Positions 1 to 41,183 of a stretch of DNA of 41,183 nt are shown in pieces. Origin of the DNA: a virus (taxonomy: Duplodnaviria; Caudoviricetes). Location of the stretch: the IMG/VR virus record IMGVR_UViG_3300034965_000017, positions 1 through 41,183 of that record; one strand, 5' to 3'. The position numbers were made by a program, and so were the translations under genes. The notes under the pieces are model-generated. The model was not told where the DNA came from and did not search any database. It worked only from the letters and a program-made list of their open reading frames with translations. Position 1 is the stretch's first letter, and every line of letters begins with the position of its first letter.

Positions 1-127
1 CGTAGGTGATGTGCAGCTGGGCGGCGTTGGCTTGGACGAAGTCGGCCAGGGCCTGGCCCTGGGCGCTGCCCGGAGTGACCATGAAGTCGCATGCCCGCCC
101 GGTGGCGTGGTCCTGTGCGTTCGCGTC
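1..127. repeat. 127-bp terminal direct repeat, copy 1 (circular assembly overlap)
   Basis: 1-127 is identical to 41057-41183; an ORF reads in frame across the join. Confidence 0.97.
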
Positions 128-832
128 GTGGCGTAGGCATCCCACGGTGAGGCCGGGGAACGCGGCGTTGATGGCGTCACGGCCTGCGATGGTGGTCGCC
201 TGTAGGCCATCGGAGCCCGGGCCGCTGGTGCACGTCGACGCGGCCAGGGTGGGGTCGCTCACTACCTGCCGCGCCATGGGTTCCCACCGGGCGTAGGCGC
301 CCGGGAAGCCGCTGGCCTGCACCGACTGCGCCGCGACCGTCACCGGCATCGACTGCCAGCCAGGGACGCGCAGGAGACGCTCGAAGAACTTGCGGGATGA
401 CGCGGCGGGGTCCATGCGCTGAGCGGGGGTGCCCCACCCTGCGCGTTGCTGGAACATGCCGAGGCTGTCCCGGTCGCCGTGGTCGAGGGCTCGCAGCCCG
501 GACTCCTGCATGGCTGTGGCGATCCCGACGACCGCGCCGAACAGCGGGACGTTGAGCTGGCGGCCGACGGCGATGATCGTGGCTGCGTTGCGCAGCTGGG
601 TGCGGTCCAGGCTGGTGTTGCTGCTCTGGCCGGCACTGGCGACGACGGCGCACCCGTATGCTGCCGGCGCTGCGCTGGGTGGCACTTGGCCGCCCATGAA
701 GAGCATGGTCAGCACCATCGCACCGATGACCCAGCACGCGGCGACGACAGGGACCAAGACGATGAGCACCTTGACGGCGCGTCGGATGAGGCTGGTCTTC
801 GCTATCTGTGCGGCTACTGCCACGATGACCAT
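1..832 (-). CDS. Conjugation-associated peptidoglycan hydrolase, N-terminal part (continues 41056->40926; 320 aa in total)
   Basis: ATG at 832 after AGGAAGG. N-terminal TM segment, lysozyme-like motifs ATAMQESGL / DSLGMFQQR / GWGT, then DHATGRACDFM. Missing from the ORF track because it crosses the origin. Confidence 0.8.
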   Translation of the reverse strand, partial: MVIVAVAAQIAKTSLIRRAVKVLIVLVPVVAACWVIGAMVLTMLFMGGQVPPSAAPAAYGCAVVASAGQSSNTSLDRTQLRNAATIIAVGRQLNVPLFGAVVGIATAMQESGLRALDHGDRDSLGMFQQRAGWGTPAQRMDPAASSRKFFERLLRVPGWQSMPVTVAAQSVQASGFPGAYARWEPMARQVVSDPTLAASTCTSGPGSDGLQATTIAGRDAINAAFPGLTVGCLRHDANAQDHATGRACDFMVTPGSAQGQALADFVQANAAQLHITY

Positions 833-867
833 TACGGTTCGGCCTTCCTGGAGAGGGTCTTACCTAG

Positions 868-902
868 CCCCTCCATGCCCGGCTGAAACGGGCGTGGAGG
901 GG
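868..902. terminator. 14-bp stem hairpin between the integrase operon and the conjugation operon
   Basis: cccctccatgcccg / cgggcgtggagggg. The single mismatch is a U-G wobble on + RNA and a C-A mismatch on - RNA; no U-tract on -. Confidence 0.5.
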
Positions 903-936
903 TGCTTCGTTAGTCAGGTGTCCGTGAACGTGCCGT

Positions 937-1128
937 TCATAGCCGTGTGATCCCGAACCCGTAGCACTCCGGGTCATCACACTCGTCCGGGTTCTCGCAC
1001 TCCGGGGGGTCACAGTGACCCACGCGAATGTCGTCGACCACGCAACCGCAATAGGTGCACGTCACGACCCTCGGGTCGAGACGGTCGACCAACTCGGCGA
1101 TGTCCGTGAAGTCCAGTTCAGAGCTCAC
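937..1128 (-). CDS. Small acidic Cys-rich (CxxC) hypothetical protein
   Basis: GTG start with GAGGAGG RBS; CTYCGC and repeated (P/D)EC units. Confidence 0.65.
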   Translation of the reverse strand: MSSELDFTDIAELVDRLDPRVVTCTYCGCVVDDIRVGHCDPPECENPDECDDPECYGFGITRL

Positions 1129-1285
1129 TGCGCCTCCTCAGTGCGACGCCGACGTGCACAATGGCGTCAGCCACTGCGAGCATCGCGTGAACGTGGGCCA
1201 TCTTCAGGAGGTACGCCTCATGCTCCCCGCTGTCGGCTTGCCGCGCGCGCTCGAGGTCGTCTTCGGCATCGCTGTAGTGACTCAT
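1118..1285 (-). CDS. 55-aa hypothetical protein (MSHYSDAEDDLERARQ...)
   Basis: ATG overlaps the integrase stop (TGATG); fills the gap to the next gene. Confidence 0.6.
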   Translation of the reverse strand: MSHYSDAEDDLERARQADSGEHEAYLLKMAHVHAMLAVADAIVHVGVALRRRSEL

Positions 1286-2154
1286 CAGGCTGCCCACTGG
1301 CTCGCCGCTCGCAGCGACGCATCAGGGATCAGGACGTACTGCTTGGTCGTCTCCGGCTTGGAGTGGCCCAGCAAGGCCTGGACGGCGAACAGGTCATGGG
1401 CGCCGGCGTAGCAGATGGTGCCGTAGCGGTGCCGTAGGCCGTGCGTTGTCGAGGTTACCCCGAGGACCTTGGAGACGAGCTTGCCGCAGTATGCCGGCGA
1501 CAGGTGCCCGTTGATCTGCCCGGGGAACACCCAGCCGGCCGGGGTTGCCTGCAGCAGGACCCGCACCTCGTCACACAGGGGCAGGATCCGTTCCCGCGAG
1601 CCCTTCCCGTGGACCCGCAGGTTCCATCCGTCGAGCAGGTCCCGCTCGACGTCGCGCGTGTGGACCTGGGCTATCTCGCCGCGGCGCAGGCCTTGCCGGG
1701 CCGCGAGGAGCACCATCAGGTGAACCCGCGGACTGGCTTCAGACAGCGCTGAGGTCAGAACCAGCTCTGACGTCGGTCGAGGCAGCCTGTGCGGGGTCGT
1801 GACGGCAGGAAGCCGCCAGGCGGGGTTAACCGCGATCTGCTCAGTGTCACGGGCCCACTTGTAGAACGCACGCAGCGCCGTCCGGTAGCTGCGCTTCGTC
1901 TCAGCACCCCAGGTCTGGGTCCCGATCCACGCGACCATGTCCATCAGCGTCACCTCGAACGGAGCCAGGCCGGTCTCCCGGGCGAACCTGCGGATCTGAT
2001 AGGTCCGCAGGTACTGAGTGGTCTGCGGCCGGTTCGCGGCGCACATCCACTCCCCCCACTGCTCGAGCGGCGTAACCCAGGACGATGGCACTGTGGCAGT
2101 CATGCTCGTGACGATGCGTCCGTCCGACGCCGCGAGAGCCAGATGGTGAGCCAT
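1285..2154 (-). CDS. int: Tyrosine integrase with ssrA-like C-terminus (..SQWAA)
   Basis: GLRRGEI, HGKG, HGLRHRYGT, LLGH, TKQY catalytic motifs; near attP; alternative start at 2103. Confidence 0.93.
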   Translation of the reverse strand: MAHHLALAASDGRIVTSMTATVPSSWVTPLEQWGEWMCAANRPQTTQYLRTYQIRRFARETGLAPFEVTLMDMVAWIGTQTWGAETKRSYRTALRAFYKWARDTEQIAVNPAWRLPAVTTPHRLPRPTSELVLTSALSEASPRVHLMVLLAARQGLRRGEIAQVHTRDVERDLLDGWNLRVHGKGSRERILPLCDEVRVLLQATPAGWVFPGQINGHLSPAYCGKLVSKVLGVTSTTHGLRHRYGTICYAGAHDLFAVQALLGHSKPETTKQYVLIPDASLRAASQWAA

Positions 2155-2333
2155 CAGTCACCCCAGATCGTGTGCCAGCTACCGACGTGCTCATCGAGTG
2201 CAGCGAACGCAGCCCTCTGGTCGTCGTCTACCTCACCAAAGGCGCCACAGCTTCCGCAGACCCAAGTCGACGGGCCATCTGGAGCGGCACGGGTCACCTG
2301 GTCGGCGACCACGCTCGTTTCGTCGTCGAGCAT
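2154..2333 (-). CDS. 59-aa putative Zn-binding protein (CGSC...H...H)
   Basis: TGATG-coupled to both neighbours. Confidence 0.6.
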   Translation of the reverse strand: MLDDETSVVADQVTRAAPDGPSTWVCGSCGAFGEVDDDQRAAFAALDEHVGSWHTIWGD

Positions 2334-2605
2334 CAGAGGTCTGCCCTGGCGCGGATGATCTCGGCAGCCGCAACGACATCGGCGGCCTCTTTTGCCTGGA
2401 CCACTGCGTACGCCGCGATGGCGCAGTGGACTTCGCACTGCTTGCAGGTGTGCGACACGACGCCCGGATCGGTCTGGACGGGTTCCCCGCACCAGCACGC
2501 GCCGGCGGCGACATGCGCCCGCTCTTGCGGGGTCTGGTTGACCGGCTGGGCTTTCCTCAGCGCCCATTCTGACCACAGCGCGTCGTGGTCACTCTGGGTC
2601 GTCAT
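2333..2605 (-). CDS. 90-aa Cys-rich hypothetical protein
   Basis: ATGA overlap with the repressor stop; CWC and CKQC motifs. Confidence 0.65.
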   Translation of the reverse strand: MTTQSDHDALWSEWALRKAQPVNQTPQERAHVAAGACWCGEPVQTDPGVVSHTCKQCEVHCAIAAYAVVQAKEAADVVAAAEIIRARADL

Positions 2606-2934
2606 GCCGCCACCTGGAGCTTCCTGGCGACAGCAGCGGCCTTGCGGGCCCTGAGAGCGGCGAGCTCGTCAAAGTCGCTGATCCAGCGGGTTGGGGGTTC
2701 AAGTCCCTCACGGCGCACTACGAAGAAGCTCGACACTGGCACCTCCAACACTGAGGCCAGCGCTGACAGGTCGTCGACGTCCAGCGCTAGCTCTCCGCTG
2801 ATTCGGCGGTGCCAGTAGGACTGCGACTTCCCGATTAGCCGTGGAAGTCGGTTGACTGTGATCCTCTGCCTAGCGAGGACACCCCGGACTTCGCCCGCTA
2901 CTGTTTCCCGGTCTGCCACTTCGTGGTCTGTCAT
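2602..2934 (-). CDS. Immunity repressor (HTH), extrachromosomal read-through form with degron-like tail (..LQVAA)
   Basis: HTH ITVNRLPRLIGKSQSYWHRRISG; divergent from cro; contains attP; upstream alternative start at 2955. Confidence 0.88.
   Translation of the reverse strand: MTDHEVADRETVAGEVRGVLARQRITVNRLPRLIGKSQSYWHRRISGELALDVDDLSALASVLEVPVSSFFVVRREGLEPPTRWISDFDELAALRARKAAAVARKLQVAA
2684..2718 (+). other. attP common core: 3' half of a tRNA, most like actinobacterial tRNA-Lys(CTT)
   Basis: CAGCGGGTTGGGGGTTCAAGTCCCTCACGGCGCAC contains a T-arm (GGGGG-TTCAAGT-CCCTC) and an acceptor 3' strand; the 5' half is absent. Isotype is from recall of actinobacterial tRNA sequences. Confidence 0.85.
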
Positions 2935-3037
2935 GGCTGCACCGTATGCGGTCAACGGGTAGTTGCGCTACCCCAGCGGAAAAATTATTCGGCATCGGTC
3001 TTGCCAGGGGTACCCGGCCCGCGCTTAACTGCCTCTC
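2935..3037. promoter_or_regulatory. Divergent repressor/cro control region, probably leaderless promoters and operators
   Basis: AT-rich patch; inverted repeats ACCGTATGCGGT (2941-2952) and GGGTAG-N5-CTACCC (~2957-2973); TTGCCA at 3001; TACGGT 6 nt before the repressor ATG on -; no RBS for either gene. Confidence 0.55.
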
Positions 3038-3268
3038 ATGACGATTAACGCCACCGCTGCCCATGTCGCAGATGCGGTACGCGACGCGATGTCGCAGCGG
3101 CGAGTGTCACAGACCGTCCTCGGTCGGTCATTGGGCATGTCGCAGACGGCGGTCTCACGCCGGCTCATGGGTGAAGTCCCCTTCGACGTCGTCGAGCTGG
3201 TCGCGATCGCCGGCCTGCTTCATGTCCCTCTCTCCTCGCTCCTGCCGAGCCCTGTGGTTGCGGCATGA
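3038..3268 (+). CDS. cro: Cro-like HTH regulator
   Basis: SQTVLGRSLGMSQTAVSRRLMG HTH; divergent from and similar to the repressor. Confidence 0.85.
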   Translation: MTINATAAHVADAVRDAMSQRRVSQTVLGRSLGMSQTAVSRRLMGEVPFDVVELVAIAGLLHVPLSSLLPSPVVAA

Positions 3269-3330
3269 GCAGCCCACCATCCTCGCTGGTGACAGGCGAG
3301 GGAATGGAGATTCCTTAGGGACCAAAGCGT

Positions 3331-3368
3331 TGAGAAGGCCCCGCGACAACAGCCACGGGGCCTTCTCA
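3331..3368 (+). terminator. 13-bp perfect hairpin after cro
   Basis: tgagaaggccccg / cggggccttctca. Confidence 0.55.
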
Positions 3369-3492
3369 CCTACTACAGGGCGTGCGGCCCTGCAAATACA
3401 CGCAGTTCGAGTTTACGTCACCTTAGCCGGGGTCGTACGCGTACCTCACTGCGGGCATTTTCAGAGTCGCAACCTAGAAGGCGCAGACCAAT

Positions 3493-3723
3493 ATGCCCCC
3501 ATCAGCTACGACTCATGCCGGACTCTATGACCGCTATCTGACAGACCTCGACACCGCGGTCTCCATGGTCGAGGTCATGCGAAATCTGCCAGACGAACAC
3601 CGGCCCGTCAAGGAACTCGCCGACGCGCTTGATCGTGTCATCGCAGCAGTCCGAAAACTGGACCTACCTCTGGGCTCAGCCTGCGAGATCCTCCAGGTAA
3701 TCGCAGATGGTGGCCAGTCTTGA
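3493..3723 (+). CDS. Hypothetical protein, 76 aa
   Basis: Helical ORF whose stop overlaps the next start. Confidence 0.65.
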   Translation: MPPSATTHAGLYDRYLTDLDTAVSMVEVMRNLPDEHRPVKELADALDRVIAAVRKLDLPLGSACEILQVIADGGQS

Positions 3724-4508
3724 GTGCCGCCGAGAGGTGGGACGCACTCGAAGGCGACAAACCTGGCCGCATCGGCCCAGGCGAGGCCGCAACTCTTGCG
3801 ACTGCGGCGCGCAGGGCCAGGCTCATCCCGCGTGGTTCGTCGCGAGAGATACTTGCGCTGCTGCTGCGACTTACCCGTGGCTCACTCGGCGTCGAGCGAT
3901 CGACGGGCTGGATCGCCAATGAGCTTGGGATCAACTACAGCACTGCCAAACGCTCACTCGACGCTCTCATCTCGGCCGACCTGGTGGTCGTTGCGATTCC
4001 TGGCATAGGACGAACACGGTCTACCTACCAGGTCGATTTCGTCCGCCTGCGCGCATTGGGTAACTCATCCGATTCAGACCGCTCGAACGACCACCCCCAG
4101 AAGGGGCGTTACGCCCCCTCAGAGGGGGCGTTACGCCCCCTCAGTGGGGGCGTTACGCCCCCACCGTCCACGCGCGCGCGCGCGTCTCTTCCTCTCTCCT
4201 TCCTTAACCCCCCTCCCCCAGAGCCCGCGACCGAGGCAAGAACTCAGACTTCCCCCGCGGCAAGCCGCGGGGACCCCCTTCCATGGCGAAGCCAACCCGA
4301 AACGAAATGCGCCCACGGCCGGACCCGCGCTCAAGGTGGATGCCGACTGTGCCAAACCACCCGCCGAGACGACGCCAAATCGGTCAAGCGCCAACTAGCT
4401 GAAGCGCGGGCACAGCAGAAGATCCAGCACCTAGCCGAACAGCGCGCGGCTGAGGCTCAAACCCAGGCAGCCTCTGTCGCACCACCTGCCGATTGGCGGC
4501 AGCGATGA
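3720..4508 (+). CDS. Putative replication initiator (wHTH, lambda O-like organisation)
   Basis: HTH STGWIANELGINYSTAKRSLDAL; internal iterons; C-terminal C-x-H...CxxC. Confidence 0.7.
   Translation: MSAAERWDALEGDKPGRIGPGEAATLATAARRARLIPRGSSREILALLLRLTRGSLGVERSTGWIANELGINYSTAKRSLDALISADLVVVAIPGIGRTRSTYQVDFVRLRALGNSSDSDRSNDHPQKGRYAPSEGALRPLSGGVTPPPSTRARASLPLSFLNPPPPEPATEARTQTSPAASRGDPLPWRSQPETKCAHGRTRAQGGCRLCQTTRRDDAKSVKRQLAEARAQQKIQHLAEQRAAEAQTQAASVAPPADWRQR
4103..4162. repeat. Three palindromic iterons with 22-bp period (putative ori)
   Basis: (G)GGGGCGTTACGCCCCC x3, followed by a (CG)n run and a pyrimidine tract. Confidence 0.8.
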
Positions 4509-4753
4509 CCAACCACAACGAGGCCATGACCAGACCAACGACCTACCGGCCGGAGTGCGGCTCGAACTCTGGGTGGTGGGCTCACAAACGAGCCTCGGAG
4601 AAGCCATGCCAGCCCTGCCGCAAGGCCGTCGCCATCGGGCTTCGAAACGAAAACGCTCTAAGCATCGGGCAGGCCATTGACGAGCTGCGCGACATGAAGA
4701 ACGGCCGCCGGCGTTGGAACCCCAACCTGGCTGAACCGAAGGACGAGCAGTGA
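4505..4753 (+). CDS. Putative Zn-binding protein (C..H..CxxC)
   Basis: ATGA-coupled; ECGSNSGWWAH...PCQPC. Confidence 0.7.
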   Translation: MTNHNEAMTRPTTYRPECGSNSGWWAHKRASEKPCQPCRKAVAIGLRNENALSIGQAIDELRDMKNGRRRWNPNLAEPKDEQ

Positions 4754-4932
4754 AGCCGGATGCCGAGGCGCAGCGGGACCACCGACGGCTGGTCCAGCAC
4801 ACCATCCAGGCCGCTACCGAACAGTTCCGCTCCGCACGCGCAGCTGAGCAGGACGACAGCATCATCAAGGTCTGCACGTGCGGTGGACGGTTCATCGGAC
4901 GCCGCTGTCCGTACTGCGGGGCTTTCACATGA
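4750..4932 (+). CDS. 60-aa Zn-ribbon-like protein
   Basis: CTC...CPYC; coupled at both ends. Confidence 0.65.
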   Translation: MKPDAEAQRDHRRLVQHTIQAATEQFRSARAAEQDDSIIKVCTCGGRFIGRRCPYCGAFT

Positions 4933-4980
4933 GACAACAACCGGTCGGGGGCTTTCACATGAGACAACAACCGGTCGGGG
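4921..4980. repeat. Perfect 30-bp tandem duplication
   Basis: gctttcacatgagacaacaaccggtcgggg x2. Confidence 0.95.
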
Positions 4981-5330
4981 ACGTCCCCATGTTCGACGTC
5001 GCAGCACCCCCGACGCCGAGCAAAGGTCGGCCGTTTCCAGGGCCCCATACCGTCCGAAGAGTCCTCTGCCCGGGTGGTGAGCATCAAGCTGGGCTGATTG
5101 TCGGCACTGGTGAGCACCTCGTCTGGCGCAAGCACCTGGTGCACACCGTCGGCGGGCTGACCTGGCTATGCCAAGTGGTTGGCAAATGCCTATGCCAAGC
5201 GCCAGCGCCACAGGTCAAGGGCGTGCACACCCCGACCTGCCAGGACCCAGCATCAGGTCATTGGGCATACGACCCAGCAACACCGTTGTGCTACCCCATC
5301 GTGAATGTCCCAACTGGAGGCGTCCTATGA
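4929..5330 (+). CDS. Hypothetical Cys/His-rich protein
   Basis: ATGA-coupled start at 4929; second in-frame ATG at 4959. Confidence 0.6.
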   Translation: MRQQPVGGFHMRQQPVGDVPMFDVAAPPTPSKGRPFPGPHTVRRVLCPGGEHQAGLIVGTGEHLVWRKHLVHTVGGLTWLCQVVGKCLCQAPAPQVKGVHTPTCQDPASGHWAYDPATPLCYPIVNVPTGGVL

Positions 5331-5425
5331 CCAACAGCAGCCTGTGGTTCGCCGTCGGCCTCATGGCCGGAGCAGGTGGAGGCGCCTTCCTCGGCCGCTT
5401 CATCGCGAAGAGAGTGAAACTGTGA
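5327..5425 (+). CDS. 32-aa single-TM peptide
   Basis: Hydrophobic core with basic tail; coupled at both ends. Confidence 0.55.
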   Translation: MTNSSLWFAVGLMAGAGGGAFLGRFIAKRVKL

Positions 5426-5613
5426 CTATCACATGTGGAAAGGTTCGCTTCTTAACCGAGGGCGATGCGAAGGCTGCCCTGGTCGACATCGTCATGCGCC
5501 GCAACCAGATCGAATCCTGGCACCCCGTCAAGAAGAAGATGCCACGGCGTGCATATCAATGTCCGGAGTGTCTGGGATGGCACCTGACCAGCCAGGTGAG
5601 GGTGGACCGATGA
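5422..5613 (+). CDS. Small actinophage-type Zn-finger protein (RAYQCPECLGWHLTS)
   Basis: GTGA-coupled start; characteristic motif. Confidence 0.7.
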   Translation: MTITCGKVRFLTEGDAKAALVDIVMRRNQIESWHPVKKKMPRRAYQCPECLGWHLTSQVRVDR

Positions 5614-6338
5614 GTGCTGACCGTGAAGCAATAATCAAGCGCAGGCCACGGTTGCTGGACCTGTTCTGCTGCGAGGGTGGGGCAGGGATGGGTTACCACC
5701 GTGCCGGCTTCGAGGTCGTCGGGGTGGACCTAGAACCTAGGTTCGCCAAGCGATACCCGTTCGAGTTTCACGCCGGCGACGCATTGGAGTACGTCAAGGC
5801 TCACGGGCACGAGTTCGACGCCATCCACGCCAGTCCGCCGTGCCATCCGTACTCGGTGACCAAAAACACTCACCTGGTCACGCAACTTGCACTGATCGAA
5901 CCGACCCAGGAAGCACTGGCTATGACTGGGCGACCGTATGTGATCGAGAACGTTGCCGGCGCAGTGGCCTCGATGTGGGTTCCGCTGCGGCTGTGTGGGT
6001 CGGAGTTCGGCCTGGTCGCAAAGGACAACGACGGGCGCCCGCTGCGGTTGGAACGGCACAGGTTGTTCGAGTCCAACGTGTTCCTCTATGGCAACGGTGG
6101 GTGCCGGCATGACAAACGGGTCCAGGTCGCCGGCGTGTACGGCGGAGGTTCGGACGATCCTCGCTATACCAAGGAGGTCCGACGCGGGGGCTACACGCCA
6201 CAGAAGCCAATAGCTGCGGTCCTGCTGGGCATCGACTGGATGACCTTGCACGGACTCCAACAGTCCGTGCCCCCGGCCTACACGGAGTGGATCGGCGGGC
6301 AGCTGCTGGCCCATATCGAAAGCGAGCGTGCCGCATGA
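5610..6338 (+). CDS. DNA (cytosine-5) methyltransferase, orphan
   Basis: LLDLFCCEGG (motif I), ASPPC (motif IV), YVIENV (motif VI); ATG at 5610. Confidence 0.88.
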   Translation: MSADREAIIKRRPRLLDLFCCEGGAGMGYHRAGFEVVGVDLEPRFAKRYPFEFHAGDALEYVKAHGHEFDAIHASPPCHPYSVTKNTHLVTQLALIEPTQEALAMTGRPYVIENVAGAVASMWVPLRLCGSEFGLVAKDNDGRPLRLERHRLFESNVFLYGNGGCRHDKRVQVAGVYGGGSDDPRYTKEVRRGGYTPQKPIAAVLLGIDWMTLHGLQQSVPPAYTEWIGGQLLAHIESERAA

Positions 6339-6502
6339 CTGCTGACCGTGATGAGATAGTCACGCCCTGCCGCCGTTGGGCTGCATACCTACGAGTACAG
6401 GGCAGACGCTGGGGTCTTGAGGTTGAGTGGCGCAGACATCCGCGTCACATAGAAGGTCGAGTCCTCACCCCACGGCGAACCAAGGTGGTCAGTTATGGCT
6501 GA
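6335..6502 (+). CDS. Hypothetical protein (MTADRDE...)
   Basis: ATGA-coupled; starts with the repeated motif. Confidence 0.55.
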   Translation: MTADRDEIVTPCRRWAAYLRVQGRRWGLEVEWRRHPRHIEGRVLTPRRTKVVSYG

Positions 6503-6710
6503 CAGTGATGGGCTAGCCATCGTCCAGCACTGGGAAGACACGGGCTACTGGCGCGTCATCGAATCAGTCTGGGACGGGCACCCAGTAGGGCGCTTGTGGT
6601 GCGAGACAACAGTCAAGGATGAGGCGCTCCAGGCGCTGAAGGGGTGCCCATACCCAGCCCACCTCGAAATCCACCAACGCATGTGTGAGGAGAGGTGGGT
6701 AAGGCCATGA
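6495..6710 (+). CDS. Hypothetical protein (MADSDGL...EERWVRP)
   Basis: Member of the motif-bearing gene array. Confidence 0.65.
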   Translation: MADSDGLAIVQHWEDTGYWRVIESVWDGHPVGRLWCETTVKDEALQALKGCPYPAHLEIHQRMCEERWVRP

Positions 6711-6997
6711 CCGACCCTGGTGACCGTGATGGGCTACTCACTACTGTCTGCACGGCAGAGCCGTTCGTGAGCTCCACCCCAGGCGATGACATCTACGGGC
6801 CCTCGGTGACCTGCCGCGGCCGGCTCGCCGGCAGAGTCTGGTACGGGCCACTGTCGGACTCGTCCGCCTTCGGAACGAAGTCTCGGATAACAATCAACGG
6901 TCGGCACTACGAAGTCATATCGCTGGGCCACGGTTTTCTCGGGTCTCCGTCCGCTCACATCGAAGTCGAGCTGGAAGAACGATGGGTGAGGCCATGA
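6707..6997 (+). CDS. Hypothetical protein (MTDPGDRDGL...EERWVRP)
   Basis: ATGA-coupled; motif-bearing. Confidence 0.65.
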   Translation: MTDPGDRDGLLTTVCTAEPFVSSTPGDDIYGPSVTCRGRLAGRVWYGPLSDSSAFGTKSRITINGRHYEVISLGHGFLGSPSAHIEVELEERWVRP

Positions 6998-7491
6998 CCG
7001 AGCCTGCTGACCGTGAAGGGTTATTCACCCCCGCACCAGGTGCTGTGGCGGTCGTTTCCTCGTGGCGCGGCGAACTCCTGGGCATGAAAAGCCATGCCGG
7101 CTGGATGGTTGTGGACGGCACCCAGACGCGAGGGCTCGATGACAACGAGGTGTCTGCCTTTCGCCGGCTGATCGTGCTCGACCTCGGCAAGAAGGATGCA
7201 GCCATAGTCTCGGGCCTCCGCGTAGCAGCGGAGAGCGGCGCCCTTCATCCGGCTACTCGACTAGAGCTCGGCTACATCGCCGACCAGATCGAGGCGCAGG
7301 CCAAGCGCATCGAGGAGCCACGGCTGCACGGCGTGGTGGTCGCGAGATCCCTGACGTGGGACCAGGTGCCTCAGTGGACTCGCTACACGACAGGCGATGG
7401 CATCCGCGAGCAGTGGATCGGCACCAACGGCGAAACCGCGGCATGGCGCGACCTGATCGACCCGGTCCTCATCCGGGACGGCATCTCATGA
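6994..7491 (+). CDS. Hypothetical protein (MTEPADREGLF...)
   Basis: ATGA-coupled; motif-bearing. Confidence 0.7.
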   Translation: MTEPADREGLFTPAPGAVAVVSSWRGELLGMKSHAGWMVVDGTQTRGLDDNEVSAFRRLIVLDLGKKDAAIVSGLRVAAESGALHPATRLELGYIADQIEAQAKRIEEPRLHGVVVARSLTWDQVPQWTRYTTGDGIREQWIGTNGETAAWRDLIDPVLIRDGIS

Positions 7492-7694
7492 GCAGCGAAG
7501 AGGCTGACCGTGAAGGGATGTTCTCGCGCAGCGAGTACCTACTCATCAAGACTCTCGCGATGAGCGACGGCGATGGCAGCGGGCTGACCGACGTCTTCAT
7601 GGCAATGGAGGCCGTCCACTCGACCGCTCTCGCGAACCCAGAGTGGGACATGGACGAGACCAAGACGATGGCCGAGTGGGAGGCTCAGCGATGA
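7488..7694 (+). CDS. Hypothetical protein (MSSEEADREGMF...)
   Basis: ATGA-coupled; motif-bearing. Confidence 0.65.
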   Translation: MSSEEADREGMFSRSEYLLIKTLAMSDGDGSGLTDVFMAMEAVHSTALANPEWDMDETKTMAEWEAQR

Positions 7695-7885
7695 CCGACC
7701 AGCCCGAAGGGATGTTCACCGACGCGCAGCTCCTGGACAGTCACGACCCGGCGCATGGCGACGTCATGTCGGTGGTGACCTGTACCTTGTGCGGCAGCGT
7801 GGTCGCTGACACTGAGGCGCACCAGCAGCTGCACATCGACCTCGTGGACCTTCATTGCGATGTGCAGGGGCTGCTGCCTGACTGA
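7691..7885 (+). CDS. Hypothetical Zn-finger-like protein (MTDQPEGMF...CTLC...H...H)
   Basis: ATGA-coupled; partial motif. Confidence 0.65.
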   Translation: MTDQPEGMFTDAQLLDSHDPAHGDVMSVVTCTLCGSVVADTEAHQQLHIDLVDLHCDVQGLLPD

Positions 7886-7964
7886 CTGACTATCCCCAAA
7901 GACGCTCCACCTGCATAGGGGCCGTGACACGGTCTAGGGGTGGTTATGTCAACAGGCAGGGTCA

Positions 7965-8753
7965 GTGATGCCAGCGCCAGCCGGCGACGAGCTGGTTGAC
8001 CCTCGGGAACTCGCGAAGCGGATCCGCAAGGCGCTGCTGGCCATCACCAAGCACTACGACAGCTGCCTTACGCCTGTTCGGCGTGCACCAGGAAGCCACG
8101 CCTCCGCTGCTGCATTCGCTTCCCTGCCCATCAGCGCGACCATTCTCGACGACCGGGCCCAGTGCCGCACACGCCTCGCCTACTGGTGCGACCAGGTCAT
8201 CAGAGCCCGTGATCTGCACACCGAGCACCTGTCCTTCCACGACGTCGCCGCGATGTGCGACCTCCTGCAACGCCACTCCGACTGGCTCGGCGAGACGGTT
8301 GGCGCAGCGATCGCGATGTGGGAGCTCGAAGACTCAGCTGGCGACCTTCGGAGTATTGCCGTGTCACACCGTCGCGACTGGATGCCACTAGGTCCCTGCC
8401 CTCTGGTCAATGAGAGCGAGGATGGGGAACCCGAGCCGTGCACTGGGACCGTGCGCGCCTACCCCACCTGCGACCCGTACTGCGACGTCTGCGAGACCAG
8501 CGCCGTCGTCACGTGGTGGGAGCACCAGATGTTCGGGGACACTCAGCCCACCAACCTCGTCACTGCACCCGCCCTGGTCCTGGCCATCCACCGCGAGTTC
8601 GGCCAGGTCATCAAAGAAGCCACCATCCGGCAGTGGGTTACCCGGGGTGTGATCGAGACTAAGGGCAAGGACAGCGCAGGCCGATCGCTGTACGACCGGG
8701 TCGACGTTGCCTATGCCCTGGCACGCAGAGGTTCCGTCCGAGGTCAGTCGTAG
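7965..8753 (+). CDS. Putative DNA-binding regulator (Cys cluster plus C-terminal HTH), possibly late activator
   Basis: GPCP..C..CDVC; IKEATIRQWVTRG...LYDRVDV; last gene before the late region. Confidence 0.65.
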   Translation: MMPAPAGDELVDPRELAKRIRKALLAITKHYDSCLTPVRRAPGSHASAAAFASLPISATILDDRAQCRTRLAYWCDQVIRARDLHTEHLSFHDVAAMCDLLQRHSDWLGETVGAAIAMWELEDSAGDLRSIAVSHRRDWMPLGPCPLVNESEDGEPEPCTGTVRAYPTCDPYCDVCETSAVVTWWEHQMFGDTQPTNLVTAPALVLAIHREFGQVIKEATIRQWVTRGVIETKGKDSAGRSLYDRVDVAYALARRGSVRGQS

Positions 8754-8829
8754 GTTCGCCACCCTGATGCGGAAAGCCGAGAGACATGCGCTAGTGTGAC
8801 AAACGCACCTGACAGGTATGCCCGAAACC

Positions 8830-8861
8830 AAGCCCCGACCAAGCACCACTGGTTGGGGCTT
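8830..8861 (+). terminator. Hairpin, probable terminator
   Basis: aagccccgacca / tggttggggctt. Confidence 0.5.
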
Positions 8862-8988
8862 CGTCATGCCCAGGCCCTGATCAGCCCGCCTTCTCGCCGG
8901 ACGACACCACACCTCGAGGCCCTGAGCCCACGGTCGGTCACCGCGATCAGGCGGGCCCCACTTCACACACGCCCTCATCGGAGCCAAC

Positions 8989-9279
8989 GTGACGAGCCAA
9001 GCCGACGCCATCAAAGCAGCACGCGTCTACCGCGAGACCCAGCCTGCCATCGACGAGCTCAAGGAAACCATGGCCGCCAACACGGCGGCCAAGAAGATCC
9101 TCGGTGCGTTCATGGTTGAGACGAAGCGGGACAGTTACCGTGGCGTCAACCTGCGTATCGTCAGCTTCGATGGCTGGGACGGCGACAAGCTGGCTGCCTT
9201 CCTTGGTGACAAGGCGAAGGACTTCCGCCGGCCCTTGGACCGCAAGTACTTCAGCCTGCGTAAGCGGGGCTCGAAGTGA
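8989..9279 (+). CDS. Hypothetical protein, 96 aa
   Basis: GGAG RBS, GTG start. Confidence 0.7.
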   Translation: MTSQADAIKAARVYRETQPAIDELKETMAANTAAKKILGAFMVETKRDSYRGVNLRIVSFDGWDGDKLAAFLGDKAKDFRRPLDRKYFSLRKRGSK

Positions 9280-9494
9280 CGATGACTCATCTGCCTGCCA
9301 CCTTCACCCGCTCGCAGATCATGGCCGCCTTCGCCGCGCTCAACCTGGACAACGACTTGGTCGCCGGCATCCAGATCACTGCGACTCAGGTCGACGTCCA
9401 GATGTACGTACCCGCTGGCGATGGCCAGGTCATGAGCATGCTCGGTGAGAACGCCACCATCGTCGTCACCATCCCCGTCGACGAAGATCAATGA
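9276..9494 (+). CDS. Hypothetical protein, 72 aa
   Basis: GTGA-coupled. Confidence 0.65.
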   Translation: MTMTHLPATFTRSQIMAAFAALNLDNDLVAGIQITATQVDVQMYVPAGDGQVMSMLGENATIVVTIPVDEDQ

Positions 9495-9504
9495 GGGAGC
9501 TTCC

Positions 9505-9645
9505 ATGATCGTTCTGGGAATCATCTTGCTGGTGCTCGGTCTGCTCCTGCCTGACCTCGGTGTCCTCACCATGATCGGTGGCGTGCTGATCGTGGTGGGA
9601 CTGGTCCTCCTGCTCGTCCGACCAGGCGGACGCCGCTACTACTGA
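9505..9645 (+). CDS. Small 2-TM membrane protein (DUF6131-like)
   Basis: MIVLGIILLVLG...GGRRYY; GGGAG RBS. Confidence 0.7.
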   Translation: MIVLGIILLVLGLLLPDLGVLTMIGGVLIVVGLVLLLVRPGGRRYY

Positions 9646-9650
9646 CGCGC

Positions 9651-9917
9651 ATGACCGAACGAAACAGTGCACGACGCGACAAGCACCGCGCCATCATCAA
9701 GCGCGGCCGGCCCAACTGCTACATCTGTGGCAAGCCCATCGATTACACGCTGCCATACCTCGACCCTGGCGAGTTCGTCGCTGATCACCTCGTGTCACTG
9801 GCTCGAGGAGGACCAGACACCCTCGCCAACAAAGGTCCTGCACACCGTTCATGCAACCGCTCCAAGTCCGACAAGCACCACGCCCCCATCGTCAGACGTA
9901 GCGGCTCGCTCGGCTGA
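9651..9917 (+). CDS. HNH endonuclease (packaging-associated)
   Basis: CYICG...DH...GG...N..AHRSCNRSK; directly before terS. Confidence 0.9.
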   Translation: MTERNSARRDKHRAIIKRGRPNCYICGKPIDYTLPYLDPGEFVADHLVSLARGGPDTLANKGPAHRSCNRSKSDKHHAPIVRRSGSLG

Positions 9918-10011
9918 ACCCCCGGGGGAGGCCCCCCTCCGCCGCGGCCTGGAGTACCTCCGGGGATAGGCGTCATCTCTCCCCGGCACTTTTTCCACCA
10001 AGGAGGCACTC

Positions 10012-10326
10012 ATGGCTGCTCGACGCCAGAGCCTCCGGACGGTGGCGCCAGGTGAGCGTGCGAAGGCGAAGCCTGTCCCACCGAAGCCGAAGACAATCAT
10101 GCAGGCCGTAGAGTGCGGCACGCCTCGTGAGCTGCTGGTCGCGTTGCGTAACCGGATCGCGTCCGCCGTTGAGGATGCGAACACGCCGGCTCGCGACCTG
10201 GCTGCACTGATCAAGCGTTTGATCGAGGTGGTCCACGACGTCGAGGCGATCGATGCCCGCGACGAGCAGGGGGCGACCAAGCGTGCCGACGCCCAAGACG
10301 AAGCGTTCGACGCCTCGGCTATCTGA
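10012..10326 (+). CDS. terS: Terminase small subunit
   Basis: AAGGAGG RBS; position; LRNRIA...PARDLAALIKRL. Confidence 0.8.
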   Translation: MAARRQSLRTVAPGERAKAKPVPPKPKTIMQAVECGTPRELLVALRNRIASAVEDANTPARDLAALIKRLIEVVHDVEAIDARDEQGATKRADAQDEAFDASAI

Positions 10327-11770
10327 GGTTGCTCGCCATCTGGTGATCCCGAAAGGGATTGTGACGACCGCTTGGCCACGGATTGTGGCGAAGTGCGAGG
10401 ACATGGATGTCAGGTTCGACTCCTGGCAAGACGGCGTCGGGAAAGTTGCACTCGGGAAGCGCAAGGACGGCAAGTACGCGGCCACTGTCGGCGGCGTCGT
10501 TCTGAGCATTCCCCGCCAGGTCGGCAAGACCTTCCTCGTCGGCATGATTGTTATTGCGCTGTGCATCATCTTCCCCGGCCTGACGGTCCTGTGGACTGCG
10601 CACCGGACCCGCACATCGACAAAGACATTCCAGACGCTCCAAAAGATGGTCAAGCGCAAGAAGATATGGCCAAGCGTAAGAGGCATCCGGACGGCGAACA
10701 GTGAGCAGGAGATCCGGTTTCGCAACGACTCGGTCATCATGTTCGGGGCTCGGGAGCAGGGCTTCGGCCGTGGCTTCGATGAGGTCGACGTTGAGGTGTT
10801 CGACGAGGCGCAGATTCTCACTGAGAAGGCGCTCGAGGACATGGTCCCGGCCGCGAACCAGTCCCGGCAGGAGTCCGGTGCGCTGCTGTTCTTCATAGGC
10901 ACCCCACCTCGGCCGACTGACCCTGGCGAGGAGTTCACCAATCGTCGGGCCAAGGCGCTGTCTGGCAAGACCGACAGCATGTTCTACGTCGAGCTCAGCG
11001 CCGATCCCGATGCAGACTCCGACGACCGGAAGCAGTGGGCGAAGGGAAACCCGTCATTCCCGCGCCGCACGCCCGTCGAGTCGATGGAGCGGATGCGGGA
11101 GAACCTGACAGACGATGACTCGTTCCGCCGCGAAGGCCTAGGCATCTGGGACGCGACCTCGTCGCCGGCAGTCATCGACTCGAAGTCGTGGAGCCTGCGC
11201 GCCGATCCGGCGTCGATGGCCATCGAGCGGTTGACTCTGGGGATCGACGTGTCCCCGGATCGTTCGACCGCAGCTGTGGGGTTGGCCGGCCAGCGCGCGG
11301 ACGGGCAGTGGCACGTGGAGCTTGACGAGCACCGGACCGGGGTCGATTGGATCCCCGCCTGGGCAGTGGCGCGCTGTGAGCGCAACACGATCTATGCCGT
11401 CGTCGTTGATGAGCTGTCCGGCCTGGTCGAGAAGCGCCGCGGGCGGAACTACCTGATCGGGACCAGCATCGTGGTCACCTTGTCCGCCAACGAGGGCCGC
11501 GACATGGCCATCGCGTGCAGCTGGTACTTCGACGGGATCATGGCCTCGTGGCTGTGGCACACGGACCAGCCTCAGGTGAACGTCGCGCTTTCGGTGGCAC
11601 GCAAGAGGCCGATCAGTGGGGCATGGGGTTGGAACCGTAAGGACGCCAACTCGGACATCACCCCTGTTGTCGCAGAAACGCTCGCCCTATGGGGCGCCAA
11701 GAGCTCGACCGTGAAGAAACCGGGCCGCGGAGGCCGAAAAAGCCAAGGTAGAAGGGCGGTCGTTCTGTGA
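10253..11770 (+). CDS. terL: Terminase large subunit
   Basis: Walker A IPRQVGKT, Walker B VFDEAQ, GTPP coupling motif, nuclease LGIDVS; true start may be GTG at 10283. Confidence 0.95.
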   Translation: MPATSRGRPSVPTPKTKRSTPRLSEVARHLVIPKGIVTTAWPRIVAKCEDMDVRFDSWQDGVGKVALGKRKDGKYAATVGGVVLSIPRQVGKTFLVGMIVIALCIIFPGLTVLWTAHRTRTSTKTFQTLQKMVKRKKIWPSVRGIRTANSEQEIRFRNDSVIMFGAREQGFGRGFDEVDVEVFDEAQILTEKALEDMVPAANQSRQESGALLFFIGTPPRPTDPGEEFTNRRAKALSGKTDSMFYVELSADPDADSDDRKQWAKGNPSFPRRTPVESMERMRENLTDDDSFRREGLGIWDATSSPAVIDSKSWSLRADPASMAIERLTLGIDVSPDRSTAAVGLAGQRADGQWHVELDEHRTGVDWIPAWAVARCERNTIYAVVVDELSGLVEKRRGRNYLIGTSIVVTLSANEGRDMAIACSWYFDGIMASWLWHTDQPQVNVALSVARKRPISGAWGWNRKDANSDITPVVAETLALWGAKSSTVKKPGRGGRKSQGRRAVVL

Positions 11771-13161
11771 CGTTCGAGAAGATCAGCATCCCAGCGCTCT
11801 CAGACGACGAAAGCACGACCCTGAACAGCCTCCTCGAGCAGCTGGACAAGAAGACCCGCCGCAACCAGCTGCGCACCGCCTACTACGAGTCGCGGAAGTT
11901 CGCGCGACGCGTCGGGACGACTATCCCCGAGCAGTACCAGCGCCTCGGGCTCGTGCTCGGCTGGCCAGCCAAGGGTGTAGACGCTCTCGCGCGCCGCTGC
12001 AACCTTGATGGGTTCGTGTGGACCGACGGCAATCTGGACGACCTCGGCCTGCGCGAGGTGATCGACGGCAACTACCTTCTGTCGGAGATATCGCAGGCCC
12101 GCACCGACTCGCTGCTGCACGGGGTTTCATTCCTCATCACCACCCGCGGCGATGAGGAAGCGGAGGAGCCGACTGCCCTCGTCACGGCCAAGGATGCGCT
12201 GAACGCTTTCGGCGACTGGAACGCCCGCTCTCGCCGCCTGGACAACCTCGTATCGGTCACGTCTCGCGACGAGCAAGACAAGCCGACCGGGCTGGCGCTT
12301 TACCTCGACGGACTCACGGTCACCGCCGACAAGGACGGCGGGAAGTGGACTGTAGAGCGGTCTGAGCACCCATGGGGCGTGCCGGTCGACCCGCTGGTCT
12401 ACAAACCTCGCCTCTCGCGACGTATGGGCTCTTCACGGGTTACGCGCCCTGTCATGTCGATCACCGACCAGGCGCTACGCATGCTGCCCCGCCTCGAGGC
12501 ACACATGGACATCTACGCGATCGCGAAGATGGTCCTGCTCGGTGGAGATGACTCGATCTTCAAGAACGCGGACGGCACATCCAAGGAAGCATGGCAGCTC
12601 GTCATGGGCCGCGTGTTCGGCATCCCTGACGACGAGGACGCTGTCACCCCCCGCGCGGACGTCAAGCAGTTCGCCGCCGAGTCGCCCGAGCCCCACCTGG
12701 CACATCTGAACGCGCTGGCGAAGCTGTTCGCACGCGAGATGAGCCTTCCTGACACGGCACTGGCCATCACTGATGTGTCCAACCCAACATCCGCTGAGTC
12801 CTACGACGCCTCACAGTACGAGCTGATCGCAGAAGCTGAGGGCGCGGCCGACGACTGGACGACACCAATCCGTCGATCGACGATGCGGGCACTGGCGATC
12901 CAGAACGACCTTGACTCGGTGCCGGACTCCTGGCGCTCGATCGACGCAAAATGGCGTGACCCGCGGTTCCTGTCGCGCGCACAGGAAGCGGACGCCGGCG
13001 CCAAGCAGCTCAGCTCCATCCCCTGGCTCGCTGAGACTGAGGTTGGACTCGAACTGCTCGGGCTAGACCCACAACAGATCACCCGGGCGATGGCTGAGAA
13101 GCGTCGCGTAGCCGGCCGTGCAGTACTGGCGGCGCTGGGCAATGGCAGCACTGCGGCCTGA
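11767..13161 (+). CDS. Portal protein (SPP1 gp6-like)
   Basis: Position, 464 aa, LGWPAKGVD, GSSRVT, SNPTSAE. Confidence 0.92.
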   Translation: MTFEKISIPALSDDESTTLNSLLEQLDKKTRRNQLRTAYYESRKFARRVGTTIPEQYQRLGLVLGWPAKGVDALARRCNLDGFVWTDGNLDDLGLREVIDGNYLLSEISQARTDSLLHGVSFLITTRGDEEAEEPTALVTAKDALNAFGDWNARSRRLDNLVSVTSRDEQDKPTGLALYLDGLTVTADKDGGKWTVERSEHPWGVPVDPLVYKPRLSRRMGSSRVTRPVMSITDQALRMLPRLEAHMDIYAIAKMVLLGGDDSIFKNADGTSKEAWQLVMGRVFGIPDDEDAVTPRADVKQFAAESPEPHLAHLNALAKLFAREMSLPDTALAITDVSNPTSAESYDASQYELIAEAEGAADDWTTPIRRSTMRALAIQNDLDSVPDSWRSIDAKWRDPRFLSRAQEADAGAKQLSSIPWLAETEVGLELLGLDPQQITRAMAEKRRVAGRAVLAALGNGSTAA

Positions 13162-13825
13162 GCAGGCCAGGCTGGCCCTGGTGGCGGTCACGAATGCTGC
13201 GGTGACCGAGGCGTCCCAGCTGGTGTCGCAGAACGCCGCACAGACCCGCCAGGCCCTGTTCGACGTCATCCCATCGACGATCGCGTACTACTCGGACGGT
13301 TCCTCGGCCCTAGCTGCGGACTACTACGACGACCTGCGCCAGGACGCGTCCGCTGCCGGCAGGTTCCGTGCCGATCCCGTCGTGAACCTGCGATGGGGTG
13401 GGCAGGGTGAAGAGAAGATCCGCACCGGGATCCTCTGGGCGGTTGCGCCGCTCCTGGATGAGGTACCTGACCAGGCACTGTCGGTGTCTCGCGTGGGAGA
13501 CGTCGTGCAGCTCGAGACGGCTCGCCCATTCCGCGACACCATCACCACGAACCGTCGCCGTGATCCATCAGCAGTGGGCTGGCAGCGCGTCGCAGCTGGC
13601 GGGTGCAAGTTCTGCCGGTTCTTGGCTGGCCGCGGTGAGGTCTACCGAGAGTCTTCGGCCCGGTTCGCCTCCCACCCGCACTGCCGTTGCACCGCCGTTC
13701 CCGTGTTTCACGAACACCAGGGCGACGAGGTCGACGTCCTGAAGTACGTGGCGTCGAAGCGGCGAGCAAGCCGCACCCCGAAACAGCGTCAAGAGATCCG
13801 CGAACTACTCGCGTCGATGCCCTAA
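13142..13825 (+). CDS. Head morphogenesis / MuF-like protein
   Basis: WQRVA..GCKFC..LA.RG..Y...HPHCRC; follows portal. Confidence 0.8.
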   Translation: MAALRPEQARLALVAVTNAAVTEASQLVSQNAAQTRQALFDVIPSTIAYYSDGSSALAADYYDDLRQDASAAGRFRADPVVNLRWGGQGEEKIRTGILWAVAPLLDEVPDQALSVSRVGDVVQLETARPFRDTITTNRRRDPSAVGWQRVAAGGCKFCRFLAGRGEVYRESSARFASHPHCRCTAVPVFHEHQGDEVDVLKYVASKRRASRTPKQRQEIRELLASMP

Positions 13826-13904
13826 CGCCCCAACTCTCCCGGCCACACAAGTCGGGTCTACGCCTACGCGCAGCGGTCAATGTGCGGTCATCAAGGAGCA
13901 GCAA

Positions 13905-14483
13905 ATGAGCAAGGTTCTCACTGTCAACGGCATGACCGTTGACGAACTGTTGGCCTTCCACCGCGCCCACTTCGGTGATGCGCGCATGGCAGAAGGCGAC
14001 GGTGGAGATGGCGGCGACGGCAAGGACGGCAAGGACGGGGACGGCTTCAAACCGATCACCTCTCAAGACGACCTGACCCGCGTCATCACCGAGCGCGTGA
14101 ACCGCGAGCGGGCCAAGTTCGCCGACTACACCGACCTCAAGACGAAAGCCGCAAAGCTCGACCAGCTCGAGCAGGCCAACAAGTCCGAGACCGACAAGTT
14201 CAGCGAACGCATCGCCTCCCTGGAAACAGAGAACACAGCCATCAAGTCGCAGGCCGTGCGGTCGCGAATCCAGGCGAAGTTCTCCGTTTCCGACGAGGAC
14301 GCCGAACTGTTCCTGACCGGCGCAGACGAGGCGTCGCTGACGAAGCAGGCCGAACGGCTTGCAGCGCGCGACACCGAGCGCAAAAAGCAAGGCAACCGCG
14401 TGCCCAAAGAAGGCACGTCCACGAAGTCCGGAGCCGAACCGATGCGCGAGTTTGCTCGCAACCTCTTCGGCGCCAACGACTGA
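13905..14483 (+). CDS. Scaffolding protein
   Basis: FKPITSQDDL...KFADY.DLK.KA coiled coil; precedes capsid gene. Confidence 0.88.
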   Translation: MSKVLTVNGMTVDELLAFHRAHFGDARMAEGDGGDGGDGKDGKDGDGFKPITSQDDLTRVITERVNRERAKFADYTDLKTKAAKLDQLEQANKSETDKFSERIASLETENTAIKSQAVRSRIQAKFSVSDEDAELFLTGADEASLTKQAERLAARDTERKKQGNRVPKEGTSTKSGAEPMREFARNLFGAND

Positions 14484-14504
14484 CCAGCAGAAAGCGAGAA
14501 GACA

Positions 14505-15401
14505 ATGGCCGTTCTGGCTACCGGGGATCTCACGATCCCGAAGCAGATCCTCGACCCATGGCTCGGCAAGATCCAGGGCGGCTCATCCGTCGCTGCCCTG
14601 TCCAGCTCCGTACCCATGCTGTTCGGCAAGGGTGAGGCGTTCATCTTCGACATCGGTGAAGCCGAGTACGTCGGGGAGGGTGCTGCGAAGGGCGCCTCGA
14701 CCGTCACGAAGACCTCCCAGACCACCGACCCGTTCAAGTTCCACAAGACCGTGCGGTGGAACGAAGAGGTCATGTGGGCCGACGAGGACCACCAGCTCCA
14801 CGTCGTCTCGCAGATCCTCGACCTGATCCAGCCAGCGCTCTCCCGCGCACTGGACTTCGGCGTGTTCCACGGCATCAACCCCACCGGTGGTGCCATCGTC
14901 GCCGCGATGACGCAGAAGCTGTCCGCGACCACGAACTCTGTGGAGTACGTCGCAGCCAACAAGCCCTACGTCAGCCTGGACGCGGCCGACGCGCTTGTCC
15001 TGGCGGATGGTTACATGCCATCCGACATCGCGCTCGACCCCGCATATGCCGCGTACTTCTCGGCGATCCGTGGGGTCAACTCGGAGCAGAGGCTTTACCC
15101 GAACTTCAAGCTCTCCACCGAGGTATCTGAGCTGGACGGGCACCGCGCGTCCGTGTCTCGTACCGTCCGCGCCGTCCCCACCGCTGCCGTGGCGACGAAC
15201 ATCATCGGGTTCGTCGGCGACTTCTCGACTGTCCGCTGGGGCGTTCAGCGCTCCCTCGGTCTCGAGGTCATCAAGTACGGGGACCCCGACGGCCAGGGCG
15301 ACCTCAAGCGGAACAACCAAGTGGCCTTCCGTGCGGAGGTCGTCTACGGCTGGGGTGTTGGCAGCTTGGATGCCATCGCCAAGGTCACAGACGCCGTCTG
15401 A
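14505..15401 (+). CDS. Major capsid protein (HK97 fold)
   Basis: AEYVGEG, GDF, GDPDGQGDLKRNNQVAFRAE. Confidence 0.93.
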   Translation: MAVLATGDLTIPKQILDPWLGKIQGGSSVAALSSSVPMLFGKGEAFIFDIGEAEYVGEGAAKGASTVTKTSQTTDPFKFHKTVRWNEEVMWADEDHQLHVVSQILDLIQPALSRALDFGVFHGINPTGGAIVAAMTQKLSATTNSVEYVAANKPYVSLDAADALVLADGYMPSDIALDPAYAAYFSAIRGVNSEQRLYPNFKLSTEVSELDGHRASVSRTVRAVPTAAVATNIIGFVGDFSTVRWGVQRSLGLEVIKYGDPDGQGDLKRNNQVAFRAEVVYGWGVGSLDAIAKVTDAV

Positions 15402-15571
15402 TGCCTCGTCTTCGCAACATCAAGTCGGGCGTCGTCGTCTCGTGCTCAGACACGACGGCGGCCCGGCTGGGCTCCGAGTGGCAGCCGGCCGACTCACCGA
15501 AAGCGGCCGACAAGCCTGCCCCGGCCAGGAAGGCTGTGGCCAAGAAGGCCGCTGCCCGCAAGCCGGAGTGA
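15401..15571 (+). CDS. 56-aa basic protein after the capsid gene
   Basis: TGATG-coupled; MPRLRNIKSGVVV...; Ala/Lys-rich tail. Confidence 0.7.
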   Translation: MPRLRNIKSGVVVSCSDTTAARLGSEWQPADSPKAADKPAPARKAVAKKAAARKPE

Positions 15572-15587
15572 TGGGGAGGGGGCGGTC

Positions 15588-16058
15588 ATGGCAGTGACGA
15601 CGTTGATGATCGCGACCGCACTAGATGTGGCCGACCCCGATCCTCAGTCAACCCAAGCCGCGCAGTGGAACATGTGGATCGCGGACGCTTTGATGCTGAT
15701 CGAGGCCCGCAAAGCTGAGCTCAGCATCGAAACGGAACTGGACGCCGCGAAGCTGGACTACGTGGTCCGGCAGGCCGTCGTGGCGCACATTCAGCGTCCC
15801 GACGACGCCACCCAGGTCACGATCTCGGTGGACGACGGGAGTAGCTCCCGCACCTACCGCTCAGGCAAGGGCCGGATCGTGATCCTTGACGAGTGGTGGG
15901 CACTACTCGGGCTCATCGGCTTGTCGTCTGGCGCGTACTCGGTTGACATGGTCGGCACCGCGTCGACTCATGTGGCGTGGTGCGCCCTTGCCTTCGGTGC
16001 GCTCTACTGCTCGTGCGGCTCGGACATCGCCGGCTATCCGATCTATGAGCAGGAGTGA
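15588..16058 (+). CDS. Head-to-tail adaptor
   Basis: Position; RPDDATQVTISVDD...ILDEWWALL. Confidence 0.8.
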   Translation: MAVTTLMIATALDVADPDPQSTQAAQWNMWIADALMLIEARKAELSIETELDAAKLDYVVRQAVVAHIQRPDDATQVTISVDDGSSSRTYRSGKGRIVILDEWWALLGLIGLSSGAYSVDMVGTASTHVAWCALAFGALYCSCGSDIAGYPIYEQE

Positions 16059-16486
16059 CCTTGCTGGGCCTCGATGTCGCGGCTGCGCTTCCCGAACTTC
16101 GTCGGCAGGCAGAGTCTCGAATGAAGAGCACCTGCACCATCAGACGCTGGGACGGGACCTACGCCACCGACCCGGACAACGGGAAGGTCACCAAGAACAC
16201 CGCCATCGTCTACACAGGCATGTGCCGGGTCCAGGTTCGCTCCCTGGCCGCGCAGACCCCGAACGCCGGTGAAACGCAGCTCGCTGTAACCCGCCCCGAG
16301 CTGCACCTCCCGATCTCAACATCAACCGGGCTGCGCACCGGGGACGTCGCAACTATGGACACAGTCGACCCCATCACAGGTGACCCTGACCTGATCGGGC
16401 GAACCCTGCGGGTAGAGGTCCCATTCCACAAAGACGACGCGACAGCCAGACGGCTGCCCTGCACGGAAGGCGGCTTCGATGGCTGA
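16055..16486 (+). CDS. Head closure / stopper (DUF6093-like)
   Basis: AESRM..TC.I.R...VY.G.CRVQ...TARRLP. Confidence 0.8.
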   Translation: MTLLGLDVAAALPELRRQAESRMKSTCTIRRWDGTYATDPDNGKVTKNTAIVYTGMCRVQVRSLAAQTPNAGETQLAVTRPELHLPISTSTGLRTGDVATMDTVDPITGDPDLIGRTLRVEVPFHKDDATARRLPCTEGGFDG

Positions 16487-16847
16487 CTTCGACTTCAGCC
16501 AGGTCAGCAAGCTCGCCGCTGACCTGGGCAAGGGCAACGCAGACATGGTCACCGGCGCCCGGAAGATCCTCGAGGTCGCCAGCATCAAGACCAAGAAGGA
16601 CATGGCAACCGAGATCTCGCGATCGCCTCACTTCAAAGCCGTCGCCCCAGCAATCTCCTACGACATCAAGGGACTGTCGTCTGAGATTGGCCCTGTCCAA
16701 GGCAAGGCCGCCGGCTCTCTCGCGTTCATCGCGGCCTACGGGACAGCCACCCAGGGCCCGAGCTGGGACCACACTGCTTCGCTGCACCGTGAAGCGCCCA
16801 TCTTCGTCGGCTTGCTCGAGGCATTGGCCGCCAAGAGCATCCTGTGA
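16479..16847 (+). CDS. Tail completion protein (HK97 gp10-like)
   Basis: Position; ISYD...EIGP...YGT. Confidence 0.7.
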   Translation: MADFDFSQVSKLAADLGKGNADMVTGARKILEVASIKTKKDMATEISRSPHFKAVAPAISYDIKGLSSEIGPVQGKAAGSLAFIAAYGTATQGPSWDHTASLHREAPIFVGLLEALAAKSIL

Positions 16848-17263
16848 CCAACACTGACACCGCGGCTGCCTTCCTGGCGCTGCTGGTCGCCGACCAGAAC
16901 CTGAAAGTCCTGGACGGAGAGGTCCCTACCGACCCCGGGACGGGCCGGCTGCCTGATCGCCCCTACGTAGTGATGTGGTCCCCACCAATCCCCGGCGCCG
17001 GTCTGGACACCCTCTCCGGCCGGTCTGGCTGGTGGGAAGAGACCATCACCACGACCATCGTGGGCGACACCGTCGACTCCATTCGGATCGCCACGCGCAG
17101 AGTCCGTGGCGCGGTCTTGGACGTGGTCCCCGTGGTCGTCGGCCGCACCTGTCTGCCGATCCGCATGGACGGCGACCCTCTGCCCATCCAGCCCGACAAC
17201 GACGTCCAGCCCCCCGTGCTCTACGCCGTCATCCGCTGGAAGTGCTCCAGCACTCCTGCCTAG
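16844..17263 (+). CDS. Tail terminator
   Basis: Position; VLDGEVP...PYVV. Confidence 0.75.
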   Translation: MTNTDTAAAFLALLVADQNLKVLDGEVPTDPGTGRLPDRPYVVMWSPPIPGAGLDTLSGRSGWWEETITTTIVGDTVDSIRIATRRVRGAVLDVVPVVVGRTCLPIRMDGDPLPIQPDNDVQPPVLYAVIRWKCSSTPA

Positions 17264-17311
17264 CTACACCGCTCTCTCGCACCGTTCCTCAACCTGCCCA
17301 GGAGGCAACCA

Positions 17312-17635
17312 ATGGCGTATCTCGCCGCGCAACAGATCGCCGTCACCGGGACGGCGCCGACCTACGCCGCCGCCTCCGCTGGTGGAGACACCGCAAGCCC
17401 AGACGACAGGACGTTCCTGCACGTCAAGAACGCCAGCGCAGGTGCCCTGACGGTGACCCTCGTGGTCCCCGGGAGCACCTACGCCCAACCCAACCCCGAC
17501 GTCGCAGTCTCCGTCCCCGCCGCAGGCGACCGCTTCATCGCTATCCCGGCCGGCGCCACCGACATGTCCACCGGGCTCGTCGGATTCACCTATTCAGGCA
17601 TCGGCAGCCTGACCGTCGCACTCGTGAGGATCTGA
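17312..17635 (+). CDS. Small beta-rich virion protein
   Basis: AGGAGG RBS; FLHVKN; inside the tail operon. Confidence 0.7.
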   Translation: MAYLAAQQIAVTGTAPTYAAASAGGDTASPDDRTFLHVKNASAGALTVTLVVPGSTYAQPNPDVAVSVPAAGDRFIAIPAGATDMSTGLVGFTYSGIGSLTVALVRI

Positions 17636-17636
17636 C

Positions 17637-18011
17637 ATGGCTGAGCTGACACGCTGCCGGCACAACGAGACCGGCGCCGAGGCCGAGCTGCCCACCGAGG
17701 CACTGGGCGCCTGGCACGCCCACGGATGGGACCCGATCAGCGACTCACGCAGCTTCGAGGCCGCAGACGTCGAACGGGTCCAGGCCGAAGAGGCCGCCGC
17801 GGCCCACATCCAGGGCGTCATCGAGACCCTCTCGTCGACGAAGCGCCCGAACATCGACGCAGTCCTCGAGGAGGTCGCAGAAGACCCAGCGGCCGCGGCC
17901 GCCGCGATGCAGATCGAGCAGGCGCGTGAGAACCCCCGGACCACGCTCGTGGACCGGCTGAACCAGATCATCAACCCCGCTGGCGACGCCGGCACGCAGA
18001 AGGAGAACTGA
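17637..18011 (+). CDS. Hypothetical protein, 124 aa
   Basis: In operon; acidic and helical. Confidence 0.7.
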   Translation: MAELTRCRHNETGAEAELPTEALGAWHAHGWDPISDSRSFEAADVERVQAEEAAAAHIQGVIETLSSTKRPNIDAVLEEVAEDPAAAAAAMQIEQARENPRTTLVDRLNQIINPAGDAGTQKEN

Positions 18012-18012
18012 C

Positions 18013-18483
18013 ATGGGCGACCTCGTTTCCGATGGAAAGATCAGGGTCGAATGGCTGCCTGCATGCGCGAGCATCGCAGCCCCGACCGTAGCCGAACGCA
18101 ACGCAGCCTTGAGGCTCGATACGGTAATGACCCCCGACGGTCTGCAAGTCACCCCCAAGACCGCAGACGTCGACACCTCAGCGCTGTCCTCGACCTTCGA
18201 CACCAAGAGGGCTGGACGTCGCGAGTTCGACAACTCAGTGAAGATCAAGCGCCAGGACGCAGCCGACACGGCCCTGTCCACGCTGATCTTCCGGGCCAAC
18301 GGGTTCCTGGTGGTTCGCCGCATGGTGGACGCGGCAACGGCCCCGGCGATCGGCGACAAGGTCGAGGTCTACCCCTCCGAGTGCGGAGAGCGGATCCCCG
18401 GCTACGGGCCGAACACCGTCCAGTCGTTCGAGGTCCCGCTGCTGAACACGTCGGACCCGAACCCCAACGCGGTCACCGCCTGA
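18013..18483 (+). CDS. Major tail tube protein
   Basis: SDGKIRVEW..IAAPTVAE...GFLVVRR...GDKVEVYP. Confidence 0.88.
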   Translation: MGDLVSDGKIRVEWLPACASIAAPTVAERNAALRLDTVMTPDGLQVTPKTADVDTSALSSTFDTKRAGRREFDNSVKIKRQDAADTALSTLIFRANGFLVVRRMVDAATAPAIGDKVEVYPSECGERIPGYGPNTVQSFEVPLLNTSDPNPNAVTA

Positions 18484-18493
18484 CCCTTCGGTC

Positions 18494-18530
18494 GAGAGGC
18501 GTCACCCTGGTCCCTTGGGTGGCGCCTCTC
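18494..18530 (+). terminator. Hairpin after the tail tube gene
   Basis: gagaggcgtcaccc / gggtggcgcctctc. Confidence 0.6.
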
Positions 18531-18577
18531 TCAGTTAGTTCCAAGGGACAGCGCCAACACAAGGGACACCACACGCC

Positions 18578-19150
18578 ATGCGCGACATCGAAGATGACCT
18601 GGAGCAGGTCAAGCCAACCACCGCGAGCGTGCTCCTCTGCCTGCGTGGCGATCTGCTCGGCGAGCTCGACCTGATCAACGATGACCTGGATCAGTACGAC
18701 GGGTGGGAACCATCCAGTCTGTCCGACGTGGATCCGCGAACTGGCCTTCAAGCGCGCAAGGCTGAGCTCGAGGCTCAGATGCGGGCCGAGTCCAAGCCAT
18801 ACCGGTTCGAGACCATCGGAGACGAGGCCTGGTCTGACCTGCTAGCTGCGCATCCACCGCGCGAGGGTAAGGCGGACAGGGAGGACTTCGACCCGAAGAC
18901 ATTCCCCACAGCTCTACTCGCAGCCTCTGCAGTCGAGCCAACGATGACGATCGAGCAGGCCAAACGACTGTTCAGCCGGTTGGCTCTGCCGCAACGCAAC
19001 TCGCTCTTTGGCACGGCTTACAGCGCCAACATGCGAGGGGTGGAGGTGCCTTTTTTACCGCCATCCTCAGACGCAGCCCCAGCCAACGCGAGGAAGTCGA
19101 AACCGCGCGTGCGTGGGGCGTCCCGCGCAGCGTCTTCCTCGGCCGAGTAG
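18578..19150 (+). CDS. Tail assembly chaperone (G)
   Basis: Between tube and TMP genes; W.DLLAAHPPR. Confidence 0.85.
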   Translation: MRDIEDDLEQVKPTTASVLLCLRGDLLGELDLINDDLDQYDGWEPSSLSDVDPRTGLQARKAELEAQMRAESKPYRFETIGDEAWSDLLAAHPPREGKADREDFDPKTFPTALLAASAVEPTMTIEQAKRLFSRLALPQRNSLFGTAYSANMRGVEVPFLPPSSDAAPANARKSKPRVRGASRAASSSAE

Positions 19151-19395
19151 TCGAACCCGGCGAGCCCGTATGGCTCCCCAAAGACCGCAACTACGCGATC
19201 GCCCTGACCCGACTAGAGGCCGACATACACCACGACTGCGGCAGACCATGGTCGGAGGCTATGGACCCGGCCAACGCTGAGCGATACACCGTCGACGTCC
19301 TTGGCACCTGTGCTGCGTGCTACGCGCTAGCTGCCAAGGCCGACCGGCCGCCACCGTCGCCGATATACCGGGTGCGGCTCCGGGACGACATCTAG
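19051..19395 (+). CDS. Tail assembly chaperone GT extension via -1 frameshift
   Basis: T_TTT_TTA at 19051-19057; the -1 frame is open to TAG 19393-19395 (..WLPKDRNYAIA..HDCG..CAAC..). Confidence 0.8.
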   Translation, partial: FFTAILRRSPSQREEVETARAWGVPRSVFLGRVVEPGEPVWLPKDRNYAIALTRLEADIHHDCGRPWSEAMDPANAERYTVDVLGTCAACYALAAKADRPPPSPIYRVRLRDDI

Positions 19396-19574
19396 TCCCT
19401 GCGAGCCATCCCGGCACCCCACATGATCCCGCCAATGATAGCGATCACGAGGCCGAACAAGACCAGGCGGTAAGCGGGCTGGACCAGGCCATACATGGCG
19501 ATCAGCAACCCGACTATGCCCGTCCTGAGTCCCTGACTCTCGCGCTCTTTCGCGGTCTTTCGTGGCCTGCTCAC
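19392..19574 (-). CDS. 60-aa 2-TM membrane protein, antisense to the tail operon
   Basis: Basic N-terminus plus two hydrophobic helices; fills the gap between GT and TMP. Confidence 0.6.
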   Translation of the reverse strand: MSRPRKTAKERESQGLRTGIVGLLIAMYGLVQPAYRLVLFGLVIAIIGGIMWGAGMARRD

Positions 19575-19607
19575 ATCCGAACCATAGAGCCCTGACAGGA
19601 GACACGC

Positions 19608-22600
19608 ATGTCAGACCGTTCCGTCTCCGTCTTCCTGAAGGCCAACGTCTCCGGCTACGTCGCCTCGATCGAGAAAGCCAAGCTCGCAACCAGAGACTTC
19701 GCCAAGTCCGCTGAGAAGTCGGCGACCACCCACAAGGGCTCGTGGGACAAGGTCGGTAAGGGGATGCTTCTCACCGGCGGGGTCATCGCCGTTGGGGTCG
19801 GGCTGGCAGTCAAGGCCTTCTCTGACTTCGACAAAGAGATGAGCGCCGTCAAGGCCGTCTCGGGCGCCAGCGCCAGGCAGATGGAACAGCTTGGTAAGGC
19901 CGCGATCAAGGCCGGCGCTGACACCGTATTCAGCGCGTCCGAGGCGGCGCAGGCCGAGGGTGAGCTCGCTAAGGCCGGAGTAAAGACCTCCGACATCCTC
20001 GGTGGCGCGCTGACGGGTTCCCTGAACCTCGCCTCCGCTGGCGGGCTCGGCCTTGCCGACGCGGCGACCATCGCGGCCCAGTCCATGAACGTCTTCAAGC
20101 TGGGCGGGCAGGACGTCTCGCACATCGCTGACGTGCTGGCTGCTGGGGCGAACAAGTCCGCAGCCGACGTGAGCTCTCTGGGTGAGGCATTGAAGCAGGG
20201 CGGATTGGTGGCAGCTCAGACGGGCCTTCACCTCGAGGACACGACTGGCATCCTGTCGATGTTCGCGGACTCAGCGCTGGTTGGATCTGACGCCGGCACG
20301 AGCCTAAAGACAATGCTCATGCGTCTGGTCCCGCAGTCCGACAAGGCTCAGGCCGCGATGGACAAGATCGGGTTCAGTGCCTACGACGCCTCAGGCAAGT
20401 TCGTCGGCATGGAGTCTGTGGCGAGCCAGCTCCAGACGGGCTTGGGCAAGCTCTCCGCAGAGCAGCGCTCCGCTGCCCTGAACACGATCTTCGGTAGCGA
20501 CGCCACCCGGGCAGCGTCCATCCTTTACGACCAGGGCGCAGAAGGCGTCAGGGAGTACACGGACGCCGTCAACGACCAGGGCGCGGCGTCCCGCATGGCC
20601 GCAGCCATGCTCGACAACCTGAGTGGCGACTTCGAGGGCCTCAAGGGCAGCATCGACACGGCCCTGATCCAAAGCGGATCTGCCGGCAACGACGTCCTCA
20701 GGTCGATAACCCAGAGCGCCACTGGCGCTGTGAACGCCTTCGGCAGACTGCCTGGGCCGGTGCAAAAGAGCGCTCTCGGGTTTGCTGCTGTGGTATCTGG
20801 CGGCCTGCTGGTCGGTGGGGCGTTCCTGACCGTGGTGCCGAAAATCATTGCGACAAAGAAGGCTCTTGACGACCTTCATGTCACGTCGGGGCGCACGGGC
20901 ACAGCGCTCAAGGGGCTGGGCAAAGCTGCCGGGGTCGTCGCCGGCCTTGCGGCTGCCGCCTCTGCGTTCGCCGCCTTCAGCAACGCCAGCAGTAAAGCCG
21001 TCCCCGGCATTGAGGCGACGACCAGCGCACTGCTGGCCAGCATCGATGCTGGCGGTAAGGCCGCTGCTAGCACCAAGGATGTCGACGCGCTCTTTGCGGG
21101 CATCGACCACCAAGCCGACTTCCTTGGAATCTGGAACTACAGCGGCGCCATTGACGACCTGGGCGGGGCGTTCAAACGCCTGACTAACAGGACCGGCATG
21201 GAAGGCTTCAGCGACTCGATCGACGGCGTCTTCGGTGTGATCAACGGGGCGACGAAGTCCGCCGAGGTCTTCAACAACATCGGCATAGCCCTCGGCAAGA
21301 TGGTCACAGACGGCCACGCCGGAGAGGCCAAGTCGCAGTTCGACGCGATGGCCAAGAAACTTCACCTGACCGGCGACGAGGTCAACAAGCTGCAGGCGCT
21401 GATGCCTGCCTACGGCGAGGCGATGGCCGCAGGCGCCAACGGGACCAAGGCTGCAGCCGGCGCGGTCTCGCAATTCAGCGCAGACGTGGGCGTCGCAAAG
21501 GTCAATGTTGAAGGCTTCGGCACGGCCCTCGATGGGCTGTTCGGCAAGACCTTCGGTGTTGAGCAGGCCACCGACGCATGGCACAGCAGCCTCAACGGGC
21601 TGAGTGCCGCGGTAAAGACCAACGGTCGGAGCATCAAGGGCACCACGGACAAGGCGATCGCCAACCGTGAGGCCCTGCGCACCGTGGCACAGAAGGCCTA
21701 CGACGTTGCCAAGGCTTACGCCGACACGGGCGCATCTGCCCAGAGGGTCACCGAGAAGTCGGCTGCGCTCAAGTCTGAGTTCATCAAGCAGGCTATGCAG
21801 GCTGGCTTCTCCCGTCAGGCTGCCGAGAAGTACGCCCGCGCCCTGGACAAGATCCCGCAGACCGTCAAGACCAACATCAGCGTCGCAGTCAATGGCATGA
21901 CCCAGCTGCAGTCACTTCAGAACTACGTGAACAACCTGCACGACAAGCACATCACCATCACGGCATCGCAGCAGGGCGGCTTCAACAAGCGCATGGGGAT
22001 GCTTGAGGCTGACGGCGGCGTGGTCGACTACTTCGCCAACGGCTCGGAGAAGCACGTCGCACAGATCGCCTCCGCTGGCTCAACCCGCGTATGGGCCGAA
22101 CCGGAAACGGGCGGCGAGGCGTACATCCCCCTCGCTGCGGGCAAGCGCACCCGATCCAAGGAGATCCTGCAGAACGTCGCAGGCCGCTTCGGCGGACAGG
22201 TCACGTTCATGGCCAACGGCGGGATCCAGTCTCTGGACACGGGCGGGTTCGTCTCGGCTGACTTCTCCGCGATCAGTGGACGCCTGCCGAGCAGCGCACC
22301 CAGCCGTGCTGACATCGCTGCCCTACGGCTGCGCGAGGCCAAGGCCACCACAACCCTGCACGCCGCTGAGAACGCCTTGTACAAGCTGCGACACACCAAG
22401 GGCCACACGGCGCGCCAGATCGCCGCCAGTGAGGAAAGACTGACCAACGCGCGGGGTTCGCTGCGTCTAGCCACTAGCAAGCTGAACGGTGCCGAGACTG
22501 CCCGCACATCTGCGACCAAACCCTTCGCCACGAAGTTCCATGTCGCTGCAGCCAAGTCCAACAGTTCGACGCTGGCGTTCCTCAAGAACATCGACTTCCT

Positions 22601-22997
22601 GCGGAGTCGCGGATTCGTCACGTTGGCTGATCAGCTGGTCATGCAGGCGGACGACCAGGCATACACCTTGGCGTCTCAGGCTGCCCGATCCCCCGCCGTG
22701 CGCAGCACTTTGACCAAGGATTTGAAGACATCCCTGTCGCGGGAAAAGAGCCTGGCATCTCGTCAGGCTGCCGTCGACGCGAGGTACGCACCCAAGGTCC
22801 CCGCACCTCCCGTCATGCCGACATGGGCTCTGCCTGCCGGCGTCGCCGCCTCCACCTACGGTGCCCGGCCCGCACCCGGAAAGATCCAGCAAATCATCGT
22901 GAAGATCGGCGACACCGAGCTCACCAGCCTCGTCTCCGCGACCGTGGACGGCCACTCACAGCAGCTGGTCGACGGCCTCGTCTACGGGGGTCACTGA
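19608..22997 (+). CDS. Tape measure protein
   Basis: 1129 aa, Ala/Gly-rich; TP901-type core (FDKEMSAV, FSASEAA, AGTSLKTML); AEPETGGEAYIPL. Confidence 0.95.
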   Translation: MSDRSVSVFLKANVSGYVASIEKAKLATRDFAKSAEKSATTHKGSWDKVGKGMLLTGGVIAVGVGLAVKAFSDFDKEMSAVKAVSGASARQMEQLGKAAIKAGADTVFSASEAAQAEGELAKAGVKTSDILGGALTGSLNLASAGGLGLADAATIAAQSMNVFKLGGQDVSHIADVLAAGANKSAADVSSLGEALKQGGLVAAQTGLHLEDTTGILSMFADSALVGSDAGTSLKTMLMRLVPQSDKAQAAMDKIGFSAYDASGKFVGMESVASQLQTGLGKLSAEQRSAALNTIFGSDATRAASILYDQGAEGVREYTDAVNDQGAASRMAAAMLDNLSGDFEGLKGSIDTALIQSGSAGNDVLRSITQSATGAVNAFGRLPGPVQKSALGFAAVVSGGLLVGGAFLTVVPKIIATKKALDDLHVTSGRTGTALKGLGKAAGVVAGLAAAASAFAAFSNASSKAVPGIEATTSALLASIDAGGKAAASTKDVDALFAGIDHQADFLGIWNYSGAIDDLGGAFKRLTNRTGMEGFSDSIDGVFGVINGATKSAEVFNNIGIALGKMVTDGHAGEAKSQFDAMAKKLHLTGDEVNKLQALMPAYGEAMAAGANGTKAAAGAVSQFSADVGVAKVNVEGFGTALDGLFGKTFGVEQATDAWHSSLNGLSAAVKTNGRSIKGTTDKAIANREALRTVAQKAYDVAKAYADTGASAQRVTEKSAALKSEFIKQAMQAGFSRQAAEKYARALDKIPQTVKTNISVAVNGMTQLQSLQNYVNNLHDKHITITASQQGGFNKRMGMLEADGGVVDYFANGSEKHVAQIASAGSTRVWAEPETGGEAYIPLAAGKRTRSKEILQNVAGRFGGQVTFMANGGIQSLDTGGFVSADFSAISGRLPSSAPSRADIAALRLREAKATTTLHAAENALYKLRHTKGHTARQIAASEERLTNARGSLRLATSKLNGAETARTSATKPFATKFHVAAAKSNSSTLAFLKNIDFLRSRGFVTLADQLVMQADDQAYTLASQAARSPAVRSTLTKDLKTSLSREKSLASRQAAVDARYAPKVPAPPVMPTWALPAGVAASTYGARPAPGKIQQIIVKIGDTELTSLVSATVDGHSQQLVDGLVYGGH

Positions 22998-22998
22998 C

Positions 22999-23895
22999 AT
23001 GGCCGCAACCCTGACCGCAACGCCCGAACCCACGAACGGCCCGCCAAGGATCCGTCTCAACGTGACGATCTCGTCTGGCACTGGCGTCTCCGTGTTCCTG
23101 ACCAGGCTGGACCCTGACGGGCGCACACAGGTCGTCAGGCTCGCGGACCCTGCGGTGATGACCGGGACCGCCTGGGTCGGGTACGACTACGAAGCGGCGT
23201 ACGGCGCGAACGTCACATACACGGCCGTGGTCACAAGCTCCGGCTCGGTCGTTCAGACCGTCAGCGCCTCGGCCACCCTCACCGTTGGCGACGTGTGGCT
23301 GATCCACCCCGGCGTCCCGTCCCTGTCGATGATGCTCGCCAAAGTGACCAGCCTCGGAGACAGGGTCCGGCCCGTAAACCGTGGCGTATTCGAGCCATTC
23401 GGGCGCCCGACCCCGCTGGTAGTCACCGACGGCACACGCAAGGCCGTTCAGGCGTCGCTGACGATCCGGACCCGGACCCTTGAAGAGCTGGCCGCGTTGG
23501 TGGGCGTCCTAGCTGACAGCGCAACCCTGCTCCTGAACGTCCCGGTCTCCCTTGGGTGGGGCGTGGCCAACGAGTACGTGTCCATCGGGGACCTGGTCGA
23601 GACCCGCGAGGTCGAGACCGGCAACGACCCCTGCAGGATCTTCACGGCCCCGTACCTGGTGGTCTCACGCCCGGTGGGCGGCTCGCAGAGCCAACGCACC
23701 TGGGCCGATGTCATAACCGAGAACGCGACGTGGCAAGTCGTCCTCGACAAGTACGCCTCCTGGCTGGGAGTCCTGGCCCCTGGCAGCGACATGGGCATAG
23801 TCGCGGAGACCCCACCTGGCAGCGGGCTCTACCCCCTCGAGGTCGACTCCGTGGAGTCCCCGCCCGGGTCCGGGCTTTACACGATTGGGACCTGA
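22999..23895 (+). CDS. Minor tail protein (distal tail position)
   Basis: Follows TMP; DYEA.YG, WLIHPGVP. Confidence 0.8.
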   Translation: MAATLTATPEPTNGPPRIRLNVTISSGTGVSVFLTRLDPDGRTQVVRLADPAVMTGTAWVGYDYEAAYGANVTYTAVVTSSGSVVQTVSASATLTVGDVWLIHPGVPSLSMMLAKVTSLGDRVRPVNRGVFEPFGRPTPLVVTDGTRKAVQASLTIRTRTLEELAALVGVLADSATLLLNVPVSLGWGVANEYVSIGDLVETREVETGNDPCRIFTAPYLVVSRPVGGSQSQRTWADVITENATWQVVLDKYASWLGVLAPGSDMGIVAETPPGSGLYPLEVDSVESPPGSGLYTIGT

Positions 23896-24995
23896 TGTAC
23901 CCAGTCACGGCCAAGTTCCTGGACGCCCTCAGAGGCCCTCACACCGCGGTTACTCGGGTGGAGATCTGGCGTGACGGCACAGGTCAGGTCATCCCCGACC
24001 TGGCTTTCAGCGGCGGCGAGGTCACCATCGACGGCACCTCCAGCGGTGTGCGCTCAACCCTGAGCCTGACCGCAGCCAAGGACGCGGGCACCGTGCTCTG
24101 GGACCTGCTCGCGCCGACCGGGACTGAGGTTATGCCCTACCGCGGCATCCGGTTCATCGACGGCACCGTCGAGCTCGTCCCCCTTGGCGTTTTTGGGATC
24201 GATTCTCAGAGGATGGGCCACGGTGTCGACGGCACGATCGACCTGACCGCACCCGACCGTTGGGCACGCGTGCAACGTGCCCGGTTCCTGCAGCCGGCCA
24301 CGACCAATGGCAACGCGATCAACGAGGCCATCAGGCTCGCAACCGCGGCCGTGCCGGTGGCCTTCAGCAAGACCGCCACGTCCGCGGCATCGACCAAGGC
24401 CCAGATCTGGGATCGCGACCGCGACGCAGCGATTGTCGAGCTGATGCAGTCAGCGGCCGCTGAGATGTTCTTCGACCGTACCGGCAAGCTTGTCGCCCGC
24501 AACGTCCCCAAGCTGACAAACCTGCCCGTGTGGACCGTCGACGCTGGCGAGAGCGGCGTCCTGGTCAGCGCAGACCGCGAACGCAACCGGTCGCGGACCT
24601 GCAACATCGTCGTGGCCTTGCCCGAGAACGTTGACGGCGCAGCGCCATTCGCACCCCAGATCGCCTACGACACCGACCCCGGCTCCCCCACGTTTGTCGG
24701 CGGCTCGTTCGGGCAGGTCCCCATGTTCTACAGCTCGCCACTGCTGACCACGGCCGCCCAGGCCTTGGCCGCGGCGAAGGCAATCCTGGGACGCGTCACC
24801 GGCCTCGCCGCCCAGGTCAGCCTTGAGTCATCGGTCAACCCAGCACTGGACGCAGGCGACGTCATCAGCGTCGTCCTTCCAGGCGGCACGGTCGAAACGC
24901 ACCTCATCGACTCAGTGACCATCCCCCTGGACGCCGGCACCCCGCAGAAGACCACGACCAGGTCGACCAGGCCCGAAGGGGATGTCCCAGAGTGA
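23895..24995 (+). CDS. Minor tail / hub protein (DUF5047-like)
   Basis: Start MYPVTAKFLDAL by TGATG coupling; VPLGVF, FGQVPMFYSSP, NPALDAGD. Confidence 0.82.
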   Translation: MYPVTAKFLDALRGPHTAVTRVEIWRDGTGQVIPDLAFSGGEVTIDGTSSGVRSTLSLTAAKDAGTVLWDLLAPTGTEVMPYRGIRFIDGTVELVPLGVFGIDSQRMGHGVDGTIDLTAPDRWARVQRARFLQPATTNGNAINEAIRLATAAVPVAFSKTATSAASTKAQIWDRDRDAAIVELMQSAAAEMFFDRTGKLVARNVPKLTNLPVWTVDAGESGVLVSADRERNRSRTCNIVVALPENVDGAAPFAPQIAYDTDPGSPTFVGGSFGQVPMFYSSPLLTTAAQALAAAKAILGRVTGLAAQVSLESSVNPALDAGDVISVVLPGGTVETHLIDSVTIPLDAGTPQKTTTRSTRPEGDVPE

Positions 24996-25288
24996 GCCCC
25001 CCACGCATCCGGTCCATGAGCTCAGCCATCCGCAAGCTCGCCGCCGAGCTGTCCGGCCGGTCAGGCCCTGGCCGGCGGCCACAGCAGTGGTTCGAGCCCG
25101 CAGTCGTGTACTCCGTGACGCCCGCAGGAGCCAGGGACGGCAACGCGCTGTGCACGGTCACCTGGCGTGGAACCCAGACTCCCGCCGCGTACTCATCCTC
25201 CTACGCCCCTGTCGTGGGCCATGTGGTCTTGCTAGGCGTCCAGCCACCCAGCGTCGTCATCCTCTGCCGCCTTATTGGCACCCCGTAA
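24992..25288 (+). CDS. Small minor tail protein
   Basis: SY.PVVG..V motif; position. Confidence 0.7.
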   Translation: MSPPRIRSMSSAIRKLAAELSGRSGPGRRPQQWFEPAVVYSVTPAGARDGNALCTVTWRGTQTPAAYSSSYAPVVGHVVLLGVQPPSVVILCRLIGTP

Positions 25289-25301
25289 CCAAGGAGTCTC
25301 T

Positions 25302-26822
25302 GTGACCAAGTTCTTTGTTTCCTGGGATGACACGACGAACAAACTTCCCGCGGTTGTCGAGGCTGCTCTTGCTGATGACTTTGTTGGGCTGGATGGTGAC
25401 CAGAACGTCAACGGGACCAAAAACTTCACCACCACCCCCTACGTCAACGGTGTAGCGGTAGCGCTGGTGTCATCACCCCCATCCATCCCCCCGGCCTGGT
25501 CTGCCAGTCAGGTCGGGCCTGGGGTGGTCGGTGAGTACTACACCTTCCAATACGTCGCCACAGGCTCACCAGCCCCGGCCTACGCAGTGACGCTGGGAAG
25601 CCTCCCACCCGGCCTGACTCTCACATCAGCAGGCCTACTCTCAGGCACCCCGTTGACGGTCGGCACCTTCACCTTCACTGTGACCGCGTCTAACGACGTT
25701 GATCCCGACATCACTAGGGAGCGCACCATCGACATCACTGCAGCCCCCGTCGCTGTTGGTGGCGGGCTCGTCTACGGCGCAGGGATGGGGTACGACGGCA
25801 AGGGCAACCAGATAATCAACGGTGGCTCCACTTCAGGTTCCGGTAGAACTGCGATCAAGTTCCGGGCCAGTACGAGTAGTGCGCTGCATGGAGTGAGGTT
25901 CACACAAAGGAGCGGGCCGGGAGGGTACTCGGGAGGCACGGGTGGGGTAATGACCATCCAAGTCCGTCCAGATGATGGCACTGGCAAGCCTCATGCGACC
26001 ACAGTGCTAGCGACGATGAGTTTCAACCCGGTTGCCTATACAGCCAGCACCGAAATCTACGACCTCAAAGTGTTCCCGACTCCGGCGAACTTGGTGGCCG
26101 GGACCATCTACCACATCGTCTTCTCCAACCCTTCCACCACGAACTTCATCTCGGTCAACAACATCTACTGCTACGAGACCGCTAACCCGCGCCACCCACG
26201 GTACGCAGACAGCGACTTTGCAATCATGGAGTCGCCGTACTCCAGCTGGTCGTGGTCCTTGGCCGACTGGTACACCCCCGTTGTCGACCTGGTGTACTCC
26301 AACGGCGTCATCGACGGGCAGTGCTACTACGAGTCGATGAACCCGCAGAGCCAGAACATCACGGGGACGAACTACCGGGTCCGAGAGAACATCTTGGTCA
26401 GCGGTGGAAACAAGATCGTCACGGGCGTCTATGTGAGGGCGCGTAGAGCCAGCGGGTCTACTCCTTTGGTTCTCACGCTTAAGGATTCGTCGGGTGCCAC
26501 CATGCAGTCGGTGAGCGTTCCTTCTACTGCCATTGCCACCACTAGCGCAGGCGGGGTAGATGCAGCGGGCGCAGTGTGGGTCGGAGGTGTCTTTGCTGCC
26601 CCGGCCACATTGATAAGCGGCAACAGGTACTACTTGGAGTTGTCCACGACGACAGGCACATACAGCACATGGCCGATCCGGGCGAAAGGCAACCCAGAAA
26701 GCTACCAGTCGTTCTGCTTCTCTGAGGGGCTATTCGAGTTCGCCACAACGGGCACGAACTGGGATCGCGGGTACTACGACCCCTACCAGGTCAACGTGCA
26801 GATGTACTTCACGCTCGCCTAG
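25302..26822 (+). CDS. Tail or receptor-binding protein with putative Ig domain
   Basis: AAGGAG RBS, GTG at 25302; GSLPPGLTL...GLLSGTP...FTFTVTA Ig-like motif; beta-rich C-terminal modules. Confidence 0.75.
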   Translation: MTKFFVSWDDTTNKLPAVVEAALADDFVGLDGDQNVNGTKNFTTTPYVNGVAVALVSSPPSIPPAWSASQVGPGVVGEYYTFQYVATGSPAPAYAVTLGSLPPGLTLTSAGLLSGTPLTVGTFTFTVTASNDVDPDITRERTIDITAAPVAVGGGLVYGAGMGYDGKGNQIINGGSTSGSGRTAIKFRASTSSALHGVRFTQRSGPGGYSGGTGGVMTIQVRPDDGTGKPHATTVLATMSFNPVAYTASTEIYDLKVFPTPANLVAGTIYHIVFSNPSTTNFISVNNIYCYETANPRHPRYADSDFAIMESPYSSWSWSLADWYTPVVDLVYSNGVIDGQCYYESMNPQSQNITGTNYRVRENILVSGGNKIVTGVYVRARRASGSTPLVLTLKDSSGATMQSVSVPSTAIATTSAGGVDAAGAVWVGGVFAAPATLISGNRYYLELSTTTGTYSTWPIRAKGNPESYQSFCFSEGLFEFATTGTNWDRGYYDPYQVNVQMYFTLA

Positions 26823-26862
26823 CCCACCCAAAAATCCCGCTGCTACCACCCCTTGGAGCGTC

Positions 26863-27522
26863 ATGCCCAACACCACGTACCTCTCTCTGCCATACCCAGG
26901 GCTGGGTGATGCACCCAACGGTCCCAGCGCTGTCCAGCAGCTGGCGGCACGCATGGAGGTACTGCAGTCGGGGATCGTTCCTGTCGCAAACCAGGCCGCG
27001 CGGGACGCACTGACGCCCATCAAGGGGTTGCGGGTGGACCGGGCCGACCTTGACCGTGTCGAACGGTACAGCGGGTCTCTCTGGCAGCCCATCAGTGGGA
27101 AGCTGCCGCACCGCTCACTGCTGCGCAACGGCACACCGACGATTGCATCTAGCACCGATGTACTACTCACCTCCGGGTGGCTCTCCGACGCGGACGACGC
27201 TGGCGACGCGTGCGGGATCACCTACTCAGGCGGGGTGCTGACGGCGGGCTTCACCGGCTGGTACTCGATCAACGCGACGTACGACTTCAGCGGGATCAAC
27301 GCCACCGGGTCCCGCCTGATCAGGGTGATGCGAAACGGGGGACAGCTTCTGGAGGGCGGCTGCGGCGGGCACATCGCGCGGGAACTGGCAAACGTGGCGC
27401 GCAGGGTCAAGCTCACCGCGGGCGACACGCTGCAGCTCCAGGTCTACCAAAGCTCAGGTGTCAGCGCCGCCATCGCCGCTGGTGACTCCTACTGGCAGGT
27501 TTCCTACCTCAACCCTGCCTGA
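26863..27522 (+). CDS. Minor tail protein with C1q-like C-terminus
   Basis: LPYP..DAP N-terminus; GWYSINA...LTAGDTLQLQVYQ. Confidence 0.72.
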   Translation: MPNTTYLSLPYPGLGDAPNGPSAVQQLAARMEVLQSGIVPVANQAARDALTPIKGLRVDRADLDRVERYSGSLWQPISGKLPHRSLLRNGTPTIASSTDVLLTSGWLSDADDAGDACGITYSGGVLTAGFTGWYSINATYDFSGINATGSRLIRVMRNGGQLLEGGCGGHIARELANVARRVKLTAGDTLQLQVYQSSGVSAAIAAGDSYWQVSYLNPA

Positions 27523-27568
27523 CCTTCCACAACCCCCTGACTGCACGCCCAACCCGTAGGAGCACCCC

Positions 27569-29131
27569 ATGTGGATGAGTCATTCGAACGTCGCCGGAGT
27601 CGTCACCGTCGCCGACAGTGCGTTCTACGGAGGATGGGACACCCTCGGCTGGGTCGTCGCCGCCGCACCTGTCGGACCGCCCGTCCCTGACGCCGGCTGG
27701 CCAGTATCCAAAGGCGAGGTCGACGGCCTGGTCGACGGCAAAATCGTGGCCGAACGGACAACCGAGCGGGCACGAGACTCTGCCACGTATGCGCTGATCG
27801 ACGGGCGCATCGTCGTGGCCGCACCGATCGGCACCGGAGGCTCCGACACGGCCCCTATCGTCGCCGCAATCGCAGCCGCGAAGGCCGCTGGAGGGCGTCA
27901 GGTCATTCAACTCCAGCGTGGTGTCTACAGCGTGAACCCCGGTGCGCTGGTGCTCGACTTCAACAACGTGACCCTGCGCGGCTTCGGCATCGGCGCAACC
28001 CAGATCAACAAGACCGGCAACGGCGACCTCATCACCATCACCTGCGCCACCGGGGACGCAGGTGTGGTGGAGCGCGCCCAGGTCACCGACATGCGCATCG
28101 ACGGCAAGGACTTCACGGGCAACCTGATCCGGTCCATGTACTCCAGCCAGTGCCACATCAAGAACGTGGAGTGCTACGCCAACAACGACGCCGCGATCAA
28201 CCTCGTCCGGGCATGGGACACCGTCCTTGACGACGTGCTCCTTGACCACTGCGGCTCCACGGACGGCACCATCTCGTCCCTGTGGATTCGCAACAGTGGC
28301 GCGGCTTCCGGCACCGGACTCTCGGCGGCTGGGCAGACCAACATGATCTACGTGCGGGCCTTGCGCGTCGAGTCGTTCCGCTCCGCGATCACCGTCGAAC
28401 GTGGCCCCGGCTCGGGCGTTGACCCCTACGGCATCTACTTCCACGGCCTCAAGTGTGAGACGTACTTCGCGCGGCTCAACACCGTCAACGTCATCAACGT
28501 CCGTGGTATCAGTTTCCGTGACGTTGACCTGTCCCTACTCGGGCTCGACAGTGGCGCGGCAGCCGTCGTCGGCTTCAACTGGGCACCGCTGTTCCGGTCC
28601 AAACTGGACGGTATCCGCATCAACTCCAACACCGGAGTCATCTACCGGGCCATCGACTCCTGGCTCCCCGGCTCGGGCTCCCATGAGATCGCCAACGTCT
28701 CATCTGAGACCAGCGCCCCCGGCGACTGCGTCATCAAGCACAACACCGCCAACCCTGCCGACATCCGAGGCTGCACCACCCAGTCAGGAACCTTGCACGG
28801 CGGCACCCCGCCCGCAGGCATTGACGGCTCGGTACGGACCAACGCCCAGGCCGCGAACTACACCCTCACCGCAGCGGACAACAACAGCGTGGTGGAGTTC
28901 ACCAAGGCCACCGCAGGCACCATCACCATCCCGCCCAACAGCGCCGTGCCGTACCAGATCGGCGCGACCATCGAGGTCCAGCAGTACGGCGCGGGACAGG
29001 TCACTCTCACCCCCGGTGCTGGGGTCACGATCCGCACGGCGTCATCCCTGACCACCCGCGCGCTCTACTCCACCGTGTCGCTTCGCAAGAGGGCCACAGA
29101 CGAGTGGGTCGCAGCAGGTGATTTGAGTTGA
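27569..29131 (+). CDS. Tail fibre/spike with pectate-lyase-like beta-helix
   Basis: GSDTAPIVAAIAAA..GG.VIQLQRGVY..NVTLRGFG; C-terminal YTLTAAD...WVAAGDL module. Confidence 0.75.
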   Translation: MWMSHSNVAGVVTVADSAFYGGWDTLGWVVAAAPVGPPVPDAGWPVSKGEVDGLVDGKIVAERTTERARDSATYALIDGRIVVAAPIGTGGSDTAPIVAAIAAAKAAGGRQVIQLQRGVYSVNPGALVLDFNNVTLRGFGIGATQINKTGNGDLITITCATGDAGVVERAQVTDMRIDGKDFTGNLIRSMYSSQCHIKNVECYANNDAAINLVRAWDTVLDDVLLDHCGSTDGTISSLWIRNSGAASGTGLSAAGQTNMIYVRALRVESFRSAITVERGPGSGVDPYGIYFHGLKCETYFARLNTVNVINVRGISFRDVDLSLLGLDSGAAAVVGFNWAPLFRSKLDGIRINSNTGVIYRAIDSWLPGSGSHEIANVSSETSAPGDCVIKHNTANPADIRGCTTQSGTLHGGTPPAGIDGSVRTNAQAANYTLTAADNNSVVEFTKATAGTITIPPNSAVPYQIGATIEVQQYGAGQVTLTPGAGVTIRTASSLTTRALYSTVSLRKRATDEWVAAGDLS

Positions 29132-29832
29132 GCAACCTCCTTCTGAGGCGTGGCGTCAACGCCAGCAAGCGTGTGGTCTCGGCGGTCGTCGTGGACTCCG
29201 CAACACTGGGCTTGGGCGCGCACTACATGAACCTGCCCTCAGGGCCGTCCTACGCGAGCACCCCGTCATCCTCAGCGATGGCCCCCGGCTCCGCGACTGT
29301 GGATCTGCGCGCCAAGATCCGCATGACCGACTGGACCCCCGCAGGCAACCAGTTCGTCCTGGCCAAGTGGAACAGCGGCCCCGACACGCAGTACGGGATG
29401 CACGTTGATTCGGCAGGCAAGGTCAACGGCACGTTCTACCGCGCCGGGGCCGTGTTCACAGGGGCCGCGTCCAGTGTCGCAACCGGGATCACGGACGCAA
29501 CCGACCGCTGGATCAGGACCGTCCTCAACCCGACTGCGGGCACCATCGACTACTACACGTCAGCCGATGCCTCGTCGTGGACCGCGCTGGGCACACAGCA
29601 GGCACCCGGCGCTGGAGCAGTCCAGACACCCGGCACCCCGCAACCCCTCACCGCAGGCTCGTTGGGCAGCGGAGGCGGCACCCTCATCGGCAGGATCTAC
29701 GCCGTACACCTACTCATCGGCGGGGCCACCGTCGCAGCAGTGGACTTCTCCACCCAGGCCGCAGCAGCCACATCGTTTGCTGGCCTGACCGCCGAGACGT
29801 GGACCATCCAAGGCTCCGCGACCATCATCTGA
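29128..29832 (+). CDS. LamG/ConA-like tail-associated protein
   Basis: Beta-sandwich pattern; TTGA-coupled. Confidence 0.6.
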   Translation: MSNLLLRRGVNASKRVVSAVVVDSATLGLGAHYMNLPSGPSYASTPSSSAMAPGSATVDLRAKIRMTDWTPAGNQFVLAKWNSGPDTQYGMHVDSAGKVNGTFYRAGAVFTGAASSVATGITDATDRWIRTVLNPTAGTIDYYTSADASSWTALGTQQAPGAGAVQTPGTPQPLTAGSLGSGGGTLIGRIYAVHLLIGGATVAAVDFSTQAAAATSFAGLTAETWTIQGSATII

Positions 29833-29880
29833 CCCCGGCCCATATGTCCCGGAAGTGCGCTAGCTGAACGACCCCTCCTT

Positions 29881-29914
29881 GAGCCCCTCCGCGTCTGCGA
29901 TGAGGGGCTCTTTT
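29881..29914 (+). terminator. Rho-independent terminator
   Basis: gagcccctc / gaggggctc followed by tttt. Confidence 0.75.
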
Positions 29915-29954
29915 ATAACCCGATCCAACCCGCGCCCCACCAAAGGAGGACGCC

Positions 29955-30584
29955 ATGACGGGAATCGAACCATCATCCATCCTTCCGGACCAGGGTCGGC
30001 CAGACCCGAGCCGTCTGAGTAGTGAGGCGATCGTGCGCGCGGTCTCCGCCGAACGCGACTACCAGAATGGACAGACCGACGTTCTGCGGGCCCGACTGAA
30101 CGGCATGGATGAAGCCACCAGGGTCCTGCACGAGACCGTGACCCGCACCCCCACCGACATCCAAAAGGCCATCACCCACCTCCAGGAGCTGCACAGCGAA
30201 CGATTCTCCTCGGTAGAGACCCAGTTCAAAGAACGCGACACCCGCGGTGAGCGGGAGGCACGCGACAACAAGCTTGCCGTCGATGCCGCATTCGCCGCCC
30301 AGGAGAAGCAAGCCGCAGCGCAGGACGTCTCCAATAAGGAAGCGATCAACAAGAGCGAGAAGTCCACCGCTGAGACGATCAAGACGAACCAGGAACTGGG
30401 TAAGGCCACCACTGACGCACTGACGAAAAGCCTCGACGAGGTCAAGCTGGCAGTCGCCCAGATCAACGCGGGGAAACAGGGCGGCAAGGACACGCTGAAC
30501 GGCATCTACGCCCTGGCAGGGTTCCTCGTTTCCCTCCTGCTCCTCGGTGGGTTCCTCGTTGCGACCGGAGCATTCAACGGTTAA
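29955..30584 (+). CDS. Coiled-coil protein with C-terminal TM (lysis region)
   Basis: AAAGGAGG RBS; heptad pattern; single C-terminal TM. Confidence 0.75.
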   Translation: MTGIEPSSILPDQGRPDPSRLSSEAIVRAVSAERDYQNGQTDVLRARLNGMDEATRVLHETVTRTPTDIQKAITHLQELHSERFSSVETQFKERDTRGEREARDNKLAVDAAFAAQEKQAAAQDVSNKEAINKSEKSTAETIKTNQELGKATTDALTKSLDEVKLAVAQINAGKQGGKDTLNGIYALAGFLVSLLLLGGFLVATGAFNG

Positions 30585-30644
30585 CCATCCGGCCCCCACT
30601 GATCCACCGCCACCTGGTCCAGAACACCGCCAGGTGGCGGTGCC

Positions 30645-30854
30645 ATGTCCATCACCGAATTCAAGGAGCAAGCCATGGGCGAGACCACGCCCGAATCATC
30701 CGCTGAGGCACTGGACGCCGGCGACCATCCCGACGAGGCACTCCAGCTGGAGCACGACGACGCAGACCTGACCGGAGACCCGATCCCCGAGGACGCCGGA
30801 CCGCTCCCCGAGCTCGAGCAGGACCAGTCCAACCCACCCGAGGAGCTCGGATGA
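30645..30854 (+). CDS. Very acidic 69-aa protein
   Basis: ATGA-coupled to the endolysin; alternative start at 30675 with AAGGAG. Confidence 0.55.
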   Translation: MSITEFKEQAMGETTPESSAEALDAGDHPDEALQLEHDDADLTGDPIPEDAGPLPELEQDQSNPPEELG

Positions 30855-31402
30855 GCTACAACACGGCGCAGGCTGCCACCGCACTGCGCAAGCTGGGCTT
30901 CCGCATCCGCACCACCGGCGAGTACCACCAAGCGGTCCGGACCTTCCAGGGCGGCTACAACCTCGGCGCATGGCTCGCGCTGGATGGTGTCTGCGGCCCG
31001 AAGACCCAGGCCGCGATCGCCCGCTGCGTAGCCAACGGCGGCAGGGCCTCGGCTCACTTCTTCTGGACCGAGTGGAAGTGCACCTGTGGCGGCCGCTTCT
31101 CCTCCTGCCGGCGAGTTCTGGTCGACAGAAATCTCCTGCGACGCCTGGAGGCATACCGAAGCGCAGTCGGGTCCGTTGCCATCGTCTCCGGCTACCGCTG
31201 TCCTGGCCGCAACCATGAAGTCGGTGGAGTCAGCGGGAGCCGCCACCTCCTGGGACAGGCAGCAGACATCCGCGGCCGGCTCAAGCTCTCCTCGATGCAG
31301 CGCTTCGGCTTCAACGGCAACGGCGTCCAAGGCTCGACTGGCCTTGTTGTCCACGTAGATGTGCGCCCCACCCGAGTGCGGCCCTGGACATACCGATGGT
31401 GA
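30851..31402 (+). CDS. Endolysin: peptidoglycan-binding domain plus M15 Zn peptidase
   Basis: AVRTFQ..LALDGVCGPKT; SGYRC..N..VGG..SRH..G.AADI..VHVDVR. Confidence 0.9.
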   Translation: MSYNTAQAATALRKLGFRIRTTGEYHQAVRTFQGGYNLGAWLALDGVCGPKTQAAIARCVANGGRASAHFFWTEWKCTCGGRFSSCRRVLVDRNLLRRLEAYRSAVGSVAIVSGYRCPGRNHEVGGVSGSRHLLGQAADIRGRLKLSSMQRFGFNGNGVQGSTGLVVHVDVRPTRVRPWTYRW

Positions 31403-31644
31403 CCCGCCCGGAACGGATCGAGACGGCATGTGAGGTCATGCACGACGCGTACGAAAAGGCCGCAGTCGGAGCCGGCTGGCAGACCCAGGAGGCCAGCCGT
31501 AAGCCCTGGTCAGGTGTCCCCGAGGCGAACAAGGTCACGATGCGCGCAGCTGTAGCCGCACTCATGGACCACCTCGAGACTGCATCAGTCTGGTCTGACC
31601 TCCAGGTCCACCCGGACGACATGCGCCAAGAAGGCCAGCCGTGA
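31396..31644 (+). CDS. Hypothetical protein, 82 aa
   Basis: HDAYE..A...GW.T...PW..VPE.NK pattern; overlaps both neighbours. Confidence 0.65.
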   Translation: MVTRPERIETACEVMHDAYEKAAVGAGWQTQEASRKPWSGVPEANKVTMRAAVAALMDHLETASVWSDLQVHPDDMRQEGQP

Positions 31645-32399
31645 CCTTCACACTGACCTACCCAGCCCTGGGCCGCGGCGCATGGCCGGCTAGCGGTCTC
31701 GGCGGCACCCTGAACGTTGCCGGCACCAGGCCCGGGAACTACTACCGGGCGCCAACCATCGCAGGTGTGAAGATGCCCGGACTGACCGGCGCCCTGGCCG
31801 TATGGCACGGAACCAGCTGCGACATTAACGACTACGCGGTGCACCGGGCCGTCCTGGGCCTACAGCCGTACTTCGGCGCCGTACCGGACGGGATCCTCGG
31901 CCCAGCTACGAGTCTGGCGATCCGCGCCTACCAGAAGGCGCACGGCCTGGCGATGGATGCCGCGATCGGTCCAGCGACCTGCCGGACACTGTTCGAGCAG
32001 ATCGCCGTTGACGCATCCGAGAGGATGGACGCCGCCCACGCCAACATGCTGTGCGGGATCGTCGTCGGCACGATCAGCATCGAGTCCGGGTTTGACCTCG
32101 GAGCGGTCGGAGTTGATACACCGCAGGATCTGGGAATCGCACAGATCAACGGGCCCGCCCATCCGAGCATGGCCGCGGCCTCCCGCCTGGACCCAGCGAT
32201 CGCAATCCCCTGGATGACGTGGTTCATCGACGGGAACCTGCGCGAGTTCCGGTACGACATCGACGCCGCGATCGCGGCATACAACCTTGGCGTCGCCGGC
32301 GCCTGGGCATGGGTCAGAGCGGGCTCACCCCAGTGGTTCCGCGGCCGAGACGTCAGAGCCTACGTAGCCAAGATCAAGAAAGCAGGACAGCCACAATGA
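31641..32399 (+). CDS. Endolysin: peptidoglycan-binding domain plus lytic transglycosylase (SLT-like)
   Basis: DGILGPAT..AIRAYQ; IESGFD, GIAQIN, AAYNLG. Confidence 0.88.
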   Translation: MTFTLTYPALGRGAWPASGLGGTLNVAGTRPGNYYRAPTIAGVKMPGLTGALAVWHGTSCDINDYAVHRAVLGLQPYFGAVPDGILGPATSLAIRAYQKAHGLAMDAAIGPATCRTLFEQIAVDASERMDAAHANMLCGIVVGTISIESGFDLGAVGVDTPQDLGIAQINGPAHPSMAAASRLDPAIAIPWMTWFIDGNLREFRYDIDAAIAAYNLGVAGAWAWVRAGSPQWFRGRDVRAYVAKIKKAGQPQ

Positions 32400-32794
32400 G
32401 TACGAAAACCATTGCCACAATGAACACCAAGACCATCTTCGGCCGAGAGCCGGCTGTGGCGATCGCACTGATCGAGTCAGGACTCGCCCTCGCGGTCCTG
32501 CTCTTCCTCCATTGGTCGAGCGAGCAGACCGCCCTGGTCATGGCCACGGTCGTCGCCAGCTTCGGCCTCTACACGGCCTGGGTGACCAAGGACACGATGC
32601 TCGGCGTGGTCGTCGGCCTGACCAAGGCAGTCATCGCCCTGGCGATCGGCTTCGGATTCCACCTCTCGCCAGATGTAACCGCGGCACTGATCGCCTTCGT
32701 CGCCGTCCTGATGGGTGCGTTCAACCGTCAGAGCACCCAGCCCTTCATCCCCTACGCGAAAGGACTGCGCGGCGTCACCACCAGCGGCGTCTAG
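32396..32794 (+). CDS. Holin (4 TM)
   Basis: IFGREPA start motif; four hydrophobic segments; follows the endolysins. Confidence 0.8.
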   Translation: MSTKTIATMNTKTIFGREPAVAIALIESGLALAVLLFLHWSSEQTALVMATVVASFGLYTAWVTKDTMLGVVVGLTKAVIALAIGFGFHLSPDVTAALIAFVAVLMGAFNRQSTQPFIPYAKGLRGVTTSGV

Positions 32795-32800
32795 TCGCTC

Positions 32801-33286
32801 ATGACCGCCATCCCGGAGGAACCTGCCACCCGGTTCATCCACCGCATCCAGTTCAGCCACGGCGCGATCGAGATCACCTACCTCGAGCATGCCGAGGTCC
32901 GAGAGGGCGGCAAGTCCCACATGCAGCACGTCCTGACCCTGACCCGTGTCTCGCATCCCAACCTGATTGCAGCCTTCGCTCACGCGACGAACCAGCTCCT
33001 CGATGGAGCGCTGCAGGACTGGACCGAGACCGACACAAGCGAGGACGGCCCGGACCTAGCGATCGTCACCAAGACCAGCGTTAAGTCCCTGCTCACACCA
33101 CGAGAGACGGACGTCCTGGAGCTCCTGGCCGCCGGCGACTCAACACCCACGATCGCCAGACGGCTCTTCATCACCACCGCAACAGCGAAGAGTCACGTCA
33201 CCTCGACCTACGGCAAGCTCGGCGCCCACAACCGAGCCTCCGCAGTCATGGCGGCAGTCCGCCTCGGACTCATTGCCCCCAGCTAG
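32801..33286 (+). CDS. LuxR-type HTH transcriptional regulator
   Basis: LTPRETDVLELLAAG....IARRLFIT..TAKSHV...YGKLG..NR. Confidence 0.88.
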   Translation: MTAIPEEPATRFIHRIQFSHGAIEITYLEHAEVREGGKSHMQHVLTLTRVSHPNLIAAFAHATNQLLDGALQDWTETDTSEDGPDLAIVTKTSVKSLLTPRETDVLELLAAGDSTPTIARRLFITTATAKSHVTSTYGKLGAHNRASAVMAAVRLGLIAPS

Positions 33287-33288
33287 CC

Positions 33289-33325
33289 GAAACGCCCCTC
33301 CTGTCAGACCAGGAGGGGCGTTTTC
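33289..33325 (+). terminator. Rho-independent terminator
   Basis: aaacgcccctcctg / caggaggggcgttt followed by t. Confidence 0.8.
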
Positions 33326-33420
33326 GTGCTCAAACCACTGACCGATAACGAAGATTCAACGTCCAAGGCCACGAGCGACCCGCCCGTGGCCTTTCTCATG
33401 CCCCAACGAAAGCCGAACCG

Positions 33421-34236
33421 ATGAGCCACCCCATCCCCCTGACCGATCCCCTCTCGATCGCCTGGATCGACTGGTGCCGCAACGAGCACGTCCCCCCGAA
33501 CACCATCTCCCGCCGGATCGCGACCCTTCGATCCCTCGGCAACGCCGGAACAGCGACCCGCGAGGACGTCGAAGCGTGGTGGGCCGGCCGCACCAACCTG
33601 GCCCCAGCTAGCCGTGCCAACGACCTGGCGGGCATCCGCAGCTTCCTCAAGTGGTGCCGGCGCTGGGAACATCGCAGTGACGACCCGACTCTTCGCATCG
33701 ACCCGCCGCACGTACCTGCCGGACTCCCGCACCCCATGGCCAAGCACGACCTGCAGCTCGCCCTGGACACCTTCCCCGCGGACCTGCGCCGAGCCGTATG
33801 CATGGGCGCATACGCCGGACTCCGCATCTCCGAGGCCGCAGCCCTCGACTGGGCCCAGCTCGACGTCGAGGCACGGACGCTCCGGGTCCTGCACGGCAAA
33901 GGCCACGCAGGCGGCAAGGAGAGGCTCATCGCGATCTCTCCGGTCCTGATCGACCAGCTGCTGCCCGACGTCGGAGGCAACGTCGTCTCGGCTGGCCACC
34001 AGCCCTACTCCTCGGCGTCGCTGCAGCGCCGAATCAACAGGGCGTTCGAGCGGGCAGGGATCCACGGGACCTCCCATGGGCTCCGTCACCGGTACGGGAC
34101 TATGGCCTATCAGGCGACCGGAGACCTGCTCGCGGTCGGCCGCATGATGGGCCATCAGAGCCCGGTGACCACTGCGATCTACGCCGACCCGAGCAACGAC
34201 ATCGCGGTCAAGATTGCCGCGGCTGTGGTGCGGTAG
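33421..34236 (+). CDS. Second tyrosine recombinase (short Int/XerC-like)
   Basis: GLRISEA, HGKG, HGLRHRYGT, MMGH, TAIY. Confidence 0.92.
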   Translation: MSHPIPLTDPLSIAWIDWCRNEHVPPNTISRRIATLRSLGNAGTATREDVEAWWAGRTNLAPASRANDLAGIRSFLKWCRRWEHRSDDPTLRIDPPHVPAGLPHPMAKHDLQLALDTFPADLRRAVCMGAYAGLRISEAAALDWAQLDVEARTLRVLHGKGHAGGKERLIAISPVLIDQLLPDVGGNVVSAGHQPYSSASLQRRINRAFERAGIHGTSHGLRHRYGTMAYQATGDLLAVGRMMGHQSPVTTAIYADPSNDIAVKIAAAVVR

Positions 34237-34268
34237 GCCGCTAGCCTGAGCCTGTCCCTCCAGACATG

Positions 34269-34303
34269 AAGCCCGCCACCCTGGCCTCAGGGCGGCGGGC
34301 TTT
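34269..34303 (+). terminator. Rho-independent terminator after recombinase 2
   Basis: aagcccgccaccctg / cagggcggcgggctt followed by t. Confidence 0.75.
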
Positions 34304-34345
34304 GTCGCGCCCGAGGTGACCCGTCACCGCTAGACGGGGCCGACC

Positions 34346-34547
34346 GGAGACCGGCTGACCCGGCGCGACACGCCGCCCAACAGCCATGCCTACCAAGACC
34401 TTGACAGACTCGGTACGCTCGGCGGTGTTCTCGGAGGCGCCTTTCCTCCGGAGGTTGGCGTCGAGCAGCACAAAGGCTTTTCACTGATCATTGCTTGGCT
34501 TGGTGGGTGTGCGGTGGTGGTGTCGCAGGCCGGGTCAGCCGGTCTCC
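34346..34547. repeat. 19-bp perfect inverted repeats (34346-34364 and 34529-34547) around a 164-bp spacer
   Basis: GGAGACCGGCTGACCCGGC and its reverse complement; extends by GCGACAC with a 2-nt indel. Confidence 0.9.
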
Positions 34548-36070
34548 CCGAAGTCCCCGTAGTTGGTGTCGAGGTCGGCCTCGAGCTCGGCGAGGGTGGC
34601 CCGGTCTGCGGCAGGGTTGGCAGGACGTCGTGGCCGAGGGCGAGGCGCTGGCCTGGTCGGCGAACCGAAGTCCACTTGCTGCGGAGACGGGAAGCGGGAG
34701 GCGACGGCTCGGATCAGGTCGTCGGGCCAGTAGTTCGCGCGGACTCTGTCGGTTGAGCCGTCGTCGGCCACGACGTACGCGGTGCCCTGCGCGTCCGGCG
34801 AGATCAGATGCACAGGGACCGACGTCGCCTCGGGCAGGACCAGCCGGCCCTCAGCTTTGGATCGCATCCGCAACACGACGGTCTGGGTGAACAGGCCGCG
34901 GTTGCTGATGATCTCCTTACGTGGGTCCTGGACACACGCCACGACGCACACACCCACAGCCCGGCCCTTGGTGAGCAGGCGGGCCATCAGTGCCTCTGCG
35001 AGCTTCTTCGTGGCAGCATCGGCGTAGGCCATCAGGTCGGCGTACTCGTCGATCATCAGGACGTGCAGCGGCTCCGCCTTGGTAGCGACGTGAGAGCGGG
35101 ACACTCCGGCCATACGCTCGGCTCGCTCATCGGTCATGGTGGCCAGCCGGCCCAGCAGGGTCAGGGCGTCGACGTGGTTGGTGGCGATCGAGCAGAACAG
35201 GCCCCGCCCCATGCCGACCTCGATGCCGCCCTTGAGGTCGACGGCCCACAGCTGCACCAGGCCGCTCGGTACGGACGGTGCTAGGCCTCCTGCGATGCCC
35301 CAGAACATCGAGCCCTTCCCGGAGCCGCTGCACCCAGCGACGAGGGTCTGCTTGCCGACGATCGCCAGCGTCCAAGGACTCGAGTCCTCACGACGACCCA
35401 GAGTGACCTCACCAACAGTCCGGGGCCTGGTCGCCGAGGGCATGGTGGCGTCACGTGCCCTGGTCAGGTGGTCGACCATCAGGATCTGCAGCACCAGGAT
35501 GCCTGGGTCGCCGCGCACGATCCGGTAGGAGAGCCCACCAGCTGCAGCGCAGATCGCATCAGCAGCGCCGGCCAGGTGCTCGAACGTCTGGCCGAGCCGG
35601 ATGCCGATGGTCATGGTCAGCGTGGAGCCCTTGAACGTCACGGCCTTCAGCTGAGGGCGGGTGACGACGATCTCCTTCTTGATGACCCACTTGCCCTTGT
35701 CGTTACGGACCTTCCGGGTGATGGAGCGGGTCCCAGTCAGGTTGCACTCCTCGGACAGGCGTGGCCAGGCATTCTTGGCCCACTTCACGTGGTGGTTGCT
35801 CTCGCGGGGTGCGGCGACATGGCGGCGCCACCGGTTCGGGAAGCGCCTGGACACGAACGCCACAAGCAGCGCCGGGGCGACACCGGCAGCCAGGAGCTCG
35901 AAGCCCAGGAGGTTGTGCTGGGTGTAGAGCGCCGCGACGACGGCCGCGACCCAGAGGATGACCCACCGGGGGTGCTTCCGGGCCACCCGCCAGGCGTCCC
36001 CGCCCAGGGCGCTGGGGGTCATGCCCAGCGGCCAGCCCCTGCCGTTACCAGCGGCTGCCATCGCCGCCAT
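34535..36070 (-). CDS. FtsK/SpoIIIE-family DNA translocase or coupling protein (TcpA/TraB-like)
   Basis: ATG at 36070 after GGAGGG; two N-terminal TMs; GCSGSGKGS, VDLKGGIE, LMIDEYADL, GRAVG..VQDPR. Confidence 0.88.
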   Translation of the reverse strand: MAAMAAAGNGRGWPLGMTPSALGGDAWRVARKHPRWVILWVAAVVAALYTQHNLLGFELLAAGVAPALLVAFVSRRFPNRWRRHVAAPRESNHHVKWAKNAWPRLSEECNLTGTRSITRKVRNDKGKWVIKKEIVVTRPQLKAVTFKGSTLTMTIGIRLGQTFEHLAGAADAICAAAGGLSYRIVRGDPGILVLQILMVDHLTRARDATMPSATRPRTVGEVTLGRREDSSPWTLAIVGKQTLVAGCSGSGKGSMFWGIAGGLAPSVPSGLVQLWAVDLKGGIEVGMGRGLFCSIATNHVDALTLLGRLATMTDERAERMAGVSRSHVATKAEPLHVLMIDEYADLMAYADAATKKLAEALMARLLTKGRAVGVCVVACVQDPRKEIISNRGLFTQTVVLRMRSKAEGRLVLPEATSVPVHLISPDAQGTAYVVADDGSTDRVRANYWPDDLIRAVASRFPSPQQVDFGSPTRPAPRPRPRRPANPAADRATLAELEADLDTNYGDFGETG

Positions 36071-36087
36071 GGGACCCTCCTGGACGT

Positions 36088-37821
36088 TCACAGGCCGACC
36101 TTCTGCCCGCCGCGGTTCACGACCGTCTTGGTGTCCGGGTCCCAGACCCACTTCTCGGACTCCGCAGTGAGATCGACCGGCTGCCGTTCCCGCCGGGGCG
36201 GGTCGTACAGCGGCGTTCCAACCGCCCGTGCCGACTGCTTGGGTTCGTCCATGGCTGGCTCCTGTTCTGGTCTGCCGAAGGCCTCGGCGGGTTGCTTGGT
36301 GTTCGGGTCCGGCTTGTCTTCCTTGGGCTTGTCCTCGTCTGTTACGGCTTCGACCACGGCCGCGCCGGCCGCTCCTGCCAGGACGTTCGGGACGTACTTG
36401 GTAGCGAGCTTCCTCATCTTCCGCACACCGGGCCCTCTGCCGCCTGACGACATGCCGACGATGTTCGTCAGGCTCAACAGCGGCCACAGCAGGACGAACG
36501 CGACCACAGTCGCCACCCCGCACAGGACCAGCACAAGGGCATTCATCCCGCCCAGGCGGGCATTGACCAGCAGCGCCGAGACAATCGTCGTGTGGATCGT
36601 GGCCCCCACACTGAACGCGATGACGTTCACCACCGACGCGCCGGCGATATTCGCAACCCTGTGCACGATCGAGCTCATGGGCGCAATGACACCAAGGACT
36701 GCGACCGCTGGAAAGATCATCACCAGCAGGCGCAGCATGATCAGGCCGGCGAACATGAACAGGTCCGCGATGACCCTGAACCCGGCCGTGAACAGGGCCC
36801 CGAATAGGGTCATCACGCCGACCCCGGCCCGCTCCCCCGTCTTGCCCTGCAGTATCAGGTAGGCGTTGGGGTCCTGTAGCTGGATCTGCTCTGCGGCCAA
36901 CTTCCACGCGGCGGCCTTCCCATCGGCGAGGCGTTTGGCCACGGCAGGGTCCGCGCGGGCTTGGGCGGCGGTGTCCCAGCTGTAGACGGAGGCCTTGAAC
37001 AGGACCGGGCCCCACTTCTTGGCTGTGGGGCTGTCCGTGGTCCCGAACTGTCCGCGTAGCCACGCGTCGTACAGGACCCGGTCCACGAGCAGCGCGCCTT
37101 GGGCCTTGGCGGGGTCTGAGGTGGTGGGGAGGTTGGCGATGCCTGCGGCGCCGGCGTTGACGGTGGAGATGACCCCCGTGACTGTGGAGTCGAATGCGCT
37201 GGACGCGCGGGCGGGGTAGGCGGCGAGCCCGGACATGATGGCGATGATCAGGACGGCCCAGGCGGCGCCTTTGGCGACTGCGCTCATCCGCCCGGACATC
37301 GACAGCCAGAGCAGGGACCCGGCGACGGCGAGGAGGGCCACGGCGCCCCAGGGGTTCCAGATCGTGGTTTTGACCTGGCCGGAGACCTTCGCCACGACTG
37401 TGTTCAGTGGGGCCATGTAGGTGCCTGGGTTGGCGAGGCGGTTGTGAAGTCCGTTGGCGGCGGCGATGGTGTTGGTGGCGATGCTCAGTGCCCAGTTGCC
37501 GATCATGGTGTCCGTGGCGGCGGACACGTCACGCAGGTCCCCGCCGCAGCCGAGGTCGTAGGTGTGCCAGGTCAGGCCTGCGTACCCGGACTGCTCGTAG
37601 ACGGATGTGGTGGGGTGGGTGGTGAACGGGTCGCCGGGGGCGGGTAGTGGGTTGGGTCGGCCGTCGAGGAACCCGGGCAGGCCTTCGCCAGGGAGTTGGG
37701 CGGCGGGCGCGGACTTGCAGTCGAGCCCGCCGGGGATCACGTCGACGGCCTGTGCCGACCCGGCCGTGACCACCACGAGCCCGAGAATGAGTAGCACGCT
37801 ACTGAGTAGGCGGCGCATCAT
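36088..37821 (-). CDS. Polytopic conjugation membrane protein (TcpH/ConG/VirB6-like)
   Basis: Signal peptide, several TMs, W..GQFG extracellular segment, charged tail; directly downstream of VirB4. Confidence 0.72.
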   Translation of the reverse strand: MMRRLLSSVLLILGLVVVTAGSAQAVDVIPGGLDCKSAPAAQLPGEGLPGFLDGRPNPLPAPGDPFTTHPTTSVYEQSGYAGLTWHTYDLGCGGDLRDVSAATDTMIGNWALSIATNTIAAANGLHNRLANPGTYMAPLNTVVAKVSGQVKTTIWNPWGAVALLAVAGSLLWLSMSGRMSAVAKGAAWAVLIIAIMSGLAAYPARASSAFDSTVTGVISTVNAGAAGIANLPTTSDPAKAQGALLVDRVLYDAWLRGQFGTTDSPTAKKWGPVLFKASVYSWDTAAQARADPAVAKRLADGKAAAWKLAAEQIQLQDPNAYLILQGKTGERAGVGVMTLFGALFTAGFRVIADLFMFAGLIMLRLLVMIFPAVAVLGVIAPMSSIVHRVANIAGASVVNVIAFSVGATIHTTIVSALLVNARLGGMNALVLVLCGVATVVAFVLLWPLLSLTNIVGMSSGGRGPGVRKMRKLATKYVPNVLAGAAGAAVVEAVTDEDKPKEDKPDPNTKQPAEAFGRPEQEPAMDEPKQSARAVGTPLYDPPRRERQPVDLTAESEKWVWDPDTKTVVNRGGQKVGL

Positions 37822-40325
37822 GCGACCTCGACACTGTGCAGGCGCGCCAACCTGTTCCGCGCCTTGTCCGGGTCCGCCGTCGTGGACAGGGCTTCGAGGA
37901 GGTGGGGGTGGGCGGCCATGTCCATGCGGATCCGCTCGATCGACGCGCCGTCCGAGAAGACGAACTCCCTCGCGCCCCGCTTCCCCTTGCTCGTGGGGCG
38001 GGACAAGGTCCCGAAGATCCCCTCGTATCCGACGCCTTCAGCGACCCCGGGCAGGAGCTGGAGCGCGTCGTGTTGGGCCTGCTCGTCGGTGAGCCTTCCA
38101 ATGAACGCCGCTGAAACGAGGTTGGCCAGGTCGAGCCTGAGCAGGTCACTCGGGTTCTGGGAGGCCAGGAGCACGCGGGTGTTGTGCTTGCGGCTGTCCC
38201 GGGATGCCCGGTCGATGAAGCGGCGTCCCGCGGAGAACGTGCCTAGCGCCCACGCCTCGTCCAGAAAGATCCCCTTCCGGGCGTGCACATCCCCGGCATA
38301 CATCCCTCTTTGCGCCAACCATGCTGCGAGGAACAGCACGGCCATGCTCAGTCGCTCGTCCAGGTCATCCGTGCCACCCGACGCATCATCGGGCAGCGCG
38401 AGTCCGCGGAGGCTGTACACCGTCAGGAGGGGCGCGGCTTGGGCCTTGTCGAGGTAGTACCCGGACGGGAAGATCAGCCGCCCGTGGCTCGTCTTCGCCG
38501 CCTCGAGGTAGAAATCCCGCATGTACCCCGCATGCCTGACCAAGTCGGGGTCCCCGCCGAGGTCTCTGAGGGCGTCTAGGACGTAGTTGGGTGCGGAGGT
38601 GCTCGTGGCGTGGACCTGCCCCACAGCCCGCAGGAGGGCGACCTCGGTCAGGACGTGGTCCTGCATCTGTTTGGGGAGCATCGACCTCAGGACCGACGTG
38701 GTGAGCATGCGGCGCGTCTCATAGGCGCGCTCAACCGCGGCAGCCCATTCGGCTTTGGTGTCGTAGTGCTCTACCGCCGGCTCGGCGATCACCCGGTAGG
38801 TGTTCAGCACACCCTCGGGCGCCTCGAGGAGGTCGACCGCCTGGGAGTGGTCGGCGAGCTCGGGCAGGCGGCACAGCGCGGTCAGGCGGCCGGAGGGGTC
38901 GAGGACAGTCCACGGGACACCCTGCATCAGCGACCGGTAGATGACGTTCCCGCCCGCCGTACTCTTCCCCCCGCCCAGGCCTGCGACGACGACACCAAGG
39001 CCGGACTCTTCCTTGCGCTCCGTGGCTTCCCACGGCTCCCACGTCACAACCCTCTGGCTGGTCCCGCTGGTCTCCCCCAGGTGGATGCCTCTACGGTCAC
39101 CGACCTTCGCCGTTGCCGCCGGCACAGCTGCGGACAGGGTGGTGACGGGCATCCGGCGCCGGTACGCCGTCGACCCCAACGGCTCACCGGGGATGAACTC
39201 CCGGCCCACCGCCAGCTGGTCCGCTGGCCTGCAGATACTGATGCCGGGCTGGTACAGCTTGCGGACCTCATTGGCCCGCTCGAGCGCCTCCTCCTGCGTC
39301 GCGCCGGACACGGACACGCGGAAGTAGCCAGTCGTGCGGGTGGACAGCCCTGACAGGCCTGTGGCCAGGTCGTCCTCGACTGCGAGGGCGCGGGACGCCT
39401 GCCGGTCCAGGGCGCCCGGTGCGGGTTCGCGGTGCTCCTGCTCGTAGTGCTCCTTCTGGGAGCGGACCTTCTGGATGGCGTGCCGCATGGCGCTGCCCAC
39501 CTTGGCTGCATCCTCGACATCGACCCGCGCAGACCACTCGACAGGAAAGCCGAGAGCGTCGGTGCGCTGCATCCATGGCGTACCTGAGGGGATGTCCATG
39601 TCGCCCATCCGGCCCACGCTCATGACGCAGACGTGCCGTTCCACCATCTCCCCGTTGGCTTCACCGGTTACCAGGATCGTGCGCCCGTACGGGCGGGTGT
39701 GCCACTGGACGGTGTCGGTGAACTCGGCCAGGTCCTCGGTGTCCCACTGCTCGGCGTCTGCGTTGCCGAGCGTCAACGGCGCCGGCAAACCCAACCCGGT
39801 AGACCGGTGCAGCAACCACTCAAGCTGCCGCGGGGTTGCCGGGATGGCATCCATGCCGGGCGCGGCCATGATCTCGCTCGTCTCACGGATCGCTTTGCCC
39901 AGCCCTGCGACTTCACGGTCACTGAGCGCCCCGGCCAGGGCGCCAGCGATCCGGTAGAGGCCTTTGCGGGCGGGGATCTCCACGCCCAGGTAGACCTCTT
40001 TGTCACTCATGTTGCGGCCGGCGAGGTGCTCCTGGTCCCGCATCAGGTAGTCGCGCCACCCGGGCAGCGGCGCGGGCGCGTTGCCGTCGTGCGCGGAAGC
40101 CCACTCGCTCACGGGGTAGGGGCGGGTCGTGACCCGGATGTGGACGTTTCTCCTGACGAGCTGGGCGTAGCAGTCGGCGCCGTCACGGATCAGCTGCTCG
40201 CGCACACCGTCCGGGCGGAAGCTCCAGCCTTGGGGTTCGAGGAGGTACCAGGCGTGGATCCGGTCAGCGGTGACAGTGCAGTGCCCGCTGATACTGCGCA
40301 GCGCGAGGCCGGTCTTCCTGGTCAT
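37818..40325 (-). CDS. virB4: VirB4-like conjugation ATPase (TcpF/ConE type)
   Basis: 835 aa from ATG 40325 (ATGA-coupled); GLGGGKST, VLDPSG, IFLDEAW, RDSRKHN..LLASQ. Confidence 0.88.
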   Translation of the reverse strand: MTRKTGLALRSISGHCTVTADRIHAWYLLEPQGWSFRPDGVREQLIRDGADCYAQLVRRNVHIRVTTRPYPVSEWASAHDGNAPAPLPGWRDYLMRDQEHLAGRNMSDKEVYLGVEIPARKGLYRIAGALAGALSDREVAGLGKAIRETSEIMAAPGMDAIPATPRQLEWLLHRSTGLGLPAPLTLGNADAEQWDTEDLAEFTDTVQWHTRPYGRTILVTGEANGEMVERHVCVMSVGRMGDMDIPSGTPWMQRTDALGFPVEWSARVDVEDAAKVGSAMRHAIQKVRSQKEHYEQEHREPAPGALDRQASRALAVEDDLATGLSGLSTRTTGYFRVSVSGATQEEALERANEVRKLYQPGISICRPADQLAVGREFIPGEPLGSTAYRRRMPVTTLSAAVPAATAKVGDRRGIHLGETSGTSQRVVTWEPWEATERKEESGLGVVVAGLGGGKSTAGGNVIYRSLMQGVPWTVLDPSGRLTALCRLPELADHSQAVDLLEAPEGVLNTYRVIAEPAVEHYDTKAEWAAAVERAYETRRMLTTSVLRSMLPKQMQDHVLTEVALLRAVGQVHATSTSAPNYVLDALRDLGGDPDLVRHAGYMRDFYLEAAKTSHGRLIFPSGYYLDKAQAAPLLTVYSLRGLALPDDASGGTDDLDERLSMAVLFLAAWLAQRGMYAGDVHARKGIFLDEAWALGTFSAGRRFIDRASRDSRKHNTRVLLASQNPSDLLRLDLANLVSAAFIGRLTDEQAQHDALQLLPGVAEGVGYEGIFGTLSRPTSKGKRGAREFVFSDGASIERIRMDMAAHPHLLEALSTTADPDKARNRLARLHSVEVA

Positions 40326-40669
40326 CGGGGTCTCCTTGGCGGGCGGAACGTTTGCACGGACGGCTTGGCATGGCCACGCCCAGCGGTGACCTGGTGGGTG
40401 AACGCGGTGACAACGCTCCGTAGGGGTCGGTCGTGGTCCACAACCGACCCGATGACCTGCGTCAGCGCGGCAGTCACGAGGAGCGTCCACACCAGCGGCC
40501 AGAACCCCGCCCCGATACCCAGGCGCAGCTCGATGACCTCGAGGAGGGCGAACAGGCCCGCGCCCACGGCGTAGTCGACGTACCGGGCGCGCCACGGCAG
40601 AGTCACCCCGGGCGGGCCCAGCCAGACGCCGTCGACCTGGTAGATGGAGTCGTCCACAGGCAGCCTCAT
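40322..40669 (-). CDS. TcpE/VirB3-like 2-TM protein
   Basis: 115 aa, 2 TMs, directly upstream of VirB4; ATGA-coupled. Confidence 0.68.
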   Translation of the reverse strand: MRLPVDDSIYQVDGVWLGPPGVTLPWRARYVDYAVGAGLFALLEVIELRLGIGAGFWPLVWTLLVTAALTQVIGSVVDHDRPLRSVVTAFTHQVTAGRGHAKPSVQTFRPPRRPR

Positions 40670-40914
40670 GAGATACCGACGAGGTGGATTAGGGACCGCC
40701 CCAGGGCCGGGGCTGCGGTGGGCACGGCTGCGATACCCAGGATCAGGCAGGCGAGGACTGCGCCGGCGACGACTTTCATGGCCTGTTTGTTGTTGCCGCT
40801 CCTGGCCATCATGAACAGGGAGCAAGCCAGGATGAGCAGGAGCAGTGGGATGACGTTGCCTTTGATCCAGGTCTGGAGGTTGGCGGTGCCGACTGCGGTG
40901 GCGAGAGCGTGCAT
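40666..40914 (-). CDS. Small 2-TM pilin/TcpD(ConC)-like protein
   Basis: 82 aa; GAAAGGAA RBS; two TMs separated by a basic loop. Confidence 0.65.
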   Translation of the reverse strand: MHALATAVGTANLQTWIKGNVIPLLLLILACSLFMMARSGNNKQAMKVVAGAVLACLILGIAAVPTAAPALGRSLIHLVGIS

Positions 40915-40925
40915 GACGGTTCCTT

Positions 40926-41056
40926 TCAGGGTTGGGTTTCGGGCCAAGACACATGGACGTGAGTGACGTGGTTGGCGTTTGGGTCTCCGCGGTCCTCCAT
41001 CAACCGCCACCCCTCATCGGCGCGGGCGACGTTCCAGATGTGCTGCCGGTAGATGA
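40926..41056 (-). CDS. Same hydrolase, C-terminal part (His-rich metallopeptidase-like, NHVTHVHVS)
   Basis: In frame with 1-832 across the circular join. Confidence 0.8.
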
Positions 41057-41183
41057 CGTAGGTGATGTGCAGCTGGGCGGCGTTGGCTTGGACGAAGTCG
41101 GCCAGGGCCTGGCCCTGGGCGCTGCCCGGAGTGACCATGAAGTCGCATGCCCGCCCGGTGGCGTGGTCCTGTGCGTTCGCGTC
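41057..41183. repeat. 127-bp terminal direct repeat, copy 2
   Basis: Identical to 1-127. Confidence 0.97.

Follow-up and report, generated by a model that had tools for sequence, protein, structure and literature searches.

A siphophage genome with an ICE-derived transfer block downstream of a BPs-type integration switch and a predicted antisense leader

Results

Gene content of the phage circle

The window analysed here, a stretch of 41,183 nucleotides, is the whole of one virus record, and because it carries a 127-bp terminal repeat the contig is a full circle, of 41,056 bp. It encodes terminase, portal, capsid, tail tube, tape measure and lysins, together with LuxR-like and WhiB-like regulators, and is a complete circular siphophage with an integration switch of the BPs type. 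The minus strand reads, in order, rep, orf90, orf59, int, orf55 and orf63, followed by a 104-bp gap and the transfer block (Table 1), and this run of genes terminates facing a second tyrosine recombinase. A sequence-only reading of the same DNA had placed a transfer operon about 100 bp after orf63 and in the same direction, and we find this arrangement, with the spacer at 833-936 and the block co-directional. The hosts of the phage are likely actinobacteria of soil. The nearest named relatives of the window VirB4 are found in Intrasporangiaceae, at 70-76% identity; the host family is taken from this likeness alone, because five VirB4-bearing genomes searched for attB gave no good match (best E 0.002).

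Table 1 Features of the phage genome discussed in the text
Feature	Position	Strand	Remarks
First transfer gene, 5' part: membrane-anchored cell-wall hydrolase-like, 320 aa	1..832	-	crosses the circle joint to 40926
Predicted antisense -10 hexamer CACGAT	821..826	+	TG before it; within hydrolase codons 3-4
Predicted cis-antisense RNA, ~80 nt	834..915	+	two hairpins, plus strand
Hairpin 1 of predicted antisense RNA	836-864	+	mirrors ribosome-binding site of first transfer gene
Hairpin 2 of predicted antisense RNA	867-903	+	followed by T-rich tail
orf55 and orf63	937..1285	-	small accessory genes chained to int
Tyrosine integrase (int), 272 aa from ATG 2103 (289 aa from 2154)	1285..2103	-	C-terminus ...WAA; no arm-binding domain match
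Predicted -10 hexamer CATCGT, weak leaderless integrase promoter	2111..2116	-	7 nt before ATG 2103
orf59	2154..2333	-	no family match
orf90	2333..2605	-	no family match
Immunity repressor (rep), 110 aa	2602..2934	-	C-terminus ...QVAA; predicted leaderless, TACGGT 6 nt upstream of ATG
attP core, 3' half of tRNA-Lys(CTT)	2684..2718	+	within repressor gene; 42 bp identical in phage G002
Cro-like HTH protein	3038..3268	+	divergent from repressor
Second tyrosine recombinase	33421..34236	+	faces transfer block; 87% identical in phages G002, G412
FtsK/SpoIIIE-type translocase, 511 aa	34535..36070	-	32-34% to FtsK of chromosomal ICE copies
VirB6-like polytopic membrane protein, 577 aa	36088..37821	-	CD3337/EF1877 family 2e-6, below cut-off
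VirB4/TcpF-like ATPase, 835 aa	37818..40325	-	AAA_10 3e-19; TcpF 7e-21
115-aa membrane protein, VirB3/TcpE position	40322..40669	-	label by position
82-aa membrane protein, head of ICE-type module	40666..40914	-	pilin-like by size and position only
Hydrolase gene, 3' end	40926..41056	-	

The transfer block and its relatives

The block of hydrolase, VirB3, VirB4, VirB6 and FtsK genes is derived from an ICE. All six of its genes are open, the ATPase motifs are present, and GC3 resembles that of the flanking recombinases. VirB4 and an FtsK-like coupling protein, the pair that marks an ICE with a type IV secretion system, are both encoded, and of the gene set of an AICE the integrase and FtsK are present and RepSA is absent. 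RepSA is likewise not found in the phages (0/3), the window ORFs give no match to the AICE replicases RepAM or Prim-Pol, and none of the 57 window ORFs scanned matches a relaxase family. The VirB4 module also occurs in 29 host loci, with RepSA just beyond the locus in the five genomes checked, and on two Streptomyces plasmids, typed as non-mobilizable, where it lies beside a gene of ~690 aa annotated as FtsK or as a DNA-transfer protein. A gene of ~190 aa that follows the VirB6-like gene in 27 of the 29 host loci and in the phage contig G001 ("VirB8", a label by position) is missing from the window. AICEs are described as moving double-stranded DNA with a single FtsK-type protein (PMC3218068), and minimal FtsK/VirB4 systems that work without a nickase are reported in PMC13492992. 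DNA transfer by the block may thus be possible, although it has neither a relaxase nor the VirB8-position gene, and the window copy may be a reduced one.

Transfer blocks stand behind the same kind of leader in three further phage contigs, G001, G002 and G412. G001 combines genes for head and tail with the same module (VirB4 81%); no integrase lies on its contig, and its first transfer gene has its start codon at L001:2047. G002 shares with the window the integrase (90%), the att core and the second recombinase, but the slot behind its integrase is filled by another block, in which a lysozyme-like gene and small membrane genes accompany an FtsK of 712 aa that matches TraB weakly. G412 has a different integrase and, in the same slot, an FtsK at 44% to that of G002; inspection of its repressor by eye did not reveal the tRNA core. 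The structural genes of G002 and G412 are near-identical, so the two are not independent backbones. Elsewhere such blocks are rare: VirB4 is found in none of 160 integrase-homologue loci and an FtsK match in six, just one of them downstream on the same strand, while four of 80 second-recombinase loci have FtsK matches and neither the VirB4 nor the FtsK of the window has a match among 50,697 deposited phage records. The second recombinase identifies no integrated relative in 401 genomes, and behind 10 host-genome integrases we find no VirB4 and one distant FtsK match; an integrated copy bearing the transfer block was not found in either set.

Repressor, attP and the effect of integration

The attP core is identical to host loci at 34 of 35 positions in five cases and at 33 of 35 in six (11 loci examined, of 12 listed), and a called tRNA-Lys(CTT) is present in 10 of these 11. 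Across 401 actinomycete genomes the core has matches in 135 at E ≤ 1e-4, a tally that includes three unpublished genomes, of which all other claims are independent. In each of 11 modelled joints, integration shortens Rep from 110 to 83 aa through a new stop, and the tagged tail is lost; we label the end of the repressor an ssrA-like tag by analogy to BPs. An attP inside rep, truncation of Rep, a short integrase with an Ala-Ala tail downstream of rep, and a divergent cro are the hallmarks of the BPs system (PMC3694055, PMC4557955, PMC9262239), and all are found here. As described for phages of clusters G, N and P (PMC3694055, PMC9262239), BPs-type switches resemble the window in the 35-bp tRNA core of an attP inside rep, the stop codon at the joint, the tags on both Rep and Int, the divergent cro and the short integrase. 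The window departs from that description in that rep and int are separated by two additional genes, int has a predicted promoter of its own and a transfer block follows downstream.

Integrated in tRNA-Lys, the related element L336 has its repressor at one end and its integrase at the other. This layout means that the repressor promoter parts from the transfer block upon integration, and hence that read-through from that promoter into the block is possible only in the circle. The repressor mRNA likely begins leaderless from TACGGT. Between rep and orf63 the genes overlap throughout, as the sequence-only reading had it: by ATGA at rep/orf90 (2602-2605), by TGATG at orf90/orf59, orf59/int (2154) and int/orf55, and by 11 bp at orf55/orf63. 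The chain is probably weaker than that reading made it at one link, since most of 22 aligned integrases start at the residue equivalent to ATG 2103, and the orf59-coupled start at 2154 is probably not the main one.

A predicted integrase promoter on the transfer side of attP

A start at 2103 with a -10-like hexamer of its own suggests that integration probably spares some promoter upstream of the transfer block. The window hexamer has the form CANNNT, with no clear -35, and lies on the transfer side of attP, so that it stays beside the block after integration. We surveyed 161 integrase loci, 13 of which were without a start. Strict TANNNT occurs at just 6 of 86 Int starts, and this criterion was replaced by ANNNT, which ends 4-8 nt before the Int start in 44 of 85 non-redundant loci (15.1 ± 3.5 in shuffles, 0/2000, with the peak at 7), in 26 of 59 homologue clusters at 70% identity (shuffles 9.9, 0/2000) and in 14 of 32 clusters at 55% identity (0/2000); internal in-frame starts, as a control, give 12-13%. 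Host-genome homologues carry it at 6 of 12 starts (shuffles 1.4 ± 1.1, 1/2000; 14 loci, two without a start), and so does the unrelated integrase of G412 (27%). In M. smegmatis, according to PMC6448022, ANNNT is found at -6 to -13 in 79% of promoters, with a preference for TANNNT, and leaderless transcripts make up 24% of the total.

These signatures indicate that a weak leaderless promoter likely drives the integrase from 2103, on the transfer side of attP, and it may be the source of integrase for excision. In the available text of PMC3694055, how a BPs-type prophage makes its integrase is left open, and an integrase promoter appears merely as a proposed evolutionary step. The claim that integration at attP separates the transfer block from its upstream transcription is upheld for the repressor promoter and probably not for every promoter upstream. 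Of the two features that define expression of the Tn916 type, the first is present, the repressor promoter lying on one side of att and the transfer genes on the other; the second, that no promoter is left upstream in the integrated state, has the -10 signature conserved at Int starts against it. Taken as a statement on expression, the "only in the circle" of the sequence-only reading is accurate for repressor-promoter read-through and overstated as a strict gate, because the predicted int promoter remains with the block in the prophage.

A two-hairpin leader and a predicted antisense RNA

The hairpin between orf63 and the block had been described as having a C-A mismatch and no U-tract on the minus strand. 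We find both features, and no U-tract terminator is called on that strand. It is nevertheless the wrong strand on which to read the hairpin, which together with a second one forms an element whose pairing is better on the plus strand. Among minus-strand hairpins from the rep start to 833, the one at 868-902 is the strongest (-27.1 kcal/mol). Two hairpins precede the first transfer gene in all four transfer-bearing phages, with z-scores of -5.1, -3.2, -3.2 and -2.3 for the antisense strand against -2.2, -1.9, -0.9 and -2.6 for the sense strand, G412 being the exception (-2.3 vs -2.6). Over the four leaders there are 20 G.U pairs on the antisense strand and one on the sense strand, the C.A mismatch being one of these, and in three phages the leader fold has mismatches on the sense strand.

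Within codons 3-5 of the first transfer gene, all four phages have an antisense -10-like hexamer; the gap from its end to the start codon's far edge is 6-7 nt in each of them, and a hexamer so placed occurs at one of 41 other window starts. It reads CACGAT in the window and G001 and TACTCT in G002 and G412, the first transfer genes of which are unrelated. Plus-strand pairing together with a -10 hexamer inside the first gene points to a cis-antisense RNA: the spacer likely yields a small one, covering the ribosome-binding site of the first transfer gene, and this RNA is likely a second control of the block and the dominant one. A countertranscript has its own promoter and a structured RNA opposite the translation start, and it is the sequence signature of both that the leader presents.

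Position 832 is the one site in the window with the complete leader design. When the hexamer is left out of the model, four further copies are found beside a start codon, three of which have TANNNT at gap 7 (a second G002 copy, before the second transfer gene, and copies in L056 and L057, two loci with almost identical leaders); the fourth, L308, has no -10. In viral loci, with the four phages omitted, the hexamer stands at gap 6-7 in 16 of 192 two-hairpin leaders vs 335 of 11,672 other starts (p 1.9e-4), though chance alone would account for about one-third of the 16, and some of them had been known before the scan. The peak is at gap 7, where 5.7% of two-hairpin leaders have it against 1.0% elsewhere in these loci. 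The corresponding counts for ICE and plasmid loci are 3/59 and 112/4,042. Covariation on the four founding sequences, from which the structure itself was drawn, gives 87% paired (1/500), and an eight-sequence test gives no support (40.8% paired, 154/500, with slid versions better). Rfam has no match for the leader, and its model finds no copy in 29 ICE loci. In other phages the same design stands before genes of the lysis region, a WhiB gene and second integrases, so that the leader is not specific to transfer and is likely a general phage device that came to be set in front of the captured block; in Gordonia phage Bowser, which is in culture, it is found at genes 29 and 37.

The sequence-only reading depends on there being no dedicated sense promoter in 833-936, and our search agrees with it: the sole CANNNT (932-927) is not kept in G002, and no suitably placed -10-like site is shared with that phage. 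Several candidates were set aside. Weak RNA-model matches with no convincing adjacent start were dropped (L309, L310, L315, L316, L317, L258, L278 and L005), as were window positions 30585-30676 and 17289-17363 for the same lack. A LexA box at 923-937 was rejected for a spacer of 5, where the consensus has 4, and a single-sequence fold of the FtsK protein was discarded at pLDDT 40. What the sequence itself shows is a circular genome, an attP matching tRNA-Lys, a repressor gene that integration truncates, a transfer block running in the same direction, a leader of two hairpins and the two -10-like hexamers.

Discussion

The explanation that we favour, tentatively and with confidence falling somewhat short of even, is that the antisense RNA holds the block below a threshold and that excision adds repressor-promoter read-through, which would outrun it. 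In the prophage, only the weak leaderless int promoter (CATCGT, ATG 2103) would read toward the block, and the ~80-nt RNA, made from a promoter inside the first transfer gene, would pair with the leader and ribosome-binding site and silence this trickle, which would shield the lysogen from the membrane proteins and the wall hydrolase. Once the circle is restored, transcripts from the repressor promoter (TACGGT), the stronger of the two, would be added and would titrate the antisense RNA. In the last and weakest step of the proposal, the FtsK translocase, helped by the VirB4 module, would move the circle as double-stranded DNA without a relaxase. The Tn916 analogy is thus most likely to be kept as a boost and not as a gate. 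The regulated three-way choice of lysis, lysogeny or transfer that the sequence-only reading had proposed finds nothing in its favour here: lytic growth uses the circle as its template too, and relaxase and VirB8-position gene are missing from the block.

Strict excision gating, along the lines of the sequence-only reading, would make the repressor promoter the sole source of transfer mRNA, with the int hexamer inactive and the hairpin a leaky attenuator. BPs rep and int are reported to be cotranscribed from PRep (PMC3694055, PMC9262239), and the overlapping stops and starts along the rep-int run, the lack of a well-placed minus-strand -10-like site in 833-936 common to G002, the absence of a called U-tract terminator on that strand and the finding of inward TANNNT within 400 nt of attB at just 2 of 9 host sites all fit such strict gating. 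It would, however, make nothing of the conserved leaderless signature at Int starts, and it leaves the strand asymmetry of the leader and the fixed antisense -10 unexplained; we consider it improbable. U-less terminators occur in actinobacteria, and 868-902 could accordingly be a true minus-strand terminator, followed by a block with its own promoter under a phage activator and independent of attP. That this is the strongest minus-strand hairpin of the operon, and that the phage encodes LuxR-like and WhiB-like regulators, would suit this possibility, but just 35 bp separate hairpin and start codon, no ANNNT is suitably placed for a promoter, and three phages have mismatches on the minus strand. 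We give it a small chance, below that of strict gating.

A question of function is whether the genes are captured cargo that no longer transfers DNA, or that has another role at the envelope such as superinfection exclusion or protein export, in which case the antisense RNA would quiet toxic genes. Relaxase, RepSA and the VirB8-position gene are all missing, transfer blocks are rare among relatives (VirB4 in 0 of 160 integrase loci, one same-strand downstream FtsK), and cluster N phages are described as holding variable, lysogen-expressed genes beside the immunity region (PMC9262239). Against this, the six genes are open, with ATPase motifs and the GC3 of the flanking recombinases, across four phages the same leader stands before transfer blocks of two unrelated kinds, and FtsK/VirB4 systems free of relaxase exist, both on the two Streptomyces plasmids and in the account of PMC13492992. 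We hold the cargo explanation to be doubtful, though to be taken seriously. An assembly chimera of a phage and an ICE, for which it counts that the window is one uncultured contig, is barely credible: the contig is circular, G001 joins the same module to head and tail genes behind the same leader, and the leader occurs in none of 29 ICE loci.

FinP of the F plasmids is a cis antisense RNA directed against a transfer operon leader. Anti-Q of pCF10 (PMC6540685) likewise acts as a cis-encoded antisense RNA on the leader of a transfer operon. The RNA predicted here has no sequence link to either and no Rfam match; its promoter differs in lying in the first codons of its target, and its design also precedes phage genes that have no part in transfer. 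In Tn916, as presented in PMC9632896 and PMC6540685, a promoter reaches the transfer genes over the att joint only in the circle, as the repressor promoter would here; the window, unlike Tn916, is a phage and not an ICE, has no relaxase, probably retains a second promoter and has a predicted antisense RNA at the first gene. AICEs and relaxase-free actinomycete systems (PMC3218068, PMC13492992) share the FtsK/SpoIIIE translocase without a relaxase, and Intrasporangiaceae ICEs and Streptomyces plasmids share the VirB4 module; the window differs from these in lacking RepSA and the VirB8-position gene, in a hydrolase moved to the front and in its place inside a full virion-coding genome. Phage-ICE tandems (PMC13651849) also link a prophage to conjugation genes, but they are two whole elements adjoining, said there not to be hybrids, whereas the genes here lie inside one 41-kb circle, in a phage operon.

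A literature search, in which subscription papers were mostly outside coverage, returned no description of phage-borne conjugation blocks or of such an antisense RNA; the closest accounts concern the phage-ICE tandems (PMC13651849) and FtsK-like genes in Bowser and Schwabeltier (PMC4982277). Possible, if on balance doubtful, is the wider view that VirB4- and TraB-type machinery has been taken repeatedly into the integrase operon of one family of temperate tailed actinophages, giving hybrids that would pass the circle on free of particles, in which excision would raise transfer against a portable antisense threshold that actinophages set before many risky genes. If the block works, a tailed phage could spread without particles, bypassing receptors and surface defences, and the boundary between phage and ICE would be crossed within one operon. 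The weak leaderless promoter would offer a testable answer to how integrase is expressed in a BPs-type prophage cut from its repressor promoter, the point left open in the available text of PMC3694055. The small antisense design, for which we found no earlier description, is testable in Gordonia phage Bowser. As described in PMC4982277, Bowser resembles the window in its BPs-type switch, a second, facing integrase and an FtsK-like gene (such genes are noted there in Bowser and Schwabeltier), but the annotated stretch has no transfer block beside the integrase.

Predicted antisense leader and second recombinase in other loci

We find that the starts of genes 29 and 37 of the Gordonia phage Bowser (L318, KU998235) carry the same predicted antisense two-hairpin leader, with the −10 lying within the first codons as in the window's predicted design, and Bowser, being cultured, provides a test case at hand for this leader. 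In two other compared loci, L056 (3030-3156) and L311 (4480-4610 and 7420-7551), 15-codon ORFs are found downstream of the predicted leader, where they overlap or abut the next gene, an arrangement that suggests leader-peptide control.

The second tyrosine recombinase of the window is listed below with two genes whose products are possible regulators. The two-recombinase arrangement is also present in Bowser and in viral contigs L230, L231, L233, L241 and L245. A further viral contig (G413; L269 8000-17891) encodes an integrase, a second recombinase, a Spd-like gene and a 684-aa FtsK on the same strand; the antisense leader has no match in this locus.

Second recombinase and putative regulator genes of the window
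Feature	Window coordinates	Position	Orientation
Second tyrosine recombinase	33421-34236		Facing integrase operon
LuxR-type HTH gene	32801-33286	Behind lysis genes	
WhiB-like gene	4493-4753	Early region	

Repeats in the window

Next to the second recombinase, a 19-bp perfect inverted repeat (34346-34364 and 34529-34547), which contains the FtsK stop codon, bounds ≈165 bp. Two short motifs within this segment are reversed in orientation relative to FtsK when phage contig G001 is compared with the window, and it may be an invertible promoter segment.

Three partly palindromic repeats with 22-bp spacing (4094-4162) lie within a 262-aa gene (3720-4508); they likely represent a replication origin within its own initiator gene. 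A perfect 30-bp tandem duplication is found at 4918-4977.

Related elements and cargo

The Intrasporangiaceae ICEs (L007-L035) combine the VirB4 module with an AICE-like FtsK-RepSA unit, and their upstream cargo differs between loci. A different conjugation-like gene cluster (L202 7100-17861), headed by a BPs-type integrase homologue, is apparently not phage. In G001, an HNH plus ResIII helicase gene (L001 12061-14109), flanked by the transfer block and lysin, is a likely defence gene.

Follow-up and report, generated by a model that had tools for sequence, protein, structure and literature searches.

A temperate siphophage with a relaxase-less VirB4/FtsK cassette in a swappable slot: a possible capsid-free second route for phage DNA

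The question raised by this locus is whether a tailed phage that encodes its own particle may also carry a device for moving its DNA directly into a neighboring cell. The stretch of DNA analyzed here (the window) comprises all 41,183 nt of IMG/VR record IMGVR_UViG_3300034965_000017; a 127-nt terminal repeat closes it into a 41,056-bp circle, and IMG/VR classifies the contig as having direct terminal repeats and being 100% complete. Terminase, portal, capsid, tail, tape measure, lysis, integrase and repressor genes, by which a temperate tailed phage is recognized, are present together on the circle, and two lysins and one holin share it with the virion genes and a six-gene cassette.

10012..32794, plus strand: virion and lysis genes (terminases, portal, scaffold, capsid, connectors, tail tube, tape measure, minor tails, lysins, holin)
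3720..4508, plus strand: putative replication initiator with three internal 22-nt repeats at 4094-4162, its function proposed from position and repeats

The gene families and the terminal repeat bear out the claim of an earlier note on this DNA that a full virion and lysis set lies on the same circle as the operon. Judged by its gene content, the circle is a complete temperate siphophage with a captured cassette and not an ICE; the earlier label of a phage-ICE hybrid was overstated, the cassette coming without an ICE integrase or a rolling-circle Rep. TerL is 72% identical to that of Arthrobacter phage Pitbull; a Micrococcales actinobacterium near Intrasporangiaceae is the likely host. The 3720..4508 product had no family match. 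The window gave no match to the phage-plasmid partition genes ParA/ParB, an integrase and an attP being present instead, and contained neither tRNA genes nor Rfam matches above the gathering score; a sigma-70-type promoter was looked for and not found.

The cassette consists of six minus-strand genes:

1..832, minus strand: cell-wall hydrolase, 5' part (phrog_10030, E 5.5e-47; family profile E 3.6e-73)
40926..41056, minus strand: cell-wall hydrolase, 3' part, past the circle origin (phrog_16241, E 2.7e-11)
40666..40914, minus strand: pilin-like (VirB2/TcpD-like) protein, 82 aa, two predicted membrane helices (family profile E 5e-22)
40322..40669, minus strand: TcpE/PrgI-like (VirB3-like) membrane protein, 115 aa (family profile E 6e-48)
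37818..40325, minus strand: VirB4-family ATPase, 835 aa (AAA_10, E 3e-19; TcpF, E 7e-21; structure 4ag5)
36088..37821, minus strand: VirB6/TcpH-like polytopic membrane protein, 577 aa (CD3337/EF1877 family, E 2.4e-6; family profile E 1e-235)
34535..36070, minus strand: FtsK-family DNA translocase of the pMR2 AICE Tra type, 511 aa

All frames are open and co-oriented, as the earlier note had stated, and its VirB4 call was confirmed by the TcpF and AAA_10 matches; ATGA overlaps join the genes at three of the five junctions, and at the other two the genes are separated by 11 and 17 nt, each spacer carrying a ribosome-binding site. The hydrolase (320 aa in all, from 832 across the origin to 40926) has one predicted N-terminal membrane helix, a transglycosylase-like domain, and a C-terminal domain like those of phage lysins or tape measures, the corresponding domain of a cellular homologue being NlpC/P60. 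The link of the pilin-like protein to TcpD/TrbC is weak (hhalign E 0.002; Atlas 0.86), and the Atlas clusters matched by the TcpE-like protein, at 0.90-0.92, have 14-15% of members carrying TcpE or PrgI. VirB4 has intact Walker A and B motifs and retains 334 of the 349 positions invariant in 20 homologues, and six hydrophobic segments are predicted in the VirB6-like protein. No Pfam relaxase family matched any of the 206 ORFs at E<=0.01, in agreement with the earlier claim that no relaxase is recognizable, and neither recombinase of the phage matches TcpM (E 0.16).

The putative pump is of a distinct type. The earlier note had posed its placement as TcpA versus TraB; by sequence it belongs to the pMR2 AICE Tra family, being 35% identical to the Tra of pMR2 from Micromonospora rosaria (profile E 4.6e-75), and the alternatives of TcpA (E 1.4e-6) and of the FtsKs of linear plasmids (E of at least 0.001) are ruled out. 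These placements are by profile scores, since the motor tree lost both pMR2 Tra and SLP2 TraB. The protein is modeled (pLDDT 88.9) as N-terminal helices and a motor without a C-terminal winged helix, ending in a disordered linker and one helix; its homologues of the pMR2 type likewise end in low-complexity tails. The best fold match of the model is the FtsK motor on dsDNA (E 1.7e-18), and the TcpA fold was matched too. Over the end of its gene lies a further feature:

34346..34547, no strand assigned: inverted repeat with perfect 19-nt arms (34346-34364 and 34529-34547), sharing 13 nt with the 3' end of ftsK

This is the longest repeat of its kind in the genome, the next having 14 nt, and 20 Markov copies peak at 12-14. 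It is a candidate transfer-recognition (clt-like) site or invertible segment; the clt of pWTY27 overlaps the tra stop as the repeat here overlaps that of ftsK, but the direct-repeat array is lacking here.

The cassette occupies a slot that lies between the two recombinase genes of the phage, intA and intB, and that is bounded as follows:

34269..34302, no strand assigned: terminator-like hairpin that separates intA from the cassette and forms the left limit of the slot
33421..34236, plus strand: short tyrosine recombinase intA, a phage backbone gene
868..902, minus strand: hairpin 5' of the hydrolase, at the start of the cassette and conserved in a second phage (alignment score 74.5, a value that none of 300 shuffles attained)

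Two phages closely related in the backbone, G002 and G003 (identity 77% over 604 aa for the tape measure, 80% for the lysin and 87% for intA), share both flanks of the slot and have no VirB4. G002 aligns with the window at 33367-34285 on the intA side, and at 934-999 and 1283-2160 on the other, which makes the cassette an exact replacement of the variable slot. In both relatives the slot holds, at the same position and on the same strand, a TraB of the Streptomyces-plasmid type (45% identical between the two), followed by an array of 7-9 copies of a 7-mer, an array of a kind absent from our window. The G003 TraB is 32% identical to the FtsK of the S. venezuelae plasmid NC_007431 and 51% to that of a Streptomyces plasmid. 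The G002 slot also has a lysozyme-like gene; comparison gave no support for the 311-aa membrane protein of G002 being SpdB2/DUF2637. Occurrence in relatives lacking VirB4, together with the missing TcpM match, ruled out intA as an ICE integrase or a TcpM-like relaxase. The hairpin at 868-902 could stop read-through into the cassette.

The cassette is also found elsewhere. Following the search suggested earlier for other phages with the module, the IMG/VR scans (VirB4, VirB6-like and FtsK queries, one over 36 of 64 parts) found the cassette in one further phage only, G001, which has the same gene order and an unrelated virion gene set (portal 34%, capsid of another family), and in which, as here, the cassette lies behind the lysis cassette, antisense to the late genes. 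Among 50,697 GenBank phages there was no match to VirB4, this FtsK or the G003 TraB, and the GTDB scan gave just one weak, unrelated match. Long DNA similarity (65-75%) to G001 is confined to the cassette, the common DNA starting at about 906. The two VirB4 proteins are 81% identical and fall in one clade (100% SH-aLRT), which includes P0003, P0243 and P0037. The two FtsKs are sisters (100%, FastTree), and are unpaired in a motor-only tree. A motif shared 3' of FtsK was marginal, its score being equalled by 1 and 6 of 300 shuffles. For the five genes that could be compared, dN/dS is 0.19-0.55 with frames open at dS 0.9-1.2 (the pilin-like gene is saturated). A small ORF inside the G001 operon is 71% identical to a G002 slot gene.

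How such a cassette might be switched on is suggested by the region to its right:

1285..2154, minus strand: short tyrosine integrase intB with an ssrA-like tail (90% identical in G002)
2602..2955, minus strand: putative immunity repressor with an ssrA-like tail
2678..2719, plus strand: attP core within the repressor gene, equal to the 3' half of tRNA-Lys(CTT)

intB is likely the prophage integrase. The attP core is identical to that of G002 (42/42 nt), the rest of whose repressor does not align. The repressor gene heads a tightly coupled leftward chain ending at 937, and repressor and IntB, encoded in the same orientation, each end in an ssrA-like tail, a putative degradation signal. As attP lies within the repressor gene, excision would reconnect the cassette with the repressor promoter; on the free circle, a transcript starting there could pass intB and the small ORFs and enter the cassette, a link that integration at tRNA-Lys would sever. 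Since the repressor made from the free circle is unstable in integration-dependent immunity (PMC9262239), transfer would compete with lysis.

We consider it moderately likely that the relaxase-less cassette in this swappable slot pumps the DNA of the phage, in double-stranded form, into a cell in contact with the donor, as a second route that needs no capsid. In this scheme the hydrolase would breach the wall. VirB4 and the pilin-like, TcpE-like and VirB6-like proteins would build contact and channel, with the pMR2-type Tra driving unnicked DNA, perhaps after loading at the inverted repeat over its stop codon. Once in the recipient, the circle would be integrated by IntB. The presence of TraB in the same slot of sister phages lends new support to dsDNA transfer by an FtsK pump. 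Speaking against this reading are the missing VirB8-like gene, the pairing of operon and pump known from the two phages only, the lack of a winged helix and of a repeat array, the failure of the two FtsKs to pair in the motor-only tree, the expected competition with lysis, the hairpin at 868-902 together with the negative promoter search, and the sporulation role of cmdA-F.

An unlikely alternative is that the machine has been repurposed for moving phage DNA between daughter cells or colony compartments, for envelope change, or for protein secretion, without mating with unrelated cells. Such a non-transfer role is known for cmdA-F, a related chromosomal cluster that reportedly functions in sporulation and not in plasmid transfer. 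Cellular copies lie amid restriction and island genes; the 122 neighbors scanned (flanks of 0.2-9.3 kb, 15 loci measured) included neither a relaxase nor an FtsK, and the C-terminal domain of the hydrolase is unlike the cellular NlpC/P60 in both phages. Against this, TraB with repeat arrays, as in the sister phages, is a hallmark of actinomycete dsDNA conjugation, the kin of the FtsK are located in pMR2 and next to integrase and excisionase-like genes, and no secreted cargo gene is evident.

It is likewise improbable, in our opinion, that the cassette transferred DNA ancestrally, perhaps still in G001, and that the present copy is a recently disabled passenger. In favor of this stands the VirB8-like gene, which is kept in all 25 cellular loci covering both neighbors, in 4/4 plasmids and in G001; the family's own version follows the VirB6-like gene and has a fold like pIP501 TraM (Z 11.1, rmsd 2.8, 98 aligned). 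Neither gene nor remnant was detected in the six frames of the window (best E 0.1), and as read from these sequences its absence is a loss specific to this copy. The earlier statement that a VirB8-like TcpC/ConB is missing thus holds for this phage and not for the family, and "intact operon" holds for each reading frame and not for the gene set. Moreover, the FtsK departs at 10 of 76 family-invariant positions, and dN/dS sums the whole path between two phages rather than recent selection. However, the six open frames with both Walker motifs intact, the clean VirB6-like/FtsK junction that gives FtsK its own ribosome-binding site, and the 8.1 kb of a 41-kb genome given over to the slot argue against decay, as does pELF2, whose three essential genes are reported to be VirB4-, VirD4/FtsK- and VirB6-like.

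A chimeric contig, or an ICE sitting beside a prophage in tandem or inside one, is very improbable, and chimeric assembly as such unlikely: although five cassette genes have a slightly higher GC content (0.68-0.70 versus 0.62-0.67 in most backbone genes) and phage-ICE tandems are reported to be common (PMC13651849), G002 aligns on both flanks, the cassette recurs in the independent phage G001 with small ORFs inserted within the operon, the single attP is intact, both recombinases are backbone genes, and neither Rep nor relaxase travels with the cassette.

If dsDNA transfer by the cassette holds, the virus would have two ways to spread, as a particle and by mating; it could bypass surface receptors and reach hosts beyond its tail while sparing the donor. 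The cassette would also offer a compact system for asking if dsDNA can pass a type IV-like channel, an open question for linear plasmids. More tentatively, these phages might form an integrating family in which conjugation is an exchangeable part of the life cycle, the slot holding either TraB-clt or a hybrid of VirB4 channel and AICE pump, activated by excision via attP. The TraB type and the VirB4 types with and without VirB8 offer a natural series for comparison.

With respect to known systems, the five-gene core is closest to operons of actinomycete linear plasmids and Intrasporangiaceae chromosomes, and not to Tn916, ICEBs1 or pCW3, which the earlier note had named. Homologous pilin-like, TcpE-like, VirB4 (32-44%), VirB6-like and hydrolase genes, together with a neighboring FtsK-like ATPase, are found on the linear plasmids pRVR2 (NZ_AP018367.1), NZ_CP050694.1, pSM17C (NZ_CP029341.1) and pVAPN1572 (NZ_KX443401.1), the last of which also carries a MOBF relaxase; the three Streptomyces plasmids among them, typed as non-mobilizable and as lacking a relaxase, have the core with a different FtsK-like/coupling ATPase. 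Unlike these, the operon here lies in an integrating circular phage, starts with the hydrolase, lacks the VirB8-like gene and has an FtsK of another family. Only the two phages were found to pair the VirB4 operon with Tra of the pMR2 type (0 of 41 metagenome loci), and this combination is without counterpart in any experimentally tested system; L052 and L003 were rejected as unrelated ATPases. For SLP2 (PMC2782261) and pELF2 (PMC13492992), transfer by relaxase-less systems of a VirB4-like ATPase, an FtsK and membrane proteins is reported; SLP2.19-23 is a functional analogue, its ATPase being only distantly related (E 1.5e-5). The Firmicute MPF-FA systems (pCW3 Tcp, Tn916, ICEBs1) show distant TcpF homology (profile E 7e-43), weak matches to TcpD, TcpE and TcpH, and a TcpA that the FtsK fold also fits, but the phage has neither relaxase nor TcpC/ConB. 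The pMR2-clade AICEs (PMC3218068) share the tyrosine integrase and tRNA attachment site, whereas here the pump is, by arrangement, co-transcribed with a VirB4 operon and the element encodes virion proteins; the AICE replication genes RepSA, RepAM and Prim-Pol had no Pfam match in the 206 ORFs. TraB-clt conjugation relies on a TraB with a C-terminal winged-helix DNA-recognition domain, which the FtsK here lacks, and a DUF2637 gene was not found in this phage. As in the integration-dependent immunity phages (BPs; mycobacteriophage clusters G, N and P; PMC9262239), a tRNA 3'-end attP lies in the repressor gene, the integrase is short, and integrase and repressor have ssrA-like tails; unlike them, this phage has a co-directional transfer cassette downstream and a second short recombinase. 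The Streptomyces plasmid-phage pZL12, which is not among the best 30 of 121 VirB4 matches, reportedly unites phage particle genes and an FtsK-type tra on one replicon (PMC4487206, PMC3583192), and is a larger ParAB plasmid requiring tra and two further genes, whereas this phage has 41 kb, integrates and carries a VirB4 operon. Finally, the reports on phage-ICE tandems (PMC13651849) and the conjugative prophage Phi1207.3 (PMC4260502) describe prophage DNA moved by a conjugation or conjugation-like route, no mechanism having been identified for Phi1207.3 (PMC4260502); the tandems are two adjacent elements and, by the authors' account, no hybrid, whereas in the present case a single phage contains the machinery.

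The IMG/VR record of the window carries a terminal repeat of 127 nt, which gives a circle of 41,056 bp, and this circle encodes the full set of virion and lysis genes, in agreement with the earlier note, which had described a complete siphophage. The strand opposite to this set carries the cassette, consisting of genes for a hydrolase, a pilin-like protein, a TcpE-like protein, VirB4, a VirB6-like protein and FtsK. As that note had also claimed, the six genes are co-oriented and open, and most of their junctions (three of five) are ATGA overlaps. Two of them are placed as follows:

832 across the origin to 40926, strand opposite to the late genes: hydrolase, open frame
true start at 36070, strand opposite to the late genes: FtsK, 511 aa, open frame

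The assignment of the ATPase as a VirB4 is well supported and that of the membrane protein as VirB6-like moderately so; the names pilin-like and TcpE-like are tentative, being based on weak matches and gene position. In line with the earlier note, which had recognised no relaxase, none of the window's ORFs (61 main and 145 further ones) matched a Pfam relaxase family.

The 3' half of a tRNA-Lys(CTT) sits within the repressor gene (2955-2602), and the tRNA-derived stretch is identical at 42 of 42 nt in the backbone relative G002; both the repressor and intB, the likely prophage integrase, end in ssrA-like tails. This layout fits integration-dependent immunity as set out in PMC9262239 and shows that the circle is the free form of the phage, with a single intact attP. 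From the repressor to position 937, neighbouring genes overlap or are separated by at most 2 nt, and a 104-nt gap with a hairpin lies between 937 and the hydrolase start. Once the phage is integrated at attP, intB and the cassette would no longer be linked to the repressor promoter, and cassette expression may therefore be gated by excision. The hairpin might stop transcription, and the cassette might have a promoter of its own.

A second short tyrosine recombinase, intA, lies after the lysis genes and is oriented toward a segment whose ends form a 19-nt perfect inverted repeat; together (33421-34547) they could constitute an inversion switch. The relatives keep intA, and their DNA homology stops short of the inverted repeat. 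Elsewhere in the window, the likely replication initiator gene contains three origin-iteron-like direct repeats of 22 nt (4094-4162). Several early ORFs (5616-7531) open with near-identical DNA of ~29 nt in four copies, possibly recombination joints for gene shuffling, and similar N-termini occur in G003, another backbone relative. A LuxR-type HTH regulator immediately 3' of the holin (32801-33286) is replaced by different genes in G002 and G003.

The cassette is also present in a second siphophage, G001 (IMGVR_UViG_3300044899_000013; linear, 82% complete), whose structural genes are nearly unrelated to those of the window (portal 34% identical, capsid of another family); the earlier note had called for such a search in other phages. 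The gene order is the same, the operon again follows the holin and lysin genes on the strand opposite to the late genes, and long DNA similarity between the two phages is restricted to the cassette, beginning at the conserved hairpin. G001 keeps an additional 185-aa gene, and four small ORFs interrupt its operon, one of them 71% identical to a gene of the G002 slot, the site between intA and intB. By a simple counting method applied to these two copies, dN/dS was 0.19 (VirB4), 0.29, 0.39, 0.35 (FtsK) and 0.55 (hydrolase), with dS of 0.9-1.2. In a quick tree of 63 rows, both VirB4 proteins and three further sequences formed a clade with 100% support, which branched within a set of homologues containing those of Oryzihumus, Intrasporangium and Knoellia. 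Convergent with the G001 cassette lies an HNH nuclease-helicase fusion (L004:12061-14109), possibly a defence gene.

The close backbone relatives G002 (41,362 nt) and G003 (42,630 nt) were found by a search with an intA homologue. Many of their tail genes are 53-84% identical to those of the window; for intA the identity is 87%, and for the intB of G002 90%. VirB4 is absent from both; the slot bounded by intA and the leftward integrase holds a gene for a different FtsK-family protein, oriented like the window cassette. The G003 protein shares 51% identity with an FtsK from a Streptomyces plasmid and 32% with the FtsK of NC_007431, probably pSVH1. The slot measures 8.1 kb in the window, and 6.1 and 4.7 kb in the two relatives. 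Directly downstream of the slot FtsK is a 7-mer array (nine copies in G003, seven in G002) resembling the clt arrays reported in PMC3583192. With this TraB-type pump and adjoining array (L067:10816-13074 in G003; L068:136-4602 in G002), both are candidate conjugative phages themselves; the G002 slot also holds a lysozyme-like gene and membrane proteins. Thus, two unrelated kinds of DNA-pump cassette lie behind the lysis genes of four phages; of the indirect arguments for DNA transfer as the selected function, this one is the strongest.

Among the metagenome VirB4 loci (41 returned, several near-duplicates and one weak unrelated match), the operon order is pilin-like, TcpE-like, VirB4, VirB6-like, F3, hydrolase, set among restriction, transposase and metabolic genes; phage structural, relaxase and FtsK families were missing from the 122 neighbour genes of 21 loci. 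Such six-gene operons without a nearby relaxase or FtsK recur in actinobacterial contigs (L006-L045), often adjoining type I restriction-modification genes. Linear plasmids of Streptomyces carry the core as well, as does pVAPN1572, in each case close to FtsK-like ATPases of other types. The window FtsK is, by sequence, a pMR2-type AICE Tra, a type among the clades set out in PMC3218068, and its structure model contains an FtsK motor and lacks a winged helix. Among the loci found, the VirB4 operon and this type of Tra are joined only in the window and G001. Small elements adjoining prophages or satellites (L058:4992-8435, L059:1-3537, L061, L062; IMG/VR) combine a conserved upstream gene, a pMR2-type FtsK, an HTH gene and an integrase, with no Rep gene evident in their gene calls.

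We lean towards contact-dependent transfer, in which the cassette would move double-stranded phage DNA into a contacting cell. Precedents are SLP2 (PMC2782261) and pELF2 (PMC13492992), which are reported to transfer in the absence of a relaxase by means of a VirB4-like protein, an FtsK and membrane proteins. It is unlikely that the window copy is disabled through VirB8 loss. The fold of F3 resembles VirB8-type proteins (TraM Z 11.1, TcpC Z 9.6; other NTF2 folds 9.6-9.7), and F3 is kept in 25/25 loci covering both neighbours, 4/4 plasmids and G001 (the short locus L044 has neither the VirB6-like gene nor F3); it is absent from the window, for which the earlier note had recognised no VirB8-like gene. 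A repurposed cassette with another role is similarly doubtful; the cmdA-F cluster (PMC2782261) is a non-transfer precedent, and the pump types of the slot speak for transfer. An assembly artefact or tandem is very improbable: with no sequencing reads listed for the window, the chimera question was judged via the relatives' genomes, and G002 DNA homology extends up to both cassette edges.

In the literature, searched by title and abstract opening with few subscription journals, we found no account of a tailed phage that integrates and encodes a VirB4 operon of its own, nor of a swappable transfer slot in such a phage. Earlier combinations of phage and conjugation include pZL12 (through the citing papers PMC4487206 and PMC3583192), Phi1207.3 (PMC4260502) and the 612 phage-ICE tandems of PMC13651849.
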